Below, one piece after another: positions 1 through 64,000 of a stretch of DNA of 64,000 nucleotides; position 1 is the first letter of the stretch, and every line of letters starts with the position of its first letter. Source of the stretch: an uncultured Spirochaetota bacterium. Its GTDB lineage: Bacteria; Spirochaetota; B62-G9; DRHN01. The notes below the pieces were generated by a model. The model was not told the origin of the DNA. It was given only the letters and a program-made list of their open reading frames with translations, and did not search any database. Both the position numbers and the translations under genes were made by a program. The stretch lies in assembly GCA_964433545.1 (NCBI GenBank), contig CAYSRJ010000003.1:64904-128903 (forward strand). The letters run 5' to 3'.

Positions 1-152
1 TTCTGGGATTCGCCGAGGTTTTATTCGCCGGATTTCTGCCTCCGAACTACTCGGGGTACAGGGACGCCTTCGTTTTTGTTCTTCTTATCCTCATCCTGCT
101 CGTTCGACCCCAGGGGATTCTCGGATCACGAACTCGGGAGAGGAGAATCTGA
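1..152 (+). CDS. livH: branched-chain amino-acid ABC transporter permease, LivH-type, 3' end only (gene begins upstream of window)
   Basis: Frame-3 translation ...FAEVLFAGFLPPNYSGYRDAFVFVLLILILLVRPQGILGSRTRERRI* matches the conserved C-terminus of LivH-family permeases. Stop TGA at 150-152 overlaps the next start (TGATATG). Confidence 0.7.
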   Translation, partial: LGFAEVLFAGFLPPNYSGYRDAFVFVLLILILLVRPQGILGSRTRERRI

Positions 153-153
153 T

Positions 154-1179
154 ATGACAGACAAAAAACCCGTCGGACTCATCATACTCTCTCTTGTCGT
201 GCTTGGTATAATCGTCTTTTTTGTCAACACCTTTGCGAACAGCTATATAAAACGTGTTGCCAACCTGATGATGATATACATCATCCTTGCGGTAAGCCTG
301 AACCTTTTGACCGGATTTACCGGCATCGTTTCCCTCGGGCAGATAGGCTTCATGTCTATCGGCGCGTATACTTCCGCCATACTCACCCTGAGTCCCCGCC
401 TCAAGTACAGGTGGCTCATCGGGCTGCCTGAATGGCTGCAATCGGTGCACATGCATCTATTTCCTGCAATGCTCATAGGCGGTATCCTGTCGGTTATTAT
501 TGCCCTGGGAGTCGGGTATGTCATTCTGCGTCTCCGCGGTGTATATATAGCGGTGGCCACCCTTGGTTTTCTCGTCATCGTGAAGGTTATGGCTGAAAAC
601 TGGATCGGTGTCACAAGGGGAGGGCGGGGAATCTCCACGCTTCCCGGCTATACGAATCTCTGGTGGACAACGGGAGCTGCACTTGTAACGATATATGTCG
701 TATGGCGGCTGGTAAAATCACCCTACGGTCGAAAAATGACGGCAATACGGGAGCATGACCTTGCCGCGCAGAGCGTGGGCGTCCATGCGCCGAAAATACG
801 GCTCTTGTCCTTTACGGTGAGCGCCTTTTTTACCTCCATTGCCGGATCTCTCTGGGCGAATCTCATCGGTGTTGTATCGCCGGGCAGTTTCTACCTGTGG
901 CTTACCCTTCTCATTATCATCATGATGGTGGTCGGCGGAATGGGGAGCATCACGGGATCGGTTGTCTCAGTAATCGGCTTCACCATTCTTCTCGAGTGGC
1001 TGCGAAACTTCGAGAGTAGGGTTGCGGTTTACGGCATTCACTACATCCTGTTTGCGCTGATTTTTATGCTGATTATTATTTTTCGTCCCCAGGGCTTGTT
1101 TGGAACAAGAGAAATCAGCAGGGAGCAACTATCGGAGTTTATGCGCCGATTTTTAGGCCGAGGCAAAATCCGTACATAA
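154..1179 (+). CDS. livM: branched-chain amino-acid ABC transporter permease LivM-type
   Basis: ORF 76..1179; ATG at 154 (MTDKKPVGL) overlaps the livH stop. Multi-TM protein with a LivM-like C-terminus (...IIIFRPQGLFG). Confidence 0.85.
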   Translation: MTDKKPVGLIILSLVVLGIIVFFVNTFANSYIKRVANLMMIYIILAVSLNLLTGFTGIVSLGQIGFMSIGAYTSAILTLSPRLKYRWLIGLPEWLQSVHMHLFPAMLIGGILSVIIALGVGYVILRLRGVYIAVATLGFLVIVKVMAENWIGVTRGGRGISTLPGYTNLWWTTGAALVTIYVVWRLVKSPYGRKMTAIREHDLAAQSVGVHAPKIRLLSFTVSAFFTSIAGSLWANLIGVVSPGSFYLWLTLLIIIMMVVGGMGSITGSVVSVIGFTILLEWLRNFESRVAVYGIHYILFALIFMLIIIFRPQGLFGTREISREQLSEFMRRFLGRGKIRT

Positions 1180-1282
1180 GAAGGGAGGTGAGAGTGAAAT
1201 AGCATACGGTCACGATTAAGCCGACCGTAGATCAACTGAGCAATAGAGAGGTTTAAAAAATACACATATACGGAGGTGTACA

Positions 1283-2440
1283 ATGCGTAAGTTATTTATT
1301 CTTTTTCTGGTTGCAGCACTGGTTCTGGGCGCTCAGTTCGCCTTTGCCGGAAAAGGGGGAAACACGATCAAGATCGGCGCCATCGAGAACCTTACCGGTT
1401 CACAGGCGTCCCTTGATGCGCCATCTCTGAACGGAGTCAAGCTTGCCTTGAAGGAGGCCAATGATGCAGGCGGCGTGCTTGGTAAAAAAATCGAGCTCGT
1501 GGTTCGAGACGGCAAGTCCGATCCCGCAACCCTCGCTGTTGCTGCCGATGACCTTGTGAGAAAGGGTGTGGTAGCAATTACCGGTCTCAGTGACACAACT
1601 ATGGTTCTCGCGGCTGCACCTGCAGCTCAAAAAGCCGGTATACCCTTTGTTACCTCAGGCGCAACAGCACCCACCCTTCCAGATGAGGTTGGCGATTATT
1701 TGTTCATGGAGCCGTTCGGTGACAATGTGCAGGCAGCGGCAGCTGCGGAATACGCCTACCAGCAGGGCGCACGAACCGTGTGGATTCTCTACGACAAGGC
1801 CATGGACTATACCCTCCTGCTTCAGAAGTACTTCGCCGAGCGTTTCAAGCAAATGGGGGGTAAAATTATTTCAAGCGACACCTATCAGACGGGTGACACC
1901 GACTTCAGGGCTCAGCTTACACGCCTTAAGGCACTGAGCCCCCAGCCCGATATACTCTTTATTTCATCAGGACCGGATGATATCGGGACGATCATAAAAC
2001 AGGTGCGTGAGCTTGGAATCAACGCACCGATCGTCGGCGGTGACGGGTATGACACGCCCCTTCTCGTTGAGGTAGCCGGTTCCGACGCAGCGGATAATGT
2101 GTACTTTACCACACATATATCCTTTGACTCTCCCAAGGCCAAGGCATTTTCGGCAAAGTACAAGAAGATGTTCGGCCATGAACCGGAAAACGCCTTTGCC
2201 GCTCTGGGGTACGATGCCTTCAACCTGATCGTCGATGCAATCAAGCGGGCAGGCAGCGATGATCCCAAGGCGATTCGTGACGCCATCGCCGCAACAAAGG
2301 GATTTGAAGGTGTAACCGGCACAATCAATTATCCTCGCGGAAAGAGGGTGCCACAGAAATCGGTCACTATTATCCAGGTTAAAAAGGGCAAGTTCTTATT
2401 TTTAAACGAGGTCATGCCAAAAGAGATACCTACTCCATAA
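1283..2440 (+). CDS. livK: Leu/Ile/Val-binding periplasmic substrate-binding protein (LivK/LivJ family)
   Basis: Signal peptide MRKLFILFLVAALVLGAQFAFA. Mature N-terminus TIKIGAIENLTGSQASLDAPSLNGVKLALKEANDAGGVLGKKIELVVRDGKSDPA is typical of the Leu/Ile/Val-binding family. SD GGAGG lies upstream. Confidence 0.85.
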   Translation: MRKLFILFLVAALVLGAQFAFAGKGGNTIKIGAIENLTGSQASLDAPSLNGVKLALKEANDAGGVLGKKIELVVRDGKSDPATLAVAADDLVRKGVVAITGLSDTTMVLAAAPAAQKAGIPFVTSGATAPTLPDEVGDYLFMEPFGDNVQAAAAAEYAYQQGARTVWILYDKAMDYTLLLQKYFAERFKQMGGKIISSDTYQTGDTDFRAQLTRLKALSPQPDILFISSGPDDIGTIIKQVRELGINAPIVGGDGYDTPLLVEVAGSDAADNVYFTTHISFDSPKAKAFSAKYKKMFGHEPENAFAALGYDAFNLIVDAIKRAGSDDPKAIRDAIAATKGFEGVTGTINYPRGKRVPQKSVTIIQVKKGKFLFLNEVMPKEIPTP

Positions 2441-2478
2441 GTAGATGCGGAGTGAAGATGATCTCTGCCGTTTCATCA

Positions 2479-2523
2479 CTGCAGGTGCGCTTTTCCGGGG
2501 ACATTTCCCGGTGCGCATCTGCA
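2479..2523 (+). other. long imperfect stem-loop (ctgcaggtgcgc ... gcgcatctgcag) downstream of livK
   Basis: 12-nt arms with one mismatch around a structured loop (ccggggacatttcccgg). No T-run follows, so it may be a processing or attenuation structure rather than a classic terminator. Confidence 0.3.
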
Positions 2524-2588
2524 GATATAATGGATGGTATTCGGACGCTTCATGTTGGGACAATGTCGAAGATGCCGTAGGTGCTGTC

Positions 2589-2632
2589 AAGTACCGAAGG
2601 TGCCTGTGGTACTGAAAGTACCGCCGGTGCCC
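2589..2632 (+). promoter_or_regulatory. two 16-bp direct repeats AAGTACCG(AA/CC)GGTGCC in the 5' region of the creatininase/LeuA-like operon
   Basis: aagtaccgaaggtgcc at 2589-2604 and aagtaccgccggtgcc at 2616-2631, about 230 bp upstream of the start at 2855. Possible regulator-binding sites. Confidence 0.25.
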
Positions 2633-2854
2633 GTTCCCCTGGTACAAGCCATCGGCTTGATGCAGAGAATGTTGTGCCTGTCAGCCTTGAAAGGATTCAG
2701 TGATTAAAAACCGAACCGTATTGAAATGTTTTATTGAGCTGCACGCGGTCTATTGACCGTATACGGATAGAGAAACCGGAAGTACTGTTTGTAGATGCAG
2801 GGCAGCTGGAAGTGTAAAGAAAGTTCGCACTGTTACCGTACAAGGAGATACAGT

Positions 2855-3610
2855 ATGGATGAATATTTAGTTGAAGGATTAACTTCAAGCAGGTTCAAAG
2901 AAAAAGGTTTCGAAATTGCACTTGTTGCCGTCGGCTCCACAGAAACACACGGCTCCCACCTGCCGCTTTCCACCGATACATATGTCGCCTATGAGATTGC
3001 AAAAGCGGTCGCAAAACAGATTAAAAAAGCGTTTGTCGCGCCCCCTCTGTTTTTCGGAATGAGCGAACACTACCGTCAGGGGGCCTTTTTTATATCATTG
3101 AAACCGGAAAATTTGATATCAGTTCTTACCGACATCTTTGATTCCATCTACAGCAACGGTATCACACGCATTATCATGATAAACGGGCATGACGGGAACA
3201 TCGCTCCTCTCGAAGTAGCGGGAAGAAATTTCAAGGTTCATCACAAAGATGTTGTCATTGCTGTTCTCGAAAAATGGTGGGAGCTTCCCGGCAAAGTGCT
3301 GCCGGAGGGATTTTTCGAGGTGTGGGAGGGACTCGGTCATGCAGGTGAAGGGGAAACCTCCATGTGTCTGCACCTGTTTCCCGGTCTTGTCGAGATGGAT
3401 AAGGCGAAGGGCAGGGTGCCGTATCTGCCGAAAAACCTCGATGTGAAATGGGATTTCTCAGAGCTGACGGACACAGTTGCAACCGGTGATCCCACAAAGG
3501 CTACAGCTGAAAAGGGTAAAAAGATGATGGAAGTCGTCGTCGACGCAGTTGTCTCTTTTATAGAGGAGATGGATGAAAAAAAATGGCAGTACGGGTTTAA
3601 AACCTTTTGA
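2855..3610 (+). CDS. creatininase-family metal-dependent amidohydrolase (paralogue 1)
   Basis: MDEYLVEGLTSSRF...IALVAVGSTETHGSHLPLSTDTY carries the creatinine-amidohydrolase family signature (GS-E-HG-HLPL-TD). ATG follows SD AAGGAGA. Confidence 0.8.
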   Translation: MDEYLVEGLTSSRFKEKGFEIALVAVGSTETHGSHLPLSTDTYVAYEIAKAVAKQIKKAFVAPPLFFGMSEHYRQGAFFISLKPENLISVLTDIFDSIYSNGITRIIMINGHDGNIAPLEVAGRNFKVHHKDVVIAVLEKWWELPGKVLPEGFFEVWEGLGHAGEGETSMCLHLFPGLVEMDKAKGRVPYLPKNLDVKWDFSELTDTVATGDPTKATAEKGKKMMEVVVDAVVSFIEEMDEKKWQYGFKTF

Positions 3611-3629
3611 TACATATTTATCTGAAAAA

Positions 3630-5012
3630 ATGAAAGAACACCCTCTTCAAGAAGTCAAACGTCCCAAACTTCTGAAGAGCACCTTTCCCTATTCAATCCC
3701 GCCGCGCATACGGTTTGAAGATAAGATCAAAGACACAATCGACGGCAGGGAAATCGAGTTCGACACACCATCTGTCGAGAAAAGAGATCTCTTCATTACC
3801 GACACTACGTTCCGAGACGGCCAGCAATCACGCCCTCCCTACTCCGTCGAACAGACAAAAAAAATATTTGAGATGCTCTCGAAAGCCGGAGGCCCGCAGG
3901 GTGTTATCCGCCAGTCGGAGTTTTTCCTGTACACAAGGCAGGATAGGGCGAAGGTCGATGCCTGTAGGGAACTTGGCCTCAAATACCCCGAAATAACAGG
4001 GTGGATCAGAGCCCAGAAAGGCGAGCTCAGACCGGTGAAAGAAATGGGGCTGCGGGAGACCGGTATGCTCACCTCGTGCTCCGACTATCACATATTCTAC
4101 AAGCAGAAGCAGACCAGAAGAAAAGCTGCTGATCAGTATATACATGCCGTGGAGGATGCTCTTGAAGCGGGGATCAGACCGCGATGCCACCTGGAGGATA
4201 TCACCAGGGCGGATATTAAAGGATTTGTAATACCGTTTGTTCAGCGGCTTGAACGGCTTACCGAACAGAAGCCTGATTCCCTCAAAATAAAGATCCGCCT
4301 CTGCGATACAATGGGATTCGGTCTGTTTCTCCCGGGTATACCGGAGCCCAGGTCCATACCGAAGCTCATCTGGCTGATGATCAACGAGTGTGGTATACCG
4401 GGTGAGCGTCTTGAGTGGCATGGTCATAACGACTTTCACAAGGTGCACAGCAATGCCCTGGCTGCCTGGGTATACGGGGCCGACTCGGTAAACACGACCC
4501 TTTTCGGCCTCGGGGAGCGCACAGGAAACCCCCCGCTTGAAGGAGCGCTTGTCGAGTACGTGTCCATCAAGGGCAGGCTAAACGGCATACAACTTCCGGT
4601 CATAACACAGCTTGCCGACTACTATCAGTCTTCGATAGATGCCGCTGTACCCGCAAACTACCCGTTTGTCGGACGTGATTTCAACACGACGAGGGCAGGT
4701 ATTCATGCGAGGGGGCTTCGCAAAAACGAGAAGATTTACAGTATCTTTGATACAGCTGCGCTGTTGAACAGTCCGCCGAAGGTGGCCATCACCGATAAAT
4801 CTGGCACAGACGGTATAGCGCTCTGGGTAAACAATTTTCTCGGTTTGAAAGGGGATGAACGGCTTGCCCTGACAAAGGTCGTACGGATCCAGCGCTGGGT
4901 AATGGATCAGTATGAAAAAGAGGGGCGGCTTACCGCGATCTCAGAGAAGGAGCTTGCCGAACAGGTGAAGCTTCATTTCCCCGACCTGTACAGGAAAAAA
5001 AGACATGAATGA
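3630..5012 (+). CDS. DRE-TIM metallolyase, 2-isopropylmalate / homocitrate / citramalate synthase-like
   Basis: FITDTTFRDGQQS substrate/metal motif and HGHNDFHKVHSNALAAWVYGADSVNTTLFGLGERTGNPPLE (HxH..GERTGN) as in LeuA/NifV/CimA. An alternative start at 3573 would overlap the upstream gene by 38 nt. Confidence 0.7.
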   Translation: MKEHPLQEVKRPKLLKSTFPYSIPPRIRFEDKIKDTIDGREIEFDTPSVEKRDLFITDTTFRDGQQSRPPYSVEQTKKIFEMLSKAGGPQGVIRQSEFFLYTRQDRAKVDACRELGLKYPEITGWIRAQKGELRPVKEMGLRETGMLTSCSDYHIFYKQKQTRRKAADQYIHAVEDALEAGIRPRCHLEDITRADIKGFVIPFVQRLERLTEQKPDSLKIKIRLCDTMGFGLFLPGIPEPRSIPKLIWLMINECGIPGERLEWHGHNDFHKVHSNALAAWVYGADSVNTTLFGLGERTGNPPLEGALVEYVSIKGRLNGIQLPVITQLADYYQSSIDAAVPANYPFVGRDFNTTRAGIHARGLRKNEKIYSIFDTAALLNSPPKVAITDKSGTDGIALWVNNFLGLKGDERLALTKVVRIQRWVMDQYEKEGRLTAISEKELAEQVKLHFPDLYRKKRHE

Positions 5013-5039
5013 CACACCCATTCAAAGGTTATCCGGACG

Positions 5040-5064
5040 CTTTGCGTCCGGATAGTGTACCTGT
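5040..5064. repeat. REP-like palindrome TATCCGGACGCtttGCGTCCGGATA (copy 1 of 2)
   Basis: Perfect 10-bp arms between the convergent LeuA-like and ompA-like genes. A near-identical palindrome occurs at 39062-39086. Confidence 0.45.
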
Positions 5065-5107
5065 TTTGTACAGGCACCGTTATACCTCGTTTCGCATCAT
5101 ACAATGG

Positions 5108-5135
5108 CATTATAAACCGGGTAGAATGCACCCGG
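5108..5135 (-). terminator. putative rho-independent terminator of the ompA-like gene
   Basis: On the minus strand, CCGGGTgcattctACCCGG followed by TTTATAA, immediately after the stop at 5143. Confidence 0.4.
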
Positions 5136-5142
5136 CAGCGTA

Positions 5143-5841
5143 TCACATAACCCCTTCAAAGATTACGATAACCCGTCTGTTTTTGCGCCGCCCTGCCTTT
5201 GTTTCGTTTGTCGCAACAGGGTACAGCTCACCAAACGCCCGGATGCCGATTATCTCCGGATCGATACCGAGCTCAGACACCAGGGATTGTCTTACATTTT
5301 CAGCCCGCTCACGGGAGAGTTTGTAGTTGTGCGCTTCCGTGCCCACGCGATCCGCATATCCCTCCACGATAACTTGGGTAAGCTTGGCCGTGGGGTGAGC
5401 CTTCATAAAATTCACAGCCTCATCACGTTCGTTGAGATACTCAGGCTTTATATGAGCACTGTCGATATCGAATTCGAGAGTATACTCTATTTTGAATTTC
5501 TCGCCCTCCTCGACCGCACATCCATGGGCATCGACAATGGTTCCCGGTGCCGTGTCCGGGCACCTGTCTATATCATCCGGAATGCCGTCGCCGTCGCTGT
5601 CCACCTCGACAGCCGTCACCTGCGGCTCGGCCTGCGTTTCAGCTTGCGCTTCAACCTTTTCAGGCTCTTTTTTCTCGGGTTCCTGGGGCTGGGGTTCAGC
5701 CTCTGCCTGTTTCTCAGCCTGCTGCTCAACTGCAGGCTCCTCTTTGACGCTTTCGGATTTTGTTGCGCACCCCGAAAAGACAAGGAGTACGGAAAAAAAC
5801 ACGACACCTGTTATAGTCGGAATTTTCATCAGTTTCAGCAA
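5143..5841 (-). CDS. OmpA-family peptidoglycan-binding lipoprotein with thrombospondin-type-3 (DxDGDGIPD) repeat and an E/Q/A/P-rich linker
   Basis: Lipobox ...LLVFSGC. DSDGDGIPDDIDRCPDT. C-terminal OmpA-like domain (VIVEGYADRVGTEAHNYKLSRERAENV ... NRRV). The probable start is TTG, 6 nt after GGAGGG. Confidence 0.8.
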   Translation of the reverse strand: MLKLMKIPTITGVVFFSVLLVFSGCATKSESVKEEPAVEQQAEKQAEAEPQPQEPEKKEPEKVEAQAETQAEPQVTAVEVDSDGDGIPDDIDRCPDTAPGTIVDAHGCAVEEGEKFKIEYTLEFDIDSAHIKPEYLNERDEAVNFMKAHPTAKLTQVIVEGYADRVGTEAHNYKLSRERAENVRQSLVSELGIDPEIIGIRAFGELYPVATNETKAGRRKNRRVIVIFEGVM

Positions 5842-5917
5842 TTCTTCCCTCCTTTCAGTACACTAGGTAAAAAATATTCTATTACGTTTTTATTTAAAAG
5901 TACAGCAATTTCAGGGC

Positions 5918-6925
5918 TCAATTTTTCATGCTCGAATCGATCACTTTATCAAGCTTTTCGAGGAATTCCCTCTCTGAAAGCTCATACTTATTTATAAACT
6001 GCATGGTACCTATCTGCAGTTTCATACCCTCGGTCAAATTGGTTTTTTTGATAAACACGACCAGTATGTTCTTGTTTTCAGTAAAGGCAAGATTAATTTC
6101 GTTTCTCACGTTCCGCGACATCGCCGCATGAGGACTCATAAGAACGAGAAATTGGGTACAGTTGACAATAGCTTTCCCGACGATCTCGGGCCATTCATTT
6201 CCAGGCTCTATCCCCTCATCATACCATATTCGGTAGCGCTTCCTGTGAAGTTTTTTTATGATGCTGAAGACCGCTTTCATATCCTCATGTGCGTAGCTTG
6301 TAAAAAGGTATGAACGCACTCCATGATAAGCCTCAAAAGGCGGCTTGATCGGCGGCGCATGTCCCGTTCCTTTACTCTTTAAGGGTGATGTCTTCCTGGC
6401 GGGCTTTTTTGGAGCAGAGGTTTTTGCGGATACCTTTAGAGACGATTCCCGGTCCTTTTTCGCTGGTGATTTCTTTGCAGAGATCTTTTTTTGCACCTTT
6501 TTATCAGAGGTTTTAATTGCTGCTATTTTTTTTGCCGTGGATGTCTTTTTTGTCCCGGTACCCTTTTTTGCAGAAGCCCTGGTTGAAAGATCTTTCGAAG
6601 CAGTCGATCCGCCTTTCTTTGCCGCGGTTTTCTTCGTTCGTGATTTCGAAACAGCAGCAGGGGACGCCTTTCTTCCCGATAGTCCGGCCGAGGCTTTTAT
6701 CTTTGACCGGGCTTTTGATTTCGGTGTTTTTACTGATGCCGCAGTTTTTACTGCTGCCGTTTTATTTGAGCTCTTCGTTGCGGATTTTTTTGCAGAAGAT
6801 GTCAAGGTTTTTCCTGTCGACTTTGCGGCTTTTTTACCGGGTGCCCGTGAGGCAGATTTCAAATTCTGCTTCTTTTTAGCTGGAGTCCGGCTTTTTCTTG
6901 TCGCCTTCTTACTTCTCATGAACAT
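5918..6925 (-). CDS. TIR-domain protein with about 200-aa histone-H1-like Lys/Ala/Ser/Thr-rich N-terminal tail
   Basis: The C-terminal roughly 135 aa (SYLFTSYAHEDMKAVFSIIKKLHRKRYRIWYDEGIEPGNEWPEIVGKAIVNCTQFLVLMSPHAAMSRNVRNEINLAF...) fit the bacterial TIR fold: the conserved FISY-hED motif, then W-D, then the FLVLLSP-S motif. The N-terminus is low-complexity KKAAK/KTSAK repeats. Start chosen at the ATG 8 nt after GGGGAGAT (MFMRSKK); the track ORF extends to 7045. Confidence 0.8.
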   Translation of the reverse strand: MFMRSKKATRKSRTPAKKKQNLKSASRAPGKKAAKSTGKTLTSSAKKSATKSSNKTAAVKTAASVKTPKSKARSKIKASAGLSGRKASPAAVSKSRTKKTAAKKGGSTASKDLSTRASAKKGTGTKKTSTAKKIAAIKTSDKKVQKKISAKKSPAKKDRESSLKVSAKTSAPKKPARKTSPLKSKGTGHAPPIKPPFEAYHGVRSYLFTSYAHEDMKAVFSIIKKLHRKRYRIWYDEGIEPGNEWPEIVGKAIVNCTQFLVLMSPHAAMSRNVRNEINLAFTENKNILVVFIKKTNLTEGMKLQIGTMQFINKYELSEREFLEKLDKVIDSSMKN

Positions 6926-6957
6926 AGTCATATCTCCCCTGTACAAATGTATCCGAT

Positions 6958-9084
6958 CTATCCGATTTCGTTCCTCCGCTTGACGAGGTATATGGGATAG
7001 GTGCCAAACTTTTTCGGCAGAACAATAACACCAACGTATATGCACTCCAGCAGGTTTTGACTGTGTGATACAAGCAGTGACGCAAACTGCTCACTTGCAT
7101 ACACGTTTCCCGGGTTCGTTATCGGCTCAATACGCGCTGCTCTGTTTACATGACGGCCGAAATAGTTCATCTTTTTTAATATCGGCTCTTTTGCCCCAAA
7201 AACTGGACCGACATGCAGTCCTATCCGTATTTTCAGATCTTCAAAGAGGTACAGGCTCTTCCAGTCCTTTTTTTTCAATAAATCGCGGAGCTCGAGTGCA
7301 TATTCTGCTGCAGAAATAAGATCGTTGTATACGAAGTACAGAGCATCCCCCCAAATATTTTTAAAGATAGGCTTATGCTTCGTATTTTTCAGGCTTTGAG
7401 CGATGGCCCCAAGATAATTTTTTATAAAGAAGGGGATCTGCTCCTCTTTCAATGCACTGAACCCGGCAAGATCCGCAAACAACATTGCCTTCACCGAACG
7501 GTTCACATCCTTGACAGTGTCAGTCAGTTTAACAGGCGGAGCAGGAGAATGCAGTGTATCCGAAACAGATCCTTCGGCATTCATTTGACCCGTTTCCCCT
7601 TCTTCCGACGTACGTCTGTTGTCGGGAGAATCTGTTTCAAGTAATACGTTCGGGGATGGACCACTATCAGACACACTGCCGCTGTCCGGCATTCCAGTGT
7701 CCTCTATATCGTTACCCAGCAAAACGCCACGATGGGTTTTTCTTTCAGCACGCTGTTTTGAACGATTTTTACTAATCCTGTTAATATCAATGATCTCAAT
7801 AGGATATTTCTTATCTTCCCATGTTGTAATGAAATCGTACGTTCCTCCCGTCTTTCTACTCCCCTTGCCGTCCCACACTGCAATGAGAACGGACTCTGTT
7901 TCCAGAAGTTCGCTTCTTAAAAGTGTTTTTCCCATAATAATTCTATTCGCGTAATCGAACAGGAGGTCGTCACCAGAGTACTTTCCCTCCGTCGCCATGA
8001 GGACTGTGCTTCGTTTCAGGACTCGCTGTACTCGTTCAACCCATGCTCTGCCGGCAAACTCAACACTCGCATGTATAAAATCCTCTAATACGAAAGGAAG
8101 GATAATATTTGTTTCTGCTTTTCGTGTCTGCATGCACTCTAAAAAGAGTGTATCCGAACCGCAGGCCGCAGATGAGTAGCCTATTCCGGGATTGACACGT
8201 TCAAGCACATCACAAACCGCATTTTTTACATCTTCCTCGATGTCCGGCGGAAAACGGGAAGGCCTTCTTCCGGGTTTATCGATCATATGACCGGTAAAGG
8301 CGACAACAGGCGGCACCTTTAAAAGGGCAAATATTTCTTCTTCAATGTCGATATAATTCTTAAGCAGGCCCATCTGCTTGCGCGTGCTCGCCAGGTATGA
8401 AAAATTCTTCCCGCTGATACGCTGTGCGAATTTTAAGTACTGCAGGGCCTTCTCTGAATCTCCAAGAAGCAGAAGTCCCTCTCCCATTGTCGCGAGTATC
8501 CAGTAGTCACGTTTTTCACCCGCACTCATTCGATCCAGGCATATTTTCAACACCATCTTTGCGAGTCTGCCGGCATTTTCTCTTTCACCGAGCATAAGGC
8601 TCATACTCGCAGCATTTATTCCCGAATAGTAGCCTCTGCTCTTATTGAACGCCTTTAGATAGAAATTTTTTGATTTCTCGAGGTACGTGGTGTCACCCTG
8701 TGCCCCTCCTGAAATCACCCACATATCCTTGTACACCCGGCCCAGGATACCGAGCGTTTCTTCATCAAAATGGCCCTTTTTAACCAGGCCGGTGAGTATT
8801 TGCCGTGCCCTGTTTAAAAACCCGCATTTAATGAGCGAAAGGGCGTACAACTGTGTCAATCGTAGGTTTTCCGGAAAATATTCGAGCCCTTCCTTGAGAA
8901 CATCATGCGCAAACATCGACTGCCCGAGTTTGTCCGCGGTTTCACCGAGCCGAATGTAGAAGTGTGGCTGAGAGCTCCATGTAGAGTCGTCCTTGGAGAC
9001 CCAGAGCTCATGTATGACGTTTTCTATGTCTTCGGACTTTGAATCGAGATAGGTATTGAATTTTTTTATGCTTTTCTCTTCCAT
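6958..9084 (-). CDS. multidomain TPR-repeat + SLOG (LOG/DprA-like Rossmannoid) + class III adenylyl/guanylyl-type nucleotidyl cyclase protein
   Basis: C-terminus MLFADLAGFSAL ... WGDALYFVY ... IRIGLHVGPV ... GRHVNRAARIE carries class III cyclase catalytic motifs. The middle region VVAFTGH..GIGYSSAACGSDTLFLECM..ILPF..VLMATEGKYSGDD..LIAVWDGKGSRKTGGTYDFITTW matches the LOG/DprA (SLOG) pattern. The N-terminal third is TPR-like helical repeats, followed by an S/D/G/P-rich linker. Start chosen at ATG MEEKSIKK after GGGGAA; the track ORF begins at a TTG at 9198. Confidence 0.8.
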   Translation of the reverse strand: MEEKSIKKFNTYLDSKSEDIENVIHELWVSKDDSTWSSQPHFYIRLGETADKLGQSMFAHDVLKEGLEYFPENLRLTQLYALSLIKCGFLNRARQILTGLVKKGHFDEETLGILGRVYKDMWVISGGAQGDTTYLEKSKNFYLKAFNKSRGYYSGINAASMSLMLGERENAGRLAKMVLKICLDRMSAGEKRDYWILATMGEGLLLLGDSEKALQYLKFAQRISGKNFSYLASTRKQMGLLKNYIDIEEEIFALLKVPPVVAFTGHMIDKPGRRPSRFPPDIEEDVKNAVCDVLERVNPGIGYSSAACGSDTLFLECMQTRKAETNIILPFVLEDFIHASVEFAGRAWVERVQRVLKRSTVLMATEGKYSGDDLLFDYANRIIMGKTLLRSELLETESVLIAVWDGKGSRKTGGTYDFITTWEDKKYPIEIIDINRISKNRSKQRAERKTHRGVLLGNDIEDTGMPDSGSVSDSGPSPNVLLETDSPDNRRTSEEGETGQMNAEGSVSDTLHSPAPPVKLTDTVKDVNRSVKAMLFADLAGFSALKEEQIPFFIKNYLGAIAQSLKNTKHKPIFKNIWGDALYFVYNDLISAAEYALELRDLLKKKDWKSLYLFEDLKIRIGLHVGPVFGAKEPILKKMNYFGRHVNRAARIEPITNPGNVYASEQFASLLVSHSQNLLECIYVGVIVLPKKFGTYPIYLVKRRNEIG

Positions 9085-9159
9085 GATTTCGTTTCCCCGT
9101 TTGTTATCCCAAATCATAGCACATTTGGAAGAAAGAGTGGGGTTTTTTTGGCATCTATA

Positions 9160-9200
9160 TTCCATTTTATTAATAATATTCTCTAATGGAGAATACAAAC
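9160..9200 (-). promoter_or_regulatory. candidate sigma-70-like promoter with overlapping inverted repeat upstream of the cyclase gene
   Basis: Minus strand reads TTGTAT-17 bp-TATTAA. The spacer contains the inverted repeat ATTCTC-taatgg-AGAAT. Weak consensus match. Confidence 0.25.
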
Positions 9201-9241
9201 TAAATATCCGGGTGTGTCATGATAGGTTTACTACTTTTTTT

Positions 9242-9811
9242 TCAGGCGATTTCCCCAAACAGAGAAAGTGCACCGTACAGGACCGCATCATCCCACAGAA
9301 TAGCCCTCTCTATTGGTGTATTCGCATGGTTTTTAAAAAAGATCCTGCTCCTCACCCGTTCCCGTATGAGCTCGACAATGTTTGATTTTCCTGCGGTGAG
9401 CCCGCCGCCGATACCGGTGCTCATTGTGATATAGTATACCGATGAACAGTATTTTCCGCCCTCGTACAGGGCCTCTCCGAGGGCTGTGGCATTTGCATCA
9501 TTTTGTATTCGAACGGGCACGGAATACGCACGTTCAAGTGTCGATTTGAGATGAAACCCCTCCCAATCCGGTAAATTCGGCAGGGCGCCAAAAATGCCGT
9601 TATCGATGTTAAGCGGGCCCGGGGCTCCGATTCCAATTGCCTTCAAATTCTTCTGATTATGGCCAATAAACTCGTGTATGAGAAACTTGAGATCATTAAT
9701 AAATATTTCCGGGTTCTTTTTTGTTTTTATTTTTCTACTTGTTAAAAGACTGCCGTCTTCAAAACGACCTATCCATGTCTTTGTTCCGCCTATGTCGATA
9801 CCGACTATCAT
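9242..9811 (-). CDS. ROK/ASKHA-family sugar-kinase-like protein, unusually short (189 aa; C-terminal third with the zinc motif is absent)
   Basis: MIVGIDIGGTKT, GIGAPGPLNIDNG, QNDANATALGE and TGIGGGL are ROK hallmarks. The protein ends about 55 aa after the last motif with no CxCGxxGCxE region. Confidence 0.55.
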   Translation of the reverse strand: MIVGIDIGGTKTWIGRFEDGSLLTSRKIKTKKNPEIFINDLKFLIHEFIGHNQKNLKAIGIGAPGPLNIDNGIFGALPNLPDWEGFHLKSTLERAYSVPVRIQNDANATALGEALYEGGKYCSSVYYITMSTGIGGGLTAGKSNIVELIRERVRSRIFFKNHANTPIERAILWDDAVLYGALSLFGEIA

Positions 9812-10000
9812 TCTAACCGCCGATTGTTACCTGAAGGTCTGTCCGTTCCTCAATACGTTGTTTATAGGACATTACTTCTTCTGTGCGAAGTGATTTAATC
9901 TTATGTGCATTTGAAGGATTGGAATACCAGTTCCGCCGGGGCTGCTACTGTATGGACCAGTTCTTACCTGGTTTGTGTCCCGATAACGAGTTTTCCCGCA

Positions 10001-10888
10001 TTAATCTTTTTTGAAATACCCGTCACCGTACGGGTGCTCCTGTCCGAGGAACTCGCTTTTTGAAGCGCCCAATGTGTGACAGGGAAGAAGGTGCAGTTTT
10101 TTCACACCGATGTCTGCAGCATATTCAGCAATGGCAAAGAGGTCACTTTCATTCATGTTAAAACCGGGAACAACCGGCACCCTGACCGTTACATCCGGTA
10201 TAGTTCGCACCGCAGTACTGAGATTTTTTAGTACCTTTTCGTTTCCGATGCCGGTAAACCGCCTGTGGGTTTCTTTGTCCATGTGCTTGAGGTCGTAAAG
10301 TAGATGATCGATGTATGGAAGAGCCTCTTTGAACGTTTGCGAATCAACGTTGCCGTTTGTCTCGACTGCAGTGCTCAGATGATACTGTGCCGCAAGCCTG
10401 AGAAGCGATATAGCGAAATCCCTTTGAAAAAGAGGCTCTCCGCCTGAAACGGTGACTCCCCCGGCTCCACGACAGAATACCCTGTCCAAGAGCATCTCCT
10501 CCATCACGGCACCTGCGGTTATCTCTCTACCCACTATTCGAATGACCTCCGGAAAGCACACTTTCGCACACTCGAGACAGCTGCTGCATGCATCCCGGTC
10601 GATTTCCACCGCATTGGACGACGGATGCTTCTTTATCGCGCCTTCAGGGCAGATGTCGATACAATCGTACTCTCCGATGCACCGGGCGGGGTTGTACATT
10701 ATTTAAGGCGCATGCCCGATACCCTCCGGGTTTTCGCACCAGGGGCAGTGCATGTTGCACCCCTTGAGAAATACTATTGTCCGTATACCTGGGCTGTCGT
10801 GCACCGCGTAGTGCTGGATATCGAATACCACACCGGTGATTGATTCCAGGTCCTTCATCATGAATATGAACGATCCTCTCTGATGCAA
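10001..10888 (-). pseudogene. glycyl-radical-enzyme activating enzyme (radical SAM with two ferredoxin-like 4Fe-4S inserts), interrupted by an in-frame TAA
   Basis: The N-terminal piece (10703..10888) has [13 protein letters not shown] (CxxxCxxC). In-frame TAA lies at 10700-10702. The reading frame then continues CIGEYDCIDICPEGAI ... CSSCLECAKVC ... GGVTVSGGEPL (10001..10699). Both pieces are in the same frame. Confidence 0.65.
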
Positions 10889-11014
10889 AATATTTTGAAC
10901 TGCTGCTACTCAAAAATAACGAACACCGTAATTTTCATACCCTCTTATGCTCTAACATTGAGATGTACAGCTTATACCACCGCTGAATAACATATCCGGC
11001 GCCTCAAATTGAAA

Positions 11015-11042
11015 GCTTGTACCCCCCCCCGGGTACAACCAG
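11015..11042 (-). terminator. hairpin TTGTACCC-cccc-GGGTACAA downstream of the glycyl-radical-enzyme remnant
   Basis: Perfect 8-bp stem; on the minus strand it is followed by CTTTCAATTT. Confidence 0.3.
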
Positions 11043-11082
11043 TACGAAATATGTACTATGCACCCGAAATTTCCTCTTCATT

Positions 11083-12900
11083 TTAAACGGTATGCTCCGT
11101 CCTCGCGATAATATCGTCCTGCAGGGCCTCGTTCAGATCCACGAAAAACGCCGAATATCCCGCCACCCTTACCACCAGGTCCCTGTATTCATCCGGCCTT
11201 TCCTTTGCCTCTCTTAAAGTGTCCGCAGACACGACATTGAGCTGCAGATGTATATTCTTTAGCGTTATGAATCCCCTGATCAGGTCTGAAAACCTCGCAA
11301 GCCCCCGTCACCTTCAAGGGCCGAAGGATGAAACTTGAGGTTGAGCAAAGCGCCGTTTGAAGCCCTGATCTGGTCTATCCTGCTCACCGATTGCAGCACG
11401 GCAAGCGGCCCCTTTCTGTCCCTTCCTCTCACGGGAGACAGACCGCCGTCTGCAAGCGGTTCACCTGAAAGCCTGCCATCTGGTGTGGCGCCTACAGCCA
11501 AACCGAGCGGCACATGCGCGGACACGGTGTACAGTCCCGGCTGAAACTTCCCGCCCCTCTGGTTTTCATACTTCTCCACTTCACGGCTGTACAAATTCGA
11601 CCACTGGTAAGCGATTTCGTCGACTTCCGGAATATTGTTCCCGAATTTTGGAATCTTGTTCAGAATACGGTACCGGAGCATCTCATGCCTCTGAAAATTC
11701 CTGTCCAGTATATCGATCATTCTCGAGTATTCGATCTGTTTTTCTTCAAAGACCACCCTTTTTACGGAAAAAAGCGAATCGGCAATGTTCGCTACGCCCA
11801 CAGCCTGGGGGCCGGTAAAGTTGTAGAAGGCGCCACCGCCTGAAATGTCGATACCCTTTTCTAGGCAGTTGTCCACAAGTACCGAAAGAAACGGGGTCGG
11901 AAGCAGTGTATGGTGCGCAACGTCCACCGTATTACAGCCCTTCGCCATTTTTTCCACATATTTTTTGAGGTTATCCTCCATGGCATGCTCGAGAGAAGAA
12001 TAATCCCTATACGTTTTCTGCCGCATACTCACCTCTAACAGGCGGGCCGTATTGAACAGGGCAGCATCTTAAGGTATCACGAAGAAAAAAGGGGGAAAGC
12101 ACCTGGTCGAGCCTTCCCGGTGAAAACGAACTGCCGACGGACTCCAGATGAAGAATTACGAACAAAAACCAGAGCATCTGTACCGCTTCGATAAAGGTGT
12201 TGGGGGGCGAAGATGTAAGCTTTTCGCACCGTTCGGAAAACTCCTTTAGCCCCTTCCTGGAAGCCTCGTCCCTGTATCTCATAATAAATTTTGATGCCGC
12301 GCGGAGGGTGATGAGCACTGCATCATAGAAACCATGCATTTCAGGTTTATCGGTGCTCATTCTGTACTTCTGAACCTCGTCTGTCAGTCCGCCGATGCCC
12401 TTTGTAAGCCACTTCTCCGTATCGGGGATTATGTGACCCTGGGAGTGTGTCGTCTGGTTGAGGGTGTAAATACCCTTTTCAACCGGGTCCATGACATCGG
12501 TCGAAAGAGCACCAAGCAGATAATCCTTCAATGTCTTTCCCCTGAAAAAGGGAAGGACTTTTTCTCTCAACACCTGTTTATCTTCTGCCGTAATCTCGAA
12601 GGGTTCCTGCTCACGTATGCCGATCGTATCGAGCTCTTTTTCAAGCCAGTCTACAGCACCCTCAACAGCAGGCACACCCATCCTCGGAAAAACCGTTCTT
12701 CCGCCAATGATGAGCTCATCCTCACCCACTGCAATGGGTATGTTTTCAAGTATAGTTTCAAGCGCCCTTGCGCGCCTCAGAATAACGGGTTCCCCCTCCG
12801 TTTCGCTGTAGCTCTTCAAATAGTACAGACTCCTATCGAGGGATATACGCCGGTGTGTGTCCAGCACCCGGTCTTTCAGTTTCTTGATGCGCGGGGACAA
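11083..12900 (-). pseudogene. glycyl radical enzyme (PFL2 / glycerol-dehydratase-like family), frameshifted and probably internally deleted
   Basis: Three pieces in three frames. The N-terminal 297 aa (12007..12900) read MSPRIKKLKDRVL...WFLF..GRLDQ. The middle 250 aa (11280..12032) read ..GGGAFYN..GATPDGR..SNGALLNLKF. The C-terminal roughly 65 aa (11083..11281) read RVAGYSAFFVDLNEALQDDIIARTEHTV*, the glycine-radical motif. Total is about 610 aa, against about 750-850 aa for intact family members. Confidence 0.7.
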
Positions 12901-13025
12901 AGCCCTTTACTGCATCGGCAGATACTGCAATTTATTCATGACAGTCTCTCGATGAGTGGTCCGTTTTTCGCGATACGTACTCATGTGCTATCCTCTTTCT
13001 TCAGTAGGCCTTTTTCTGTTTTTCC

Positions 13026-13331
13026 TCACGAAAGTGAATCCTTTTTACTCTTCAGGTGAACGATTGTCGCGCCCCATCCGCCGGCGCCTTCGCCTGCAAG
13101 ACTGAAGGATTCGACCAGATCGATCTTTTTCAAAATGGAATGCACTGTCGCCCTCAGTATCCCCTTTCCCTTTCCGTGAACAATCCTCACCTGCATTATC
13201 CCCTTTTCCCTGCACAGGGCTAGGTAATCCGTAATAAGCCCCTTCACATCCTTCGGCTGAAAGACGTGAAGGTCAAGCGTCCCATCGATGGGAAGCTCGA
13301 CGGGCTCGAACTCCGGTTCAGAGGGATTCAT
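13026..13331 (-). CDS. Smr-domain protein
   Basis: DLHVFQPKDVKGLITDYLALCREKGIMQVRIVHGKGKGILRATVHSIL matches the DLHG...IIHGKG.G.L core of Smr domains. ATG follows AGGTGA. Confidence 0.7.
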   Translation of the reverse strand: MNPSEPEFEPVELPIDGTLDLHVFQPKDVKGLITDYLALCREKGIMQVRIVHGKGKGILRATVHSILKKIDLVESFSLAGEGAGGWGATIVHLKSKKDSLS

Positions 13332-13589
13332 TTCCAATCACCTGAAGATTATTCACATGGTAAATTCCGGCACTAGAATACTCTCTGTTTAATCGTTTAA
13401 AAAACCCATTTATAGCGGGGACACGCTGCCCTGCAGACAGCAATTGTGGGGACAGAGAAGAGGAATATCCAGGTTCAGTCTCCCTGCGGCCGGTTGAATG
13501 AAGCGCATCTGTTTAAAGAAGCATGCCGGGGCGCAAGACTCCACCGGTCCGCCCGCTTCATTACCAGACGGTCATACGAACTTCATATA

Positions 13590-14687
13590 TCAGGATTGTC
13601 CCCTGATACAGTGAAACTTCTCCGGGACAATAATGGTCACGTCCTCGCCCTTTTCATACATGCCCCTGCCCAGAGGGTCGGACACATCGACTATAAACGG
13701 CTCTTTACGCCCCTGTACCGCACATCTGTATCTCGCAATCGAGCCGATATAGGTGACATTCTGCACCACTCCTGCGATCGCATTATGGGCGGCCGCCTTG
13801 TGTTTTTTTTCAATGGCCGCTGATTCAGGCCTTATGATTGCAGTCACCCGGTCACCTGCTTTTAACGCGACTGCACTCTCGGCCGCCGTAACGAGCTCTC
13901 CCACCTCGGTGTCGATACTGCAATGTCTGCCGTCCGCTGTACGCACCCTGCCCTGCACCATGTTGATATAGCCGATGAACCCGGCCACGAAGAGTGTCTC
14001 CGGCCTCTCGTAGATTTCCGTTGGTGTTCCGATCTGCTCGATGCGGCCCTTATTCATCACCACGATTCTATCCGACATGCTCATCGCCTCTTCCTGGTCA
14101 TGGGTGACGAATATTGTGGTCAGGTTGAGAGACTGCTGAATTTTTCGAATCTCCTCCCTCATCATAACCCTGAGGCTCGCATCGAGGTTCGAAAGCGGTT
14201 CATCGAGCAGAATAAGCTCCGGTCTGAGCACGATGCTGCGCGCAAGCGCCACTCTCTGCTGTTGGCCTCCGGAAAGCTCGTTCGGCCTCCTGTTCTCGAG
14301 ACCCTCGAGCTGCACGATACTGAGAATGTTTTTAACATTTTCCTCTATCTTACTCTTTGAAAACTTTCTCAATCTCAGGCCATAGGCGATATTATCGAAA
14401 ACGCTCATATGGGGAAAGAGTGCGTAGTTCTGAAACACCATGCTCGTTTTGCGTTTTTCAGGGGGAATATCGTTTATTCTCTCACCGTGCATGACGATGT
14501 TGCCCTCAGTCGGATAGTAGAAGCCCCCTATCATTCTGAGCAGTGTCGTCTTGCCGCAGCCAGAGGGGCCGAGGAAGGTCACGAACTCCCCCCGCTTGAT
14601 ATACGGTATATCCAGGTGATCGACCGCAACGATCTCGCCGAAGCGTTTCGTAACATTACGAAGCGTTAAAACAGTGTCATTTTCCAT
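13590..14687 (-). CDS. ABC transporter ATP-binding protein with C-terminal TOBE domain (FbpC/PotA-like)
   Basis: Walker A GPSGCGKTT, signature LSGGQQQRVALAR, Walker B ILLLDEP, and a C-terminal TOBE-like region. Confidence 0.85.
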   Translation of the reverse strand: MENDTVLTLRNVTKRFGEIVAVDHLDIPYIKRGEFVTFLGPSGCGKTTLLRMIGGFYYPTEGNIVMHGERINDIPPEKRKTSMVFQNYALFPHMSVFDNIAYGLRLRKFSKSKIEENVKNILSIVQLEGLENRRPNELSGGQQQRVALARSIVLRPELILLDEPLSNLDASLRVMMREEIRKIQQSLNLTTIFVTHDQEEAMSMSDRIVVMNKGRIEQIGTPTEIYERPETLFVAGFIGYINMVQGRVRTADGRHCSIDTEVGELVTAAESAVALKAGDRVTAIIRPESAAIEKKHKAAAHNAIAGVVQNVTYIGSIARYRCAVQGRKEPFIVDVSDPLGRGMYEKGEDVTIIVPEKFHCIRGQS

Positions 14688-14689
14688 TG

Positions 14690-16351
14690 TTAAAACCCCT
14701 TCAGCATTTCCACGTTCGATTTTTGTGAGATAAGCTTTAAAAGCATGAGGCTGAGCGCAACAACAATGGTGAGTATCACCGCCATTGCGGACGCCTTGCC
14801 GATATTCCCCGTCTCCGCAAGCCGTAAAATAAGGAGTGATGCGAGATTCGTTCCCGGCGCAATAAGAAAAATAACCGCACTGATGGTAATCATCCCCACC
14901 ATGAAGGTATACAGAAAGCTCGCCGCAAACGCAGAGCTCATGAGTGGCAGCGCAATACGAATGAAGGTTTTGAAGCTGCTCGCGCCGAGGTCTCTGGACG
15001 CTTCCTCCATCGACACATCGATTTGATGAAGCTTGCTGACCCCCGCTTCAAGGCCGACAGGAAACTCCCTGAAGGAAATATTGATGATAATGATGAGAAG
15101 CGTCCCCGTAAGCAGCAGGGGATGCCGGTTGAAAACGAGAATATAACCGATCCCCATTACCGTTCCGGGTACGGCAAAGCCCAAAAGCGCGATGAACTCG
15201 AGAAGCTGCCTCGCCTTCGGCTTCTTTCGTATCAGCACATACGCGAATATTATCGATGTGAAAGAGGTGATAACCGCCGCAACGGTTGAAACCGTAAACG
15301 AAGTTTTCAATGCCCTCCAGCCTGCATAGCTTGCGAAGTGCTTAAAGGTAAGCGTATTATTGATCATGAAGAGCTTTGTGATGGAGCTGAGAAAAATAAC
15401 GGTGAAACAGGCAAGAATAGTGAGGCATACGAGAAGCGCAATAAGAAAAAATGGATACTTGATAAACCAGGCGACTTTTCTGCTCTCCGTTCCGGACATC
15501 TGGCCGCCCACTGTTACAAACGACCCCTCTTTCAGTATGTAGTTCTGTATGACGTACACGACAATAGACGGAATTATAAGCAGTATGCAGAACACAGAAG
15601 CCATTTCAACATTTTGCTCTCCTATCCACAGATTATAGGCATCGGTCGCCATTATGGGAAGCCCGCCGCCGATGAGCATCGGGTTTCCAAAATCCGCGAG
15701 CGACATGATGAATACGAGAAGTGCAGCTTTGAACAGCCCCGGCAGAGAAAGGGGCAGTATCACCTTGAACAGGGTCGTTGCCTGGCTTGCCCCGAGGTCC
15801 GACGATGCATCTTCCAGCGACGGATTGAGGGACTGCAGGACATTGTTCACCATTAAAAACCCCAGGGGGAGAAACGAGAGAACCTGTGCTGTAATAAGTC
15901 CCGGCCAACCGTAGATGTTCGGGCTTATCTTCAACAAAAGATAGATCAGACCGCGCCTTCCAGCGATGATAATCAGCGCAAGAGAAAATATGAAGGGCGG
16001 CGCAATAAGAGGCAAAATCGCAATGTTTCTCAGAAACCCCTTCAGCGGCAGTCCAGTCTTGTTGATCGTATAGGATATGGAAAAAGAGATAATAAGAATA
16101 ATCGTCGTTGTAACGGCGCCGAGTATAAGCGTGTTGACCATCGACTTGTAGTAGTAGGAGTACTTGAAAAAGCTTGCGTAGCTCAAAAGCGAGAGCTGAC
16201 CTTTATACCGGAAGGATTTCACGAGCACGGAAAAAACCGGGTATACTACAAAAAGCAGAAGAAGCAGCGTCATAATAACTGTAATTCCAATGAATACCGG
16301 GTCTTTTTTCATCCCCAGCGCTGTGCCTCTTTCACGTACAATACTCGCCAT
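14690..16351 (-). CDS. ABC transporter permease, fused double-domain (FbpB/AfuB-like, about 12 TM)
   Basis: 553 aa with two tandem permease halves, each carrying EAA-like loops. Confidence 0.85.
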   Translation of the reverse strand: MASIVRERGTALGMKKDPVFIGITVIMTLLLLLFVVYPVFSVLVKSFRYKGQLSLLSYASFFKYSYYYKSMVNTLILGAVTTTIILIISFSISYTINKTGLPLKGFLRNIAILPLIAPPFIFSLALIIIAGRRGLIYLLLKISPNIYGWPGLITAQVLSFLPLGFLMVNNVLQSLNPSLEDASSDLGASQATTLFKVILPLSLPGLFKAALLVFIMSLADFGNPMLIGGGLPIMATDAYNLWIGEQNVEMASVFCILLIIPSIVVYVIQNYILKEGSFVTVGGQMSGTESRKVAWFIKYPFFLIALLVCLTILACFTVIFLSSITKLFMINNTLTFKHFASYAGWRALKTSFTVSTVAAVITSFTSIIFAYVLIRKKPKARQLLEFIALLGFAVPGTVMGIGYILVFNRHPLLLTGTLLIIIINISFREFPVGLEAGVSKLHQIDVSMEEASRDLGASSFKTFIRIALPLMSSAFAASFLYTFMVGMITISAVIFLIAPGTNLASLLILRLAETGNIGKASAMAVILTIVVALSLMLLKLISQKSNVEMLKGF

Positions 16352-16389
16352 TGTAATCTCCCAAACCCTCTCGTACAGTTTCGATTGTG

Positions 16390-16422
16390 AAAAAACGAGA
16401 GAGGCAGAAGCCTGCCTCTCTC
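16390..16422 (-). terminator. intercistronic rho-independent terminator/attenuator between the binding-protein and permease genes
   Basis: Perfect 11-bp stem GAGAGAGGCAG-aagc-CTGCCTCTCTC. On the minus strand it is followed by GTTTTTT. Confidence 0.5.
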
Positions 16423-16446
16423 AAAAGTGATCTTTTTTTGAATCGG

Positions 16447-16540
16447 CTTCTAAGCAACTTCTCGCGAAGTTACTTTATGATATTCGGTCCCCGGGGATGT
16501 AGACCACTTCTAAGCAACTTCGAGCAAGTTCCTGTTTGAA
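16447..16540. repeat. structured intergenic repeat element, copy B (three hairpins)
   Basis: cttctaagcaACTTCtcgcGAAGTtactttatgatattcgGTCCCCGGGGAtgtagaccacttctaagcAACTTcgagcAAGTTcctgtttga. The same arrangement is at 34551..34669. Confidence 0.45.
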
Positions 16541-16564
16541 ACTCGGCCGCGAAATCGCCACTTT

Positions 16565-17569
16565 TTACTGGGAAAACTTTTCCTTCCACAAGCTCATGAT
16601 TCTATCCCTGTTGTCAGCCGCCCATCGTGCATCGTAATTGATGAGTTTCGGATTGAACTTTACGAGCGCTTCAACACCAGGGTAGGTCACCTTCGACCTG
16701 TACTGGGCAACGACTTCCTGGAATTCTTTGGTTCCGATATAGTCGATAAACTTCTTGGCCCCTTTCGGATTTTTGGTGTTCTTGTATATCACCGCGATAT
16801 CGAGCACGTACCCTGTCCCCTCTTCGGGAATCACCATCTCCACCGGATACCCCTCATCCTTCCTCTTCTGGACAGCCTGATCCCAGGTTATACCGATGAT
16901 ATATTCACCCTGCGCGGCAAGCTGGCCGGGTGCGGAACCAGACTTCGTGTACTGCGCCACATTCTTGTTGAGTTTCGCAAGGTAATCCCAACCTTCGTCC
17001 TCGCCGTAGAGCTGCATAATTGTCGACACGGTTAAAAAGGCCGTGCCGGACGTGCCGGGATTCGGCATAACGATCTCGCCCTTCCACTTGGGATCGAGCA
17101 GGTCCTTCCAGGACTTCGGCATATCATACCCTTTTTCCTTAAGAAGCTTCGTGTTGACTGCGATGCAGGCAAACCAGTAGGACCAGCCGTACCAGTAGCC
17201 GTCCGGGTCCTTGTACTGATCGGGAATATCCTTCCATGCAGAGGATTTGTACTTCATCAAAAGCCCCTTGTCCTTTGCCATGAGCGCAAATGAGAGCGGC
17301 CAGCCGAAGTGCATATCGGCGCCAATATTCGGAGCCTCTGCCTCGACCCGGGCCCACGCTTCACCCGATGAGAGCCTGAGCGGTTCGAGCTTCAGCCCTG
17401 TTCCCTTTGAGATCGCACTCGCTAAGGGGTCGAGCTCCGACTCATCGTTGTCGGTGTAGTACTTGATGACCCCCGTTTCAGCAGCTCCCTTTTCCTCACT
17501 GCCGGCAAAAAGTAAAAATGTCGGCATCGCCAAAAGGAAAGCAAGAATAAAAATCAGTGACCTTTTCAT
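16565..17569 (-). CDS. periplasmic substrate-binding protein of the ABC importer (family-1 SBP, Fe3+/AfuA-like)
   Basis: Signal peptide MKRSLIFILAFLLAMPTFLLFAGS; mature domain about 310 aa; AGGAGG SD. The gene order SBP-permease-ATPase matches afuABC/fbpABC. Confidence 0.75.
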   Translation of the reverse strand: MKRSLIFILAFLLAMPTFLLFAGSEEKGAAETGVIKYYTDNDESELDPLASAISKGTGLKLEPLRLSSGEAWARVEAEAPNIGADMHFGWPLSFALMAKDKGLLMKYKSSAWKDIPDQYKDPDGYWYGWSYWFACIAVNTKLLKEKGYDMPKSWKDLLDPKWKGEIVMPNPGTSGTAFLTVSTIMQLYGEDEGWDYLAKLNKNVAQYTKSGSAPGQLAAQGEYIIGITWDQAVQKRKDEGYPVEMVIPEEGTGYVLDIAVIYKNTKNPKGAKKFIDYIGTKEFQEVVAQYRSKVTYPGVEALVKFNPKLINYDARWAADNRDRIMSLWKEKFSQ

Positions 17570-17686
17570 AATAAAACCTCCTGTAATGAAATGTTTTTTA
17601 AATGGCTTTTAAACATACACAACTTCAATTCCTTCGCGAAGCCAATTTGAAGCGGCGCAAGTCCCCCCAAGGGAAAGTCCTTGACA

Positions 17687-17729
17687 GGATATGTCCCTAG
17701 CGGGATATGTCCCTAGCGGGATATTCCAC
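17687..17729. repeat. tandem 16-bp repeat GGATATGTCCCTAGCG x2.7 within the divergent promoter region
   Basis: Units at 17687-17702 and 17703-17718, plus a partial unit. Flanked by TCCTTGACAGGATA at 17678 and 17741, and by AGGATACATCCT, which recurs at 34605. Confidence 0.4.
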
Positions 17730-17966
17730 TTTGCGGCCGATCCTTGACAGGATACATCCTCCTGGGACTGGGTATCACACAGTAACTTGTGCGATGGTAC
17801 TTAGGAGATAGCACGTATACCGCAGGCAATACCCATAGAGAATAGTACACGTATAATTATTAATTATCAACATGTTTTATAAATGCACACGCTGTGCTTG
17901 ACCTGATCGCCTGTCGGAAGTAGTTTCTGAAAGAATCTTCAGCGCATCCTCCAAAAGAGATATAAA

Positions 17967-18887
17967 ATGCCCGAGCTTCCCGACCTCACCGTGTATATCG
18001 AAAACTTAACCCGCAGGCTCAGGGGCAAAACGCTTTTAAAGGTCCGGATGAAAAGTCCCTTCCTGCTTAGAAGCGTCGAGCCTCTCATCAGCCGGACAGA
18101 AGGAAAAGAGGTTTTAAATATAAAGCGAATCGGGAAATACATCGTTTTAGAAATGCAGAACCATTTATTTCTCGTGTTTCATTTAATGCGGGCAGGACGC
18201 TTTCAATGGAAAGCCCCGTATGCCGCAATACCAGGACATATCGGGCTTGCGGCCTTTGATTTTCAAGACGGGACTCTACTGGTAACAGAGGCCGGAACCA
18301 GGCATCGTGCTTCCCTTCATGTCGTTGAGGGTGAAGATTCCCTCGAAAAATTCGACAGTGGCGGAATTGAGATTTTCAACACGGATATCGTCTCCTTTCA
18401 GGATGCACTTCAGCGGGAAAACCACACCCTCAAACGTGCTCTCACGGACCAGCGCATCGTTGCGGGAATCGGAAACGCGTACTCGGACGAAATACTGCAC
18501 CGTGCTTGCCTTTCACCACTGAAGTTTACAGCCCGCCTGAGCAGAAACGAGATCTCACGCCTCTTCGATGCCTGCAGATCGGTTCTGGTAGAGTGGATCG
18601 AACGTCTCAGAGAGAACGCTGGCGGAACCTTTCCAAAAAAAGTAACCGCCTTTCATGACAATATGGCGGTGCACGGGCGATTCGGCAAACCATGCCCTGT
18701 GTGTGGGTCTCCTGTTCAGCGTATCGTGTACAGTGAAAATGAATGCAACTACTGCCCTTCATGTCAGACCGGGGGCAGAATTTTTTCAGACCGTGCGCTC
18801 GCGCGAATCCTGAAAGTTGACTGGCCGAAAACTCTACAAGAGCTTGACGATCTTGCCGAAAAAATGAAGAGAAATTACCGGATGTAA
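17967..18887 (+). CDS. Fpg/Nei-family DNA glycosylase/AP lyase
   Basis: MPELPDLTV starts with the catalytic Pro2/Glu3. The C-terminal zinc finger is CPVCGSPVQRIVYSENECNYCPSCQ. Confidence 0.85.
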   Translation: MPELPDLTVYIENLTRRLRGKTLLKVRMKSPFLLRSVEPLISRTEGKEVLNIKRIGKYIVLEMQNHLFLVFHLMRAGRFQWKAPYAAIPGHIGLAAFDFQDGTLLVTEAGTRHRASLHVVEGEDSLEKFDSGGIEIFNTDIVSFQDALQRENHTLKRALTDQRIVAGIGNAYSDEILHRACLSPLKFTARLSRNEISRLFDACRSVLVEWIERLRENAGGTFPKKVTAFHDNMAVHGRFGKPCPVCGSPVQRIVYSENECNYCPSCQTGGRIFSDRALARILKVDWPKTLQELDDLAEKMKRNYRM

Positions 18888-18938
18888 AGCGATCGGATAA
18901 CAGTACCTACGGATCTTCACCGCAATGGGGGCTTTTAT

Positions 18939-20114
18939 ATGAACAATTATGATGTCATTGTGGTGGGTGCCGGACCTGCAGGTGCCACTTCCGCTCGAGT
19001 GTGCGCACAGCACAATCTCAAAACTCTTCTTATAGATAAGGAAAAAATCCCCAGGGATAAACCGTGCGCTGGCGCCCTCACATCCGCTGCAGCACATGCG
19101 CTTGATTTTCAGATTCCGGATCAGCTCATCGAACGGAAATGCAGAAAGATATCCATCATGTATGAAAAGGTAAGATATATAGCACAGCTTGAAAAGCCGT
19201 TTGTTTTCCTGGTAAACAGGAAAAACTTTGATGCGTTTCTCACTGACAAAGCAGTTGAGGAGGGAGCAAGGCTACATGACAAGGAGCAATGTGTCTTTGT
19301 CAAAGCTGAAAAAAACCATGTAACGGTGAAAACAGACAAACAAAAATATACGGCCGGCATCGTCATCGGCGCGGATGGAGTATACAGCAGAGTCTTAAAA
19401 AATCTTCATGGCGGTTTCGACCGGGACGAAATTCACCTCGTTCTGACTGCAGAAATACCATTATCCAATAAAGAGATTGAAAAGCGTTTTAGAGACCTTG
19501 TAACAATTTATTATGGGTCGGAATCAATTGGTTATGCCTGGCTTTTCCCCAAAAGCGGATATGTATCCGCAGGAACCGGTATCCAGGAGGCTCAATCTAA
19601 AACACTTGTAAAACGTCTGAAGGATTTTTTGAAGATAAAAAATCTCGATTCAAATGTCCGTATCAGGGGATATTTTATCCCCGTTTCACACTTTAAAAGA
19701 CCCGTATATGGAAACAGAATTATGCTCACGGGCGATGCTGCCGGATTTGTTGACGGCTTCAGCGGTGAAGGGATACGGTATGCAGTTCTCTCTGGAAAGC
19801 TTGCCGCCCAGACTGCGATAAAAGCAACTGACTCTGGTGATTTTTCAGAAACAATATTTAAGGGCTATCAGGATGTCTGTTATTCCACATTCGGACGTGA
19901 CCTTCGGTGCGCTGCAAAAATAACGGAATATCTGAAAAATAACCGGAAATTCATTCTGGAAACAGCACTCCGGGATACACAGTCTCTCACCCGCTACTTC
20001 CACACAGTGGCCGGTGACCTTCCCCTCTGCGATTTTGTACATTGGATGCGTGAAAGGTCACCCTTTCTTTTAACCAAGCGGATCATCTTCGGCGCAAACG
20101 TACGAAGACGTTAA
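18939..20114 (+). CDS. FAD-dependent oxidoreductase, geranylgeranyl-reductase family
   Basis: YDVIVVGAGPAGATSA dinucleotide-binding motif; a GDAAG motif (LTGDAAGFVDGFSGEGI) further downstream. Confidence 0.8.
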   Translation: MNNYDVIVVGAGPAGATSARVCAQHNLKTLLIDKEKIPRDKPCAGALTSAAAHALDFQIPDQLIERKCRKISIMYEKVRYIAQLEKPFVFLVNRKNFDAFLTDKAVEEGARLHDKEQCVFVKAEKNHVTVKTDKQKYTAGIVIGADGVYSRVLKNLHGGFDRDEIHLVLTAEIPLSNKEIEKRFRDLVTIYYGSESIGYAWLFPKSGYVSAGTGIQEAQSKTLVKRLKDFLKIKNLDSNVRIRGYFIPVSHFKRPVYGNRIMLTGDAAGFVDGFSGEGIRYAVLSGKLAAQTAIKATDSGDFSETIFKGYQDVCYSTFGRDLRCAAKITEYLKNNRKFILETALRDTQSLTRYFHTVAGDLPLCDFVHWMRERSPFLLTKRIIFGANVRRR

Positions 20115-20188
20115 ACGCAAACCATGTGTCAGTGCTCATGAAAAAATTCTTTACTCCATGGCTATTTGAATCGATGTTGGAGCAGGCA

Positions 20189-20914
20189 TTACCGCACATC
20201 CGCCACCATACTCCTCAATACGTTTGCATTCTTTACAGCGTTTCCATCGGCATCGTTATTGAAATAGGCGAACACATCTCGTCCTTCATCCGCCCATCCC
20301 CTGATTTTCACCGCCCATTCTCCAAGCACCTCATCCGGATAATCACCTCCGTAGCGCTGCCGGTACCCGTGAAACCGAATATACACCGTATCAGAAGTAA
20401 CCCACAGAGGGCTTTCTCTGCCGGGAAAATCATGTATGCAGAAACCTGCTCTGATATCCCGCAGAGTATCGGCAATTTGCCCGGTATAGCAGTCTTTATT
20501 TCTGAATTCAAATACATATCTGCCTGCGGGCAGAAGCTTCGCAAAATTTCGCAACATATCTTCGTTCGGGACCAACGTTGGGGGGAGCTGGAGGAGGTAC
20601 ACTGATGTCTTTCCTGAAAGTGGAGCCATATCCCTGAAAAACCACTCCACACTATCCTCGCAATTTTTAAGCCTGTGCACATGGGTAATCAGGCGCGACA
20701 CCTTAACCGCAAAACTAAACCTTTCAGGTGTTCTCCTGTTCCAGCCTTCAGCGACACTGCTTTTGGGTATGCGATAAAAAGATGCGTTCAATTCGACGGT
20801 GCTGAACCTCTCGGCATAGTATTCGAGCCAATTTTTCTGAGCAAGGCCCTCCGGATAGAATCTGCCCCGCCAGTTCCTGTAGGTCCAACCCGATGTACCG
20901 ATCCTGATCAGCGT
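20189..20914 (-). CDS. DUF72 (YecE-like) protein; conserved N-terminus lacks a canonical start codon
   Basis: YIRFHGY..YFNNDADGNAVKNA C-terminal signature. The track ORF begins at a TTG (20791), but DUF72-like sequence LIRIGTSGWTYRNWRGRFYPE continues 41 codons upstream in the same frame, back to a TGA. The only initiation context is AAAGGAGcttcACGCTG, that is ACG or CTG. Confidence 0.7.
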   Translation of the reverse strand, partial: TLIRIGTSGWTYRNWRGRFYPEGLAQKNWLEYYAERFSTVELNASFYRIPKSSVAEGWNRRTPERFSFAVKVSRLITHVHRLKNCEDSVEWFFRDMAPLSGKTSVYLLQLPPTLVPNEDMLRNFAKLLPAGRYVFEFRNKDCYTGQIADTLRDIRAGFCIHDFPGRESPLWVTSDTVYIRFHGYRQRYGGDYPDEVLGEWAVKIRGWADEGRDVFAYFNNDADGNAVKNANVLRSMVADVR

Positions 20915-21032
20915 GAAGCTCCTTTTCAGATGAGAAGTTCGCCCGCAATCAGCAGCTCTTCATCCATAAATATATAATATAACAGGACTTCCCGCGAGGG
21001 AGAATAGTAGAAGACCGGCCCTCTATGCCCAT

Positions 21033-21467
21033 TTACTGATGATATTCGAGACACTTTCGGTCTGAACGAGACATGCTGTTGGGATTGTGAAGGAGCATCA
21101 GAAGAAATCTCCCGAACGCAGCCTCCATCACATTGTAGACGACAAATGCCAGAAGTCCGCTGTGCATGAAGCCGGACAACCTCTGGATAATGAGGTAGCT
21201 TTGCGGCAGAAACCACAAAAGGCCGATCAACGCTCCAATCCTGAGAGCACCAAAGGCATGGTTTCCAGGCGATCTCGAAAAAAGCTGAAAAAGCACAAAG
21301 AGGAGGATTAAAAACCCGATAAAAGAAAACGGTAAAATGATCTCGTATCGATGCATGGAGTATCCGATTGAAAACTGCGCCTCGATAAGCCCGTATATGA
21401 GTACGGCAATGCAAAATATAACCGTGAAGGCGACTACAATGCTGAAAATCAACCTCATCCTATTCAT
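21033..21467 (-). CDS. small integral membrane protein, about 4 TM, unknown function
   Basis: Hydrophobic segments only; no recognisable motif. The ATG at MNRMRLIF lies 5 nt after GGTGG. Confidence 0.45.
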   Translation of the reverse strand: MNRMRLIFSIVVAFTVIFCIAVLIYGLIEAQFSIGYSMHRYEIILPFSFIGFLILLFVLFQLFSRSPGNHAFGALRIGALIGLLWFLPQSYLIIQRLSGFMHSGLLAFVVYNVMEAAFGRFLLMLLHNPNSMSRSDRKCLEYHQ

Positions 21468-21758
21468 GTCTGCCACCGGAGTATTTCCAGACCTTCTCAG
21501 TATACGTTCTTACTATAAACATTGTATTTTTAACGTAGAAAAATCAACTGTTTTTTTTTGCAATGCATCTCATGCACTGAACGTCCGAATTTGTCTTGAC
21601 TTTCATTAACGTGAAGGGGTACTCTGCTTTTGCAGCGACATGTTCTCTGCAATATAAAAGCGGGAGTTATTCAGACTCTTCGTGTCCGAAGCTCGTGCAT
21701 GCGCCGGCGGCATTACCCGGATGCAAAGCAACTGGATAACATTTCACGGGGTACAGAG

Positions 21759-22826
21759 ATGAAAAAGCTCATTAATAGACCCGAAAACGTTATATCAGAC
21801 AGCCTGGCAGGAGTGGCAGCGGCCCATTCGGATATCGTCAGAATTCATACAGAACCGCGCTTCATCTACCGTGCGGATGCGCCTGTAAAAGGATGTACAG
21901 CACTTGTATCCGGCGGCGGAAGCGGGCATGAGCCCATGCATACCGGTTTTGTCGGTAAGGGAATGCTTCACGCCGCCTGCCCGGGCGAAATTTTCACATC
22001 CCCGACACCTGATCAAATGCTTGAAGCAGCAAGGAGAGTCAATAGCGGCGAGGGCGTTCTTTTCATCGTCAAGAACTACAGCGGGGATGCCATGAACTTC
22101 GAAATGGCAGTTGAGCTCGCCCAGGCAGAGGGCGTACCTGTTTCAACCGTCCTCATCGACGACGATGTTGCGGTCAGGGACAGCATTTATACACAGGGGA
22201 GGCGCGGAGTCGGCACAACCGTGCTCGCCGAAAAAATCTGCGGAGGGGCATCTGAAAAGGGGTATGATTTGAAATCTCTGACCGAACTCGGCCTGCGGGT
22301 AAATAAAAATGGCCGCAGTATGGGCGTGGCGTTCAGCTCGTGCACCATTCCCGCACGCGGGGAGCCGACTTTTAATCTCGGACCGGATGAAATCGAAATC
22401 GGCATCGGCATTCACGGGGAGCCTGGCAGGGAACGGATTGGTCTGAAAACAGCCGAAGAAATCACGAGAATTCTTACCCTTTCTATTATCGAGGACCCGG
22501 CCTACACCAGGACACACCGTTTATGGGGCGCCGGGGCCTGGGTTGAAGAGGAGATGACGGACACCCCGTTTCAAAGGGGGGACCGGGTCATCGCATTCGT
22601 AAACAGTATGGGTGGAACGCCGCTTTCAGAGCTTTATATAGTGTACAAGACGCTCGAAGAAATCTGCAGGGATAAAGGGCTTGTCATCGTCAGAAATCTG
22701 ATTGGACCCTATATCACTTCACTTGAGATGCAGGGCTGTTCCATCACCCTGCTCAAAATGGATGATGAGCTTCTCGAGCTCTGGGATGCACCGGTGCATA
22801 CCCCGTCGCTTCGCTGGGGCATGTAG
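21759..22826 (+). CDS. dhaK: dihydroxyacetone kinase, DhaK subunit
   Basis: [42 protein letters not shown] is the DhaK signature. Confidence 0.9.
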
Positions 22827-22836
22827 GGGGAAGTAT

Positions 22837-23463
22837 ATGCTAACGAAAAACCAGATAGTCGGCTGGCTGAGGCATTCAGCCAAAGTCATGAAGGAAAAGA
22901 GCAGCTACCTGTCCGAACTTGACGCCGTCATCGGTGATGGTGATCATGGTATCAATATGGAGCGAGGATTTAAAAAGGTGCTCGAAAAACTTGAGACGGG
23001 TGAACAACAAGATATTGCGGCGGTTCTTCGAGAAACAGGGATGGCGCTCATCTCTTCAGTCGGAGGGGCGAGCGGTCCGCTGTACGGAACTTTCTTCATC
23101 ACTGCCGGTGCGAACCTCAGCGGAAAAACGCAGGTCTCAACCGATGACCTTGCCGCATCTTTCAGGGCGGGCGCCGATGCACTTGCTCAGCGAGGACGAG
23201 CCCTGGAAGGCGATAAAACTATAGTCGACGCGCTCATGCCGGCAGTCAGAGAACTCGAGCAAGCGGCAGGCGCCGGAGAATCGGTACACAACGCATTGAA
23301 TAAAGCAGCGCAGGCGACGCAGCAGGGGATGGAAAAAACAATCGAAATGACGGCACGAAAGGGACGGGCGAGCTATCTTGGTGAAAGGAGTGTCGGCCAT
23401 CAGGACCCGGGAGCATCCTCGGCATACCTCCTGCTGAAAGCCCTGTATGAAGCGGCTTCCTGA
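22837..23463 (+). CDS. dhaL: dihydroxyacetone kinase, ADP-binding DhaL subunit
   Basis: ELDAVIGDGDHGINMERGF is the DhaL motif. The start is 10 nt after the dhaK stop. Confidence 0.9.
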   Translation: MLTKNQIVGWLRHSAKVMKEKSSYLSELDAVIGDGDHGINMERGFKKVLEKLETGEQQDIAAVLRETGMALISSVGGASGPLYGTFFITAGANLSGKTQVSTDDLAASFRAGADALAQRGRALEGDKTIVDALMPAVRELEQAAGAGESVHNALNKAAQATQQGMEKTIEMTARKGRASYLGERSVGHQDPGASSAYLLLKALYEAAS

Positions 23464-23582
23464 ACAGTGTGGAAACGAATGGTATTATTCTGGAATAGTC
23501 CGTACATTTGGATAACTCCCGGTTCAGGGACCACATACCGCGTAACTGTCCTATCAGCATTTGACAGGGAACTATCGGTAAG

Positions 23583-26246
23583 TTGCGGACACAGGAAAAA
23601 GCAGTGGTCGGTATCGTACTCGTCACCCATAGTGCAGCACTGGCACAGGGCATAAAAGAACTTGCCGGACAGATGGCCGGCGGCAGTGTCCCCATTGGAC
23701 TTGCAGGCGGTATAGACGATGAAGACCATCCATTCGGCACGGATGCAACCCGTATATCAGCAGCAATCGAATCCGTATGCAGCGACGACGGCGCGCTCGT
23801 GCTGATGGACATGGGAAGCAGTCTTCTCAGTGCAGGACTTGCCCTGGAGTTTTTACCAGAAGAAAAACGAAATAAGGTTTTGCTCTGTGAGGCGCCGCTT
23901 GTCGAAGGGACTATTGCCGCAGCGGTGCGTTCCAAAGGCGGAGGGACACTTGCTGAGGTCGCCCGGGAAGCTCGAAACGCACTTTCTATAAAACAAACAC
24001 AGCTTGCCGGAACATCCGTTGAATCCCCGGGGCCAGGCCATGGAGACACGGACGAATTTCGTCAGGGCGCCAAACAAAAAACACAGGGCGCTGTGAGAGA
24101 AGCCGCTGCGTATCCTCCTGCGGGCGGCGGGGGTAGAAGCATCATTCTGACCGTTCCAAACAGACTCGGTTTTCACGCGCGCCCTGCATCGAAATTTGTA
24201 CTCACCGCTTCAGGATTCAGAGCGAACATCACCGTACAAAACATCACCCGCAAAACCGAGCCCGTCGATGCGCGGAGTATCAACGCACTAATGACCCTCG
24301 GAGTTCGCGGAAGTCATGAAATCTGCATATCTGCGAATGGACCCGATGCAGATGCGGCGCTCACTGCTTTGAAAAGCCTGGTCGAAGCTGGCTTCGGGGA
24401 GGAGAGAACGTCCTCCGGCCAGGTAGCAACGAAAAAACCGGGATATAGGCAAAAAAAAGAGGGAGACGACTCAAGAGAGGCGGCTGCCCTGAAGGAAAAG
24501 AAAGAAAGGGACAAAACCGCACCCGCCAGCATTCAAAAGGGTGTGCAGATTCGTGGTATTCCCGCCTCACCGGGCATCGCAATCGGTCCTGCCATGCGTT
24601 ACCAGCCCGTCTTTAAGCTGGTTGTTAAAAGAACGCCTGAAGATCCGCAAACCGAATGGGCCAGGCTGCAGGCCGCACTGCAGATCGTCCGTGAACAGAT
24701 TGCCCGTTCACAAAGACGCATGGCGGCAGAGGCTGGAAAATATGAAGCGTCCATCTTCGACGCTCATATTTTGACTCTCAGAGACCCCACCCTGCTGGAA
24801 CCTGCAAAAAGAACGATATTCAGCACATCATGCACCGCAGAGGAAGCATGGAAATCTGTGGTAGACAGTCTCCTTGCGTCCTACCGTGCCGACGATTCCT
24901 CCTATATCCGCGCCCGGGAATCGGATCTCGAGGGTATTTCAATACAGGTCCTTCGAATCCTTTCAAAGGCAGGGCGACCTCATCTGGGATTGCCGCATCC
25001 CTGTATCGTTCTTGCTGCCCGCATTGTTCCTTCAGATATAGCAGGCCTCGATCGAAAAAAAGTGCTCGGCATCTGCACAGCATACGGAGCAACAAACTCG
25101 CACACGATGATACTTCTCCGTTCACTCGATATACCGACACTCACCGCTGCAGGAATAGAAATCATGAGTATCCCCGATGAAACACCGCTCGCACTCAACG
25201 CCGGCACGGGCATGCTCATTGTAAATCCCAAACAAACCAAACGGTACATACAAGCACAAAAAAACTGGCAGGTTTCTATTGCACTGGAAAAAAAAGAAGC
25301 CGGTAATGCGGCAGTCTCGACTGATGGGAAAAAAGTCCCTGTGCTCGCCAACATCGGGTCTATTGACGAGGCCATTCCTGCTCGTGAAAAAGGCGCAGAT
25401 GGTATCGGTGTGCTCAGAACGGAGTTTCTCTTCCTTCAGCGTGAATACCCGCCGACAGAAGACGAGCAGGTCGAGGCATACACCGCTATCGCCGATGCCT
25501 TCGACAAACTGCCTGTTACCGTCAGAACACTCGACGCAGGGGGTGACAAGCCGCTTCACTTTCTCTCTGCTCAAGCCGGGGACAATCCTGCCCTCGGTAA
25601 AAGGGGTATACGTCTTATTCTTGACCATCCAGATATTTTGAAAACCCAGTTTCGAGCAATTTTGAAAGCGTCTGCCGGATACTCAATGAAAATTATGCTT
25701 CCCATGGTTACATCGGTTTATGAGATGCGCACTGCAAAGAATATATTTGCCAGAGCAAAAGAAGGGCTCAAAGTGGAAGGCAGGCGGTTCGATCCGTCAG
25801 CATCGCTTGGGATAATGATTGAAGTACCTGCAGCCGCGCTTATTTCTGCATCCCTCGCCCGTGAATCCGACTTCTTCAGTATCGGAACGAACGACCTCTG
25901 CCAGTACACACTGGCGGCGGACAGGACAAGTCCCGATGTATCGCCATTAAACGATGCACTGCACCCGGCACTGCTCTACATGATTAAATGCACCGTGTCC
26001 GCAGGACAAAAAGCGGGTATATCGGTGAGTGTATGCGGGGAGATCGCGGCCGACCCGGATGCGGTTGCCGTGCTTCTCGGACTCGGCATCGATGCGCTCA
26101 GCATGAACCCATCATCCATTCCCCGTATAAAATCAGAAATCAGGAAAATCGCGGCCGTGGATGCAAAACATCTGGCAAAAACGGCACTCCGGTGCAGCTC
26201 GGCTGAAGAAGTGCGGGAGGTCATCCGGCGCGTCAAAAAGATTTGA
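23583..26246 (+). CDS. dhaM: DhaM-type multiphosphoryl transfer protein: EIIA(Man/Dha)-HPr-Enzyme I fusion
   Basis: N-terminal EIIA-Man-like domain (VGIVLVTHSAALAQG). HPr motif GFHARPASKF. EI domain with GATNSHTMILLRSLDIPT and FSIGTNDLCQYTLAADR. The likely start is the GTG at 23604, after AGGAAA; the track gives TTG at 23583. Confidence 0.85.
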   Translation: MRTQEKAVVGIVLVTHSAALAQGIKELAGQMAGGSVPIGLAGGIDDEDHPFGTDATRISAAIESVCSDDGALVLMDMGSSLLSAGLALEFLPEEKRNKVLLCEAPLVEGTIAAAVRSKGGGTLAEVAREARNALSIKQTQLAGTSVESPGPGHGDTDEFRQGAKQKTQGAVREAAAYPPAGGGGRSIILTVPNRLGFHARPASKFVLTASGFRANITVQNITRKTEPVDARSINALMTLGVRGSHEICISANGPDADAALTALKSLVEAGFGEERTSSGQVATKKPGYRQKKEGDDSREAAALKEKKERDKTAPASIQKGVQIRGIPASPGIAIGPAMRYQPVFKLVVKRTPEDPQTEWARLQAALQIVREQIARSQRRMAAEAGKYEASIFDAHILTLRDPTLLEPAKRTIFSTSCTAEEAWKSVVDSLLASYRADDSSYIRARESDLEGISIQVLRILSKAGRPHLGLPHPCIVLAARIVPSDIAGLDRKKVLGICTAYGATNSHTMILLRSLDIPTLTAAGIEIMSIPDETPLALNAGTGMLIVNPKQTKRYIQAQKNWQVSIALEKKEAGNAAVSTDGKKVPVLANIGSIDEAIPAREKGADGIGVLRTEFLFLQREYPPTEDEQVEAYTAIADAFDKLPVTVRTLDAGGDKPLHFLSAQAGDNPALGKRGIRLILDHPDILKTQFRAILKASAGYSMKIMLPMVTSVYEMRTAKNIFARAKEGLKVEGRRFDPSASLGIMIEVPAAALISASLARESDFFSIGTNDLCQYTLAADRTSPDVSPLNDALHPALLYMIKCTVSAGQKAGISVSVCGEIAADPDAVAVLLGLGIDALSMNPSSIPRIKSEIRKIAAVDAKHLAKTALRCSSAEEVREVIRRVKKI

Positions 26247-27651
26247 AAATCGAAATATCGATATTGAGCGTTTTTATCATGTCCTGAAACTGCCTCCTGT
26301 CAAGTCCGGCGCTCTTCGCGCTTACACTTACATTCCCCCCGTTTTTAATAAGAAGCTTTTCGATAAATAGTTTCTCGAGCTGTTTTTTCCTCTCTTTGAG
26401 AACCCCGGATTTGTATTTTTTAAATTCCTCCCATGTGCCGGGAATATCTTCATCGCTGTATTCCGGAATTACTTCCTTCGACTCGTGCAAATCAACATCT
26501 ATCAGGACCCTTTTTATCACGCGGCCGTTTTCAGCCATAAGCACCGAACGCTCCATTGTATTTTTCAGTTCCCGAACATTACCGGGCCAGTTGTAGTTGA
26601 AAAGTTGCAGCTTTGCTTCGGGAGAGAGGATAAGCTCCGCATTCTTCTGTTTTAAAAAATATTCAACAAGCGGTATAATATCACATTTTCTATCATTGAG
26701 CGGGGCAATGGCGATCGGAACGACCGCTATTCTGTAGTACAGGTCATTTCTGAAAGAGCCTTCATCAACCATCTTTCTCAGGTTTTTATTCGTGGCTGCA
26801 ACAAGAGACAGATCGATGCGCCTTTTTTCATTGCTTCCGATCGGATAATATTCGGGAATTTCCAGAACTCTGAGCAGCTTCGCCTGCAGCTCGAGCGGAA
26901 GTTCTCCGATTTCATCGAGAAAAAGGGTGCCTCCGTCGGAATAGGCAATCTTGCCCGTATAATCACGGACCGCGCCGGTGAATGCGCCTTTTTTGTACCC
27001 GAACAACTCTCCTTCAAGCAGGTCCTTCGGAATCGAGGCACAGTTGAGCTGCACGTAGGGACCTGTTCTTCCAGACTTTTCGTGAATATACCGGGCAATA
27101 ATCTCTTTCCCCGTACCGGTTTCTCCGTATATAACAATCGGTGAATCAAATGTCGCCGCCTTCTGCGCAAGCTGGAGCATTTGAATCGTTGCCGGGTCCC
27201 GTGTAATGAATTCCGTCTCATTCTCGTCAATAAAGACTTTATACCGGTCGTCAACCCTGACATCGCTTCTGGAAACCTCAATGTATGAAAGCGAACGTTC
27301 TATTGATCTTATCAGGTCTTCTATTTTTATCGGTTTCGCAAGATAATCAAACGCGCCTCTTTTGATAGTGTCAACAGCATGGTTTATACTTCCGTACCCG
27401 GTGAATACGATAAATGGTATATCGTGATTTATCACCTTCACACTATCCATGAACTCGATACCGTCCATACCCGGCAGGCGAACATCGGTCACAATAATAT
27501 CCGGGCGATGCTCTTTAAGGTTGCTGAATGCACCCTCGGCGTCTTTGAAAAGGTGTAATACATACCGGCTGGAGAGATTAATTCTGAGTATATCCCGCAT
27601 TTTTTCCTCATCTTCAACGATGTATATCACCGGTTTCATTTTATTTTTCAT
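26233..27651 (-). CDS. sigma-54-dependent response regulator (NtrC family: receiver + AAA+ activator + HTH)
   Basis: Receiver domain ...IIVTDVRLPGMDG. AAA+ motifs GETGTGKEIIARYIH, GAFTGA and ESELFGY. Overlaps the kinase stop. Confidence 0.85.
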   Translation of the reverse strand: MKNKMKPVIYIVEDEEKMRDILRINLSSRYVLHLFKDAEGAFSNLKEHRPDIIVTDVRLPGMDGIEFMDSVKVINHDIPFIVFTGYGSINHAVDTIKRGAFDYLAKPIKIEDLIRSIERSLSYIEVSRSDVRVDDRYKVFIDENETEFITRDPATIQMLQLAQKAATFDSPIVIYGETGTGKEIIARYIHEKSGRTGPYVQLNCASIPKDLLEGELFGYKKGAFTGAVRDYTGKIAYSDGGTLFLDEIGELPLELQAKLLRVLEIPEYYPIGSNEKRRIDLSLVAATNKNLRKMVDEGSFRNDLYYRIAVVPIAIAPLNDRKCDIIPLVEYFLKQKNAELILSPEAKLQLFNYNWPGNVRELKNTMERSVLMAENGRVIKRVLIDVDLHESKEVIPEYSDEDIPGTWEEFKKYKSGVLKERKKQLEKLFIEKLLIKNGGNVSVSAKSAGLDRRQFQDMIKTLNIDISIFKSF

Positions 27652-29749
27652 TGTCTTGATCCCGAGTCGGCGATTGCGGGATTGTGCACTTGAAACGGGC
27701 ACCCTCTTTAGACGGCAGCAGGGTGATACTTCCGAACAGGTTTTCAATAAGTTTTTTTGTTACGGCCAGGCCGAGCCCGGTCCCCTGTTTCTTGGTCGTG
27801 AAGAGAGGATCGAATATCTTGTCTCTTGCATGCGGAGGGATGCCCGGGCCGTTATCGCTTATAATTATTGAAACAGAACTTTCATCATATGTATAATCCA
27901 GCTGTATGGCACCCCCCTCTCCAACCGCTTCTATAGAATTTAATACGAGATTGAGCAGTATTTGAAATAGAATCGTAGATTCGGAGACAACAAAATAGGG
28001 TCTCTCGTTCACTATTTCAAAAGAAATACTGCTCTCCTTTAATTTAAAACGGAGGAAATCTTTAAGCTTATGAAAAAAAACCACAATGTCTATTCTCTCG
28101 AGTTCCGGTTTTTTTTGAAAATCGATACTCAGCATCCTGGTTGCGAGCACATTAATCCGGTCCGTTTCCTCCTGTATGTAGCGCAGCATCTTTTTTTTAT
28201 CTTCCTCATTAATATCCTCCCGCATCATGGTCTCGACAGAGGTCGATATGATTGAGAGAGGGTTTCGTATTTCATGGGCAAGTCCTGAGGACATCTGTCC
28301 CATCACCATGAGCTGCTCCATCCTGTACTGGTGCTTCTCGATCTCCCGTTCGCTCTCATACATGACACAGCGATCGATGAGAGATGGGAGCATGACCCTG
28401 ATATAATCCAGGGAAGCGATATCCTCACAACTCCACCTCTGAAATATTCCTTTTTTAGGTAGCAGAATAAGCGCGATAACATCATCTCCCCTGTTGACCG
28501 GAATGATGAGGTCCACACCAGCCTCGTGAAAAAGCCTGATTTCACGACGTTTGTTCATAAAGAAAAGCAGCTCTTCGAGGGTAATACCTCGATCAATCCG
28601 TTTCACCACCTTTATTACATCACTCGATTTTTTAACCACCGGCATACCACTGTCTTCAACGCACCGGTATTCACTCCGATCGTTATCCAGAAGAAAAAGA
28701 TGCACATCCTCCGATTTATTGTACCGGCGAAAAACAGTTTTGAGCCGTCGTGAAAGCCCCTTTAACGTTCGTGCGTAGGAAAGATACGCGAGGGTTTCCG
28801 TATCAACCGTACGTAATCCCGACACCCTGGCAAAGCTCCTTCGTAGAAAAGGAATATCCAGTAGACGCCTGAAGGTTGAAACCATCATGTAAATGACGAA
28901 TACTTCAATAACGAGGGTGACACTTACCGGAAGGATGAAAGCATTGGCGATCTTCTGCTGGTTTTTGAGAATAAAAAAGATATAGATAAATACCAGAATG
29001 GCAATAAGGGCGGGAAAGAATATTATGCCGTTTACCAATCTCTTGACATCGACGAGATGAAACCTGAATATGAGCAGCACCAGAAAAAAAGTAAAAACTG
29101 CAAGCAGAATCCCGATCCAGGGAAAGGGGATATAAAAGAAGTAATTGATAACACTGACGAGCGAAAGCAGGTATGCGAGGGGCAGGCCGATTACAATGAG
29201 CAGTTTCACCGTGAGTTTTTCGTAAGAAATTATATCTTCTCTGAATGAGCGCGCCAGATTTTTTGTTGTAAGAACAAGCAGAACAACCGAGTAGGATGAC
29301 AGAAGGAAGTACAGAGATACAAATGCAAACGGAAGATTTTTTAATGAAATGTTCTGTATGTCCGACGGTATGACGATCTTTTCACCTATGTAGGCTTTCG
29401 GGAAGGTAAAGGTAATGAGAATAGAAAATAACAGTGAGACGCTGTACAGAGAAAAAAGATAGTATTTTCGAAAAGATTTTTCTATCGGATAGAAGAGAGA
29501 GAGAGTATAGAGAAGCGGAGGAAAAAAGGACAGGCCAAGCGATCCTAACACGATGGTTGCCTTGAGATACCTCTGCTCTCCGGTCTTCAGGTTGAATAAA
29601 AGGCTTACATCGATAAGCAGAATGCACAGAATTATCAGGGTGAGTATTCTGTTCAGGTTGCTCTTCGAGTTGTACGTCCAGACGATGTATCCCAGGGTAA
29701 GATTGAGGAGAATTATTATCGTCTGTACATGAATGTAGTTGAGTGTCAT
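27641..29749 (-). CDS. sensor histidine kinase with N-terminal 7TM receptor domain, GAF-like domain, HisKA/HATPase
   Basis: Seven hydrophobic helices N-terminally. H-box MSSGLAHEIRNPL. N/G boxes (DNGPGIP, GTGLGLAV). The ATG at MTLNYIHV follows AGGAAC. Confidence 0.8.
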   Translation of the reverse strand: MTLNYIHVQTIIILLNLTLGYIVWTYNSKSNLNRILTLIILCILLIDVSLLFNLKTGEQRYLKATIVLGSLGLSFFPPLLYTLSLFYPIEKSFRKYYLFSLYSVSLLFSILITFTFPKAYIGEKIVIPSDIQNISLKNLPFAFVSLYFLLSSYSVVLLVLTTKNLARSFREDIISYEKLTVKLLIVIGLPLAYLLSLVSVINYFFYIPFPWIGILLAVFTFFLVLLIFRFHLVDVKRLVNGIIFFPALIAILVFIYIFFILKNQQKIANAFILPVSVTLVIEVFVIYMMVSTFRRLLDIPFLRRSFARVSGLRTVDTETLAYLSYARTLKGLSRRLKTVFRRYNKSEDVHLFLLDNDRSEYRCVEDSGMPVVKKSSDVIKVVKRIDRGITLEELLFFMNKRREIRLFHEAGVDLIIPVNRGDDVIALILLPKKGIFQRWSCEDIASLDYIRVMLPSLIDRCVMYESEREIEKHQYRMEQLMVMGQMSSGLAHEIRNPLSIISTSVETMMREDINEEDKKKMLRYIQEETDRINVLATRMLSIDFQKKPELERIDIVVFFHKLKDFLRFKLKESSISFEIVNERPYFVVSESTILFQILLNLVLNSIEAVGEGGAIQLDYTYDESSVSIIISDNGPGIPPHARDKIFDPLFTTKKQGTGLGLAVTKKLIENLFGSITLLPSKEGARFKCTIPQSPTRDQDNEK

Positions 29750-29857
29750 GGGTTCCTGCGGGCGACCTTCTTTACCGCATGCCACCCGCCGTGAAATTCT
29801 GACATAAAACTATCCTTATATTCAGCACATTAACCTGAACCGGTAAACCTTATTGCT

Positions 29858-29977
29858 TTATATCTCTTTTTTTAAACGCGATTCGACCTTTTTAATTCTT
29901 CGTTCCATTTCTGAGAGTTTCTTTTCATAGCTTTTCATTTTTCTCTCTAACTCTTCAATCTTCTTATCAGTATCCAT
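29858..29977 (-). CDS. small (39-aa) predicted coiled-coil protein, not in the >=60-aa ORF track
   Basis: GGGGGAGGAAAAAACACATG precedes the ORF. It encodes MDTDKKIEELERKMKSYEKKLSEMERRIKKVESRLKKEI*, a heptad-like charge pattern. It lies directly upstream of the kinase gene on the same strand. Confidence 0.3.
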   Translation of the reverse strand: MDTDKKIEELERKMKSYEKKLSEMERRIKKVESRLKKEI

Positions 29978-30113
29978 GTGTTTTTTCCTCCCCCTGTAGA
30001 AGAATAGGATTGTAGAGAAGACTACAAACTAAAAATAACAAAGATAAAAACAAATTTCAATTTTCATGTTGCAATGGGCACACAACGAAGAGAGACATTA
30101 ATTTCTGATGGAA

Positions 30114-31193
30114 CTATATCCACCTTTTTCTTTTGAACAGTATAAACATAATAATCCCGAGACCAGCCATAACACCCCACACAACTGGATATGACCACCG
30201 CCAGCCTAATTCCGGCATATGCGTAAAATTCATTCCGTATACACCTGTTAGAAATGTAAGCGGGATGAAAATCGTTGCGATCACAGTCAGGACTTTCATT
30301 ACTTCATTCATTCGATTACTCAAACTGGAAAGATAAACATCGAGCATTCCTGATATCATGTCCCTGAAAGATTCAACGGAATCGATTATCTGAATCGTAT
30401 GTTCATACACATCCCGTAGATAGGGCAGTATCGGTTTCGTAATCAGTTTTGATTCACTCCGCTCAAGTCCGGCAATCAGCTCGCGAAGGGGCCATACAGA
30501 CCTGCGGAGAAAAATCAACTCTCGTTTTAATGCGTGTATTGAAGCGGATGCAGTCACGGAAGCAGGATTGTTCAATATTTCCTCTTCAAGAAGTTCTACT
30601 CTATCCCCTATTTTTTCCATGATGATAAAATAATTGTCGATCATCGCATCAATCAAAATATATGCGAGATAATCCGCACCCATCTTCCTCACTCTCCCCC
30701 TGCTTGTTCGTATTCTGTCTCTTATTCTGTCAAACACATCACCTGGTTTCTCCTGAAATGAGAGCACGAAATTTTTACCAAGGATTATACTGACCTGTTC
30801 ATTGTCGATCCGTTCACTGTTTTCGTCGTACGACAGCATCTTCATCACAACATAGATTCGTTCTTCGAGATCTTCCATTTTTGGACGCTGATCGACATCG
30901 AGTATATCTTCGAGCATGAGCGGATGAATATCGTACTGAAGGCCTATCGTTTTAACAATCTCAAGATCGTGCAGTCCTGCAATATTTATCCAGGTAACGG
31001 TTTCTTTGTCTTTGAACGTGCCGCACTTTTCAGCCGTTGAGTATTCCTCCTCTACAAAATTGCTCCGGTTGTAGTCGAAAACCGTAATCCGTACCTCTTC
31101 TGTCCTCTTCTCACCGGTATACACAAACGACCCGGGAGGGCTTCCGACATTTTTCGTTTTTTTTCCGAAAAACCTATCCTTCAAACCTCCCAT
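30114..31193 (-). CDS. corA: magnesium/cobalt transporter CorA
   Basis: C-terminal YGMNF motif and two TM helices; AAGGAG SD. Confidence 0.85.
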   Translation of the reverse strand: MGGLKDRFFGKKTKNVGSPPGSFVYTGEKRTEEVRITVFDYNRSNFVEEEYSTAEKCGTFKDKETVTWINIAGLHDLEIVKTIGLQYDIHPLMLEDILDVDQRPKMEDLEERIYVVMKMLSYDENSERIDNEQVSIILGKNFVLSFQEKPGDVFDRIRDRIRTSRGRVRKMGADYLAYILIDAMIDNYFIIMEKIGDRVELLEEEILNNPASVTASASIHALKRELIFLRRSVWPLRELIAGLERSESKLITKPILPYLRDVYEHTIQIIDSVESFRDMISGMLDVYLSSLSNRMNEVMKVLTVIATIFIPLTFLTGVYGMNFTHMPELGWRWSYPVVWGVMAGLGIIMFILFKRKRWI

Positions 31194-31220
31194 TTCTGTT
31201 CTCCTTAACAGTAGTAATTT

Positions 31221-32105
31221 TCACTTTTTTTCTTTCATACCTTTAACAGCATCATCACACACATCTTCGACGATCTGAACTGGAAACGGGTTGGTTACTG
31301 TTCCCGAGTAGATGCTCATATGCGGAAATGGTATCTCAATACCCTCTTTATCGAACCGTTCTTTTATCGACTGCATGACCGAGTTTTTCAGCAGCAGGTA
31401 ATCGGTTTTTACGAACCACAGCCCGAGAAGCAGTCCTACACCGCTGGTGCCGAACTCCTTGATCACAAAAAGCGGCTCGGGATTGTCAAGACAGTACGGA
31501 TTGTCTTTGGCAATCTCCAGAAGTATCTCTTTCACTCTGCCGAGGTCCTCTTTATAGGCAATACTGACATCGATATTGAGCCGCCTGATTGGAAATCTGG
31601 TGACATTGGTGACCTCAGTTTTGATCAACGTTTCATTCGGTATCCGAATAAACATATTGTCGAAAGTCCTTATTTTGATGGATAAAAGATCGATTGATAA
31701 AATGATTCCCGTCGTGTCACCCACCTTAATTATGTCGTCCACTGCAAACGGTTTTTCAGAAATGAGAAAAATACCGCTGATAATGTTGGAAACACTGGTC
31801 TGTGATGCAAACCCGAGCGCGATGCCCACGATACCGGCCGCCCCTAACAGTGCTGTGAGCTTGAAGCCAAGCTGCCGCAGAACCGTCACGAAAATAATGA
31901 GTGCCCCTGTATAAAATATAGCCTTCTTTACAAGCATCGCGGAATGCGGGGACAACCGTTTTTTAACCGTCTTTCCCGTCGTGAAGGTTATGATTTTTAA
32001 AAGAATAAAACCGGCAATGACGATTACGACAACGCGTAAACCGGTCATAAGTGTTTCACCACTCAGCAGTGTATCCATGTTAAAGGAAAAAATATTCGCC
32101 ATCAC
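31221..32105 (-). CDS. mechanosensitive ion channel, MscS family
   Basis: The three N-terminal TM helices, then a beta domain (GIALGFASQTSVSNIISGIFLISEKPFAVDDIIKVGDTTG). Confidence 0.85.
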   Translation of the reverse strand: MMANIFSFNMDTLLSGETLMTGLRVVVIVIAGFILLKIITFTTGKTVKKRLSPHSAMLVKKAIFYTGALIIFVTVLRQLGFKLTALLGAAGIVGIALGFASQTSVSNIISGIFLISEKPFAVDDIIKVGDTTGIILSIDLLSIKIRTFDNMFIRIPNETLIKTEVTNVTRFPIRRLNIDVSIAYKEDLGRVKEILLEIAKDNPYCLDNPEPLFVIKEFGTSGVGLLLGLWFVKTDYLLLKNSVMQSIKERFDKEGIEIPFPHMSIYSGTVTNPFPVQIVEDVCDDAVKGMKEKK

Positions 32106-32113
32106 GACACCTC

Positions 32114-32896
32114 CTATTCGAATGTCGTAATATGTTTCAATACGTCAAGGCTTTTTTTAAAGAGGCTTTTTGTCACCGGTACACGTTCATCTGAAATAAG
32201 CCTGCATCCCTTTTCCCATAAGGGTTTCTCATCAGAAAAAGTCACCTGACTCGGCTGTTCGATGCCGAAAAAACGGATAGTGACCTCATTTGTCCAGAGT
32301 TTTTCAGGACCGGCGAATATCCTCAAATGCTCCACATGGACGCAGATCTTTTGAAAATCGATCTGCCCCGCTGAATTGTTATGAATCAGGACAGGGCACA
32401 CAGCATATCCGGAATACTTCAGAGCCGGATCGATTGCGCGCCGTGCATGGGTATCAATACTGTAACCAAGCTCTCCGCTTATCACATCACCAAACCAGCT
32501 GTTTGGAAGCTTCGTGCTCGGAATATCACAAAGAAGTGTATCTGTTTTTTTTCCCGCATATACCCTGACCCAGACTGGAATGCGGATAAAAAACTGCGCA
32601 CTGCTTTTCGGCAGTATCTTGACCGGCAATTCCGCACTCACAACAACCACCCTGTCGGGCATTACCGGACATAATCGAGCGTAATTCGTCGCACCTGAAA
32701 AAATAAACCTGTTCCACTGTACAGACTCGGGTTTTTGAGACGGCTCCCCGATGACAGCCATGTCACTGTTATCAGCGGTGTACTCATACCCGACAAGCCA
32801 CTCTATCTTTATCGGTTTTATCCAGAGATTGAGCAGTCCGATTTTCCAGCGGTACTCGTGATCATTTTGAATTGCTTTCGGATCCCAGAGATTCAT
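32114..32896 (-). CDS. hypothetical protein (no confident family assignment), probably co-transcribed with mscS-corA
   Basis: GGGAG SD and an ATG start; ends 9 nt before the mscS-like start. No motifs recognised. Confidence 0.45.
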   Translation of the reverse strand: MNLWDPKAIQNDHEYRWKIGLLNLWIKPIKIEWLVGYEYTADNSDMAVIGEPSQKPESVQWNRFIFSGATNYARLCPVMPDRVVVVSAELPVKILPKSSAQFFIRIPVWVRVYAGKKTDTLLCDIPSTKLPNSWFGDVISGELGYSIDTHARRAIDPALKYSGYAVCPVLIHNNSAGQIDFQKICVHVEHLRIFAGPEKLWTNEVTIRFFGIEQPSQVTFSDEKPLWEKGCRLISDERVPVTKSLFKKSLDVLKHITTFE

Positions 32897-33125
32897 GTGG
32901 GCACTCCCAAACTAATAATAATCAATTATACCATACCATGGCCGGTTGAGCCTTAAATTCTTGTAAAAGTATTTGACCTGAAGGCGCTTCTTACATACTA
33001 CCATCTATGTTTTGAGATGCGAGGGAAATTACAGGAGAGTTTTGTTAGCAGATAGTTGATCCCCTGCATACGATCAACATTTCTTTTACGACGGCCGGGG
33101 TAAATAGTTTTAAAGAAAATTCCTA

Positions 33126-34535
33126 TCAGGCAATGCTTTCAACAAGCCCTTCTTCTACCTCGTCCTTCCCTATTTCTGGTACTGTTTTCTCATTCAGCTC
33201 CTTGTAAACGATACATCCCGGATCAGGACCGAGTATATTTCCGTATGCATGCGCCCGTGCCCTGCAGCCGCCGCAGATTGTCTTGTACGGACAGCTGAAC
33301 GCGAAACTGTCGCGGTCACACATCTGTTTGCTTATTTTCGAGTTTCTCCAGATGTCAACAAATCTCTGCTTCCTGATATCTCCGATTATCACATCAGGCA
33401 TGAATACGCAGGGGCTCATGAGCCCATTCGGCTGCATGGCGGCATACACCCTGCCGGCACCGCATCCTCCGGCGTATTCGATAATCCCCGCAATCTGATC
33501 GGCCTTATCTGAGGTGTAGTGAAACAACCCTGCTGTTTTACCTTGTGACCGCTCATAGATTACCCGTGCAAAGGTCGGAGATGTGCTGACAATATTTAAC
33601 CCTGTGCTCCTGCGATTTGAGTGCCATTCATAGAGGAGGTTCATCAAACCTTCCCTCTGCTCAGAAGTAAGGTCCTGATCATAATCCTTCTTGCCCCTGC
33701 CTGTTGGAATAAAGTTGTAATGGCTGAACGAGTTGACCCCGAGATTCACTGCAAGCTCGAGCACCTTCGGCACTTCATCGAAGTTTCTCTTCGTCACCAC
33801 CATGTTTATTCCAACGTGCAGGTGCTCATTCGCTGCAATATTTTTTATTCCGGCGATTGTCTTTTTGAAATTTCCATCTCCTCTGATAAAATCATGAGAC
33901 TGGGCTGTTGCGCCGTCAAGGCTCACAAAAACGTTTTGCACACCGCAGTCCGCAATACGGGTTACGTCTCTGTTTCCTAAAAGGGTACCGTTGCTTGCAA
34001 TGCTCGTGTGCAGGAACCTGCTCGCATACTTCAGCACGTCCCAGAACCGCGTTCCCAGTATGGGCTCGCCCCCTGAAAAGGCAACAAATGCAACATGGGC
34101 ATCAACCATCTGGTTGACAAGATCGATCTTCTCCTCGAAACTAAGCTCATCAGGGGCAGGCTTTCCTGCGCTCTGGTAGCAGTACCGGCACCTGAGGTTG
34201 CAAACATTGGTGAAGTTCCAGACAACAACAAGCGGTGCATCGAATCGAAACGGCTGCTTCAATCCGTATTTTCCGATTGTAGCCATGACGTTAAGGACCA
34301 TCTGTTTGTTGAATGGGCGAGTAAAAAAAATGTCTTTCATATCCCGGGTGACTCCGATTTTTTTCAACCCGATGTTCAACGCCGTCTTTACCGGTATTCG
34401 GCCGATTGCCGCCTTCAGGGAACGTTTCTTCGCCGCGCCGAAAAGCTCGTCGATTCTCATTTGCCCCGATGTGGTGTAGTGATTGAAAAGGTTTCGCACG
34501 GTCTTCCTGTTCATTACATCTTCCAATTTAGACAT
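33126..34535 (-). CDS. radical SAM / SPASM-domain enzyme with about 110-aa N-terminal extension (anSME / peptide-maturase-like)
   Basis: CNLRCRYC (CxxxCxxC) at about residue 115. C-terminal Cys-rich SPASM region CVFMPD...CPYKTICGGCRARAH. AAAGGGG SD. Confidence 0.8.
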   Translation of the reverse strand: MSKLEDVMNRKTVRNLFNHYTTSGQMRIDELFGAAKKRSLKAAIGRIPVKTALNIGLKKIGVTRDMKDIFFTRPFNKQMVLNVMATIGKYGLKQPFRFDAPLVVVWNFTNVCNLRCRYCYQSAGKPAPDELSFEEKIDLVNQMVDAHVAFVAFSGGEPILGTRFWDVLKYASRFLHTSIASNGTLLGNRDVTRIADCGVQNVFVSLDGATAQSHDFIRGDGNFKKTIAGIKNIAANEHLHVGINMVVTKRNFDEVPKVLELAVNLGVNSFSHYNFIPTGRGKKDYDQDLTSEQREGLMNLLYEWHSNRRSTGLNIVSTSPTFARVIYERSQGKTAGLFHYTSDKADQIAGIIEYAGGCGAGRVYAAMQPNGLMSPCVFMPDVIIGDIRKQRFVDIWRNSKISKQMCDRDSFAFSCPYKTICGGCRARAHAYGNILGPDPGCIVYKELNEKTVPEIGKDEVEEGLVESIA

Positions 34536-34550
34536 ATGTACCCCTTTCCA

Positions 34551-34669
34551 AGTTACTTCTCACGAAGTTGCTTTACGATACCCCGTCCTGCCAAGGATCG
34601 GTCCCCCAGGGATACATCCTGTAAAGGACGCAGACCACTTCTAAGTAACTTCGAGCAAGTTAGTTTTGA
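34551..34669. repeat. structured intergenic repeat element, copy A (longer variant of the 16447..16540 element)
   Basis: agttACTTCtcacGAAGTtgctttacgata...cgGTCCCCcaGGGAtacatcct...gcagaccacttctaagtAACTTcgagcAAGTTagttttga. It is collinear with copy B, with two insertions. Confidence 0.45.
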
Positions 34670-34770
34670 TACCTATATAAGAGCAAAATATGTGCCAAAT
34701 AAGCATCCATTTACTAAATCTATATATTAGGAAGTTTATCGAATTCATCACCTTTTCTTGAATTAACAAA

Positions 34771-34789
34771 TGCGAGAAATTATCTCGCA
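34771..34789. promoter_or_regulatory. perfect 19-bp palindrome TGCGAGAAATTATCTCGCA in the promoter region of the UPF0261 gene
   Basis: Located about 125 bp upstream of the GTG start, just after a TTGAAT -35-like hexamer. Typical geometry for a dimeric repressor operator. Confidence 0.3.
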
Positions 34790-34913
34790 CTTGCCCGCGT
34801 TTGGTGCGACCAGTCGGCTGTTTTTTCCTCTTTTCTTATAAACACAAAAATGATACACTGTGTCCCGGATAAGGCATCTCGTGTTTTGTATTCGTTTATC
34901 AAGGAAACCGGCA

Positions 34914-36170
34914 GTGAAAACTATCGTTCTCATCGGAACACTCGACACAAAGGGAGTAGAGTACGAATACATAAAACGATGTATAGAAGAAAAAGGGTGC
35001 AAAACCCTCGTTATCGATGCGGGTATTCTCGATACACCCTTCTTCCAGCCCGATGTCCCCCGTACGAAAATTGCCCGCCTGGGCGGGAGCAGCATCGGGA
35101 AGCTCGTCGAGGAAGGAGACAGGGGCAGGGCTGTTAAGACCATGAGCAGAGGAGTCGAAATCTTCCTTTCAAACCTGTACAGTAAAGGACACGTAGACGG
35201 TGTCATCGCCATGGGCGGCGGCGGCGGTACGTCCATTGCGTGCAGCGGCATGAGAGCCCTTCCTTTCGGTATTCCGAAGGTTATGGTGTCGACCCTCGCA
35301 GGCAGGGATGTGTCGGGATATGTCGGTATAAAGGACATTGTCATGATGCCGAGCATTGTCGACATATCGGGCATCAACTCTATAAGCAGGGATGTTTTTA
35401 GAAAGGCAGCGGCAGCCGTGTGCGCAATGGCTGAAGCAACCAGCCGGGATCAGAAAGACAAAAAACTCATAGCAGCAACCATGTTCGGCAACACAACGCC
35501 TGCAATTACGAATGCACGGAAAATTCTTGAGAGCACGGAGCACGAGGTCGCTATTTTTCCCTGCTCCGGGACGAGCGGCAAGGTAATGGAAGACCTCATC
35601 TGTTCGGACCGGATTGCAGGTGTTCTCGATATAACTACTACGGAGTTGGCTGATGAAATTGCAGGAGGTGTGCTCTCGGCAGGGCCGAATCGTCTCGAGG
35701 CTGCATCGAAAAACGGCATTCCGCAGGTGGTGGTACCGGGCTGTCTCGATATGGTTAACTTCTGGGAACCGGAAACCATACCCGTTCAGTACAGGGATAG
35801 AAAATTCTACCGGCACAATCAAAATATCACCCTCATGAGGACGAATATCGAGGAGAACAGGATGCTTGGCGAAATCATTGCGAGGAAACTGAATATGAGC
35901 GACGCGGGCACTCAAAAGATAAATGTCTACATCCCGCTGAAGGGATTGAGCATGATCGACAAGCCGGGAGGTCCCTTCTGGTGGCCCGAGGCGGATGCCG
36001 CATTGTTCAGCGCACTGAAGGCGAATCTCAGAAATGATATACCTTTAATTGTAATAAACTGCAACATAAACGATCCGGCCTTCTCCTCGGCCTGTGCCGA
36101 AGCACTTTTCAGACTGATGGGAGAAGACTCGGGCGAGGACGGAGGCATAAATGGACGAAACAAGAGCTGA
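34914..36170 (+). CDS. UPF0261-family protein (Tm-1-like N-terminal domain homologue)
   Basis: The GTG start after AAGGAA gives [20 protein letters not shown], the characteristic UPF0261 N-terminus. The track ORF begins at an earlier GTG. Confidence 0.7.
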
Positions 36171-36981
36171 AATACTTCAAAAGTTCAGGAAAAAAATCGA
36201 ACAGACCAGGCCCATTATCGGTGGCGGAGCCGGCACGGGAATCAGCGCCAAATTCGAAGAGGCGGGCGGTATCGATCTTATCATCATTTACAATTCCGGC
36301 CGATTCCGAATGGCCGGCCATGGATCGATGGCCGGACTGCTCCCCTTCGGGGACGCAAACGCAATAGTGATGGAAATGGCTCGTGAAGTGCTTCCAATAG
36401 TACAGCGTACACCTGTTCTTGCGGGGGTATGCGGAACGGACCCGATGAGGATTATGCCGAAATTTCTTGAAGAGATCAAGAGGGCCGGTTTTTCAGGTGT
36501 GCAAAATTTCCCCACCGTCGGTCTTATGGATGGACACTGGCGGATCAACCTGGAGGAAACGGGATTCGGGTACTACAAAGAGGTTGAAATGATACGAATG
36601 GCCCGCGATATCGATCTGCTTACCACACCCTATGTTTTCGGCACAGAGGATGCGAAGCAGATGGCCGGGGCAGGAGCCGATATCATTGTTGCCCATATGG
36701 GCACAACCGTTTCAGGTTCGATCGGGGCAAAAACCGTGAAATCGCTCGACGATTCGGTCGATCTCATCAACCGTATCATTGACGCAGCAAAAACCGTGCG
36801 CGATAACATCATCTTCCTCTGCCACGGAGGGCCGATTGCCGAACCCGAGGATGCCGAGTACATCATTAAAACCTGCCCGGGCATAGACGGTTTTTACGGG
36901 GCAAGCTCCATGGAACGTCTTCCGGTGGAGCGCGCTATTAAGGAGCAGACAGAGCGGTTTGTAAAAATCAGGCGCACCTGA
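36151..36981 (+). CDS. TIM-barrel protein, phosphoenolpyruvate-hydrolase-like family (Tm-1-like C-terminal domain homologue)
   Basis: Overlaps the UPF0261 gene by 20 nt (translational coupling). About 276 aa, with (beta/alpha) barrel-like periodicity. This pairing with UPF0261 is the split form of plant Tm-1. Confidence 0.65.
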
Positions 36982-37036
36982 AAGGCGAGGATATACCTTC
37001 CAGCTCATGACGATTTTACTTTATGCGGTATATCTA

Positions 37037-37486
37037 TCAGAAAAGCACGCCTTTCGGAAATGGAACGAGGAGCAGCTTCGAAAAAAAGAGGTAGAAAAAC
37101 ACGACTGTCGCAACCACGACCCCGATCTTTTTCAGGAGGTACAGGGCTGTTTTTTTCTTGCTGTCGAAAATGATCGTAATGACCGAAAAGAAGACGGCGC
37201 TCGTTACCACGAACCCGAGCAGTTTGATGAAAAAGGTCCAGGCAATTATCAGAAGCCCGGCAATTACGATATTGATATACTTCACGCCGGTTTGTTCGAA
37301 GGCCTTTACCTTTTCCCGCCTTCTGAAAAAACTCACAATTAAAAGCATGAGCGCAAGGAGACTGAGTGCAATCACCACTGCCTGCGGGAACAGCGAACCG
37401 AACTTCGTAAACCGGGTCGACTCGTACCAGAAATATGCGCAGAGGCCGAGAATGACAATCGATGATATTCTGTCCGCGTTTTTCAT
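37037..37486 (-). CDS. tctB: tripartite tricarboxylate transporter small subunit TctB
   Basis: About 150 aa, 4 TM. Start ATG overlaps the tctA stop (ATGA). Confidence 0.7.
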   Translation of the reverse strand: MKNADRISSIVILGLCAYFWYESTRFTKFGSLFPQAVVIALSLLALMLLIVSFFRRREKVKAFEQTGVKYINIVIAGLLIIAWTFFIKLLGFVVTSAVFFSVITIIFDSKKKTALYLLKKIGVVVATVVFFYLFFSKLLLVPFPKGVLF

Positions 37487-38988
37487 TTCTTCTTTGCCCC
37501 ACCCAGAAACTTTCTTAAAATCGGCCAGCATGCAGAAACCACGGTGAGAAAAATCAGAATGATCGAAATAGGGCGGGTAAAAAAAATCGAAACAATCGAA
37601 CCCGCGGCCCTGCCCATCAGTATCGACTGAACCAATCCCTGCTCACAGATTTTCCCAAGTATCAGCCCGAGCACAATAGGCCCCGGTCCGAACCCGACCT
37701 TTTTCCCCACGTATCCGATAATACCGAAGAAGACCATCACATACACATCGAAGATATTATTATGAATGGAGTACGACCCTATTATGCTCAGGAAAACGAC
37801 AAAGGGGGCGAGGAACGTGACCGGTATATTGGTAATGAGCTTCGATACCAGTTTGCCGCTGTATATTCCCATGGGCAATATCAGCAGATTCGCAAGTATC
37901 AGTGAAAATATGAAGGTGTAGATGACACCCGCATGCACGGTAAACAGGTCCGCGCCAGGCCGCATGCCCTGCAGCAAAAGCGCGCCGAGGAGTACGGCAG
38001 CAGGCGGCGCACCTGGTATGCCGAGAGTCAAAAGCGGTATGAGTGAGCCTGAAACTTCTGCGTTATTCGACGTTTCGGATGCAATAACACCGTCGACTAT
38101 ACCCCGGCCGAACTTCTGTGGATATTTAGATGCGCGGACCGCCTCGTTGTACGATACCAGACCCGCGATATTTCCGCCTGCCCCGGGGATGATCCCGACA
38201 ATAGTGCCTATAACTGCGGACCTGATGACAAGCACAGGCTTTTTAAGGAGCTTGCGCATTACGTTCAATACGACATTTTTCTGTTTTCTGTAGGTAATGA
38301 CGTGATAGTGTCTTTCCTTCTTCTCGATCATGCCTAATACTTCCGGAATACAGAAAAATCCGATCAGCGCCGGAATAAGGCCAATGCCTTCCTGCAGGCT
38401 TACTGTTCCGAAGGTAAAACGGACGCTCCCCCCTATCATCGCGATACCGATTGTGCTTATCAACAGCCCGAATGCACCGCCTATCAGCCCCTTGAGTATA
38501 GACTTCGATGCGAGGGTGGCAATGATTGTAAGCCCGAAGGTGGTGAGCCAGAAGAACTCGGGCGGGCCGAACTTGAGTGACGCTCTGGAGAGCGGCGGTG
38601 ACAAGAAGATAAGAAAGAGCACACCGATAAGCCCACCGACAACCGACGAAACGGTAGCGGTCACAATCGCCTTGTAGGCCTCTCCCTTCTTTGCGAGAGG
38701 GTACCCGTCGAATGTTGTAGCGATGGCGGACGGCGTTCCCGGTGTGTTGATGAGTATGGCGGAAAAACAGCCGCCGTATATCGCACCGCAGTATATAGCA
38801 CCGAGAAGAACAAGACCGTGAATAGGCGCCATGGCAAAGGTAAAGGGTACGAGAAGCGCGATTGCCATCGTTGCGGTCAGGCCGGGAAGGGCCCCAACCA
38901 TAATACCGGAACCAACCCCGAGAACGATGAAAAGCAGGTTCATCGGGTAGAAAATAGCGATGAAGGACGACATCACGTTTACGTTCAT
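37483..38988 (-). CDS. tctA: tripartite tricarboxylate transporter large permease TctA
   Basis: 501 aa, polytopic. Begins MNVNVMSSFIAIFYPMNLLFIVLGVGSGIMVGALPGLTATMAIALLVPFTF, typical of TctA. Confidence 0.85.
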   Translation of the reverse strand: MNVNVMSSFIAIFYPMNLLFIVLGVGSGIMVGALPGLTATMAIALLVPFTFAMAPIHGLVLLGAIYCGAIYGGCFSAILINTPGTPSAIATTFDGYPLAKKGEAYKAIVTATVSSVVGGLIGVLFLIFLSPPLSRASLKFGPPEFFWLTTFGLTIIATLASKSILKGLIGGAFGLLISTIGIAMIGGSVRFTFGTVSLQEGIGLIPALIGFFCIPEVLGMIEKKERHYHVITYRKQKNVVLNVMRKLLKKPVLVIRSAVIGTIVGIIPGAGGNIAGLVSYNEAVRASKYPQKFGRGIVDGVIASETSNNAEVSGSLIPLLTLGIPGAPPAAVLLGALLLQGMRPGADLFTVHAGVIYTFIFSLILANLLILPMGIYSGKLVSKLITNIPVTFLAPFVVFLSIIGSYSIHNNIFDVYVMVFFGIIGYVGKKVGFGPGPIVLGLILGKICEQGLVQSILMGRAAGSIVSIFFTRPISIILIFLTVVSACWPILRKFLGGAKKK

Positions 38989-39061
38989 ATTTGATTCCCG
39001 TACCTTCTATCATACAACATTCACATTGAACATGTGAAAAGATATCATGCCAACATACAGC

Positions 39062-39086
39062 TATCCGGACGCACTGCGCCCGGATA
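39062..39086. repeat. REP-like palindrome TATCCGGACGCactGCGCCCGGATA (copy 2 of 2)
   Basis: Near-identical to 5040..5064; located between tctC and tctA. Confidence 0.45.
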
Positions 39087-39099
39087 ATAACACCCTGTA

Positions 39100-40085
39100 T
39101 TAAATAGCGCCGAGTCCTTTCAGAATCTCGGTGTACACAACCTTTTTCTTTTCGATGTACGCCTTGAACTCCTCTGACCTCATCTGCTGCACGAGAAAAC
39201 CGAGCTCTTTCATCTTGTTCACGAATGTCGGGCTTTTACACACCGCCCCGAATGCGTCCTCGAGCCGCTTGATAACCTCGTCCGGTGTTCCCGGAGGCAC
39301 GCAAACTCCGCGGTCTATACCTGCTGTCATATCATACCCGAGCTCCATAAAGGTCGGCACATCCGGAAGATGCGGCAGAAACCTCTTCTCTGTTCCAATC
39401 GCAAGAATGGTGATCTTTTCCTTGTGCTGGACAAGATCGTCGGAATTCGCAAACAGGGCCTCGGTATGGCCACCGAGGAAATTGGCAACGGACGGAGCGG
39501 CGCCTGTCGACGGAATGTAGGTGAACTCTACACCGGCAAGCTTCTGAAGCTGCAGCAGTGCGAGATGGTGACCGCTGTGGGTTCCGGAACCGCCGATTGT
39601 AATCTCCCCCGGATGACCCTTCGCATAATCGATGAACTGCTCCAGGGTTTTGAACCTGCTGTCCTTCAGCACCGCAAGCCCTATAGGGGTCGTCTCGAAC
39701 ATGTACACGGGCACAAGCTGATCCGTTTCATACCCAGCATTGTCCCTTACAAGCGGCTGAATGATAATATGGGGAATATTGTTTCCGCATATGGTGTAGC
39801 CGTCCGGTTTGTCCTTCACCAGGCTTGACCATGCAACGGCACCGCCCGCACCGGGCATATACTTGATGATTACATTGACGCCGAGATTCTTCTGAAGGTC
39901 TACCTTTTGAAACTGCGCCGTTATATCCGACTGTCCACCCGGATTGAACGGTATTATATACTCGATGTTCCTTGAGGGGTATTTCTCCACCTCTTCACGC
40001 TCACCGGCGGCAAACATAGCAGAAGCGGCGGATAAAAGCATGGCGCATACCATGAAGCCAACTACCAATCCTTTCGAATTTTTCA
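39100..40085 (-). CDS. tctC: tripartite tricarboxylate transporter substrate-binding protein TctC (Bug family)
   Basis: Signal peptide, then YPSRNIEYIIPFNPGGQSDITAQ, the Bug/TctC N-terminal motif. AGGAGG SD. Confidence 0.85.
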
Positions 40086-40390
40086 TAACAACCTCCTGTC
40101 GAATTTTACTGATACAAGAGTAACGCAGATTTAACCGGAGGTAAAGGAGGGTACAGAACAAAAATATAAAAAATACTTATAATTAATACAGGACTATAAT
40201 TAATTCTTATATGTTTCACTCTGCCCGTGCATATCCATAGAGGTGAAAATATAAAGGGTTGTAAGCGATACTGCCATCGCTTCCGAAAATACCCGCCCGA
40301 GCTGTTTTTATTTTCTTCTCAGACATTGATTTGATCAAGCGGGCTAATGTACTATATTATAGAAAACCTGTCTGGTAATGGAGGAACTTG

Positions 40391-41377
40391 ATGAAGAAGG
40401 TGGTGTTTACCGGAGATCGGCTATTCTTAAAGTTTAAAAACTTCGAATACTTCGAAAAGCGGGCCTCAGAAGCAGATCTAAAAATCGCGTACGTTCAAAG
40501 CGAAGACGACAATGACCTTAAAAAAGATGTAAAGGATGCTTCAGCCGTCGTGCTGATTGCGAGAAACATTAACCCTGATATCATCGAAAACATGGAAAAA
40601 TGCGAGCTCATACTAACGCTTTCGGTCGGCTATGACTGTGTCGACCTCGCGGCGGCAACAAGAAAAAAAATTCCTGTATGCAATACGCCCTCTTACTGCA
40701 CGGATGATGTTGCCAACCATGCAATGACGCTCGTGCTGTCCCTTGTAAGGAAGATAGAGCTGATCATCCCGAATACACGGAATGCAAGCTGGGAGTACAG
40801 GTATACGAAACCGATCTTCAACTACCGGGATAAAATATTCGCGATCATCGGACTTGGAAAGATCGGGCGGTCCATAGTTCCCAAAGCGAAGGGATTCGGT
40901 ATGCGCGTTATTGCGTACGACCCGTATGTCGATGACGATATTTTCATGCTGACCGGTGTCGAGCGCATGTACGAGCTCGAGGAGCTCCTCCGTGAAGCGG
41001 ATTATATTACCATCCATGCACCCCTCACCGCGGAGACGCACCACATGATCGATGAACAGGCATTCAGCCTCATGAAGGAGAATGCGGTTATTGTGAACAC
41101 TGCCCGGGGTGCCATTATCGACCAGGACGCGCTGTGCGATGCGCTCAGTCAGGGAAAAATAGCAGGTGCAGGCATAGATGTGCTCGAAAAGGAGCCGCCC
41201 GCCAAAGACAATCCGCTGCTGTCTTTTGATAACGCGATTATTACGCCTCATATCGCCTGGTATTCGGAGGAGAGCTTCAAGAAAGATATGAAGCAGGGGA
41301 TGGATGAGCTTATCCGCGTGCTGGGCGGTCACCGGCCGAGACATATTGTCAATCCCGAAATTTTCGGTACTGTGTAG
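40391..41377 (+). CDS. D-isomer-specific 2-hydroxyacid dehydrogenase (phosphoglycerate/glyoxylate-reductase-like)
   Basis: NAD-binding GLGKIGRSIV..RVIAYDP; catalytic region VNTARGAIID...GAGIDVLEKEP; H at PHIAW. Confidence 0.85.
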   Translation: MKKVVFTGDRLFLKFKNFEYFEKRASEADLKIAYVQSEDDNDLKKDVKDASAVVLIARNINPDIIENMEKCELILTLSVGYDCVDLAAATRKKIPVCNTPSYCTDDVANHAMTLVLSLVRKIELIIPNTRNASWEYRYTKPIFNYRDKIFAIIGLGKIGRSIVPKAKGFGMRVIAYDPYVDDDIFMLTGVERMYELEELLREADYITIHAPLTAETHHMIDEQAFSLMKENAVIVNTARGAIIDQDALCDALSQGKIAGAGIDVLEKEPPAKDNPLLSFDNAIITPHIAWYSEESFKKDMKQGMDELIRVLGGHRPRHIVNPEIFGTV

Positions 41378-41391
41378 AGGTGCACTGTTTA

Positions 41392-42567
41392 ATGATCATC
41401 GAACCGAAAATACGAAACAATGTCTGCCTCACCGCACACCCGGCCGGGTGCGCTGCCCAGGTAGAGAAGCAGATTGACTATGTGAAAAAAACGGGCACCT
41501 TTACAGGACCCCGTACTGCGCTTATAATCGGTGCTTCAAACGGGTACGGCCTTGCATCCCGCATAGTAGCGGCCTTTGCGTGCGGTGCGGCTACAATTGG
41601 GGTTTCCTACGAAAAGCCCGGATCAGAAAAAAGAACCGGCACAGCAGGCTGGCACAACAATACCGCGTTTGAAAAAGCTGCATATGAAGCGGGTCTTTCG
41701 GCCTGGAGTATCAATGGTGATGCTTTTACCCAAGAAATCAAGGAAGAGGCCCTGGCACTGGTGCGGAAAAAAATGGGGAAAGTTGACCTCATTATCTACA
41801 GTATCGCCTCACCGCGGCGCATCGACCCGGCAACAGGAGAGCTCTATTCAACGGTCATAAAGCCTGTCGGCAGGGCTTTCACCGCAAAGATGGTTGATTT
41901 CGAAAACGGCACGGTCGTTCACACGACCTCGGAGCCTGCAACAAAAGAAGAAATACGGGCCACCGTCAAGGTTATGGGAGGCGAGGACTGGGATCTCTGG
42001 ATCAGGACAATGCTTGATAATGATCTTCTCGCCGAGACAGCAACGACAATCGCCTTCTCCTATATCGGCCCTGAAATAACGGCCCCCATCTACCGCAACG
42101 GAACAATCGGCCTGGCAAAAAAACACCTGGAAGAAACCGCAAAAAATCTCGACCGGTTGCTTTCTGCAGGGGGAGGAAGAGCCTTGGTTTCGGTGAACAA
42201 GGCGCTCGTAACGCGGGCAAGCGCAGTTATACCCGCAGTTCCGCTGTACATCGCCCTTTTATACCAGGTAATGAAAAAAAAAGAAATCCATGAGGGATGT
42301 ATCGAACAGATGTACCGGCTTTTCAGGGATTTTCTCTATGCCGACAGGCCGCTGCCACTCGATATGGAGGGAAGGATACGCCTGGACGATTATGAGATCA
42401 GGCAGGATGTTCAGGATGAGGTGCTCGAGCTCTGGCGGAGAGTTAATTCCGAGAACATCGAAGAGCTTTCCGATATACAGGGATTCAGGGATGAATTCCT
42501 GCGCCATCACGGATTCGGCATGGCGGGAGTAGACTATGCGGCTGATGTTGAGGTGAACGGAATCTAG
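41392..42567 (+). CDS. fabV: trans-2-enoyl-CoA/ACP reductase (FabV/TER family)
   Basis: MIIEPKIRNNVCLTAHPAGC...TALIIGASNGYGLASRI is the FabV N-terminus and Rossmann motif. Confidence 0.85.
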   Translation: MIIEPKIRNNVCLTAHPAGCAAQVEKQIDYVKKTGTFTGPRTALIIGASNGYGLASRIVAAFACGAATIGVSYEKPGSEKRTGTAGWHNNTAFEKAAYEAGLSAWSINGDAFTQEIKEEALALVRKKMGKVDLIIYSIASPRRIDPATGELYSTVIKPVGRAFTAKMVDFENGTVVHTTSEPATKEEIRATVKVMGGEDWDLWIRTMLDNDLLAETATTIAFSYIGPEITAPIYRNGTIGLAKKHLEETAKNLDRLLSAGGGRALVSVNKALVTRASAVIPAVPLYIALLYQVMKKKEIHEGCIEQMYRLFRDFLYADRPLPLDMEGRIRLDDYEIRQDVQDEVLELWRRVNSENIEELSDIQGFRDEFLRHHGFGMAGVDYAADVEVNGI

Positions 42568-42721
42568 CGTATGTCGGTTTTTATATTCCTCCGTTCCTCA
42601 GCACGCGTTTCAAGAATGCTCGTTTAAATCAATAGATCCAGCATTTCAGGCACGTGGTTTATAGAAAAAACACACAACTTCAACTACTCGTAAATAAGGA
42701 AGCCAGGGGCATTTACCGAAC

Positions 42722-44206
42722 TCAATCCTGCTCGTAAGCTCCAATTGACCAGGCTCCGTCCCGGGGGTTGTCGTCCCGGTCGTAGTTGAACTGATCGTTG
42801 AAGAAGGTCGACCCGCCGCCCTTCACCTCAGCAGGGGAGCCTGCGGTGAGATGCCAGTCGTTGTCATCTATTGTTGAAACATCGTTGTCAGTGCCGTCAA
42901 GGTCTGCAAATACCGGATCAGAATCGATGTTTCCACCGGCAAAGCTCTGATCATTGACACCGCTTCCGCCCTCCAGTAACGGATAGTTGCTGCCATTGAA
43001 ACGCAGATAGATGGCACCGCCGTAACTCCAGAGATCGTTCGCATACAACGCTTTTGGGTACGCTGTAGTATCCGCGCAGTAGACGCAGTACTGGGTACTG
43101 ACGCCTGAGATAAAGACGATATTGTTCCGTATATCCGGCTTGGCTCCGAGGCTGAGCGTGATACCGTATGCATCGTCGCTCACTCCACCGTCTATCGTGT
43201 TGTTCACGATGTATCCGGTCGAAGAGTTACTAACCTCCATTCCCTGGGATCCGCCGGTCGGATCTCCTGCGTACAAAAGGTTATTCCGTATGAACATATC
43301 TGACGCTAACCCGATAAATATTCCCGTTGCATAATTACCGTTCTCACCGCCGGATATAGTGTTGTTTTCAACCACACCTTTCGAGCCATTTATTCTTATA
43401 CCGGTTGTACCACTGTTACCGTCATTGAAGTCACCGTAACCACCGTATATGAAGTTGTCCCGTATGGTAATCGAGTCGCTGCCCTGCAGTCCGATACCGC
43501 CGCAGTCAATCCCCTGCCCGGTATAAATATCGTTTCCTTCCACCATGGTTTCTCCAGTTACACTATCGATAAACAGGGCAGTGGTCGCACCTACCGCCGT
43601 ATCACCGCTGTACAGGGTACAATTCTCAATCGTGCTGTCCTGACCATCCATACTAATGCACTGAGTATCCCCCGGATTTCCAACAGCATCCCCGCCGTAC
43701 ACCGTGTTGTTGCTGAAGCTCACGTTGCCATGTATACTTACCGCGCGCGAGCTTCCCGAAACATCCGCGCCTTCAATGGTAAAACCGTCCATGATCGAGT
43801 TAACCAGCGACATGGTGTTAACCCACTCTCCTGATGTGCGGGTGTCAGTGATTGTTGTTTGATAGGTTGTGATACTTCTGTTGCTGAAGTCAGGAGAATA
43901 CCCACCATAGATCTCGTCATTTTCAAAATCGAGCTGTTCAGTCGTGACATTGTAGGTCCCCTTTGCAACGTGGATGTTGGCAGAATGCGCCTCTTCACTG
44001 CTCTTCATCAGAAGCGCTGCCTGTATGGTTGCAAGTGGTCCTTCCATTGTTCCATCGTTTGAATCGTTTCCTGTACTGCTGCTTACATAAATGGTAATCG
44101 TGCCCCCTACACTTCCACTGTTATCTCCCCCTCCGCTGCAGCCGATGAGGAGCAGCATGCTCACCAAGAAAACCGTTGCAAGAGCAGCAAAACCGCATCC
44201 TTTCAT
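42722..44206 (-). CDS. secreted right-handed parallel beta-helix repeat lipoprotein (pectate-lyase/NosD-like fold)
   Basis: Lipobox LLLIGCSGG. Many tandem G-x-N/D-x-I beta-helix rungs (NNTVYGG, ENNTISGG, IRNNLLYAG, VNNTIDGG). Confidence 0.7.
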   Translation of the reverse strand: MKGCGFAALATVFLVSMLLLIGCSGGGDNSGSVGGTITIYVSSSTGNDSNDGTMEGPLATIQAALLMKSSEEAHSANIHVAKGTYNVTTEQLDFENDEIYGGYSPDFSNRSITTYQTTITDTRTSGEWVNTMSLVNSIMDGFTIEGADVSGSSRAVSIHGNVSFSNNTVYGGDAVGNPGDTQCISMDGQDSTIENCTLYSGDTAVGATTALFIDSVTGETMVEGNDIYTGQGIDCGGIGLQGSDSITIRDNFIYGGYGDFNDGNSGTTGIRINGSKGVVENNTISGGENGNYATGIFIGLASDMFIRNNLLYAGDPTGGSQGMEVSNSSTGYIVNNTIDGGVSDDAYGITLSLGAKPDIRNNIVFISGVSTQYCVYCADTTAYPKALYANDLWSYGGAIYLRFNGSNYPLLEGGSGVNDQSFAGGNIDSDPVFADLDGTDNDVSTIDDNDWHLTAGSPAEVKGGGSTFFNDQFNYDRDDNPRDGAWSIGAYEQD

Positions 44207-44727
44207 CTTTTCCCCCCTTTTAATAAAAAATTTAGTGATATGTCATCATTTTATTGTACCACATGGCCCACATAACAGTGATCATACGCTTCCGTTCCAC
44301 CATTTAAAAGCTCCTCTGATTCAGTAAGGAACATGCGCCACCGGAGTTTTTTAGGAGAACATCTCCTTCGGGCGTAACAGGACATGTTCACGATTTCAGT
44401 GCATATTTTCACCATACAACTTAATTATATTATGTCAATAATGAATTTTAGTAGTAAAGATCTATAAAAAATCTTATTTTTAGATATGAACGTTTTTAAT
44501 AATATTATTCCAACTATGAAATAACTTTGTGGGTATCATACGTAATTATTTTTCTGTAGAATCGGCCCCATACAACCGAATATCATAGGGTAATTTTTTT
44601 AATGCGTTTACTAAGAGGTGGGGTACACTGCTGGAGCAGCTGAGTATCAACGGGTCATTTTTTCAAGCTACTGAAAACACTGCAGGCCGCCCTTCAGACG
44701 AGTATCCTGCAATAATCTGGAAAAAAA

Positions 44728-45738
44728 TTATATAATGGGCACGTACTGTTGCGCAAGATCGAAACAGGAGATAATTGCCTCCTCCATGCTCACCGGATTC
44801 GCCGTTCCCTTCCACGCAATGTCAAATGCCGTGCCGTGATCGACCGAGGTTCTGATAAAGGGAAGGCCGAGAGTAACGCTCACGGTACGGTAAAAATCGT
44901 ACGTTTTTGCCGCAATATGCCCCTGGTCATGGTAGAGGGATAAAACCGCGTCGAACTCGCCTTCGAGCGCACGATGAAAAACACTGTCTGCAGGTAGGGG
45001 CCCCTTAACATCCGTTCCTCTCTCCCGCGCTTCCGCACAGGCGGGAACGAGAATCTCCGCCTCCTCGCTGCCGAAAAGCCCACCGTCAGAAGCATGGGGA
45101 TTGAATGCCGCAAGGGCGAGCCTTCTTTTTACGTATCCCAGAGAGCGCAGGCAGATATCAGCAAAAAGGATACTGTCTGTGACTCCCGCGATATTCAATT
45201 CCTCCATCATCTTTCTGAGGGAGATGTGCCTTGTATGGAAGAATATCCTGAGATTGTCGACCATGAACATGGTAACACTGCTGGAGGAGCCTGCCATGTG
45301 TGAGAGCATCTCGGTATGGCCTTTAAAGGAGAACCCCGCCTTTCGAAGTGCCTCCTTGTTTATCGGCGCCGTCGCAATCCCGTCAACCTTTCCGTCCAGG
45401 GCAAGATCGGCTGCTTTTCGTACACAGGCCACTGCAGCCCTGCCGCCGAGCTTGGATATCTCGCCAACCCTGAATGAAGAAACATCCTTTACAATCCCAG
45501 TATCGATGACAGGAACCGCATCTCCCGTATCCAGAGCCTCATCAACACTCTCAACCCGCCTGATTTTTACATCCATACCAAGCCGGTCCCGCACCGCTTC
45601 CATCACCGCCATGTCGCCACACACAACAACTGTCCCCTTTACTCTGACGACCCTTTCAGAGGTGCATGCCCTGAGCACGATCTCGGGCCCAACACCCGAA
45701 GGGTCCCCCATGGTTACGGCGATTAATCTCCCCTTCAT
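44728..45738 (-). CDS. pdxA: PdxA-family NAD-dependent 4-hydroxythreonine-4-phosphate / 4-phospho-hydroxyacid dehydrogenase
   Basis: IAVTMGDPSGVGPEI N-terminus; HTEMLS and HDQGHIAAK metal-site motifs. Confidence 0.85.
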   Translation of the reverse strand: MKGRLIAVTMGDPSGVGPEIVLRACTSERVVRVKGTVVVCGDMAVMEAVRDRLGMDVKIRRVESVDEALDTGDAVPVIDTGIVKDVSSFRVGEISKLGGRAAVACVRKAADLALDGKVDGIATAPINKEALRKAGFSFKGHTEMLSHMAGSSSSVTMFMVDNLRIFFHTRHISLRKMMEELNIAGVTDSILFADICLRSLGYVKRRLALAAFNPHASDGGLFGSEEAEILVPACAEARERGTDVKGPLPADSVFHRALEGEFDAVLSLYHDQGHIAAKTYDFYRTVSVTLGLPFIRTSVDHGTAFDIAWKGTANPVSMEEAIISCFDLAQQYVPII

Positions 45739-46373
45739 TTACTCCTCCATTTCCGGTACATACCACCGACCCCGGCATTACGAACACGTTTTTCGTTCGA
45801 ATAACCCAATTCATTTTTTCTTTTTTCTTTTCAGCATGTTTGTTAACCGTTTACCAACCCTCGAAACCTGCATCTGCACCTGTTCGGCTTTCTAGGCCAT
45901 ATCGGAAAGCATGCTTTCCCGCTCCGTCGTACATAGAACAAGATCGAGTTCGTTTTTGGCATTCAATACGGGTAAGAGCTCGAGCATGGCATCAAAATAC
46001 TTCTTTCCTGACGTGAGAGCTGTGATATCTTGTCAAGCTCCCGAAACACCTGAACGTTTTTCCTGCCCATGATAATATAGAGCACGGCTACGATCACATT
46101 TGACTTTTCACGTTTCTTCATAAACACAGTGCCCATACCGGAGAGACACTTTCGATCCGGGTTTTACGTAATATGAATATCTTCTTTTCAGTGCTCCAAT
46201 ATAACATAGTGTACCCGCACGGAAAACTTCAAAAAAGAGCGTGGCTTTGCATACAATTGTCATCAACACTTGTTGTTCAACAGGGGTTCGAAACGAATGG
46301 AAATGATGTTGCATGGAAACGCATGAATCATGAGGAAGAAGAGACGCCGGTTTAGAATTGATCCACCGGGATT

Positions 46374-47870
46374 TTATCTGTGATGTATCACTCGATATAG
46401 CTGTTCACCGATACGTTCCTGAGAGTACACCCGTTCTACCACCTCCTTGTTTACCTGTACCAGCGCTTCCCGGCGCTCCTGGTCGAAGAGCCGCAGGGTT
46501 GCAAGCACACTCGTTTCATTGCGGTCGATGAAACCCTTTACGTATCCAGGATTTTTGAGCTTAAGCACCTTCTTCAGTCGTTCCTGCAGGCCCAAATCCG
46601 GATCTTTTTCGGCATTTCCAATATCCTTGTAATCCTTACCGTCAACAATCAATGCATTGTAGAGATGACCAAGCTTCATGCCCGCAGCCTGAAAGTCGGG
46701 TGTTGTGTAGGGAATGCTTCTGCCGATAACGGCCCTGTCCAGCAGCCAGGGTTCTATATAGGAGAATCCGAATCCCTCCAGAACACTCGTGGTGATGACA
46801 AGGTCTGAAGCGCTGTAAAGATCACCTATACTGTAACTGACTATTTTCGAGCTGTCCACCGGATCATACTCGCGTTCAAGTGAGATGAGGTCTCCGAGGC
46901 CGATAGTCACGGGCAACCCATGTTTCTGTACGAATCCAACGAGCTGGTCTGCATACACAGCGTCGTCACCCGATCCCGGTTTGATGCTCACGAGCAGGTG
47001 AGAGGGTTCCTTCAACCTGCAGTTGTCCCGCACCCCGGTATTATCGACGAGGCGGTTGAAAAAATTGATGAGGAATATCGCCTCTTCCACATTCTTCCGG
47101 CGCACACAGCGCACAGGATAAAGGAGAAATCGAATGTCGGGGCTCAGGCCTTCCCTGGTGATAATTTTTTCACGAAGCTCTTTTCTGCGGTCATCGGGAG
47201 GCACGATTGTCCTGTCAACCGGATTGGGGACATAGTATATGTTTTCCTCTTCAATGCCGTGCTCAAGAAGCCGCATTCGATCATAGCGGTTTATAGCGAT
47301 GTACGTAATACTTGGGTACGCAGGATAGAGAATGCTGTGCCAGTCAGGCACCACCCCGAACCTAGGGTGATGAAACTTCTTTACATTCCTGAAGAATGCA
47401 GGGCGCTGCTGTACAAAGTCATGACATCGGTAGATAAACCTCTTGCCCATCCCCCTGGTATATGCATACTGCGTATACAGGTAGAATGCATAGGTGATAT
47501 AGGGCTGTATACCGATCCCCAGGTTTTCAATCATGATGATATCCATATCGGCAAGTTTGTCCACCAGCACCTCGGCCAGATTGGTGCCCATCCATACGTA
47601 ATCCTGCACCTGCTGATCGAAAACCGTTTTACCACTAAGCCTGCCGGCAGCCTCCTCAGCGTTGAACTCGTCAATATTTCGAAAATCCACGTTCGGAGGC
47701 AGGGGCTTTATGAAATCCTCATAATCAGGGGCCAGCTTGCCAAAGAGCGTAATTCTCATGTCGGGATCGATAACACTCAGGGCGCGTACATTCCGTGCAA
47801 TCACCGTGTTTACGCCATCTCTGAATCCGATGCCGTAGTGGCCGATCCCGAGGTGCAGCTTTTTTTTCAT
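46374..47870 (-). CDS. GT-B glycosyltransferase, GT4-like (498 aa)
   Basis: C-terminal retaining GT4 E-x7-E type motif (VLEGFGFSYIEPWLLDRAVIG). Last gene of the operon. Confidence 0.6.
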   Translation of the reverse strand: MKKKLHLGIGHYGIGFRDGVNTVIARNVRALSVIDPDMRITLFGKLAPDYEDFIKPLPPNVDFRNIDEFNAEEAAGRLSGKTVFDQQVQDYVWMGTNLAEVLVDKLADMDIIMIENLGIGIQPYITYAFYLYTQYAYTRGMGKRFIYRCHDFVQQRPAFFRNVKKFHHPRFGVVPDWHSILYPAYPSITYIAINRYDRMRLLEHGIEEENIYYVPNPVDRTIVPPDDRRKELREKIITREGLSPDIRFLLYPVRCVRRKNVEEAIFLINFFNRLVDNTGVRDNCRLKEPSHLLVSIKPGSGDDAVYADQLVGFVQKHGLPVTIGLGDLISLEREYDPVDSSKIVSYSIGDLYSASDLVITTSVLEGFGFSYIEPWLLDRAVIGRSIPYTTPDFQAAGMKLGHLYNALIVDGKDYKDIGNAEKDPDLGLQERLKKVLKLKNPGYVKGFIDRNETSVLATLRLFDQERREALVQVNKEVVERVYSQERIGEQLYRVIHHR

Positions 47871-47899
47871 CCTCTCACCCCCTCGCTCATTCCCTAATG

Positions 47900-49096
47900 T
47901 CAGGTTTGTTGTGTTTTCAGGAGGGCCCGATCCCTGAGACTGATAGGAACGGTTTTTTTATCGACCATCACCTTCCTGTACAGTTTTATATGTTTCTGTG
48001 CTGTAATGTTCCATCCGATAGATTCACGGACATACCTGATCGCCCGTTTACTGTACTCAGCCTTAAGATCGTCGTCTTCCATGATGTTGATAATTGCTCG
48101 CTTTAATTCTGTGTCATTACCAGGCGGCACCGCTAATCCTGCACCGCTCGCCTCTACTTCTGCTTTGAGTCCCGCGATTCCGGAAGCTACAACAGGAACG
48201 CCGAGAGAAAAGGAGTGGGCAAGATTTCCACTCTGTGAGGCAAAGGTATACGGCATAACCATTGCGTCAAAGGAGGTGAGAATCCGCTCATACTCCTCGG
48301 GTGAAAAACTTCCCAGCAGCACCTTGATACTGTTCTTTGCAGCACTCTTTTCGACAATGTCGAGGAGTTTTTTCTTGTACTCGATCTGTTGGGGATCTCC
48401 AAGCCGTGCATCACCTGCGAGCACCAGAACCGTTTCAGGGTCCAGATGGCCGAACACCTCATCCCACATAGACAGCACCCGGTGAAATCCCTTTGTGGGA
48501 GTGAACCAGCCGAGCATACCGAGCACTTTCTTGCCCCTCAGACCGAGCGCATCCTTCGCTTTACCCCTGGAAATGGATTTTCGTACTGATGCACCGTGAG
48601 GTATGACATACATATTATCCACGATGCGGCCCAGGTTTGTGTGGAGATAGGCCCACTGGTAGACTGCATGCACGATCCCCGCATCTACAAGCTTTTGCAT
48701 CGTATCCATGTATGTGCTGATCATGAAGCTCAGCTCTGTGTACACGGAATGGTAGGTTACAACCACGGGAGGCTTGCCCTCGGCTTTCCACCGAAACAAT
48801 GGTCTGAAGAGGCCGCTCGCATTATCCCCGCCGGTGCGGTAGAGTCCGAACTCATGCTGAATATGCACGACATCAGGCCGTATGCTCTTAACTACCTCGT
48901 ACACAGACTCATCCCAGCCGTGATGATCGGTATCGATTACCGGATATACATTTTTTTCTCCCGGAGCTCCGCCATCCGGATGACAGATAATAGAGACCTC
49001 ATTGCCCTCGCGCTGTATCGCGTCGACCAGCTCTTTTGAGTAGGTTGCTATGCCGCAGTGCCGCGGAGGCCAGCTCGACAACCATGCAATCTTCAT
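47900..49096 (-). CDS. glycosyltransferase family 4 (glycosyl transferase group 1)
   Basis: MKIAWLSSWPPRHCGIATYS N-terminus; C-terminal GT4 domain (VVASGIAGLKAEVEASGAGLAVPPGN). GAGGAGAG SD. Confidence 0.8.
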   Translation of the reverse strand: MKIAWLSSWPPRHCGIATYSKELVDAIQREGNEVSIICHPDGGAPGEKNVYPVIDTDHHGWDESVYEVVKSIRPDVVHIQHEFGLYRTGGDNASGLFRPLFRWKAEGKPPVVVTYHSVYTELSFMISTYMDTMQKLVDAGIVHAVYQWAYLHTNLGRIVDNMYVIPHGASVRKSISRGKAKDALGLRGKKVLGMLGWFTPTKGFHRVLSMWDEVFGHLDPETVLVLAGDARLGDPQQIEYKKKLLDIVEKSAAKNSIKVLLGSFSPEEYERILTSFDAMVMPYTFASQSGNLAHSFSLGVPVVASGIAGLKAEVEASGAGLAVPPGNDTELKRAIINIMEDDDLKAEYSKRAIRYVRESIGWNITAQKHIKLYRKVMVDKKTVPISLRDRALLKTQQT

Positions 49097-49133
49097 AATA
49101 GTCTCTCCTCAGATATTGATAAACTCATTGTTA

Positions 49134-50207
49134 TTACAAAAATTCTTGCGGTTCGCATCCCAGACCCGGCCGGTCTCCCGCATAAAGCACTCCGTCTCTC
49201 AGAATGAGAGATCCTTTTGTCGGGTCACCCTGGAGTCCCATGAATCCATCCAGATCCGCATAGAGCACATTTGACCGCGCAAGGGCAAAGTGGAGGCCGG
49301 CGGCTATTGCAAGCTCACACTCATCCATACAGCCAACCATCACCTCGAGACCGGCCGATCGAGCCACGGCGTTTATCATAAGTGCTTCATAAATTCCCCC
49401 GGCTTTCATTATCTTGATGTTCACCATATCAACAAGCTCTCCGCGAGCAAGGCGGAATGCATCCCTGAGCGACAAGATGCTCTCATCCGCCATAATGGGA
49501 ATAGCCGCCTCATGCGTTACTGCCCCAAGCAGGGGAAGCTCATCTCTGGGTGTCGGCTGCTCTAAAAGTTCGATACGGGTGCATTCTGTTTCTCGTATGA
49601 ACCGCATTGCCTGTTCCTTTGAATAACCCTGGTTGGCATCGAACCGGAGCTCCAGTTCATCGCCTGCTTTTTTCCGCACCCGCAGGATACGCTCGATATC
49701 CTCTTCCACGTTCAGGCCGCCCTTTAGCTTAACCGCTGTAAACCCGCTTCTCATATATGAGAGTACCCGCTCAACGGTTCTGTCAACCGGGAGTATACCC
49801 ACGGTGATGCTGGTTTTTATGCACGGCCGGTATCCACCGAGCAGCTTCCAGAGCGGAAGGCCGCATACTTTCCCCAGTATGTCGTGCAGGGCCATATCGA
49901 CACATGCTTCTGATGAAGGATGTCTTTTGAGATGAGGCCTGAGTTCCTCAAGCAGCAGAGCTATGCGAAGCGGGTCTCGCCCTCGCAGAGCAGAATCGAT
50001 CGTATCACGCACATCCTGCATAACCGTATCTGCCGTTTCTCCTGTAACCGCCCGGTCAGGAGCGGCGCAGCCGTAGCCAACGATACCCCCATCCGTTTCC
50101 ACGCGTAGAAACACGTTCACCGCTGTTTCAACCCGTTCATACGCAATAGAGTAGGGTTCCTTGAGGGATAAGGAAAGTGGATGTGCCTCGATTGTTCGTA
50201 TCTTCAT
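49134..50207 (-). CDS. enolase-superfamily MR/MLE member, dipeptide (L-Ala-D/L-Glu) epimerase or N-acyl-amino-acid racemase subgroup
   Basis: Catalytic KxK (AVKLKGG), D (RFDANQG), E (LLEQP), D (MADES), and second K (NIKIMKAGG). Confidence 0.85.
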   Translation of the reverse strand: MKIRTIEAHPLSLSLKEPYSIAYERVETAVNVFLRVETDGGIVGYGCAAPDRAVTGETADTVMQDVRDTIDSALRGRDPLRIALLLEELRPHLKRHPSSEACVDMALHDILGKVCGLPLWKLLGGYRPCIKTSITVGILPVDRTVERVLSYMRSGFTAVKLKGGLNVEEDIERILRVRKKAGDELELRFDANQGYSKEQAMRFIRETECTRIELLEQPTPRDELPLLGAVTHEAAIPIMADESILSLRDAFRLARGELVDMVNIKIMKAGGIYEALMINAVARSAGLEVMVGCMDECELAIAAGLHFALARSNVLYADLDGFMGLQGDPTKGSLILRDGVLYAGDRPGLGCEPQEFL

Positions 50208-50209
50208 TT

Positions 50210-51010
50210 TCAGTACCGTTTCTCGTGTATCTCATCCATGTTGAGATGCCTTAAATCATCCACGAAACGAACAAGATGTTCAATCATGATATGCCACAGC
50301 CGTTCACCCTTTTCACGAGTTGCTTTCGTTGGGTCTCCCAGAATTCCACTCCGTGAAATCTTCTCTGTCTGCGTATACCACTCAACGCTTCTGCTCGTAC
50401 TGAAGTTGAGATACCTGCTCGAAAATCTGGGGATTGATTTCTTTGCCTTTTTCATATCGACCAATTCGGGTCTTACTGCCAGAGCAGTGCTTGTCTCCAT
50501 TTCTCCGGCATGAGCGTCGTTTGGGGTTTCGATAATTTTCTGCACATCCACGTCACTCGTCTCACCGGTATCGACACAGGCGAAGATGCGGGCTTCACGG
50601 TTTATCATCTGGGCCGCATTCTGTAACGCAGGACCATTACCCCCGTGACCATTGATGATCACCAGCTTACGTACACCGTGACGCACTATACTCATACCTA
50701 TCTCATACACCAGCCTGGTGAGAGTCTCATTGCTGAGGCTGATAGTACCACTGAACCCCATGTGATGGTAAGATACACCATAGGGGACCGCCGGGAGCAC
50801 GATGGGTTTCGGTTCGCTCAGTGCCTCTGCAACTGCTCTGGCAAGATACTCCGCATCGAATGCATCGGTGTCCAGGGGTAGATGAGGGCCGTGCTGCTCG
50901 GTGGAGCCTACGGGAAGAAGCGCGATATCGATATCGGAGAAGCGCTGTTTTGCCTCAACCCAGGTAAGTTCCCCAAGCAAGATACCAGATTTCCCTTTCT
51001 TCACATCCAT
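50210..51010 (-). CDS. creatininase-family metal-dependent amidohydrolase (paralogue 2)
   Basis: GELTWVEAKQRF ... ALLPVGSTEQHGPHLPLDTD signature. The start is taken at the ATG 6 nt after AAAAGGAGA; an earlier ATG at 51031 overlaps the upstream stop. Confidence 0.8.
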   Translation of the reverse strand: MDVKKGKSGILLGELTWVEAKQRFSDIDIALLPVGSTEQHGPHLPLDTDAFDAEYLARAVAEALSEPKPIVLPAVPYGVSYHHMGFSGTISLSNETLTRLVYEIGMSIVRHGVRKLVIINGHGGNGPALQNAAQMINREARIFACVDTGETSDVDVQKIIETPNDAHAGEMETSTALAVRPELVDMKKAKKSIPRFSSRYLNFSTSRSVEWYTQTEKISRSGILGDPTKATREKGERLWHIMIEHLVRFVDDLRHLNMDEIHEKRY

Positions 51011-51027
51011 CGACATTCTCCTTTTTA

Positions 51028-53595
51028 TCATACCGAAAGTGGATCAAAACTCCGCCACTGGACATTTTCTCTTCTGAGCGCTCCCCGGGCATGCTGGAGA
51101 TAGATGCGAAACAGTGGTCCTCGTATTTTGGGAGGTATGGTTTCAAAAGGTGAGTGCTCGGCGTCGAAACGAAGGCTCTCCACCTCAGGATGAGGCGTTG
51201 CCCCTCCAGAAAGCATCCCCTTCTCACTGAGCAGGTAGAGAACATGATCCATAACAGAAGACTCCTGATGCAGGTGCATGCAGGGCAATTCTCCAATACA
51301 CGCTGCCACCTGTTTTTCCGTATAGCCGCAGAGGGACGGATCTGCGTCCACTGCTTTTAACATCCCTATAATGCGTTGACACTTTTCACACTTCCCGCAT
51401 GGTCGAGTACGATTCTGTTCTATCGAAGCAGCATGACAGGATACTTGATTGCGCTGCAATTGGGGGTACCGCTCCACAAGTATCTTTTGTACCATCAACT
51501 CGGAAAGTGGCCGAAGAATGGAAAACTGCTCGATACCGTATCCCTTGGCGTTGAAGTAGTTGCTCAGCGTAAGGTCGAAGTATCGACTCTGATCGTAAAG
51601 GCCGTCGTAATGCGGGATTCCTTGCAAGAAGCAGCGTCGTGTTGTATCGTATTCGTCACCAATAAGCAGAAGCCCAATGCCACGTTTCCTGAGCACAGGA
51701 AGCGCGCCGAATAGAAACACGGCTACAGTCCAGAGCCGTATCGGATAGTCATCAGCCCGTATATCAAGAAAATTCTGTCTGATAAAGGGAAAATGTTCGA
51801 GCATCCAGGAAAAAACACGGTCAGAGTTGGTCCACACCCTGGCGGTTCGCTGAATCCCGGACCTGAATGCACGGTAGCTGTTCAGTGCCGTGTACCAGTG
51901 TCTTCCTGATTCGTTGATAAACACCGGATGAGCCTCTATACAGATCTCATCCATAAGCCCGAAACTCAGGAGGCTCTCCTTTCCCCCGCTGGTCAGTACG
52001 GCACAGCGGTTTCGATCGGTATCCCAGCACTGTAACGATTCGGGCTGTAGATCGGGAAATAAAAGCTCGGCCTGCACATAGGATGGCCTTTTCTCGATCT
52101 TCATGGGATGAAATCCGGCTATAAGAAACGGATTGTGCTCGAGAAACTTCTTCACATATATTTCCCTCGCCGTATTACGGAGCATGTAACTGAGAAATCG
52201 TCGATCGAACTCATCGTATACACCGTGCAGAACAATGCTCCGGCAGAAAAGACCGTAGTTGAGCGCAATCTGCACAGCTATCATAGACGCCAGGTTTGTT
52301 GATGCCGTGTCTTCAGGCTGAAACATCTCCTCTTCAAAGCGGTATATTAGATCGATGCTGTCGACCGCACCTCCCCTGTGAATCGAATAGGGGGCTATAA
52401 CGCGGTCCCGCTCTACACGAATTGGCCCCACCACGAGCGAGTCGATGATACGCAGGCTACTGGTTTCTTCGCCCCAGGATTTTCGTTCCTTCTGCTTCTT
52501 GCGGTACTTCCTGTTCACCTCGGGTTTGTATCGAACGAGATGCGCTGCAACTTCATCCGCCCCCGAAATGAGTACGTCGGCAACAGGAAGGCCCGTCTCT
52601 TTTGAAATACGACTGCAAACGTGCCTTATTTCTTCCGGTTTCAGACCTTCATGGTTCAGGGTGACAGCACCGACCGGTCTTCCCGAAACGATTTCCAGTG
52701 CCTTTATCTGCAGGCCGAGCGGATGTAGCGCATATCCGGGAAACCCGTCGTACTCCTTCCGCGAAGGCGCATGCTGAAGCACGATAACATCGGGACGTCC
52801 TGCTGTAAGTATCTCCATTCCGCCCGGGTAGGCCGGATTCAGGAAGCTTCCCTGCCCTTCAATCAAAATCACATCTGGGTGGTTGTCGTGCCAGGCCTGC
52901 CAGACCGCATTCTCGATCTCGCCGGTCACGAAATCAACAATAAGGGAGTCGATGATGATGCTGTAGTGCGCCCCCTGCATCCATGCCGTCTGACCCGTAC
53001 CGACGAGCTCGACGCCGAGCCCCGCCTCCCGGAATGCATCGTACAGAATCCAGGCTGTTGTTCTCTTGCCGAGCGCAGAATCCGTTCCGAGTACCGCAAT
53101 CTTCAGTGATTTGACTTCCTCGATTTTTCCGCTGAAGAAGTGCATTTCCTCTCTGGGAGGAAGCTTCCGTATATCGCGTAACCTGACGTTGTGCCGAGCG
53201 GCAAGTTCTGCAAAAACCGGATCTTCGGATAGTAAATGGTGCAGACCGCTATCCACATGGAGCCCGAGACTGATTGCCCCTTTCACATCCTCCCGCGCTT
53301 TTTCGTTCAACCTCCCACCGTCCGGCGCAAGGCCCACAACAAAATGAGTGGCCTGCGTACCGGCTTCCTCAGCTGCCTTTACGGCAGCGGCCAGGTCTTC
53401 AAACACGGGAATACCCGTAGCTCTGCCGTCGAGCACCTCGCCCGCATCCCTTCCCGTATAACGGCTGTCGATTACGGAAAGAACGCGGTAGCGCTGGGTT
53501 CGGCGTACGAGACCGTGGGCCGTTTTGCCGTTCGTTGTCGCGAAGGCCCCCTCGCAGTACACGATTGCGTTGCCATCGGGCCAGTGATTCATCAT
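51028..53595 (-). CDS. two-domain fusion: N-terminal DUF1611 (DgcN-like) domain + C-terminal PP-loop ATP-pyrophosphatase (adenine-nucleotide alpha-hydrolase) domain with Cys4 zinc ribbon
   Basis: N-terminal region LKIAVLGTDSALGKRTTAWIL is the DUF1611 P-loop-like motif. C-terminal region AVLTSGGKESLLSFGL is a PP-loop SGGxDS variant. CGKCEKCQRI...C is a QueC-like zinc motif. GGGAGGAG SD. Confidence 0.65.
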   Translation of the reverse strand: MMNHWPDGNAIVYCEGAFATTNGKTAHGLVRRTQRYRVLSVIDSRYTGRDAGEVLDGRATGIPVFEDLAAAVKAAEEAGTQATHFVVGLAPDGGRLNEKAREDVKGAISLGLHVDSGLHHLLSEDPVFAELAARHNVRLRDIRKLPPREEMHFFSGKIEEVKSLKIAVLGTDSALGKRTTAWILYDAFREAGLGVELVGTGQTAWMQGAHYSIIIDSLIVDFVTGEIENAVWQAWHDNHPDVILIEGQGSFLNPAYPGGMEILTAGRPDVIVLQHAPSRKEYDGFPGYALHPLGLQIKALEIVSGRPVGAVTLNHEGLKPEEIRHVCSRISKETGLPVADVLISGADEVAAHLVRYKPEVNRKYRKKQKERKSWGEETSSLRIIDSLVVGPIRVERDRVIAPYSIHRGGAVDSIDLIYRFEEEMFQPEDTASTNLASMIAVQIALNYGLFCRSIVLHGVYDEFDRRFLSYMLRNTAREIYVKKFLEHNPFLIAGFHPMKIEKRPSYVQAELLFPDLQPESLQCWDTDRNRCAVLTSGGKESLLSFGLMDEICIEAHPVFINESGRHWYTALNSYRAFRSGIQRTARVWTNSDRVFSWMLEHFPFIRQNFLDIRADDYPIRLWTVAVFLFGALPVLRKRGIGLLLIGDEYDTTRRCFLQGIPHYDGLYDQSRYFDLTLSNYFNAKGYGIEQFSILRPLSELMVQKILVERYPQLQRNQVSCHAASIEQNRTRPCGKCEKCQRIIGMLKAVDADPSLCGYTEKQVAACIGELPCMHLHQESSVMDHVLYLLSEKGMLSGGATPHPEVESLRFDAEHSPFETIPPKIRGPLFRIYLQHARGALRRENVQWRSFDPLSV

Positions 53596-54703
53596 CTCCT
53601 CCCCGTGAGAATCACAACGTATCTGCCGGGCTCGAGGCTCCGCTCCCGATACCCATTCGCGAGAACGGCCAGTCCCGCGGTGGAGGCAGGAAGTACACTG
53701 AGCCCCTCCTGTTCGCGGACCATTCGCGAAAAGGACATCATACTTCTATCTGAGACATACCCGGCAAGCCCACCGGTTCTCCGAATGGCTTCCAGTGCAA
53801 GGTCACCGTCGATGGAGTGCCAGTTGATGAGCGGTTCGTTGATCTTTGTTTCCCGTATGTCCTCAGCAGAAAGATCCTCGCAGGACGGCAGGTTTTTCAG
53901 ATACGCCTGAACGATCGGATTTTTCCCGTACGAGGAACCGGCAATAAGTTTTGGAACATGGGACGTTTTTCCACGTCTGTACAGGCTGACGAAACCTTTG
54001 TACAGGCCTGCAAGGGTGGTCCCGTTGGACACCGGAACTGCAACGGCAGTCGGGGCGTCACGGAGCTCATCGTATATCTCATAGGCAATCTCGCCGTACG
54101 CACTGAGCTGTAGAGCGGTATTTTCACCCCCGGGATTTGCGTCGTAGATCTCTTTTTCCGCTGCGTACTCCTGTGAGAGCTGTACTGTCTGTTCATAGTC
54201 ACTTGGGGTCCTAATGATCTCGGCACCGAATTTCCTGATCTCATCGATACGTTTTGTCTGATAGTTTTTAGGTATGAATATGAAACACTTGAGCCCTGCC
54301 ATGTACGATGCAAGTGCGATAGCCACACCATAATTGCCGCAGGTAGCAACGGTCACTGCGTCGTATCCGCGCCTGAGTGCATCCATGCCCTGGGCAAAGG
54401 CGATACGATCCTTCTGTGTGCCTGTCGGGTTGCTCCCTTCGAACTTCATATAGATCTGTCGAAGCCCTATCTCCCGTTCACTGTTCCGGGTGCGGGTCAT
54501 GGTTGTGTCGCCCACCTGCGACTCGAATATATCCTCGTATGCCTCGAGGCGTTCTTCGACGGTGAACTCAGGAGAGGATGCAATCTGGATCTGCCTTTCC
54601 GTATCGATGAGTATATCAGGCGAGTCCGGAGTGGCACCGTCGATGAGAGAAAAATTTCTATTCGATGAAGGTGAGCTGTTCTGGTCTTCTGATTCATTCA
54701 TAT
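53592..54703 (-). CDS. PLP-dependent fold-type II enzyme, threonine-synthase-like
   Basis: FEGSNPTGTQKDRIAF (PLP-Lys motif related to NPTGSFKDRG) and a glycine-rich loop. The start is taken at MNESEDQ after GAGGAG; the track ORF begins further upstream at 54833. Confidence 0.75.
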
Positions 54704-55014
54704 TCGGCGGCTCCTCGTTACAATTAATAAAAACACCGAAAATGTACTGTATTGCCCCTATTCTCCCCTGCTCCGGAAAACAGGCACGTACTAAAAAGAT
54801 AGGCAAGTGCACTTTCAATCGTAAAAGGTTCAACCAATACTTGCCGAATGGTTTTTACCTTAATTTCCCAATGCTAAAAAAGCCATGGAAAAGAAAAAGA
54901 CCGTAATCTATTGTAAATTCTTGTACAAAATACCAGATTTTTAATGAAAAAACCATACATATAATTTACCATTGCGAGCAACTGAAACAGACCCATGATA
55001 ATCTTGTCAGTGAG

Positions 55015-55473
55015 ATGAAGAAAGAGATCGATAGCGGGGAAATCCAGATCAAGCAGGTCAAAGGCCGCCTGCAAATGACGATGGCGGAACGTCTGTTCTT
55101 CGAATCCGGCAAGGCTGAGATAAAGCCGGAGGGGCAGGCTGTGCTGCGTCGTGTCGGGCCAACCCTAAAAAAGATACCCGAGAAGAATATCAGGGTCGAG
55201 GGCCATACCGACAATGTGCCGATCGGACAGTCACTGCGTACGCAGTATTCCACTAACCGGGAGCTTGGAGCAGCACGGGCGGTCAATGTGGTGCGTTTTC
55301 TACAAAATGAGTCGAGTATCGATCCCCTCCGTCTGAGCGCAGTCTCCTACGGCCAGTACCGTCCCATCGCAACAAACAAGACCAAACAGGGACAGTCAAA
55401 AAACAGACGAATCGAGATCATACTGATCGACAGAGATCTGGACCTGGCGAAGAAGATGCGACAGTATCTCTAA
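55015..55473 (+). pseudogene. MotB/OmpA-like C-terminal peptidoglycan-binding domain; the gene lacks the N-terminal TM/linker part (5'-truncated remnant)
   Basis: LFFESGKAEIKPEG...VEGHTDNVPIG...NRELGAARAVNVVRFL...NRRIEIIL is a MotB/OmpA C-domain. The ORF starts directly inside the linker, and the upstream sequence is non-coding with an in-frame stop. Confidence 0.55.
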
Positions 55474-55636
55474 GATGCGTGTTTTCATAAACCAATTTGC
55501 ATTCTGTATGAAAGGTATTACAGTTTCGAAAGGTCCGCCAGTCTTCATTATTTAGGTTGTCATCGATACCAAGTTTCGATATACTTCTGTATCATACGTT
55601 GTGTAAGAGTTTCGTTTTATTGCAAAGGAGGAACGC
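55474..55636. repeat. diverged segmental duplicate (copy 1) of the promoter and first codons of the Omp85-like gene at 60035..61207
   Basis: The 24 bp gatgcgtgttttcataaaccaatt are identical to 61193-61216. On the minus strand this is ATGAAAACACGCATC, that is MKTRI, the start of the Omp85-like protein. The next roughly 110 bp are about 75% identical. Confidence 0.55.
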
Positions 55637-55882
55637 ATGAAATTCATCATTGGTATCATTATCGGCATTCTCGTTATCGTATTTATGGTGCAGAATGTAG
55701 AGGTTGTCGATATAAGCTTCCTTGCATGGACCATGCATCTACCCCGTGCAATCATGATAATGATTGTCTTCGTTCTTGGCATTGGCGTTGGATACATTGC
55801 ACGCGGTGTTCGCACCCGCAAGAAGGAGAAGAAGGAAGAGCTCGAAGACCTGAAAGAATCTGTAAAGGACGTACGGAAATAA
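55637..55882 (+). CDS. small inner-membrane protein, LapA/YciS (DUF1049)-like
   Basis: MKFIIGIIIGILVIVFMVQNVEVVDISFLAW...IMIMIVFVLGIGVGYI, then a charged tail. AAAGGAGG SD. Confidence 0.6.
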   Translation: MKFIIGIIIGILVIVFMVQNVEVVDISFLAWTMHLPRAIMIMIVFVLGIGVGYIARGVRTRKKEKKEELEDLKESVKDVRK

Positions 55883-56010
55883 CAACGAGTCCCTCTACAC
55901 CTGTATTATTCTGAATATCCTTTTTTTATATCTCCGGAAATACCGTATACTAAAAGCATCAATTAAAATACAGATAGAAATCATGCGCCATCATCTAAGG
56001 ATTCATACGT

Positions 56011-56457
56011 TCACTCGTGAACTGGTGAAAACCAGACAGCCCGATGATGCAGCCGCACACTTCCCCGCACCCACTGCCATGCCTTCTCAGCTAAACGGCG
56101 CGTCAGAAGAAGAAGGAGGTCGTCAGGTACACCTGCTGCCCGAAAGGATTGCGACGAAACGCCACACTGGTCGTTCATATAATCAATCACTACGAATTTA
56201 TTACTACGTTTGCTCATGGCTGTTTCACATGAAAACCATTCGATACGGACAATATCGGCGATATCAGACGCAATTCTGACCATCGACATCAGCCTGTGCT
56301 GCTCGAACTCTCGGATCATCGCATGCCGGTACACACCGCTTTGTGGATTCCACCAGCAGGGAAACAGCTCCCCGAACAGGTAAAAGATCCTGAACCATGC
56401 AACCATCCCCTCAAATACCTCCAGCTCCACAAACTCCTGCAGGAGAAATTTGTCCAT
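56011..56457 (-). CDS. hypothetical protein (149 aa), no recognised family
   Basis: The ATG at MDKFLLQEF lies 9 nt after AAAAAGGTG. Divergent from glgP. Confidence 0.45.
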   Translation of the reverse strand: MDKFLLQEFVELEVFEGMVAWFRIFYLFGELFPCWWNPQSGVYRHAMIREFEQHRLMSMVRIASDIADIVRIEWFSCETAMSKRSNKFVVIDYMNDQCGVSSQSFRAAGVPDDLLLLLTRRLAEKAWQWVRGSVRLHHRAVWFSPVHE

Positions 56458-56715
56458 TTTTCGACACCTTTTTCTAACCATGCATGTTAAATATACTATG
56501 CGTTCAGGTGCAAATCCATACGAGTATCTGCCTGAACACCCTCTCTCGACACAGCATTGACAAAAACCTACTCAATTATGCTCATCCTGGAGGGATGGTC
56601 GATAAAAATTCCGGTATCATCATCAAAAAGTAATCAAAAAAATTGCAGATACCACAACATATTCCATTTGTAATTATTTGGATTATAATTATAATCAATA
56701 TAAAGGAATCCCTCA

Positions 56716-59232
56716 ATGAGCAAAACAACATCCAAACAACAAACCAGACCATCTCTATCCGTGGCGGCATTTAAAGGAACAGACCCGGCAAGCCTTGAGG
56801 ATTCCTTCAGGTATCACCTCGAGTACTCCCTGGGTAAGGACGAGTACAGCGCTACACAACGCGACCTCTTCAAGAGCCTTGCCATGACGGTGCGGGACCT
56901 CCTGTTCGAGCGCTGGACCGAAACTCAGCAGACCTACTATCAGAAGGCGGCAAAGAGGGTATACTACCTGTCCCTGGAGTTTTTGATCGGGAGGATGCTC
57001 AGCGACGCCCTCATAAACCTGGGGATATACGAAAATATGCGAAAAGCCATGACCGCACTCGGCTGTGATATCGAATCTCTCAAGGAAATCGAGTTTGATG
57101 CAGGCCTCGGTAACGGCGGCCTGGGACGCCTTGCCGCCTGTTTCATGGACTCAATGGCCACACTCGGCATACCCGCATACGGGTACGGGATCCGCTACGA
57201 GTATGGTATCTTCTTCCAGAGAATAAAAAACGGGTACCAGGTGGAGACGCCCGACAACTGGCTGAGGTACGGAAATCCCTGGGAGATCGAGCGTCCCGAG
57301 CACCTCTATCCCGTGAAGTTCTATGGGAGGGTGCACCAGTCCACCGATGACCATGGAAACTTTCACTGTGGCTGGGTGGACACTCAGGATGTCCTGGCCA
57401 TGGCCTACGATACGCCCGTGCCCGGATACCGGAACAACACGGTGAACAACCTCCGGCTCTGGTCCGCCAAATCAACCCGGGAGTTTAATCTCGACTACTT
57501 CAACCACGGAGACTACGAACGGGCTGTCGCCGATAAGGCCCTTTCGGAAACCATCTCCATGGTCCTGTACCCCAACGACAACATGTTCGAGGGGAAGGAG
57601 CTCAGGCTGAAGCAGGAGTACTTCTTCGTATCTGCAACCCTGCAGGACATCATGAGGCGTTTCAGGAAGACCAATCCAAAAGGGTTCCAGCGATTTCCCG
57701 AAGAGGTCACAATACAGCTCAATGACACGCATCCGGCCATTGCAATACCAGAGCTCATACGTTTGCTTGTTGACGAGGAGCAGGTGGGCTGGGACGAGGC
57801 ATGGGATATAACAGTCAGGAGCTTTGGGTACACAAATCACACGATTATGGGAGAAGCGCTGGAGAAATGGCCGGTGAGTCTCATTGGGCGCGTTCTTCCC
57901 CGGCACCTGCAGATCATCTACGAGATCAATCGGCGTTTTCTCGATCATGTACAATCGTTGCTCATCTCCGACAACGACCTCAAGATTCAAAACCTCTCCC
58001 TTATTGAGGAGGGGGCCGAAAAGAGGGTGCGGATGGCCAGCCTGGCGATCGTGGGCAGTCATTCTGTGAACGGTGTGTCGGAGATCCATACCGGGCTGCT
58101 TAAAAGTGTGCTATTCAGAGATTTTTATGAGCTCTGGCCTGAACGGTTCAAAAATATAACCAACGGAATCACACAGCGCCGATGGCTGAAGATATGCAAC
58201 CCTGAGCTTGCGGAATTAATCACCAGCCACATTGGCGAGGGATGGATCACCGATCTGTCCCAGCTGGAAAAGCTGGTTCCCCTCGCCGATGATGATGGAT
58301 TTCAGAAATCGTGGCTGGAGGTCAAACTGAAAAACAAGAAGAAGCTGGCAGAGTTTATCCCGAACCATGTAACGGTCAATCCATCCGCACTCTTCGACTG
58401 CCAGGTGAAGAGATTCCACGAGTACAAGCGTCAGCTTCTCAATGCCCTGCACATCGTGTACCTTTTCAACCGTATAAAGAGGGGCAATAACCCGATGCCC
58501 GCGCCCCGGGTGTTTATTTTTGCCGGCAAGGCGGCCCCCGGGTATTGGACGGCAAAGCTCATCATCAAACTTATTAATTCCATTGCCGACAAGGTGAATC
58601 ATGACAAGGATGTGAATGACAGGATGAAGGTCGTGTTCCTCTCCAATTACGATGTCTCACTGGCAGAGCGGATCATCCCGGCCGCCGATCTATCCGAGCA
58701 GATTTCAACGGCAGGAACCGAAGCTTCAGGGACTAGCAATATGAAGTTTGCACTCAATGGAGCCTTGACCATCGGGACCATGGACGGTGCCAACGTCGAG
58801 ATACTTCAAGAGGTCGGCAAGGAGAACTTTTTCATCTTCGGATTGACCACCGAGAAGATAGGGTCCTTACGAATTTCAGGGTACAATCCCCGGGAGTACT
58901 ACGAGGGCAATCCGTATTTGAAAGAGGTGATTGATCTCATTTCGAACGGATACTTTTCACCCGACGAACCGTCGCTCTTCAAACCCCTTGTCGATTCACT
59001 GTTAAACGGGGGCGACCCATATCTCCTGCTGGCGGATTTCGCCGACTATCTTCGATGCCAGGAAGAAGTGGTAAAAACGTACTTAAATAAAAGTAAATGG
59101 ACACGGATGTCGATCTTAAACGTAGCTCACATGGGTAAGTTTTCAAGCGACCGTACGATTCAAGAGTACGCGCGGGAAATCTGGGATATCAAACCGGTTC
59201 TTGTCGAAGCTCCCCCACCAGAGTCCGTGTGA
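56716..59232 (+). CDS. glgP: glycogen/maltodextrin phosphorylase
   Basis: EFLIGRMLSDAL, GNGGLGRLAACFMDS and the PLP-lysine site EASGTSNMKFALNGA. AAAGGAAT SD. Confidence 0.95.
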   Translation: MSKTTSKQQTRPSLSVAAFKGTDPASLEDSFRYHLEYSLGKDEYSATQRDLFKSLAMTVRDLLFERWTETQQTYYQKAAKRVYYLSLEFLIGRMLSDALINLGIYENMRKAMTALGCDIESLKEIEFDAGLGNGGLGRLAACFMDSMATLGIPAYGYGIRYEYGIFFQRIKNGYQVETPDNWLRYGNPWEIERPEHLYPVKFYGRVHQSTDDHGNFHCGWVDTQDVLAMAYDTPVPGYRNNTVNNLRLWSAKSTREFNLDYFNHGDYERAVADKALSETISMVLYPNDNMFEGKELRLKQEYFFVSATLQDIMRRFRKTNPKGFQRFPEEVTIQLNDTHPAIAIPELIRLLVDEEQVGWDEAWDITVRSFGYTNHTIMGEALEKWPVSLIGRVLPRHLQIIYEINRRFLDHVQSLLISDNDLKIQNLSLIEEGAEKRVRMASLAIVGSHSVNGVSEIHTGLLKSVLFRDFYELWPERFKNITNGITQRRWLKICNPELAELITSHIGEGWITDLSQLEKLVPLADDDGFQKSWLEVKLKNKKKLAEFIPNHVTVNPSALFDCQVKRFHEYKRQLLNALHIVYLFNRIKRGNNPMPAPRVFIFAGKAAPGYWTAKLIIKLINSIADKVNHDKDVNDRMKVVFLSNYDVSLAERIIPAADLSEQISTAGTEASGTSNMKFALNGALTIGTMDGANVEILQEVGKENFFIFGLTTEKIGSLRISGYNPREYYEGNPYLKEVIDLISNGYFSPDEPSLFKPLVDSLLNGGDPYLLLADFADYLRCQEEVVKTYLNKSKWTRMSILNVAHMGKFSSDRTIQEYAREIWDIKPVLVEAPPPESV

Positions 59233-59243
59233 TGATAGAGTTG

Positions 59244-59486
59244 TTACTTGAGCAACGCGATCATTTTTTTCTGGTCCCGAACATTCTCTACCTTTTTGGC
59301 GACCTCCGGGTCAAGGCAGTTCAGAAGCCAGTTGTACACGTCGTTCTTCTCATTGTTTACATAGGTTGCAAACTCTTGTGGTGTGAGCTTTTTAAGCTGT
59401 GCTACGAGCTGGGCCTTGTTTTCGACGTAGGTTCCGTTATGAAAGTAGAATGCTTCGCCCGGTTTTACCTTTTTTCTTTTTTCCAT
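59244..59486 (-). CDS. small hypothetical protein (80 aa)
   Basis: The ATG at MEKRKKVKPGE lies 9 nt after GGGGAG. Convergent with glgP. Confidence 0.4.
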   Translation of the reverse strand: MEKRKKVKPGEAFYFHNGTYVENKAQLVAQLKKLTPQEFATYVNNEKNDVYNWLLNCLDPEVAKKVENVRDQKKMIALLK

Positions 59487-59537
59487 GGTGAGAGCTCCCC
59501 GTGAGATGGTCCACCTCTGTACCAGTATTGTAAGCAT

Positions 59538-59813
59538 ATGATCTGTAAAAAGCAAGAGTTAAACAGGGCAAATTTTGATCTTCATACCGTAAAAAAATGC
59601 TTAACATGCAGATTCGGAACTTTCATTTTCCGCCACGGCGAGCACTTCTATCATTTTCAGGGTTTGCGGGAGTTCAAAGAGAAGCTTGATCCTGTCTGGA
59701 AATCCAGGTACCTCGTCCTGCCCGGCGGTCTTGCCCTCCCACGGGTTCTCTTCGATGTGGCAACACTTATATTGAAGGGCAGGGGCGTCAATATCGCGGG
59801 TCTTGGAAGATGA
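59538..59813 (+). pseudogene. C-terminal remnant of a DUF2156 / MprF-C-domain-like gene
   Basis: ...FRHGEHFYHFQGLREFKEKLDPVWKSRYLVLPGG matches the conserved C-terminal block of lysyl-phosphatidylglycerol-synthase C-domain proteins. Only about 60 homologous residues remain. Confidence 0.4.
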
Positions 59814-60034
59814 TGTCGTAATCGAGGCTACGGTGTCCCGTCACACTTTGAAAAACGTGCGCACCCTGGCGGCTATCTGACGGTCGGTCATCTTGTCCGC
59901 CCTTTGGACACCTTTTACACGGCTGCCAAGCTCCTTCGATCTTTGGATATGCCCCTCCAATTCCTCTTTTGCCTCACCGGGCCCGAAGATACAGTATCTC
60001 TAAGACATTTTCCTATAACAGAAGCTCATACTCA

Positions 60035-61207
60035 TCAGAGTGACTTCTCTAGATTGAAGAGGGATGTACGAAAATAGAGGATGGGCTTATTTCTACTCTG
60101 GAGCCCCTGGGCTGCGGAGAACTCAATTTTGAAATGGCTTTTTTTCTGCCCGGAGAGTACAAAGGAAAACCCTGCACCAAGGCTTGCGAGATAGCCCAGA
60201 TCGGACTTCAAACCGATACTTTCCTGATAGAGAAGCGAATCGGTAAACAGTTTCACCCTGAACTGATGAATCCTGAGGTTGTTTTTGAACAGATTGAGCT
60301 CTCTATCTCTGAACAACTCATGTTCAGTATCGACTGTGAAAAGGTTGAAGCTGAATGCGTTGATCGATCCATTCTCGTATCCCCGAATAGAGTCGAAGCC
60401 GCCGAGCTCGTAATAACCTGCAAGCTTCTTTTCCCAGATTGCGATTGGATAGTCGAGTGTCCCCCTGAGAATGAAAAACCAGCTGCTCCGGATGTTGAAG
60501 TGGGATAGAAGCTGGTTCTCGTTACGCATGTCAACCGGTGTATCGAAGCTGTCCCGAAACCGTGCCTTGAAGACCGTACGGTAACTGAGGCCTTTGAAGT
60601 AGAGCTTGTTCGCTGGATCGAGCGCCCTCACACCGTCGTATATGAAGCTGAGCTTGGGCACCAGATCGAAACCATCCTCGAGGACCCGTGTTTCGGTCAG
60701 GCTCCCCTTGAACACCTCGTCAAGCAGGAATGCAGGCTCCAGGTACAGCTTTGGAGCCAGACGATAGCCGATCCCCCCTTCAAAGCCCCTGTTGCGCTCT
60801 ATATATTTGTCTGTGGGAACGAGCACGATGTCCGAGCCGCTTATCCCCGGCGCAACCAGATTCTCGAAGTCCGTGCTCTGAAAAAATTTTAGATACGGCC
60901 GGAAGCGTTTGATATTATAGGCAAATGTAAGCTCGCTGTTGATATTGCTTGAAATAATGCCGTAGCCCAGATAAAAGATGAGATCCAGTCTATTGATGGG
61001 CTGTGTGAATGTGAGCCTCACATTGCCGCTTGGAAGGACAAGATCGAGAGACGGACTCACCTGTGCTTGCACCGTTGAAAATTTCACATTCAACTTCTCA
61101 GCCTCTTCAGTCTTCGGTTCATCACTCACTTTATCTTCGGCTGCAACCTTAGTTCCAAAGAAAGAAATCATGAAAAGAAAAGACAATGATACGATGCGTG
61201 TTTTCAT
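60035..61207 (-). CDS. outer-membrane beta-barrel protein, Omp85/surface-antigen-D15-like C-terminal domain
   Basis: Signal peptide MKTRIVSLSFLFMISFFGTKVAA. Alternating amphipathic beta-strands. YYELGGFDSIRGYENGS resembles the Omp85 GG..S.RGF motif. Confidence 0.6.
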   Translation of the reverse strand: MKTRIVSLSFLFMISFFGTKVAAEDKVSDEPKTEEAEKLNVKFSTVQAQVSPSLDLVLPSGNVRLTFTQPINRLDLIFYLGYGIISSNINSELTFAYNIKRFRPYLKFFQSTDFENLVAPGISGSDIVLVPTDKYIERNRGFEGGIGYRLAPKLYLEPAFLLDEVFKGSLTETRVLEDGFDLVPKLSFIYDGVRALDPANKLYFKGLSYRTVFKARFRDSFDTPVDMRNENQLLSHFNIRSSWFFILRGTLDYPIAIWEKKLAGYYELGGFDSIRGYENGSINAFSFNLFTVDTEHELFRDRELNLFKNNLRIHQFRVKLFTDSLLYQESIGLKSDLGYLASLGAGFSFVLSGQKKSHFKIEFSAAQGLQSRNKPILYFRTSLFNLEKSL

Positions 61208-61370
61208 AAACCAATTCCCATGCTAAACAAAAGGCATTACTGTATAAAACGATCTATCAGTCTTCAACTTAAAATTGCCGCAGGTACTGAATTTCAGTAT
61301 ACATCTGTATCATATATTTGTGCAATGGTTTCGTAACGTACTGAAAAGAGGACTGTATAAAGCTCCTCAT
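61193..61370. repeat. diverged segmental duplicate (copy 2); native promoter and 5' end of the Omp85-like gene
   Basis: See 55474..55636. A degenerate LapA-like start (ATG..MLLIVFIFGFVVGINYYT*) at about 61616-61672 suggests the duplicated unit once included the lapA-like 5' end. Confidence 0.5.
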
Positions 61371-62002
61371 TGGCACCATCATCTCAGAATTCCTGAGTTC
61401 ACTCATGAACTCATGAAAACCGTATAGCCGATAATACAGACGTAAAAGTTCGAGTGCGTTTGAGCCTTCGGAACTATTCATTTCTCTTTTAAGCGTCTTT
61501 TCAAAGCTGAAGAGTGGTGTTTTTAAAATAAGAGGGCAAACTTAAAGGAAGGGCGTATGCGCGCGCTCAAACGGGAAACACGGAATCCTGGCATGCAATC
61601 ATTTCCCGGGCGATCATGTTACTCATCGTGTTTATATTTGGTTTCGTCGTCGGCATAAATTACTATACTTAAACGTATAAACCATGGTAATGAGCATCTT
61701 TCTTACAGGTAAACCTAAAAGCAACAGTAAAAGAAATTATTTATTTTTTTCATCGCGTTTTATTCTCGCTTCTGCGGCTTCCAAAAATAATTTTAATATT
61801 CACGAAACAAAAACCGGTCTTCTCAATAACATTCTACCCGCAACAGAACAGTTAATCAACAAAGAAGTGATTCGGATCCCCCGCGTCCGAATAATATCAC
61901 CTGCAGGCGGCAACACGAAGACGCTTTTTTTCCGACTAACTCAACTAATTGTAAACCACTCCTCTTTAAAAAGCAAAATGTCTTGACCGATATGCTTAAA
62001 AC

Positions 62003-62020
62003 ATGCATATTAATGCATAT
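62003..62020. promoter_or_regulatory. candidate VapB operator: direct repeat of the palindromic hexamer ATGCAT (ATGCATattaATGCATat) within the vapBC promoter
   Basis: Located 35-50 bp upstream of the vapB start, between TTGACC and TATAAT-like hexamers. Confidence 0.3.
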
Positions 62021-62054
62021 AATTATGTGTTGTAAAGTTTTCAAGGAGACCATG

Positions 62055-62252
62055 ATGAGAACAACAATAAATATTGATGACACATTGATTGAAAGAGCTT
62101 CAAAATTAACAGGGATAAAGGAAAAAACGTCTCTGGTGAAACGTGGTTTGGAATCGTTGATTGCTCTTGAAAGCAGCAAAAAACTTGCACGATTGGGGAG
62201 CAGTGAAAAAAAGCTGAATCCTGTGCCCCGAAGAAGAACAGCGAGCGAATGA
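62055..62252 (+). CDS. vapB: type II antitoxin VapB (MRTTINIDD... family)
   Basis: MRTTINIDDTLIERASKLTGIKEKTSLVKRGLESLI, with AAGGAGA SD. The stop TGA overlaps the vapC ATG (TGATATG). Confidence 0.8.
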   Translation: MRTTINIDDTLIERASKLTGIKEKTSLVKRGLESLIALESSKKLARLGSSEKKLNPVPRRRTASE

Positions 62253-62253
62253 T

Positions 62254-62622
62254 ATGGTTCTGGTTGACACATCTGTCTGGATATCTCACCTGCGCATTGG
62301 CGAGCCTGATCTTGAGATTCTCCTCAATAACGGGAATGTCATCTGTCATCCGTTTATCATTGGAGAACTTGCCTGCGGCAACCTTGCAAACCGTGCTGAG
62401 ATTCTTTCACTTCTCCAGGCACTCCCCCGGGCCGAATGTGCCGGTGATGAAGAAGTATTATACTTTATCGAAAAAAACCATCTTATGGGCAGGGGAATCG
62501 GATATATTGATGCTCATCTGCTCGCTTCCGCAGTTTTAACCGACACCCCCATATGGACCTTCGATATACAGTTACAGAAGACAGCGTTTAATTTGGGCTT
62601 GAGTGCAGGAACCCATGAATAA
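62254..62622 (+). CDS. vapC: type II toxin VapC (PIN-domain ribonuclease)
   Basis: MVLVDTSVWISHL...HPFIIGEL..., with D4 and the distal acidic residue (TFD) of PIN domains. Confidence 0.85.
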   Translation: MVLVDTSVWISHLRIGEPDLEILLNNGNVICHPFIIGELACGNLANRAEILSLLQALPRAECAGDEEVLYFIEKNHLMGRGIGYIDAHLLASAVLTDTPIWTFDIQLQKTAFNLGLSAGTHE

Positions 62623-63868
62623 AAAAAGCATACCCCCCTACTTTTCCACAGGTGAAAAGGGCTCTTTTGCAGAAAAAACCCTGCAAATGAGAAAACCCTC
62701 CATAGTGGACAGGGTCATAAAGGCGAATAGTTTCAATAAAAGCCAGAAAAATGCCCTTCTTGCTCTCAAAGAGGAGATAAAAGCAGGCCAAATCACAAAC
62801 CCCTTCAACAACCCCGCAGTTCGTATCGATACGATGGAGGAACAATCTCTTTCTCTCTGGAGGCGGGAGGCCTCCCGCTACGAGGGAGGTTCATGGCTTG
62901 ACATCCCATTCTACTTCGCCGAGGCCTACTTCTACATGAGGATACTCATTGTAATCGGGTACTTCGACAATACGTCGTCCTTTCACCTGAAAGACCCGTA
63001 CAGTCCCTTTAAAGAACGTGAGCTCTATGCGGAAAACGGTGGGCTCGAGCTGGGGAGAACAATCGTCGGGTTTTTCGAAGAGCATCTTTTTGAAACCGGT
63101 CTTCCCATCGAGGAGCAGAAAAAGGAGCTTGAATCCATCCTCTATTACGAGCTCTGGGGGAACCGGGTCGATTTGAGTCTCTTTTCTATCGCAGACGATT
63201 CGAGGGAGAAAACCTCGGAGCATGAGTCGCATAACCTGCTCATCGATCATAGTGAGCGGCTCATCGAGCTTTTAATCGATTTAAAAAGAGTAGACATGGT
63301 ACTTGACAACTCGGGGCAGGAGCTCGTATGCGACCTGCTTCTCACCTGGTATCTTCTTGCGATCTCACCTGAAAAAAAGATCCATCTTCACGCGAAAAAA
63401 TATCCTTTCTACGTATCCGATGCCATGCTGAAGGATGTCATGGAGACCATCAGTGCGTTTCAAAACGAAAAAAATGGAATACTTGCACGAATCGGCGCCG
63501 AGCTTTTCGGGTTTCAGGAGCGGGGGAGGCTTTTTTTACACGATCACTACTTCTGGAACAGCCCCCTCGGTTACGACCAGCTACCCGAAGACATCTCACA
63601 GGAGCTTGCCCGTTCTAATATCGTCCTGCTCAAAGGAGATGTAAACTACAGAAGGATGCTTTCGGACAGAAAGTGGGAGACGTCTCGGAACATGGAGGAA
63701 TTGATCGGATTTTTCCCCGCATCCTTCGCGCTTATCAGGACAATGAAGAGTGAATCCATTGTCGATATCGACGAACGGAGGGCAAATGAGCTTTTCATGG
63801 AGGACCCCGACTGGCTTGTTAACGGTATCCGTGGCATTATCAGGGTGGTTGAAAAGGCAAGGGCATAA
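62615..63868 (+). CDS. DUF89 (ARMT1-like) metal-dependent phosphatase / damage-control family protein
   Basis: VLDNSGQELVCDLLL and LLKGDVNYRRM correspond to the DUF89 DN-G-E and KGD-NYR motifs. ATG follows GCAGGAA; the track ORF starts at a GTG at 62603. Confidence 0.7.
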   Translation: MNKKSIPPYFSTGEKGSFAEKTLQMRKPSIVDRVIKANSFNKSQKNALLALKEEIKAGQITNPFNNPAVRIDTMEEQSLSLWRREASRYEGGSWLDIPFYFAEAYFYMRILIVIGYFDNTSSFHLKDPYSPFKERELYAENGGLELGRTIVGFFEEHLFETGLPIEEQKKELESILYYELWGNRVDLSLFSIADDSREKTSEHESHNLLIDHSERLIELLIDLKRVDMVLDNSGQELVCDLLLTWYLLAISPEKKIHLHAKKYPFYVSDAMLKDVMETISAFQNEKNGILARIGAELFGFQERGRLFLHDHYFWNSPLGYDQLPEDISQELARSNIVLLKGDVNYRRMLSDRKWETSRNMEELIGFFPASFALIRTMKSESIVDIDERRANELFMEDPDWLVNGIRGIIRVVEKARA

Positions 63869-64000
63869 GGTTTTGTGCAAATGGCTCCGTTTAAACGTCT
63901 GCATTTATTGACACACTGTTTTTTCAAAATTATCTTTAAAATAGGGGGATGTTTTTTGAGCCTGTACCGTGTACATTTCAAGTGGAAAGAAAAAGAGATG

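Follow-up and report, generated by a model that had tools for sequence, protein, structure and literature searches.

Does the 855-aa open reading frame on the minus strand of this window (the whole 64,000-nt stretch analyzed, from an uncultured Spirochaetota bacterium) encode a genuine two-enzyme protein, and which reaction might such a protein catalyze? The initial annotation described an unusual fusion of DUF1611 with a PP-loop ATPase bearing a Cys4 zinc ribbon reminiscent of QueC-like amidotransferases, and suggested that one polypeptide could both N-acylate, by analogy with DgcN, and adenylate a carboxylate. Our analysis confirmed a single uninterrupted polypeptide with no hidden frameshift, in which a DUF1611 half is followed by a basic linker of ~23 aa and by a MurL-like/QueC-fold PP-loop module (Table 1). 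Independent metagenome assemblies yielded 21 contigs that encode precisely this 855-aa sequence.

Table 1. Features of the fused gene and of its operon neighbors (positions are those of the window).
Feature	Residues or length	Coordinates	Strand	Basis or remark
Fused gene	855 aa	51028..53595	(-)	Intact uninterrupted ORF; same protein encoded by 21 contigs
DUF1611_N Rossmann-like domain	aa 45-144	53164..53463	(-)	Pfam PF17396, E 2.2e-23
DUF1611 P-loop domain	aa 153-349	52549..53139	(-)	Pfam PF07755, E 2.3e-61
Walker-A-like GTDSALGKRTT	aa 170-180	53056-53088	(-)	Motif position search
Basic linker RYKPEVNRKYRKKQKERKSWGEE	aa 355-377	52465..52533	(-)	Junction alignment, fused vs unfused homologues
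Module N-terminal subdomain	aa 373-522	52030..52479	(-)	AF2 pLDDT 91; family conservation
PP-loop ATP-pyrophosphatase core	aa ~523-772	51280..52029	(-)	AF2, DSSP, Foldseek, motif invariance, MurL-model matches
SGGKES	aa 536-541	51973-51990	(-)	PP-loop core
NESGRHW		51895-51915	(-)	PP-loop core
GDEYDTT		51640-51660	(-)	PP-loop core
YDQS		51574-51597	(-)	PP-loop core
Cys4 site SCHA...PCGKCEKC		51373-51441	(-)	PP-loop core; PCGKCEKCQR = aa 732-741
Module C-terminal helical/beta tail	aa 773-855	51031..51279	(-)	AF2 model; conserved family-wide
Upstream ThrC-like fold-type-II PLP enzyme	369 aa	53592..54701	(-)	Pfam PALP; ATG 54701, RBS
Downstream creatininase-family amidohydrolase	266 aa	50210..51010	(-)	Pfam PF02633, E 7e-77
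Downstream enolase-superfamily dipeptide epimerase	357 aa	49134..50207	(-)	Pfam MR_MLE_N/C

A search of other genomes recovered the same fusion in about 28 sequence clusters of 59-80% identity, to which an archaeal cluster from Nitrososphaeria (40% identity) adds, for about 29 fused protein clusters in all; fused forms were also present in two Spirochaetota MAGs. Linker length is conserved among these homologues, and in alignments of the junction the linker corresponds to tails of the unfused proteins, the C-terminal one of DUF1611 followed by the N-terminal one of the PP-loop protein. The fusion arose from two adjacent genes joined via their terminal tails, and the 855-aa product is a genuine Rosetta-stone protein that unites two successive enzymes of an operon. 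To call it unusual was an overstatement, since it recurs in so many clusters and its parts are adjacent genes of a widespread operon. The opposite interpretation, according to which two genes were merged by an error in sequencing or assembly or, in a pseudogene, by loss of a stop codon, could draw on the separate, adjacent state of the two genes in ~95% of species, and on locus L041, where an apparent triple fusion of DUF1611, module and creatininase contains a truncated DUF1611 (residues 2-208 only); this triple fusion may itself be an artefact and was not counted as solid. Given the recurrence of the identical frame on independent contigs, the many fused orthologues with their conserved linker, the presence of fused forms in two Spirochaetota MAGs and in Nitrososphaeria, and the retention of all family-invariant residues in both halves, we rejected a frameshift or assembly artefact, a reading that is effectively refuted and whose probability we consider negligible.

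The assignment of the N-terminal half to DUF1611 was borne out, both Pfam domains scoring above their gathering thresholds (82.9 bits against 22.6 for the N-domain, which comes first, and 207.2 against 25), and the half aligning over its full length to PDB entries 2g0t, 2obn and 7xrj. It is an orthologue of the stand-alone DUF1611 protein of the operon. The analogy with DgcN holds as far as homology, whereas equivalence does not: the half scores 142.1 bits with the NCBIfam DgcN equivalog model NF041892, whose cut-off is 480. Judging from these scores, it is a homologue and not an orthologue of DgcN, and acyl transfer by this half is therefore proposed by analogy only.

The C-terminal module (aa ~373-855) has no Pfam domain. 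Its PP-loop nature, as well as the presence of catalytic residues after SGG, proved correct: the motif S-G-G-K-[D/E]-S is invariant in 53 homologues (Asp in 40, Glu in 13), the window protein being a Glu variant, and so are C720, C733, C736 and C739. Even where identity falls to 28-45%, relatives retain both motifs. The pattern C720-x12-C733-x2-C736-x2-C739 resembles the C(x)8CxxCxxC arrangement of QueC with a spacing of x12 instead of x8. A Cys4 site of QueC-like arrangement had been rightly recognized; its fourth cysteine, however, had been placed downstream, and C756 is lost in divergent relatives, so that conservation designates the upstream invariant C720 (SCHA) as most likely the fourth zinc-type cysteine. 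An AF2 model of the module (pLDDT 91, pTM 0.90) places SGGKES between strand beta1 (E155-163) and helix alpha1 (H167-178; DSSP, model numbering). Best Foldseek matches to this model were QatC (E 3.7e-5), QueC and Cap9, all with a probability of 1.0, then LarE, TtuA, MnmA and ThiI; for QueC the TMt ranged from 0.62 to 0.74, the latter with 3bl5 (probability 1.0). By fold and motifs, the module belongs to the PP-loop ATP pyrophosphatase superfamily (QueC fold); it carries a zinc-type Cys4 site and an extra N-terminal subdomain of ~150 aa. This subdomain contains the invariant blocks ALNYGLFC and NTAREIYVKKFLExNPF; modelled alone (pLDDT 91), it gave no significant match in a Foldseek search of the PDB (best E 2.9e-3, TM ~0.3), the weak likeness being limited to an RNase-H-like topology. 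Many arginines of the module are also invariant, which counts against the amino-acid substrate favored below, since they could just as well point to a nucleotide-linked or polyanionic one.

The module family comprises more than 2,900 detected homologues with ~55% identity across phyla, publicly annotated only as "creatininase family", "DUF1611 domain-containing" or "hypothetical". NF041275 (MurL) is the sole NCBIfam model that matches the module itself, the other five families listed being confined to the creatininase or DUF1611 portions of fused proteins. It matches 51 of 53 module-family members at E <= 0.01 (best E 2e-7), at 16.8-18.8 bits for the window protein and 15-24 bits for members individually listed, scores far from the equivalog cut-off of 700. 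The matches are colinear at the PP-loop and zinc ribbon, the PP-loop region aligning near profile positions 110-172 of 447, followed by the ribbon and the tail. At the sequence level, then, this is a large Pfam-less family whose only detectable characterized relative is MurL, by remote homology.

The fused gene belongs to an operon in which a ThrC-like PLP enzyme (PALP) is followed by DUF1611, the PP-loop module, a creatininase-like hydrolase and a dipeptide epimerase, an order kept in 64 of the 80 GTDB species loci compared, which come from Acidobacteriota, Gemmatimonadota, Ignavibacteria, Calditrichota, Desulfobacterales, Planctomycetota, Spirochaetota, Zixibacteria and other groups. The operon occurs in at least 585 GTDB species of many bacterial phyla, and in a reduced form in Nitrososphaeria archaea; a cultured carrier is Delta proteobacterium NaphS2 (locus L050). 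Fusion of the creatininase to the C-terminus of the module is the usual form (65/80 loci) and fusion to DUF1611 the minority form; archaea and some bacteria keep a minimal core of PALP, DUF1611 and PP-loop module without epimerase and creatininase. In the window, the fused gene overlaps each of its neighbors through stop and start codons: the stop of the PLP enzyme overlaps the fusion start (ATGA), gene callers also giving 369 aa for this enzyme, and on the other side an alternative creatininase start with an ATGA overlap at 51031 would extend that protein to 273 aa. The epimerase start follows the creatininase stop after a gap of only 2 nt. Clustering of the ORFs from the 80 loci revealed no conserved gene family beyond these five when a transporter, regulator or ligase was sought; the next clusters, in at most 13 loci each, correspond to spurious antisense ORFs, sigma-54 regulators and DUF2179 membrane proteins. 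Rfam searches of the whole window at gathering score found no riboswitch or other RNA. A literature search covering DUF1611, COG3367/PF07755, MurL with PP-loop, and QueC-like with creatininase brought up no account of the operon or of the module domain.

The neighbors point to amino acid and dipeptide chemistry. The PLP enzyme reaches 415 bits with NCBIfam PRK06381 and 97 bits with ThrC 2zsj, and carries its catalytic Lys in NPTGTQKDR. The creatininase scores 168 bits with the MftE model (cut-off 172). The epimerase is similar to YkfB, scores 236 bits against the B. subtilis L-Ala-D/L-Glu epimerase (1jpm/1tkk) and has retained the D-x-D motif, which in dipeptide epimerases binds the free N-terminal ammonium of the substrate; with the DgcA model it scores 147 bits against a cut-off of 400.

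Three other assignments of the module had to be weighed against this context. Structural resemblance to the QueC family (PF06508, including QatC and Cap9) covers the Rossmann-like PP-loop fold and a zinc-type Cys4 motif with its own spacing, this family gives the best structural matches, and both QueC hallmarks, an SGGxDS-type loop and CxnCxxCxxC (PMC13329287), are present; JGI pipelines even name some members "7-cyano-7-deazaguanine synthase". The family's chemistry, in which ATP activates a carboxylate that ammonia or an amine then attacks, would also suit the module, and enzymes such as Cap9 and QatC couple adenylated carboxylates to amines, a precedent for the amide formation favored below. 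A QueC-type 7-deazaguanine enzyme, or a generic ammonia-dependent amidotransferase turning a carboxylate into an amide or nitrile, is nevertheless highly improbable. In Pfam the module has no match to PF06508 even at E 10, and the TIGR QueC model is absent from the NCBIfam matches of 53 members. Nor did a regular-expression search of the module find YxQxHxxE, VPxRN or YPDC, the substrate motifs that E. coli QueC was shown to require (PMC13329287), and the 80 neighborhoods contain no queD, queE, queF, TGT or glutaminase gene, the context being one of amino-acid and peptide enzymes. Compared with QueC, the module is also longer at both ends, by the N-terminal subdomain of 150 aa and by a C-terminal extension of ~110 aa, and has neither deazaguanine nor defense partners. 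We rejected a canonical QueC role in 7-deazaguanine synthesis on the missing profile match, motifs and pathway neighbors; of the proposed QueC-like amidotransferase the fold and Cys4 site stand, and the amidotransferase label is too specific. That QatC and Cap9 rank among the best structural matches could likewise suggest an anti-phage enzyme joining a carboxylate to a protein N-terminus. PADLOC, however, returned no match for any operon protein, the partners QatA, QatB, QatD, Cap10 and CD-NTase are absent, and a fixed five-gene metabolic operon with ~55% identity across many phyla and archaea is unlike a defense island, so that this role was rejected as well and appears extremely improbable.

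More serious is the interpretation of the module as a MurL-type ATP-dependent unidirectional epimerase instead of a ligase. Such an enzyme would take a dipeptide or N-acyl amino acid as substrate, adenylate its C-terminal alpha-carboxylate to acidify the alpha-proton, invert the center and set the D- (or L-) product free in a hydrolysis that the fused or adjacent creatininase might assist. MurL is the sole characterized family found by sequence, its size and layout are similar to those of the module, and its reaction, at the alpha-carboxylate end of a peptide substrate, depends on ATP and Mg2+ and yields AMP (PMC5808125; PMC8788868). Furthermore, DgcN, L-Ala-D/L-Glu epimerase and MurL, the characterized relatives of three of the operon's proteins, all concern the D/L stereochemistry of N-substituted glutamate. 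Against this stand the scores far under the MurL cut-off, the absence of any Mur-ligase (MurD2-like) gene or cell-wall context in the window operon and among the conserved neighbors of the 80 loci, where the module instead sits with PLP enzyme, DUF1611, creatininase and dipeptide epimerase and is fused to DUF1611 or creatininase, and the apparent redundancy of a second epimerase, because the operon already encodes a cofactor-independent enolase-type one. We therefore regard a MurL-type epimerase as unlikely, at a level that still merits attention: the weak similarity, together with the fact that MurL is an epimerase and not a ligase, means that the module could epimerize or cyclize rather than ligate. 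The PP-loop nature of MurL itself is only implied here, because reviews of 2018 and 2021 describe it without known conserved domains (PMC5808125; PMC8788868).

We favor a function in amide formation. The PP-loop module, like QueC, Cap9 and MurL, would adenylate a substrate carboxylate with ATP, yielding AMP and PPi. MurL and the operon's own dipeptide epimerase suggest, by analogy, that the most probable target is an alpha-carboxylate, carried by an amino acid or an N-substituted amino acid. The DgcN-like half would act on the amino group of the partner or deliver the acyl partner, and such coupling of carboxylate adenylation to amine acylation is plausible by analogy. With an amino acid provided by the PLP enzyme, both halves would jointly make an aminoacyl or acyl-amino-acid (dipeptide-like) amide. 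In most bacteria the enolase-type epimerase would next invert its C-terminal residue and the MftE-like creatininase would cleave the amide, the overall logic being an ATP-driven stereo-inversion in which a substrate is acylated, epimerized and deacylated. The DUF1611-module fusion described here and the module-creatininase fusion found elsewhere suggest that three activities reside in one complex and act on successive intermediates. One objection is that an operon, and often a single polypeptide, that both ligates and hydrolyzes would run a futile cycle unless stereo-inversion or editing were its purpose. Stereo-inversion cannot be the universal function, since archaeal and some bacterial loci have neither epimerase nor creatininase.

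Comparable logic exists in known D-amino-acid pathways. DgcN and DgcA, a D-Glu N-acetyltransferase (EC 2.3.1.312) and an N-acetyl-D-Glu racemase (EC 5.1.1.25), likewise pair in one operon a DUF1611 protein with an enolase-superfamily racemase, and the amine is derivatized before the stereocenter is inverted. The present system differs in that its proteins score well under both equivalog cut-offs, that its epimerase is nearer to dipeptide epimerases, and that the PLP enzyme, PP-loop module and creatininase are three further obligatory partners. The D-to-L pathway of N-succinylamino-acid racemase and the murein-peptide pathway of L-Ala-D/L-Glu epimerase also start from an acylated amino acid (or dipeptide), which undergoes epimerization by an enolase-superfamily enzyme and then amide hydrolysis, a logic that matches the one proposed for the operon. 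In contrast to these pathways, acylation would here be driven by ATP via the PP-loop enzyme and not by an acyl-CoA GNAT, and the hydrolase would be creatininase/MftE-like instead of an M20 or M14 peptidase.

Our best guess is that the pathway uses ATP to form a dipeptide-like amide and to edit its stereochemistry. Taken as a whole, a Rosetta-stone fusion in which a carboxylate-adenylating PP-loop module and a DgcN-like half would make a dipeptide-like amide, followed by stereo-inversion, is an interpretation that we hold with moderate confidence. The broader proposal, that the operon would be a previously unrecognized ATP-driven small-molecule pathway and its module a new PP-loop clade that ligates or epimerizes amino acids into a dipeptide-like amide, is offered tentatively, as a possibility that may well prove wrong. 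The two fusion types provide strong evidence for the joint action of three enzymes of unknown function, and a QueC-fold module remotely related to MurL offers a mechanistic handle on MurL. Should the proposal be true, it would reveal MurL itself as a QueC-fold PP-loop enzyme and could point to an alternative way of making a D-amino acid or a dipeptide that contains one, or of making a new metabolite or osmolyte. This compact system of three to five genes, common in sediment and subsurface bacteria, may represent a new amino-acid or dipeptide pathway.

The initial annotation had described a DUF1611/PP-loop fusion with a Cys4 site in a single polypeptide, an observation that holds: the ORF is intact, without a hidden frameshift, and the three motifs it named (GTDSALGKRTT, SGGKES and CGKCEKCQR) are all located in the 855-aa protein. 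The solved DUF1611 structures 2g0t, 2obn and 7xrj align end to end with the N-terminal half, and a Pfam search detected no domain in the remaining residues (aa ~373-855), hereafter the module. An artefact is ruled out by the recurrence of the exact 855-aa sequence on 21 contigs from independent metagenome assemblies and by fused homologues: searching the full-length fusion against 5.8 billion proteins recovered ~28 clusters of 843-871-aa proteins (query coverage 92-100%, identity 59-80%). The same search returned an 868-aa cluster, 40% identical to the fusion, assigned by NCBI to Nitrososphaeria archaea. Fused forms also occur among GTDB genomes, at locus L007 (78% identity) and in the Spirochaetota MAGs L034 and L036. 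Alignment of the junctions revealed a basic linker of ~23 aa, conserved in length among fused homologues, equivalent to the C-terminal tail of separate DUF1611 proteins followed by the N-terminal tail of separate module proteins, the expected outcome of stop-codon loss between adjacent genes. The interpretation given in the initial annotation is partly supported: its reading of the C-terminal half as a PP-loop and Cys4 protein that would adenylate is right, and the qualifier "unusual" needs revising. The fusion is a lineage-restricted yet recurrent variant of a widespread, uncharacterised operon.

Features of the fusion gene, its operon and neighbouring genes in the window
Feature	Position	Strand	Remarks
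DUF1611-module fusion gene	51028..53595	-	single unbroken ORF, 855 codons
DUF1611_N	aa 45-144		Pfam, well over gathering score
DUF1611 P-loop domain	aa 153-349		Pfam, well over gathering score
GTDSALGKRTT	aa 170-180 of fusion		motif
SGGKES	aa 536-541 of fusion		motif
PCGKCEKCQR	aa 732-741 of fusion		motif
ThrC-like fold-type-II PLP enzyme	53592-54701	-	upstream of fusion; PRK06381, 415 bits
Creatininase-family hydrolase	50210-51010 (or to 51031)	-	downstream of fusion; MftE peptidase model
Enolase-superfamily dipeptide epimerase	49134-50207	-	last operon gene; 236 bits to B. subtilis L-Ala-D/L-Glu epimerase
GT4 glycosyltransferase (398 aa) and 498-aa protein	46374-49096	-	directly downstream of operon
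Glycogen phosphorylase	56716-59232	+
VapB/PIN (VapC) toxin-antitoxin pair	~61990-62620		near window 3' end
ARMT1-like (DUF89) protein	62603-63868		near window 3' end

The fusion gene belongs to a tight minus-strand operon in which the stop codon of the PLP enzyme gene overlaps the fusion ATG. The mechanically called PLP enzyme ORF (53592-54833, minus strand) opens with TTG and encodes 413 aa; the true start is likely the ATG at 54701, preceded by GAGGAG, which yields 369 aa as in metagenome annotations. Its catalytic Lys lies within NPTGTQKDR, and its substrate loop reads TCGNYG instead of the STGNT of true threonine synthases, which makes the PRK06381 name "threonine synthase" doubtful. On the mycofactocin MftE peptidase model, the creatininase reaches 168 bits, slightly under the 172-bit cut-off, hence the JGI mislabelling of many module-creatininase fusions as "mycofactocin system creatininase"; none of mftA-D occurs near the creatininase of the window. 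The D-x-D motif of dipeptide epimerases, which binds the ammonium group at the free N-terminus of their substrates, is kept in the epimerase (ADLDG aligned with FDFDA of YkfB) and absent from the aligned position of the N-succinyl-amino-acid racemase 2p88. The enzyme looks like a free-N-terminus dipeptide epimerase. No Rfam element was detected in the window. The 498-aa protein downstream of the operon is weakly similar to mannosylglucosylglycerate synthase (E 9e-13), and one or both of these two genes also lie beside fused operons at L007 (GT4 only), L036 (498-aa only) and L088 (both); they might constitute a module for compatible solutes or glycosides, or simply reflect synteny shared within one lineage. 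The VapB/VapC and ARMT1-like assignments were made by correspondence with locus L004.

A species-genome scan found the module in at least 585 GTDB species, spanning Acidobacteriota, Gemmatimonadota, Ignavibacteria, Calditrichota, Planctomycetota, Spirochaetota, Zixibacteria, Latescibacterota, KSB1, Eisenbacteria and others, as well as Desulfobacterales, including the cultured strain NaphS2. Of the 80 best loci, 64 have the genes arranged as PLP enzyme, DUF1611, module, creatininase and epimerase, and most others are truncated contigs. In 65 of these 80 loci the module is joined to creatininase, in 11 it is a separate protein and in three it is joined to DUF1611, and there is one dubious triple fusion whose DUF1611 part is truncated; these alternative fusions tie DUF1611, module and creatininase together. 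In a Calditrichaceae MAG (L041, 2160-5270), a stop-free frame encodes DUF1611 residues 2-208 only, a full module and then creatininase, which reflects either a triple fusion that has degenerated or faulty assembly. Three bacterial loci (L003, L038 and L029, which ends at a contig edge) and the archaeal L087 carry the PLP enzyme, DUF1611 and module only, indicating that this trio is the operon core; linkage of the module to the other two is obligatory. On L087, a Nitrososphaeria contig (JGI 3300045899), the 868-aa fusion (7863-10469, 40% identity) is adjoined by the PLP enzyme alone from the operon, lacks creatininase and epimerase, and is otherwise surrounded by haem/sirohaem biosynthesis genes, so that the three-enzyme core is either ancient or was transferred between domains. 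ORF clustering over the 80 loci revealed no other conserved gene family around the operon. Recurrent non-core neighbours are limited to DUF5698/DUF2179-type (YitT-like) small membrane proteins (~14 of 80 loci: L058, L059 and ~12 others; L001 14327-14848) and sigma-54-type response regulators (10 loci). PADLOC gave no matches for the operon proteins, and the literature searched contained no description of this operon.

Homologues of the module (aa 373-855) number more than 2,900, and the best 120 share ~55-58% identity with it; most homologues are 770-800 aa long with a C-terminal creatininase domain, and others are stand-alone proteins of ~500 aa. An AlphaFold2 model built from 53 homologues (mean pLDDT 91, pTM 0.90) assigns the fold and nucleotide-binding loop to the PP-loop type, as SGGKES occupies the classical PP-loop site in a Rossmann-like domain, precisely between its first strand (E155-163) and its first helix (H167-178, model numbering). 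Foldseek searches of the PDB matched QatC (9y02_B, E 3.7e-5), QueC (2pg3; 3bl5 with TMt 0.74) and Cap9 (9nto_B), all with probability 1.0, followed by YcfA, LarE, TtuA, MnmA and ThiI. The loop reads S-G-G-K-[D/E]-S across the 53 homologues (D in 40, E in 13), and C720, C733, C736 and C739 are invariant, confirming the PP-loop and Cys4 assignments. Relatives of 28-45% identity retain SGGK[DE]S, NESGxHW, [DN]E[YF]D, YDQ[ST] and SCH...PCGxCxKC and lack the downstream Cys756, which defines the Cys4 site as C-x12-C-x2-C-x2-C. The distant homologues P0133, P0196 and P0206 have degenerate PP-loops (ESGTND, DGTRES and SGSAES) with the Cys-rich region kept, and could be paralogues that are inactive or have been repurposed. 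A separate, highly conserved subdomain spans the first ~150 residues of the module (blocks ALNYGLFC and NTAREIYVKKFLExNPF; pLDDT 91 when modelled alone); a structure search with it gave no significant match to a solved protein, the best reaching E 2.9e-3 and TM ~0.3.

The Cys4 site is arranged as in QueC, whose loop and Cys hallmarks are defined in PMC13329287, with a longer first spacer (x12). The earlier label "QueC-like amidotransferase" nevertheless needs revising: no family member matches PF06508 or the QueC NCBIfam models, and a motif search of the module failed to find YxQxHxxE, VPxRN and YPDC, the substrate motifs essential in E. coli QueC (PMC13329287), which together rule out QueC proper. 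Within NCBIfam, the module itself matches a single model, NF041275 (MurL of Xanthomonadales), which 51 of 53 members reach at E <= 0.01, the strongest at E 2.1e-7. These matches are colinear over the PP-loop (aa 140-202 of the homologue P0116 against model positions 110-172) and Zn-ribbon regions (~aa 310-385 against 261-335). Scores of 15-24 bits, where individually listed, are far under the 700-bit cut-off and denote remote homology, not membership; by profile comparison, MurL is thus the nearest, remotely homologous, sequence relative of the module.

MurL, described as without known domains, needs ATP and Mg2+, releases AMP and is proposed to adenylate an alpha-carboxylate (PMC5808125; PMC8788868). 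We infer that the module would likewise adenylate a carboxylate, with ATP yielding AMP and PPi. The main rival reading, which fits the same data, makes it a MurL-type unidirectional epimerase, or a cyclase, not a ligase; MurL is its nearest relative, and the QueC-family proteins Cap9 and QatC show that the same fold can join an activated carboxylate to amines other than ammonia. The substrate of the module is most likely, by analogy, an alpha-carboxylate on an amino acid or on a compound resembling a dipeptide, because the characterised relatives of three proteins of the operon (MurL, L-Ala-D/L-Glu epimerase and the DgcN/DgcA D-Glu pathway) all act on the stereochemistry of N-substituted glutamate or of dipeptides, and the epimerase looks like one of the free-N-terminus type. 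The PLP enzyme would supply an amino acid that the fused protein turns into a dipeptide-like amide, the DUF1611 half dealing with the amine partner or the donor of the acyl group. This amide would next, in most bacteria, be inverted at its C-terminal residue by the epimerase and cleaved by the MftE-like creatininase. Such an ATP-driven acylate, epimerise and deacylate scheme would parallel DgcN/DgcA and the N-succinyl-amino-acid racemase pathway in its logic. The fusion provides Rosetta-stone evidence for a functional complex, and gives access to a large, Pfam-less clade of MurL-related PP-loop enzymes.
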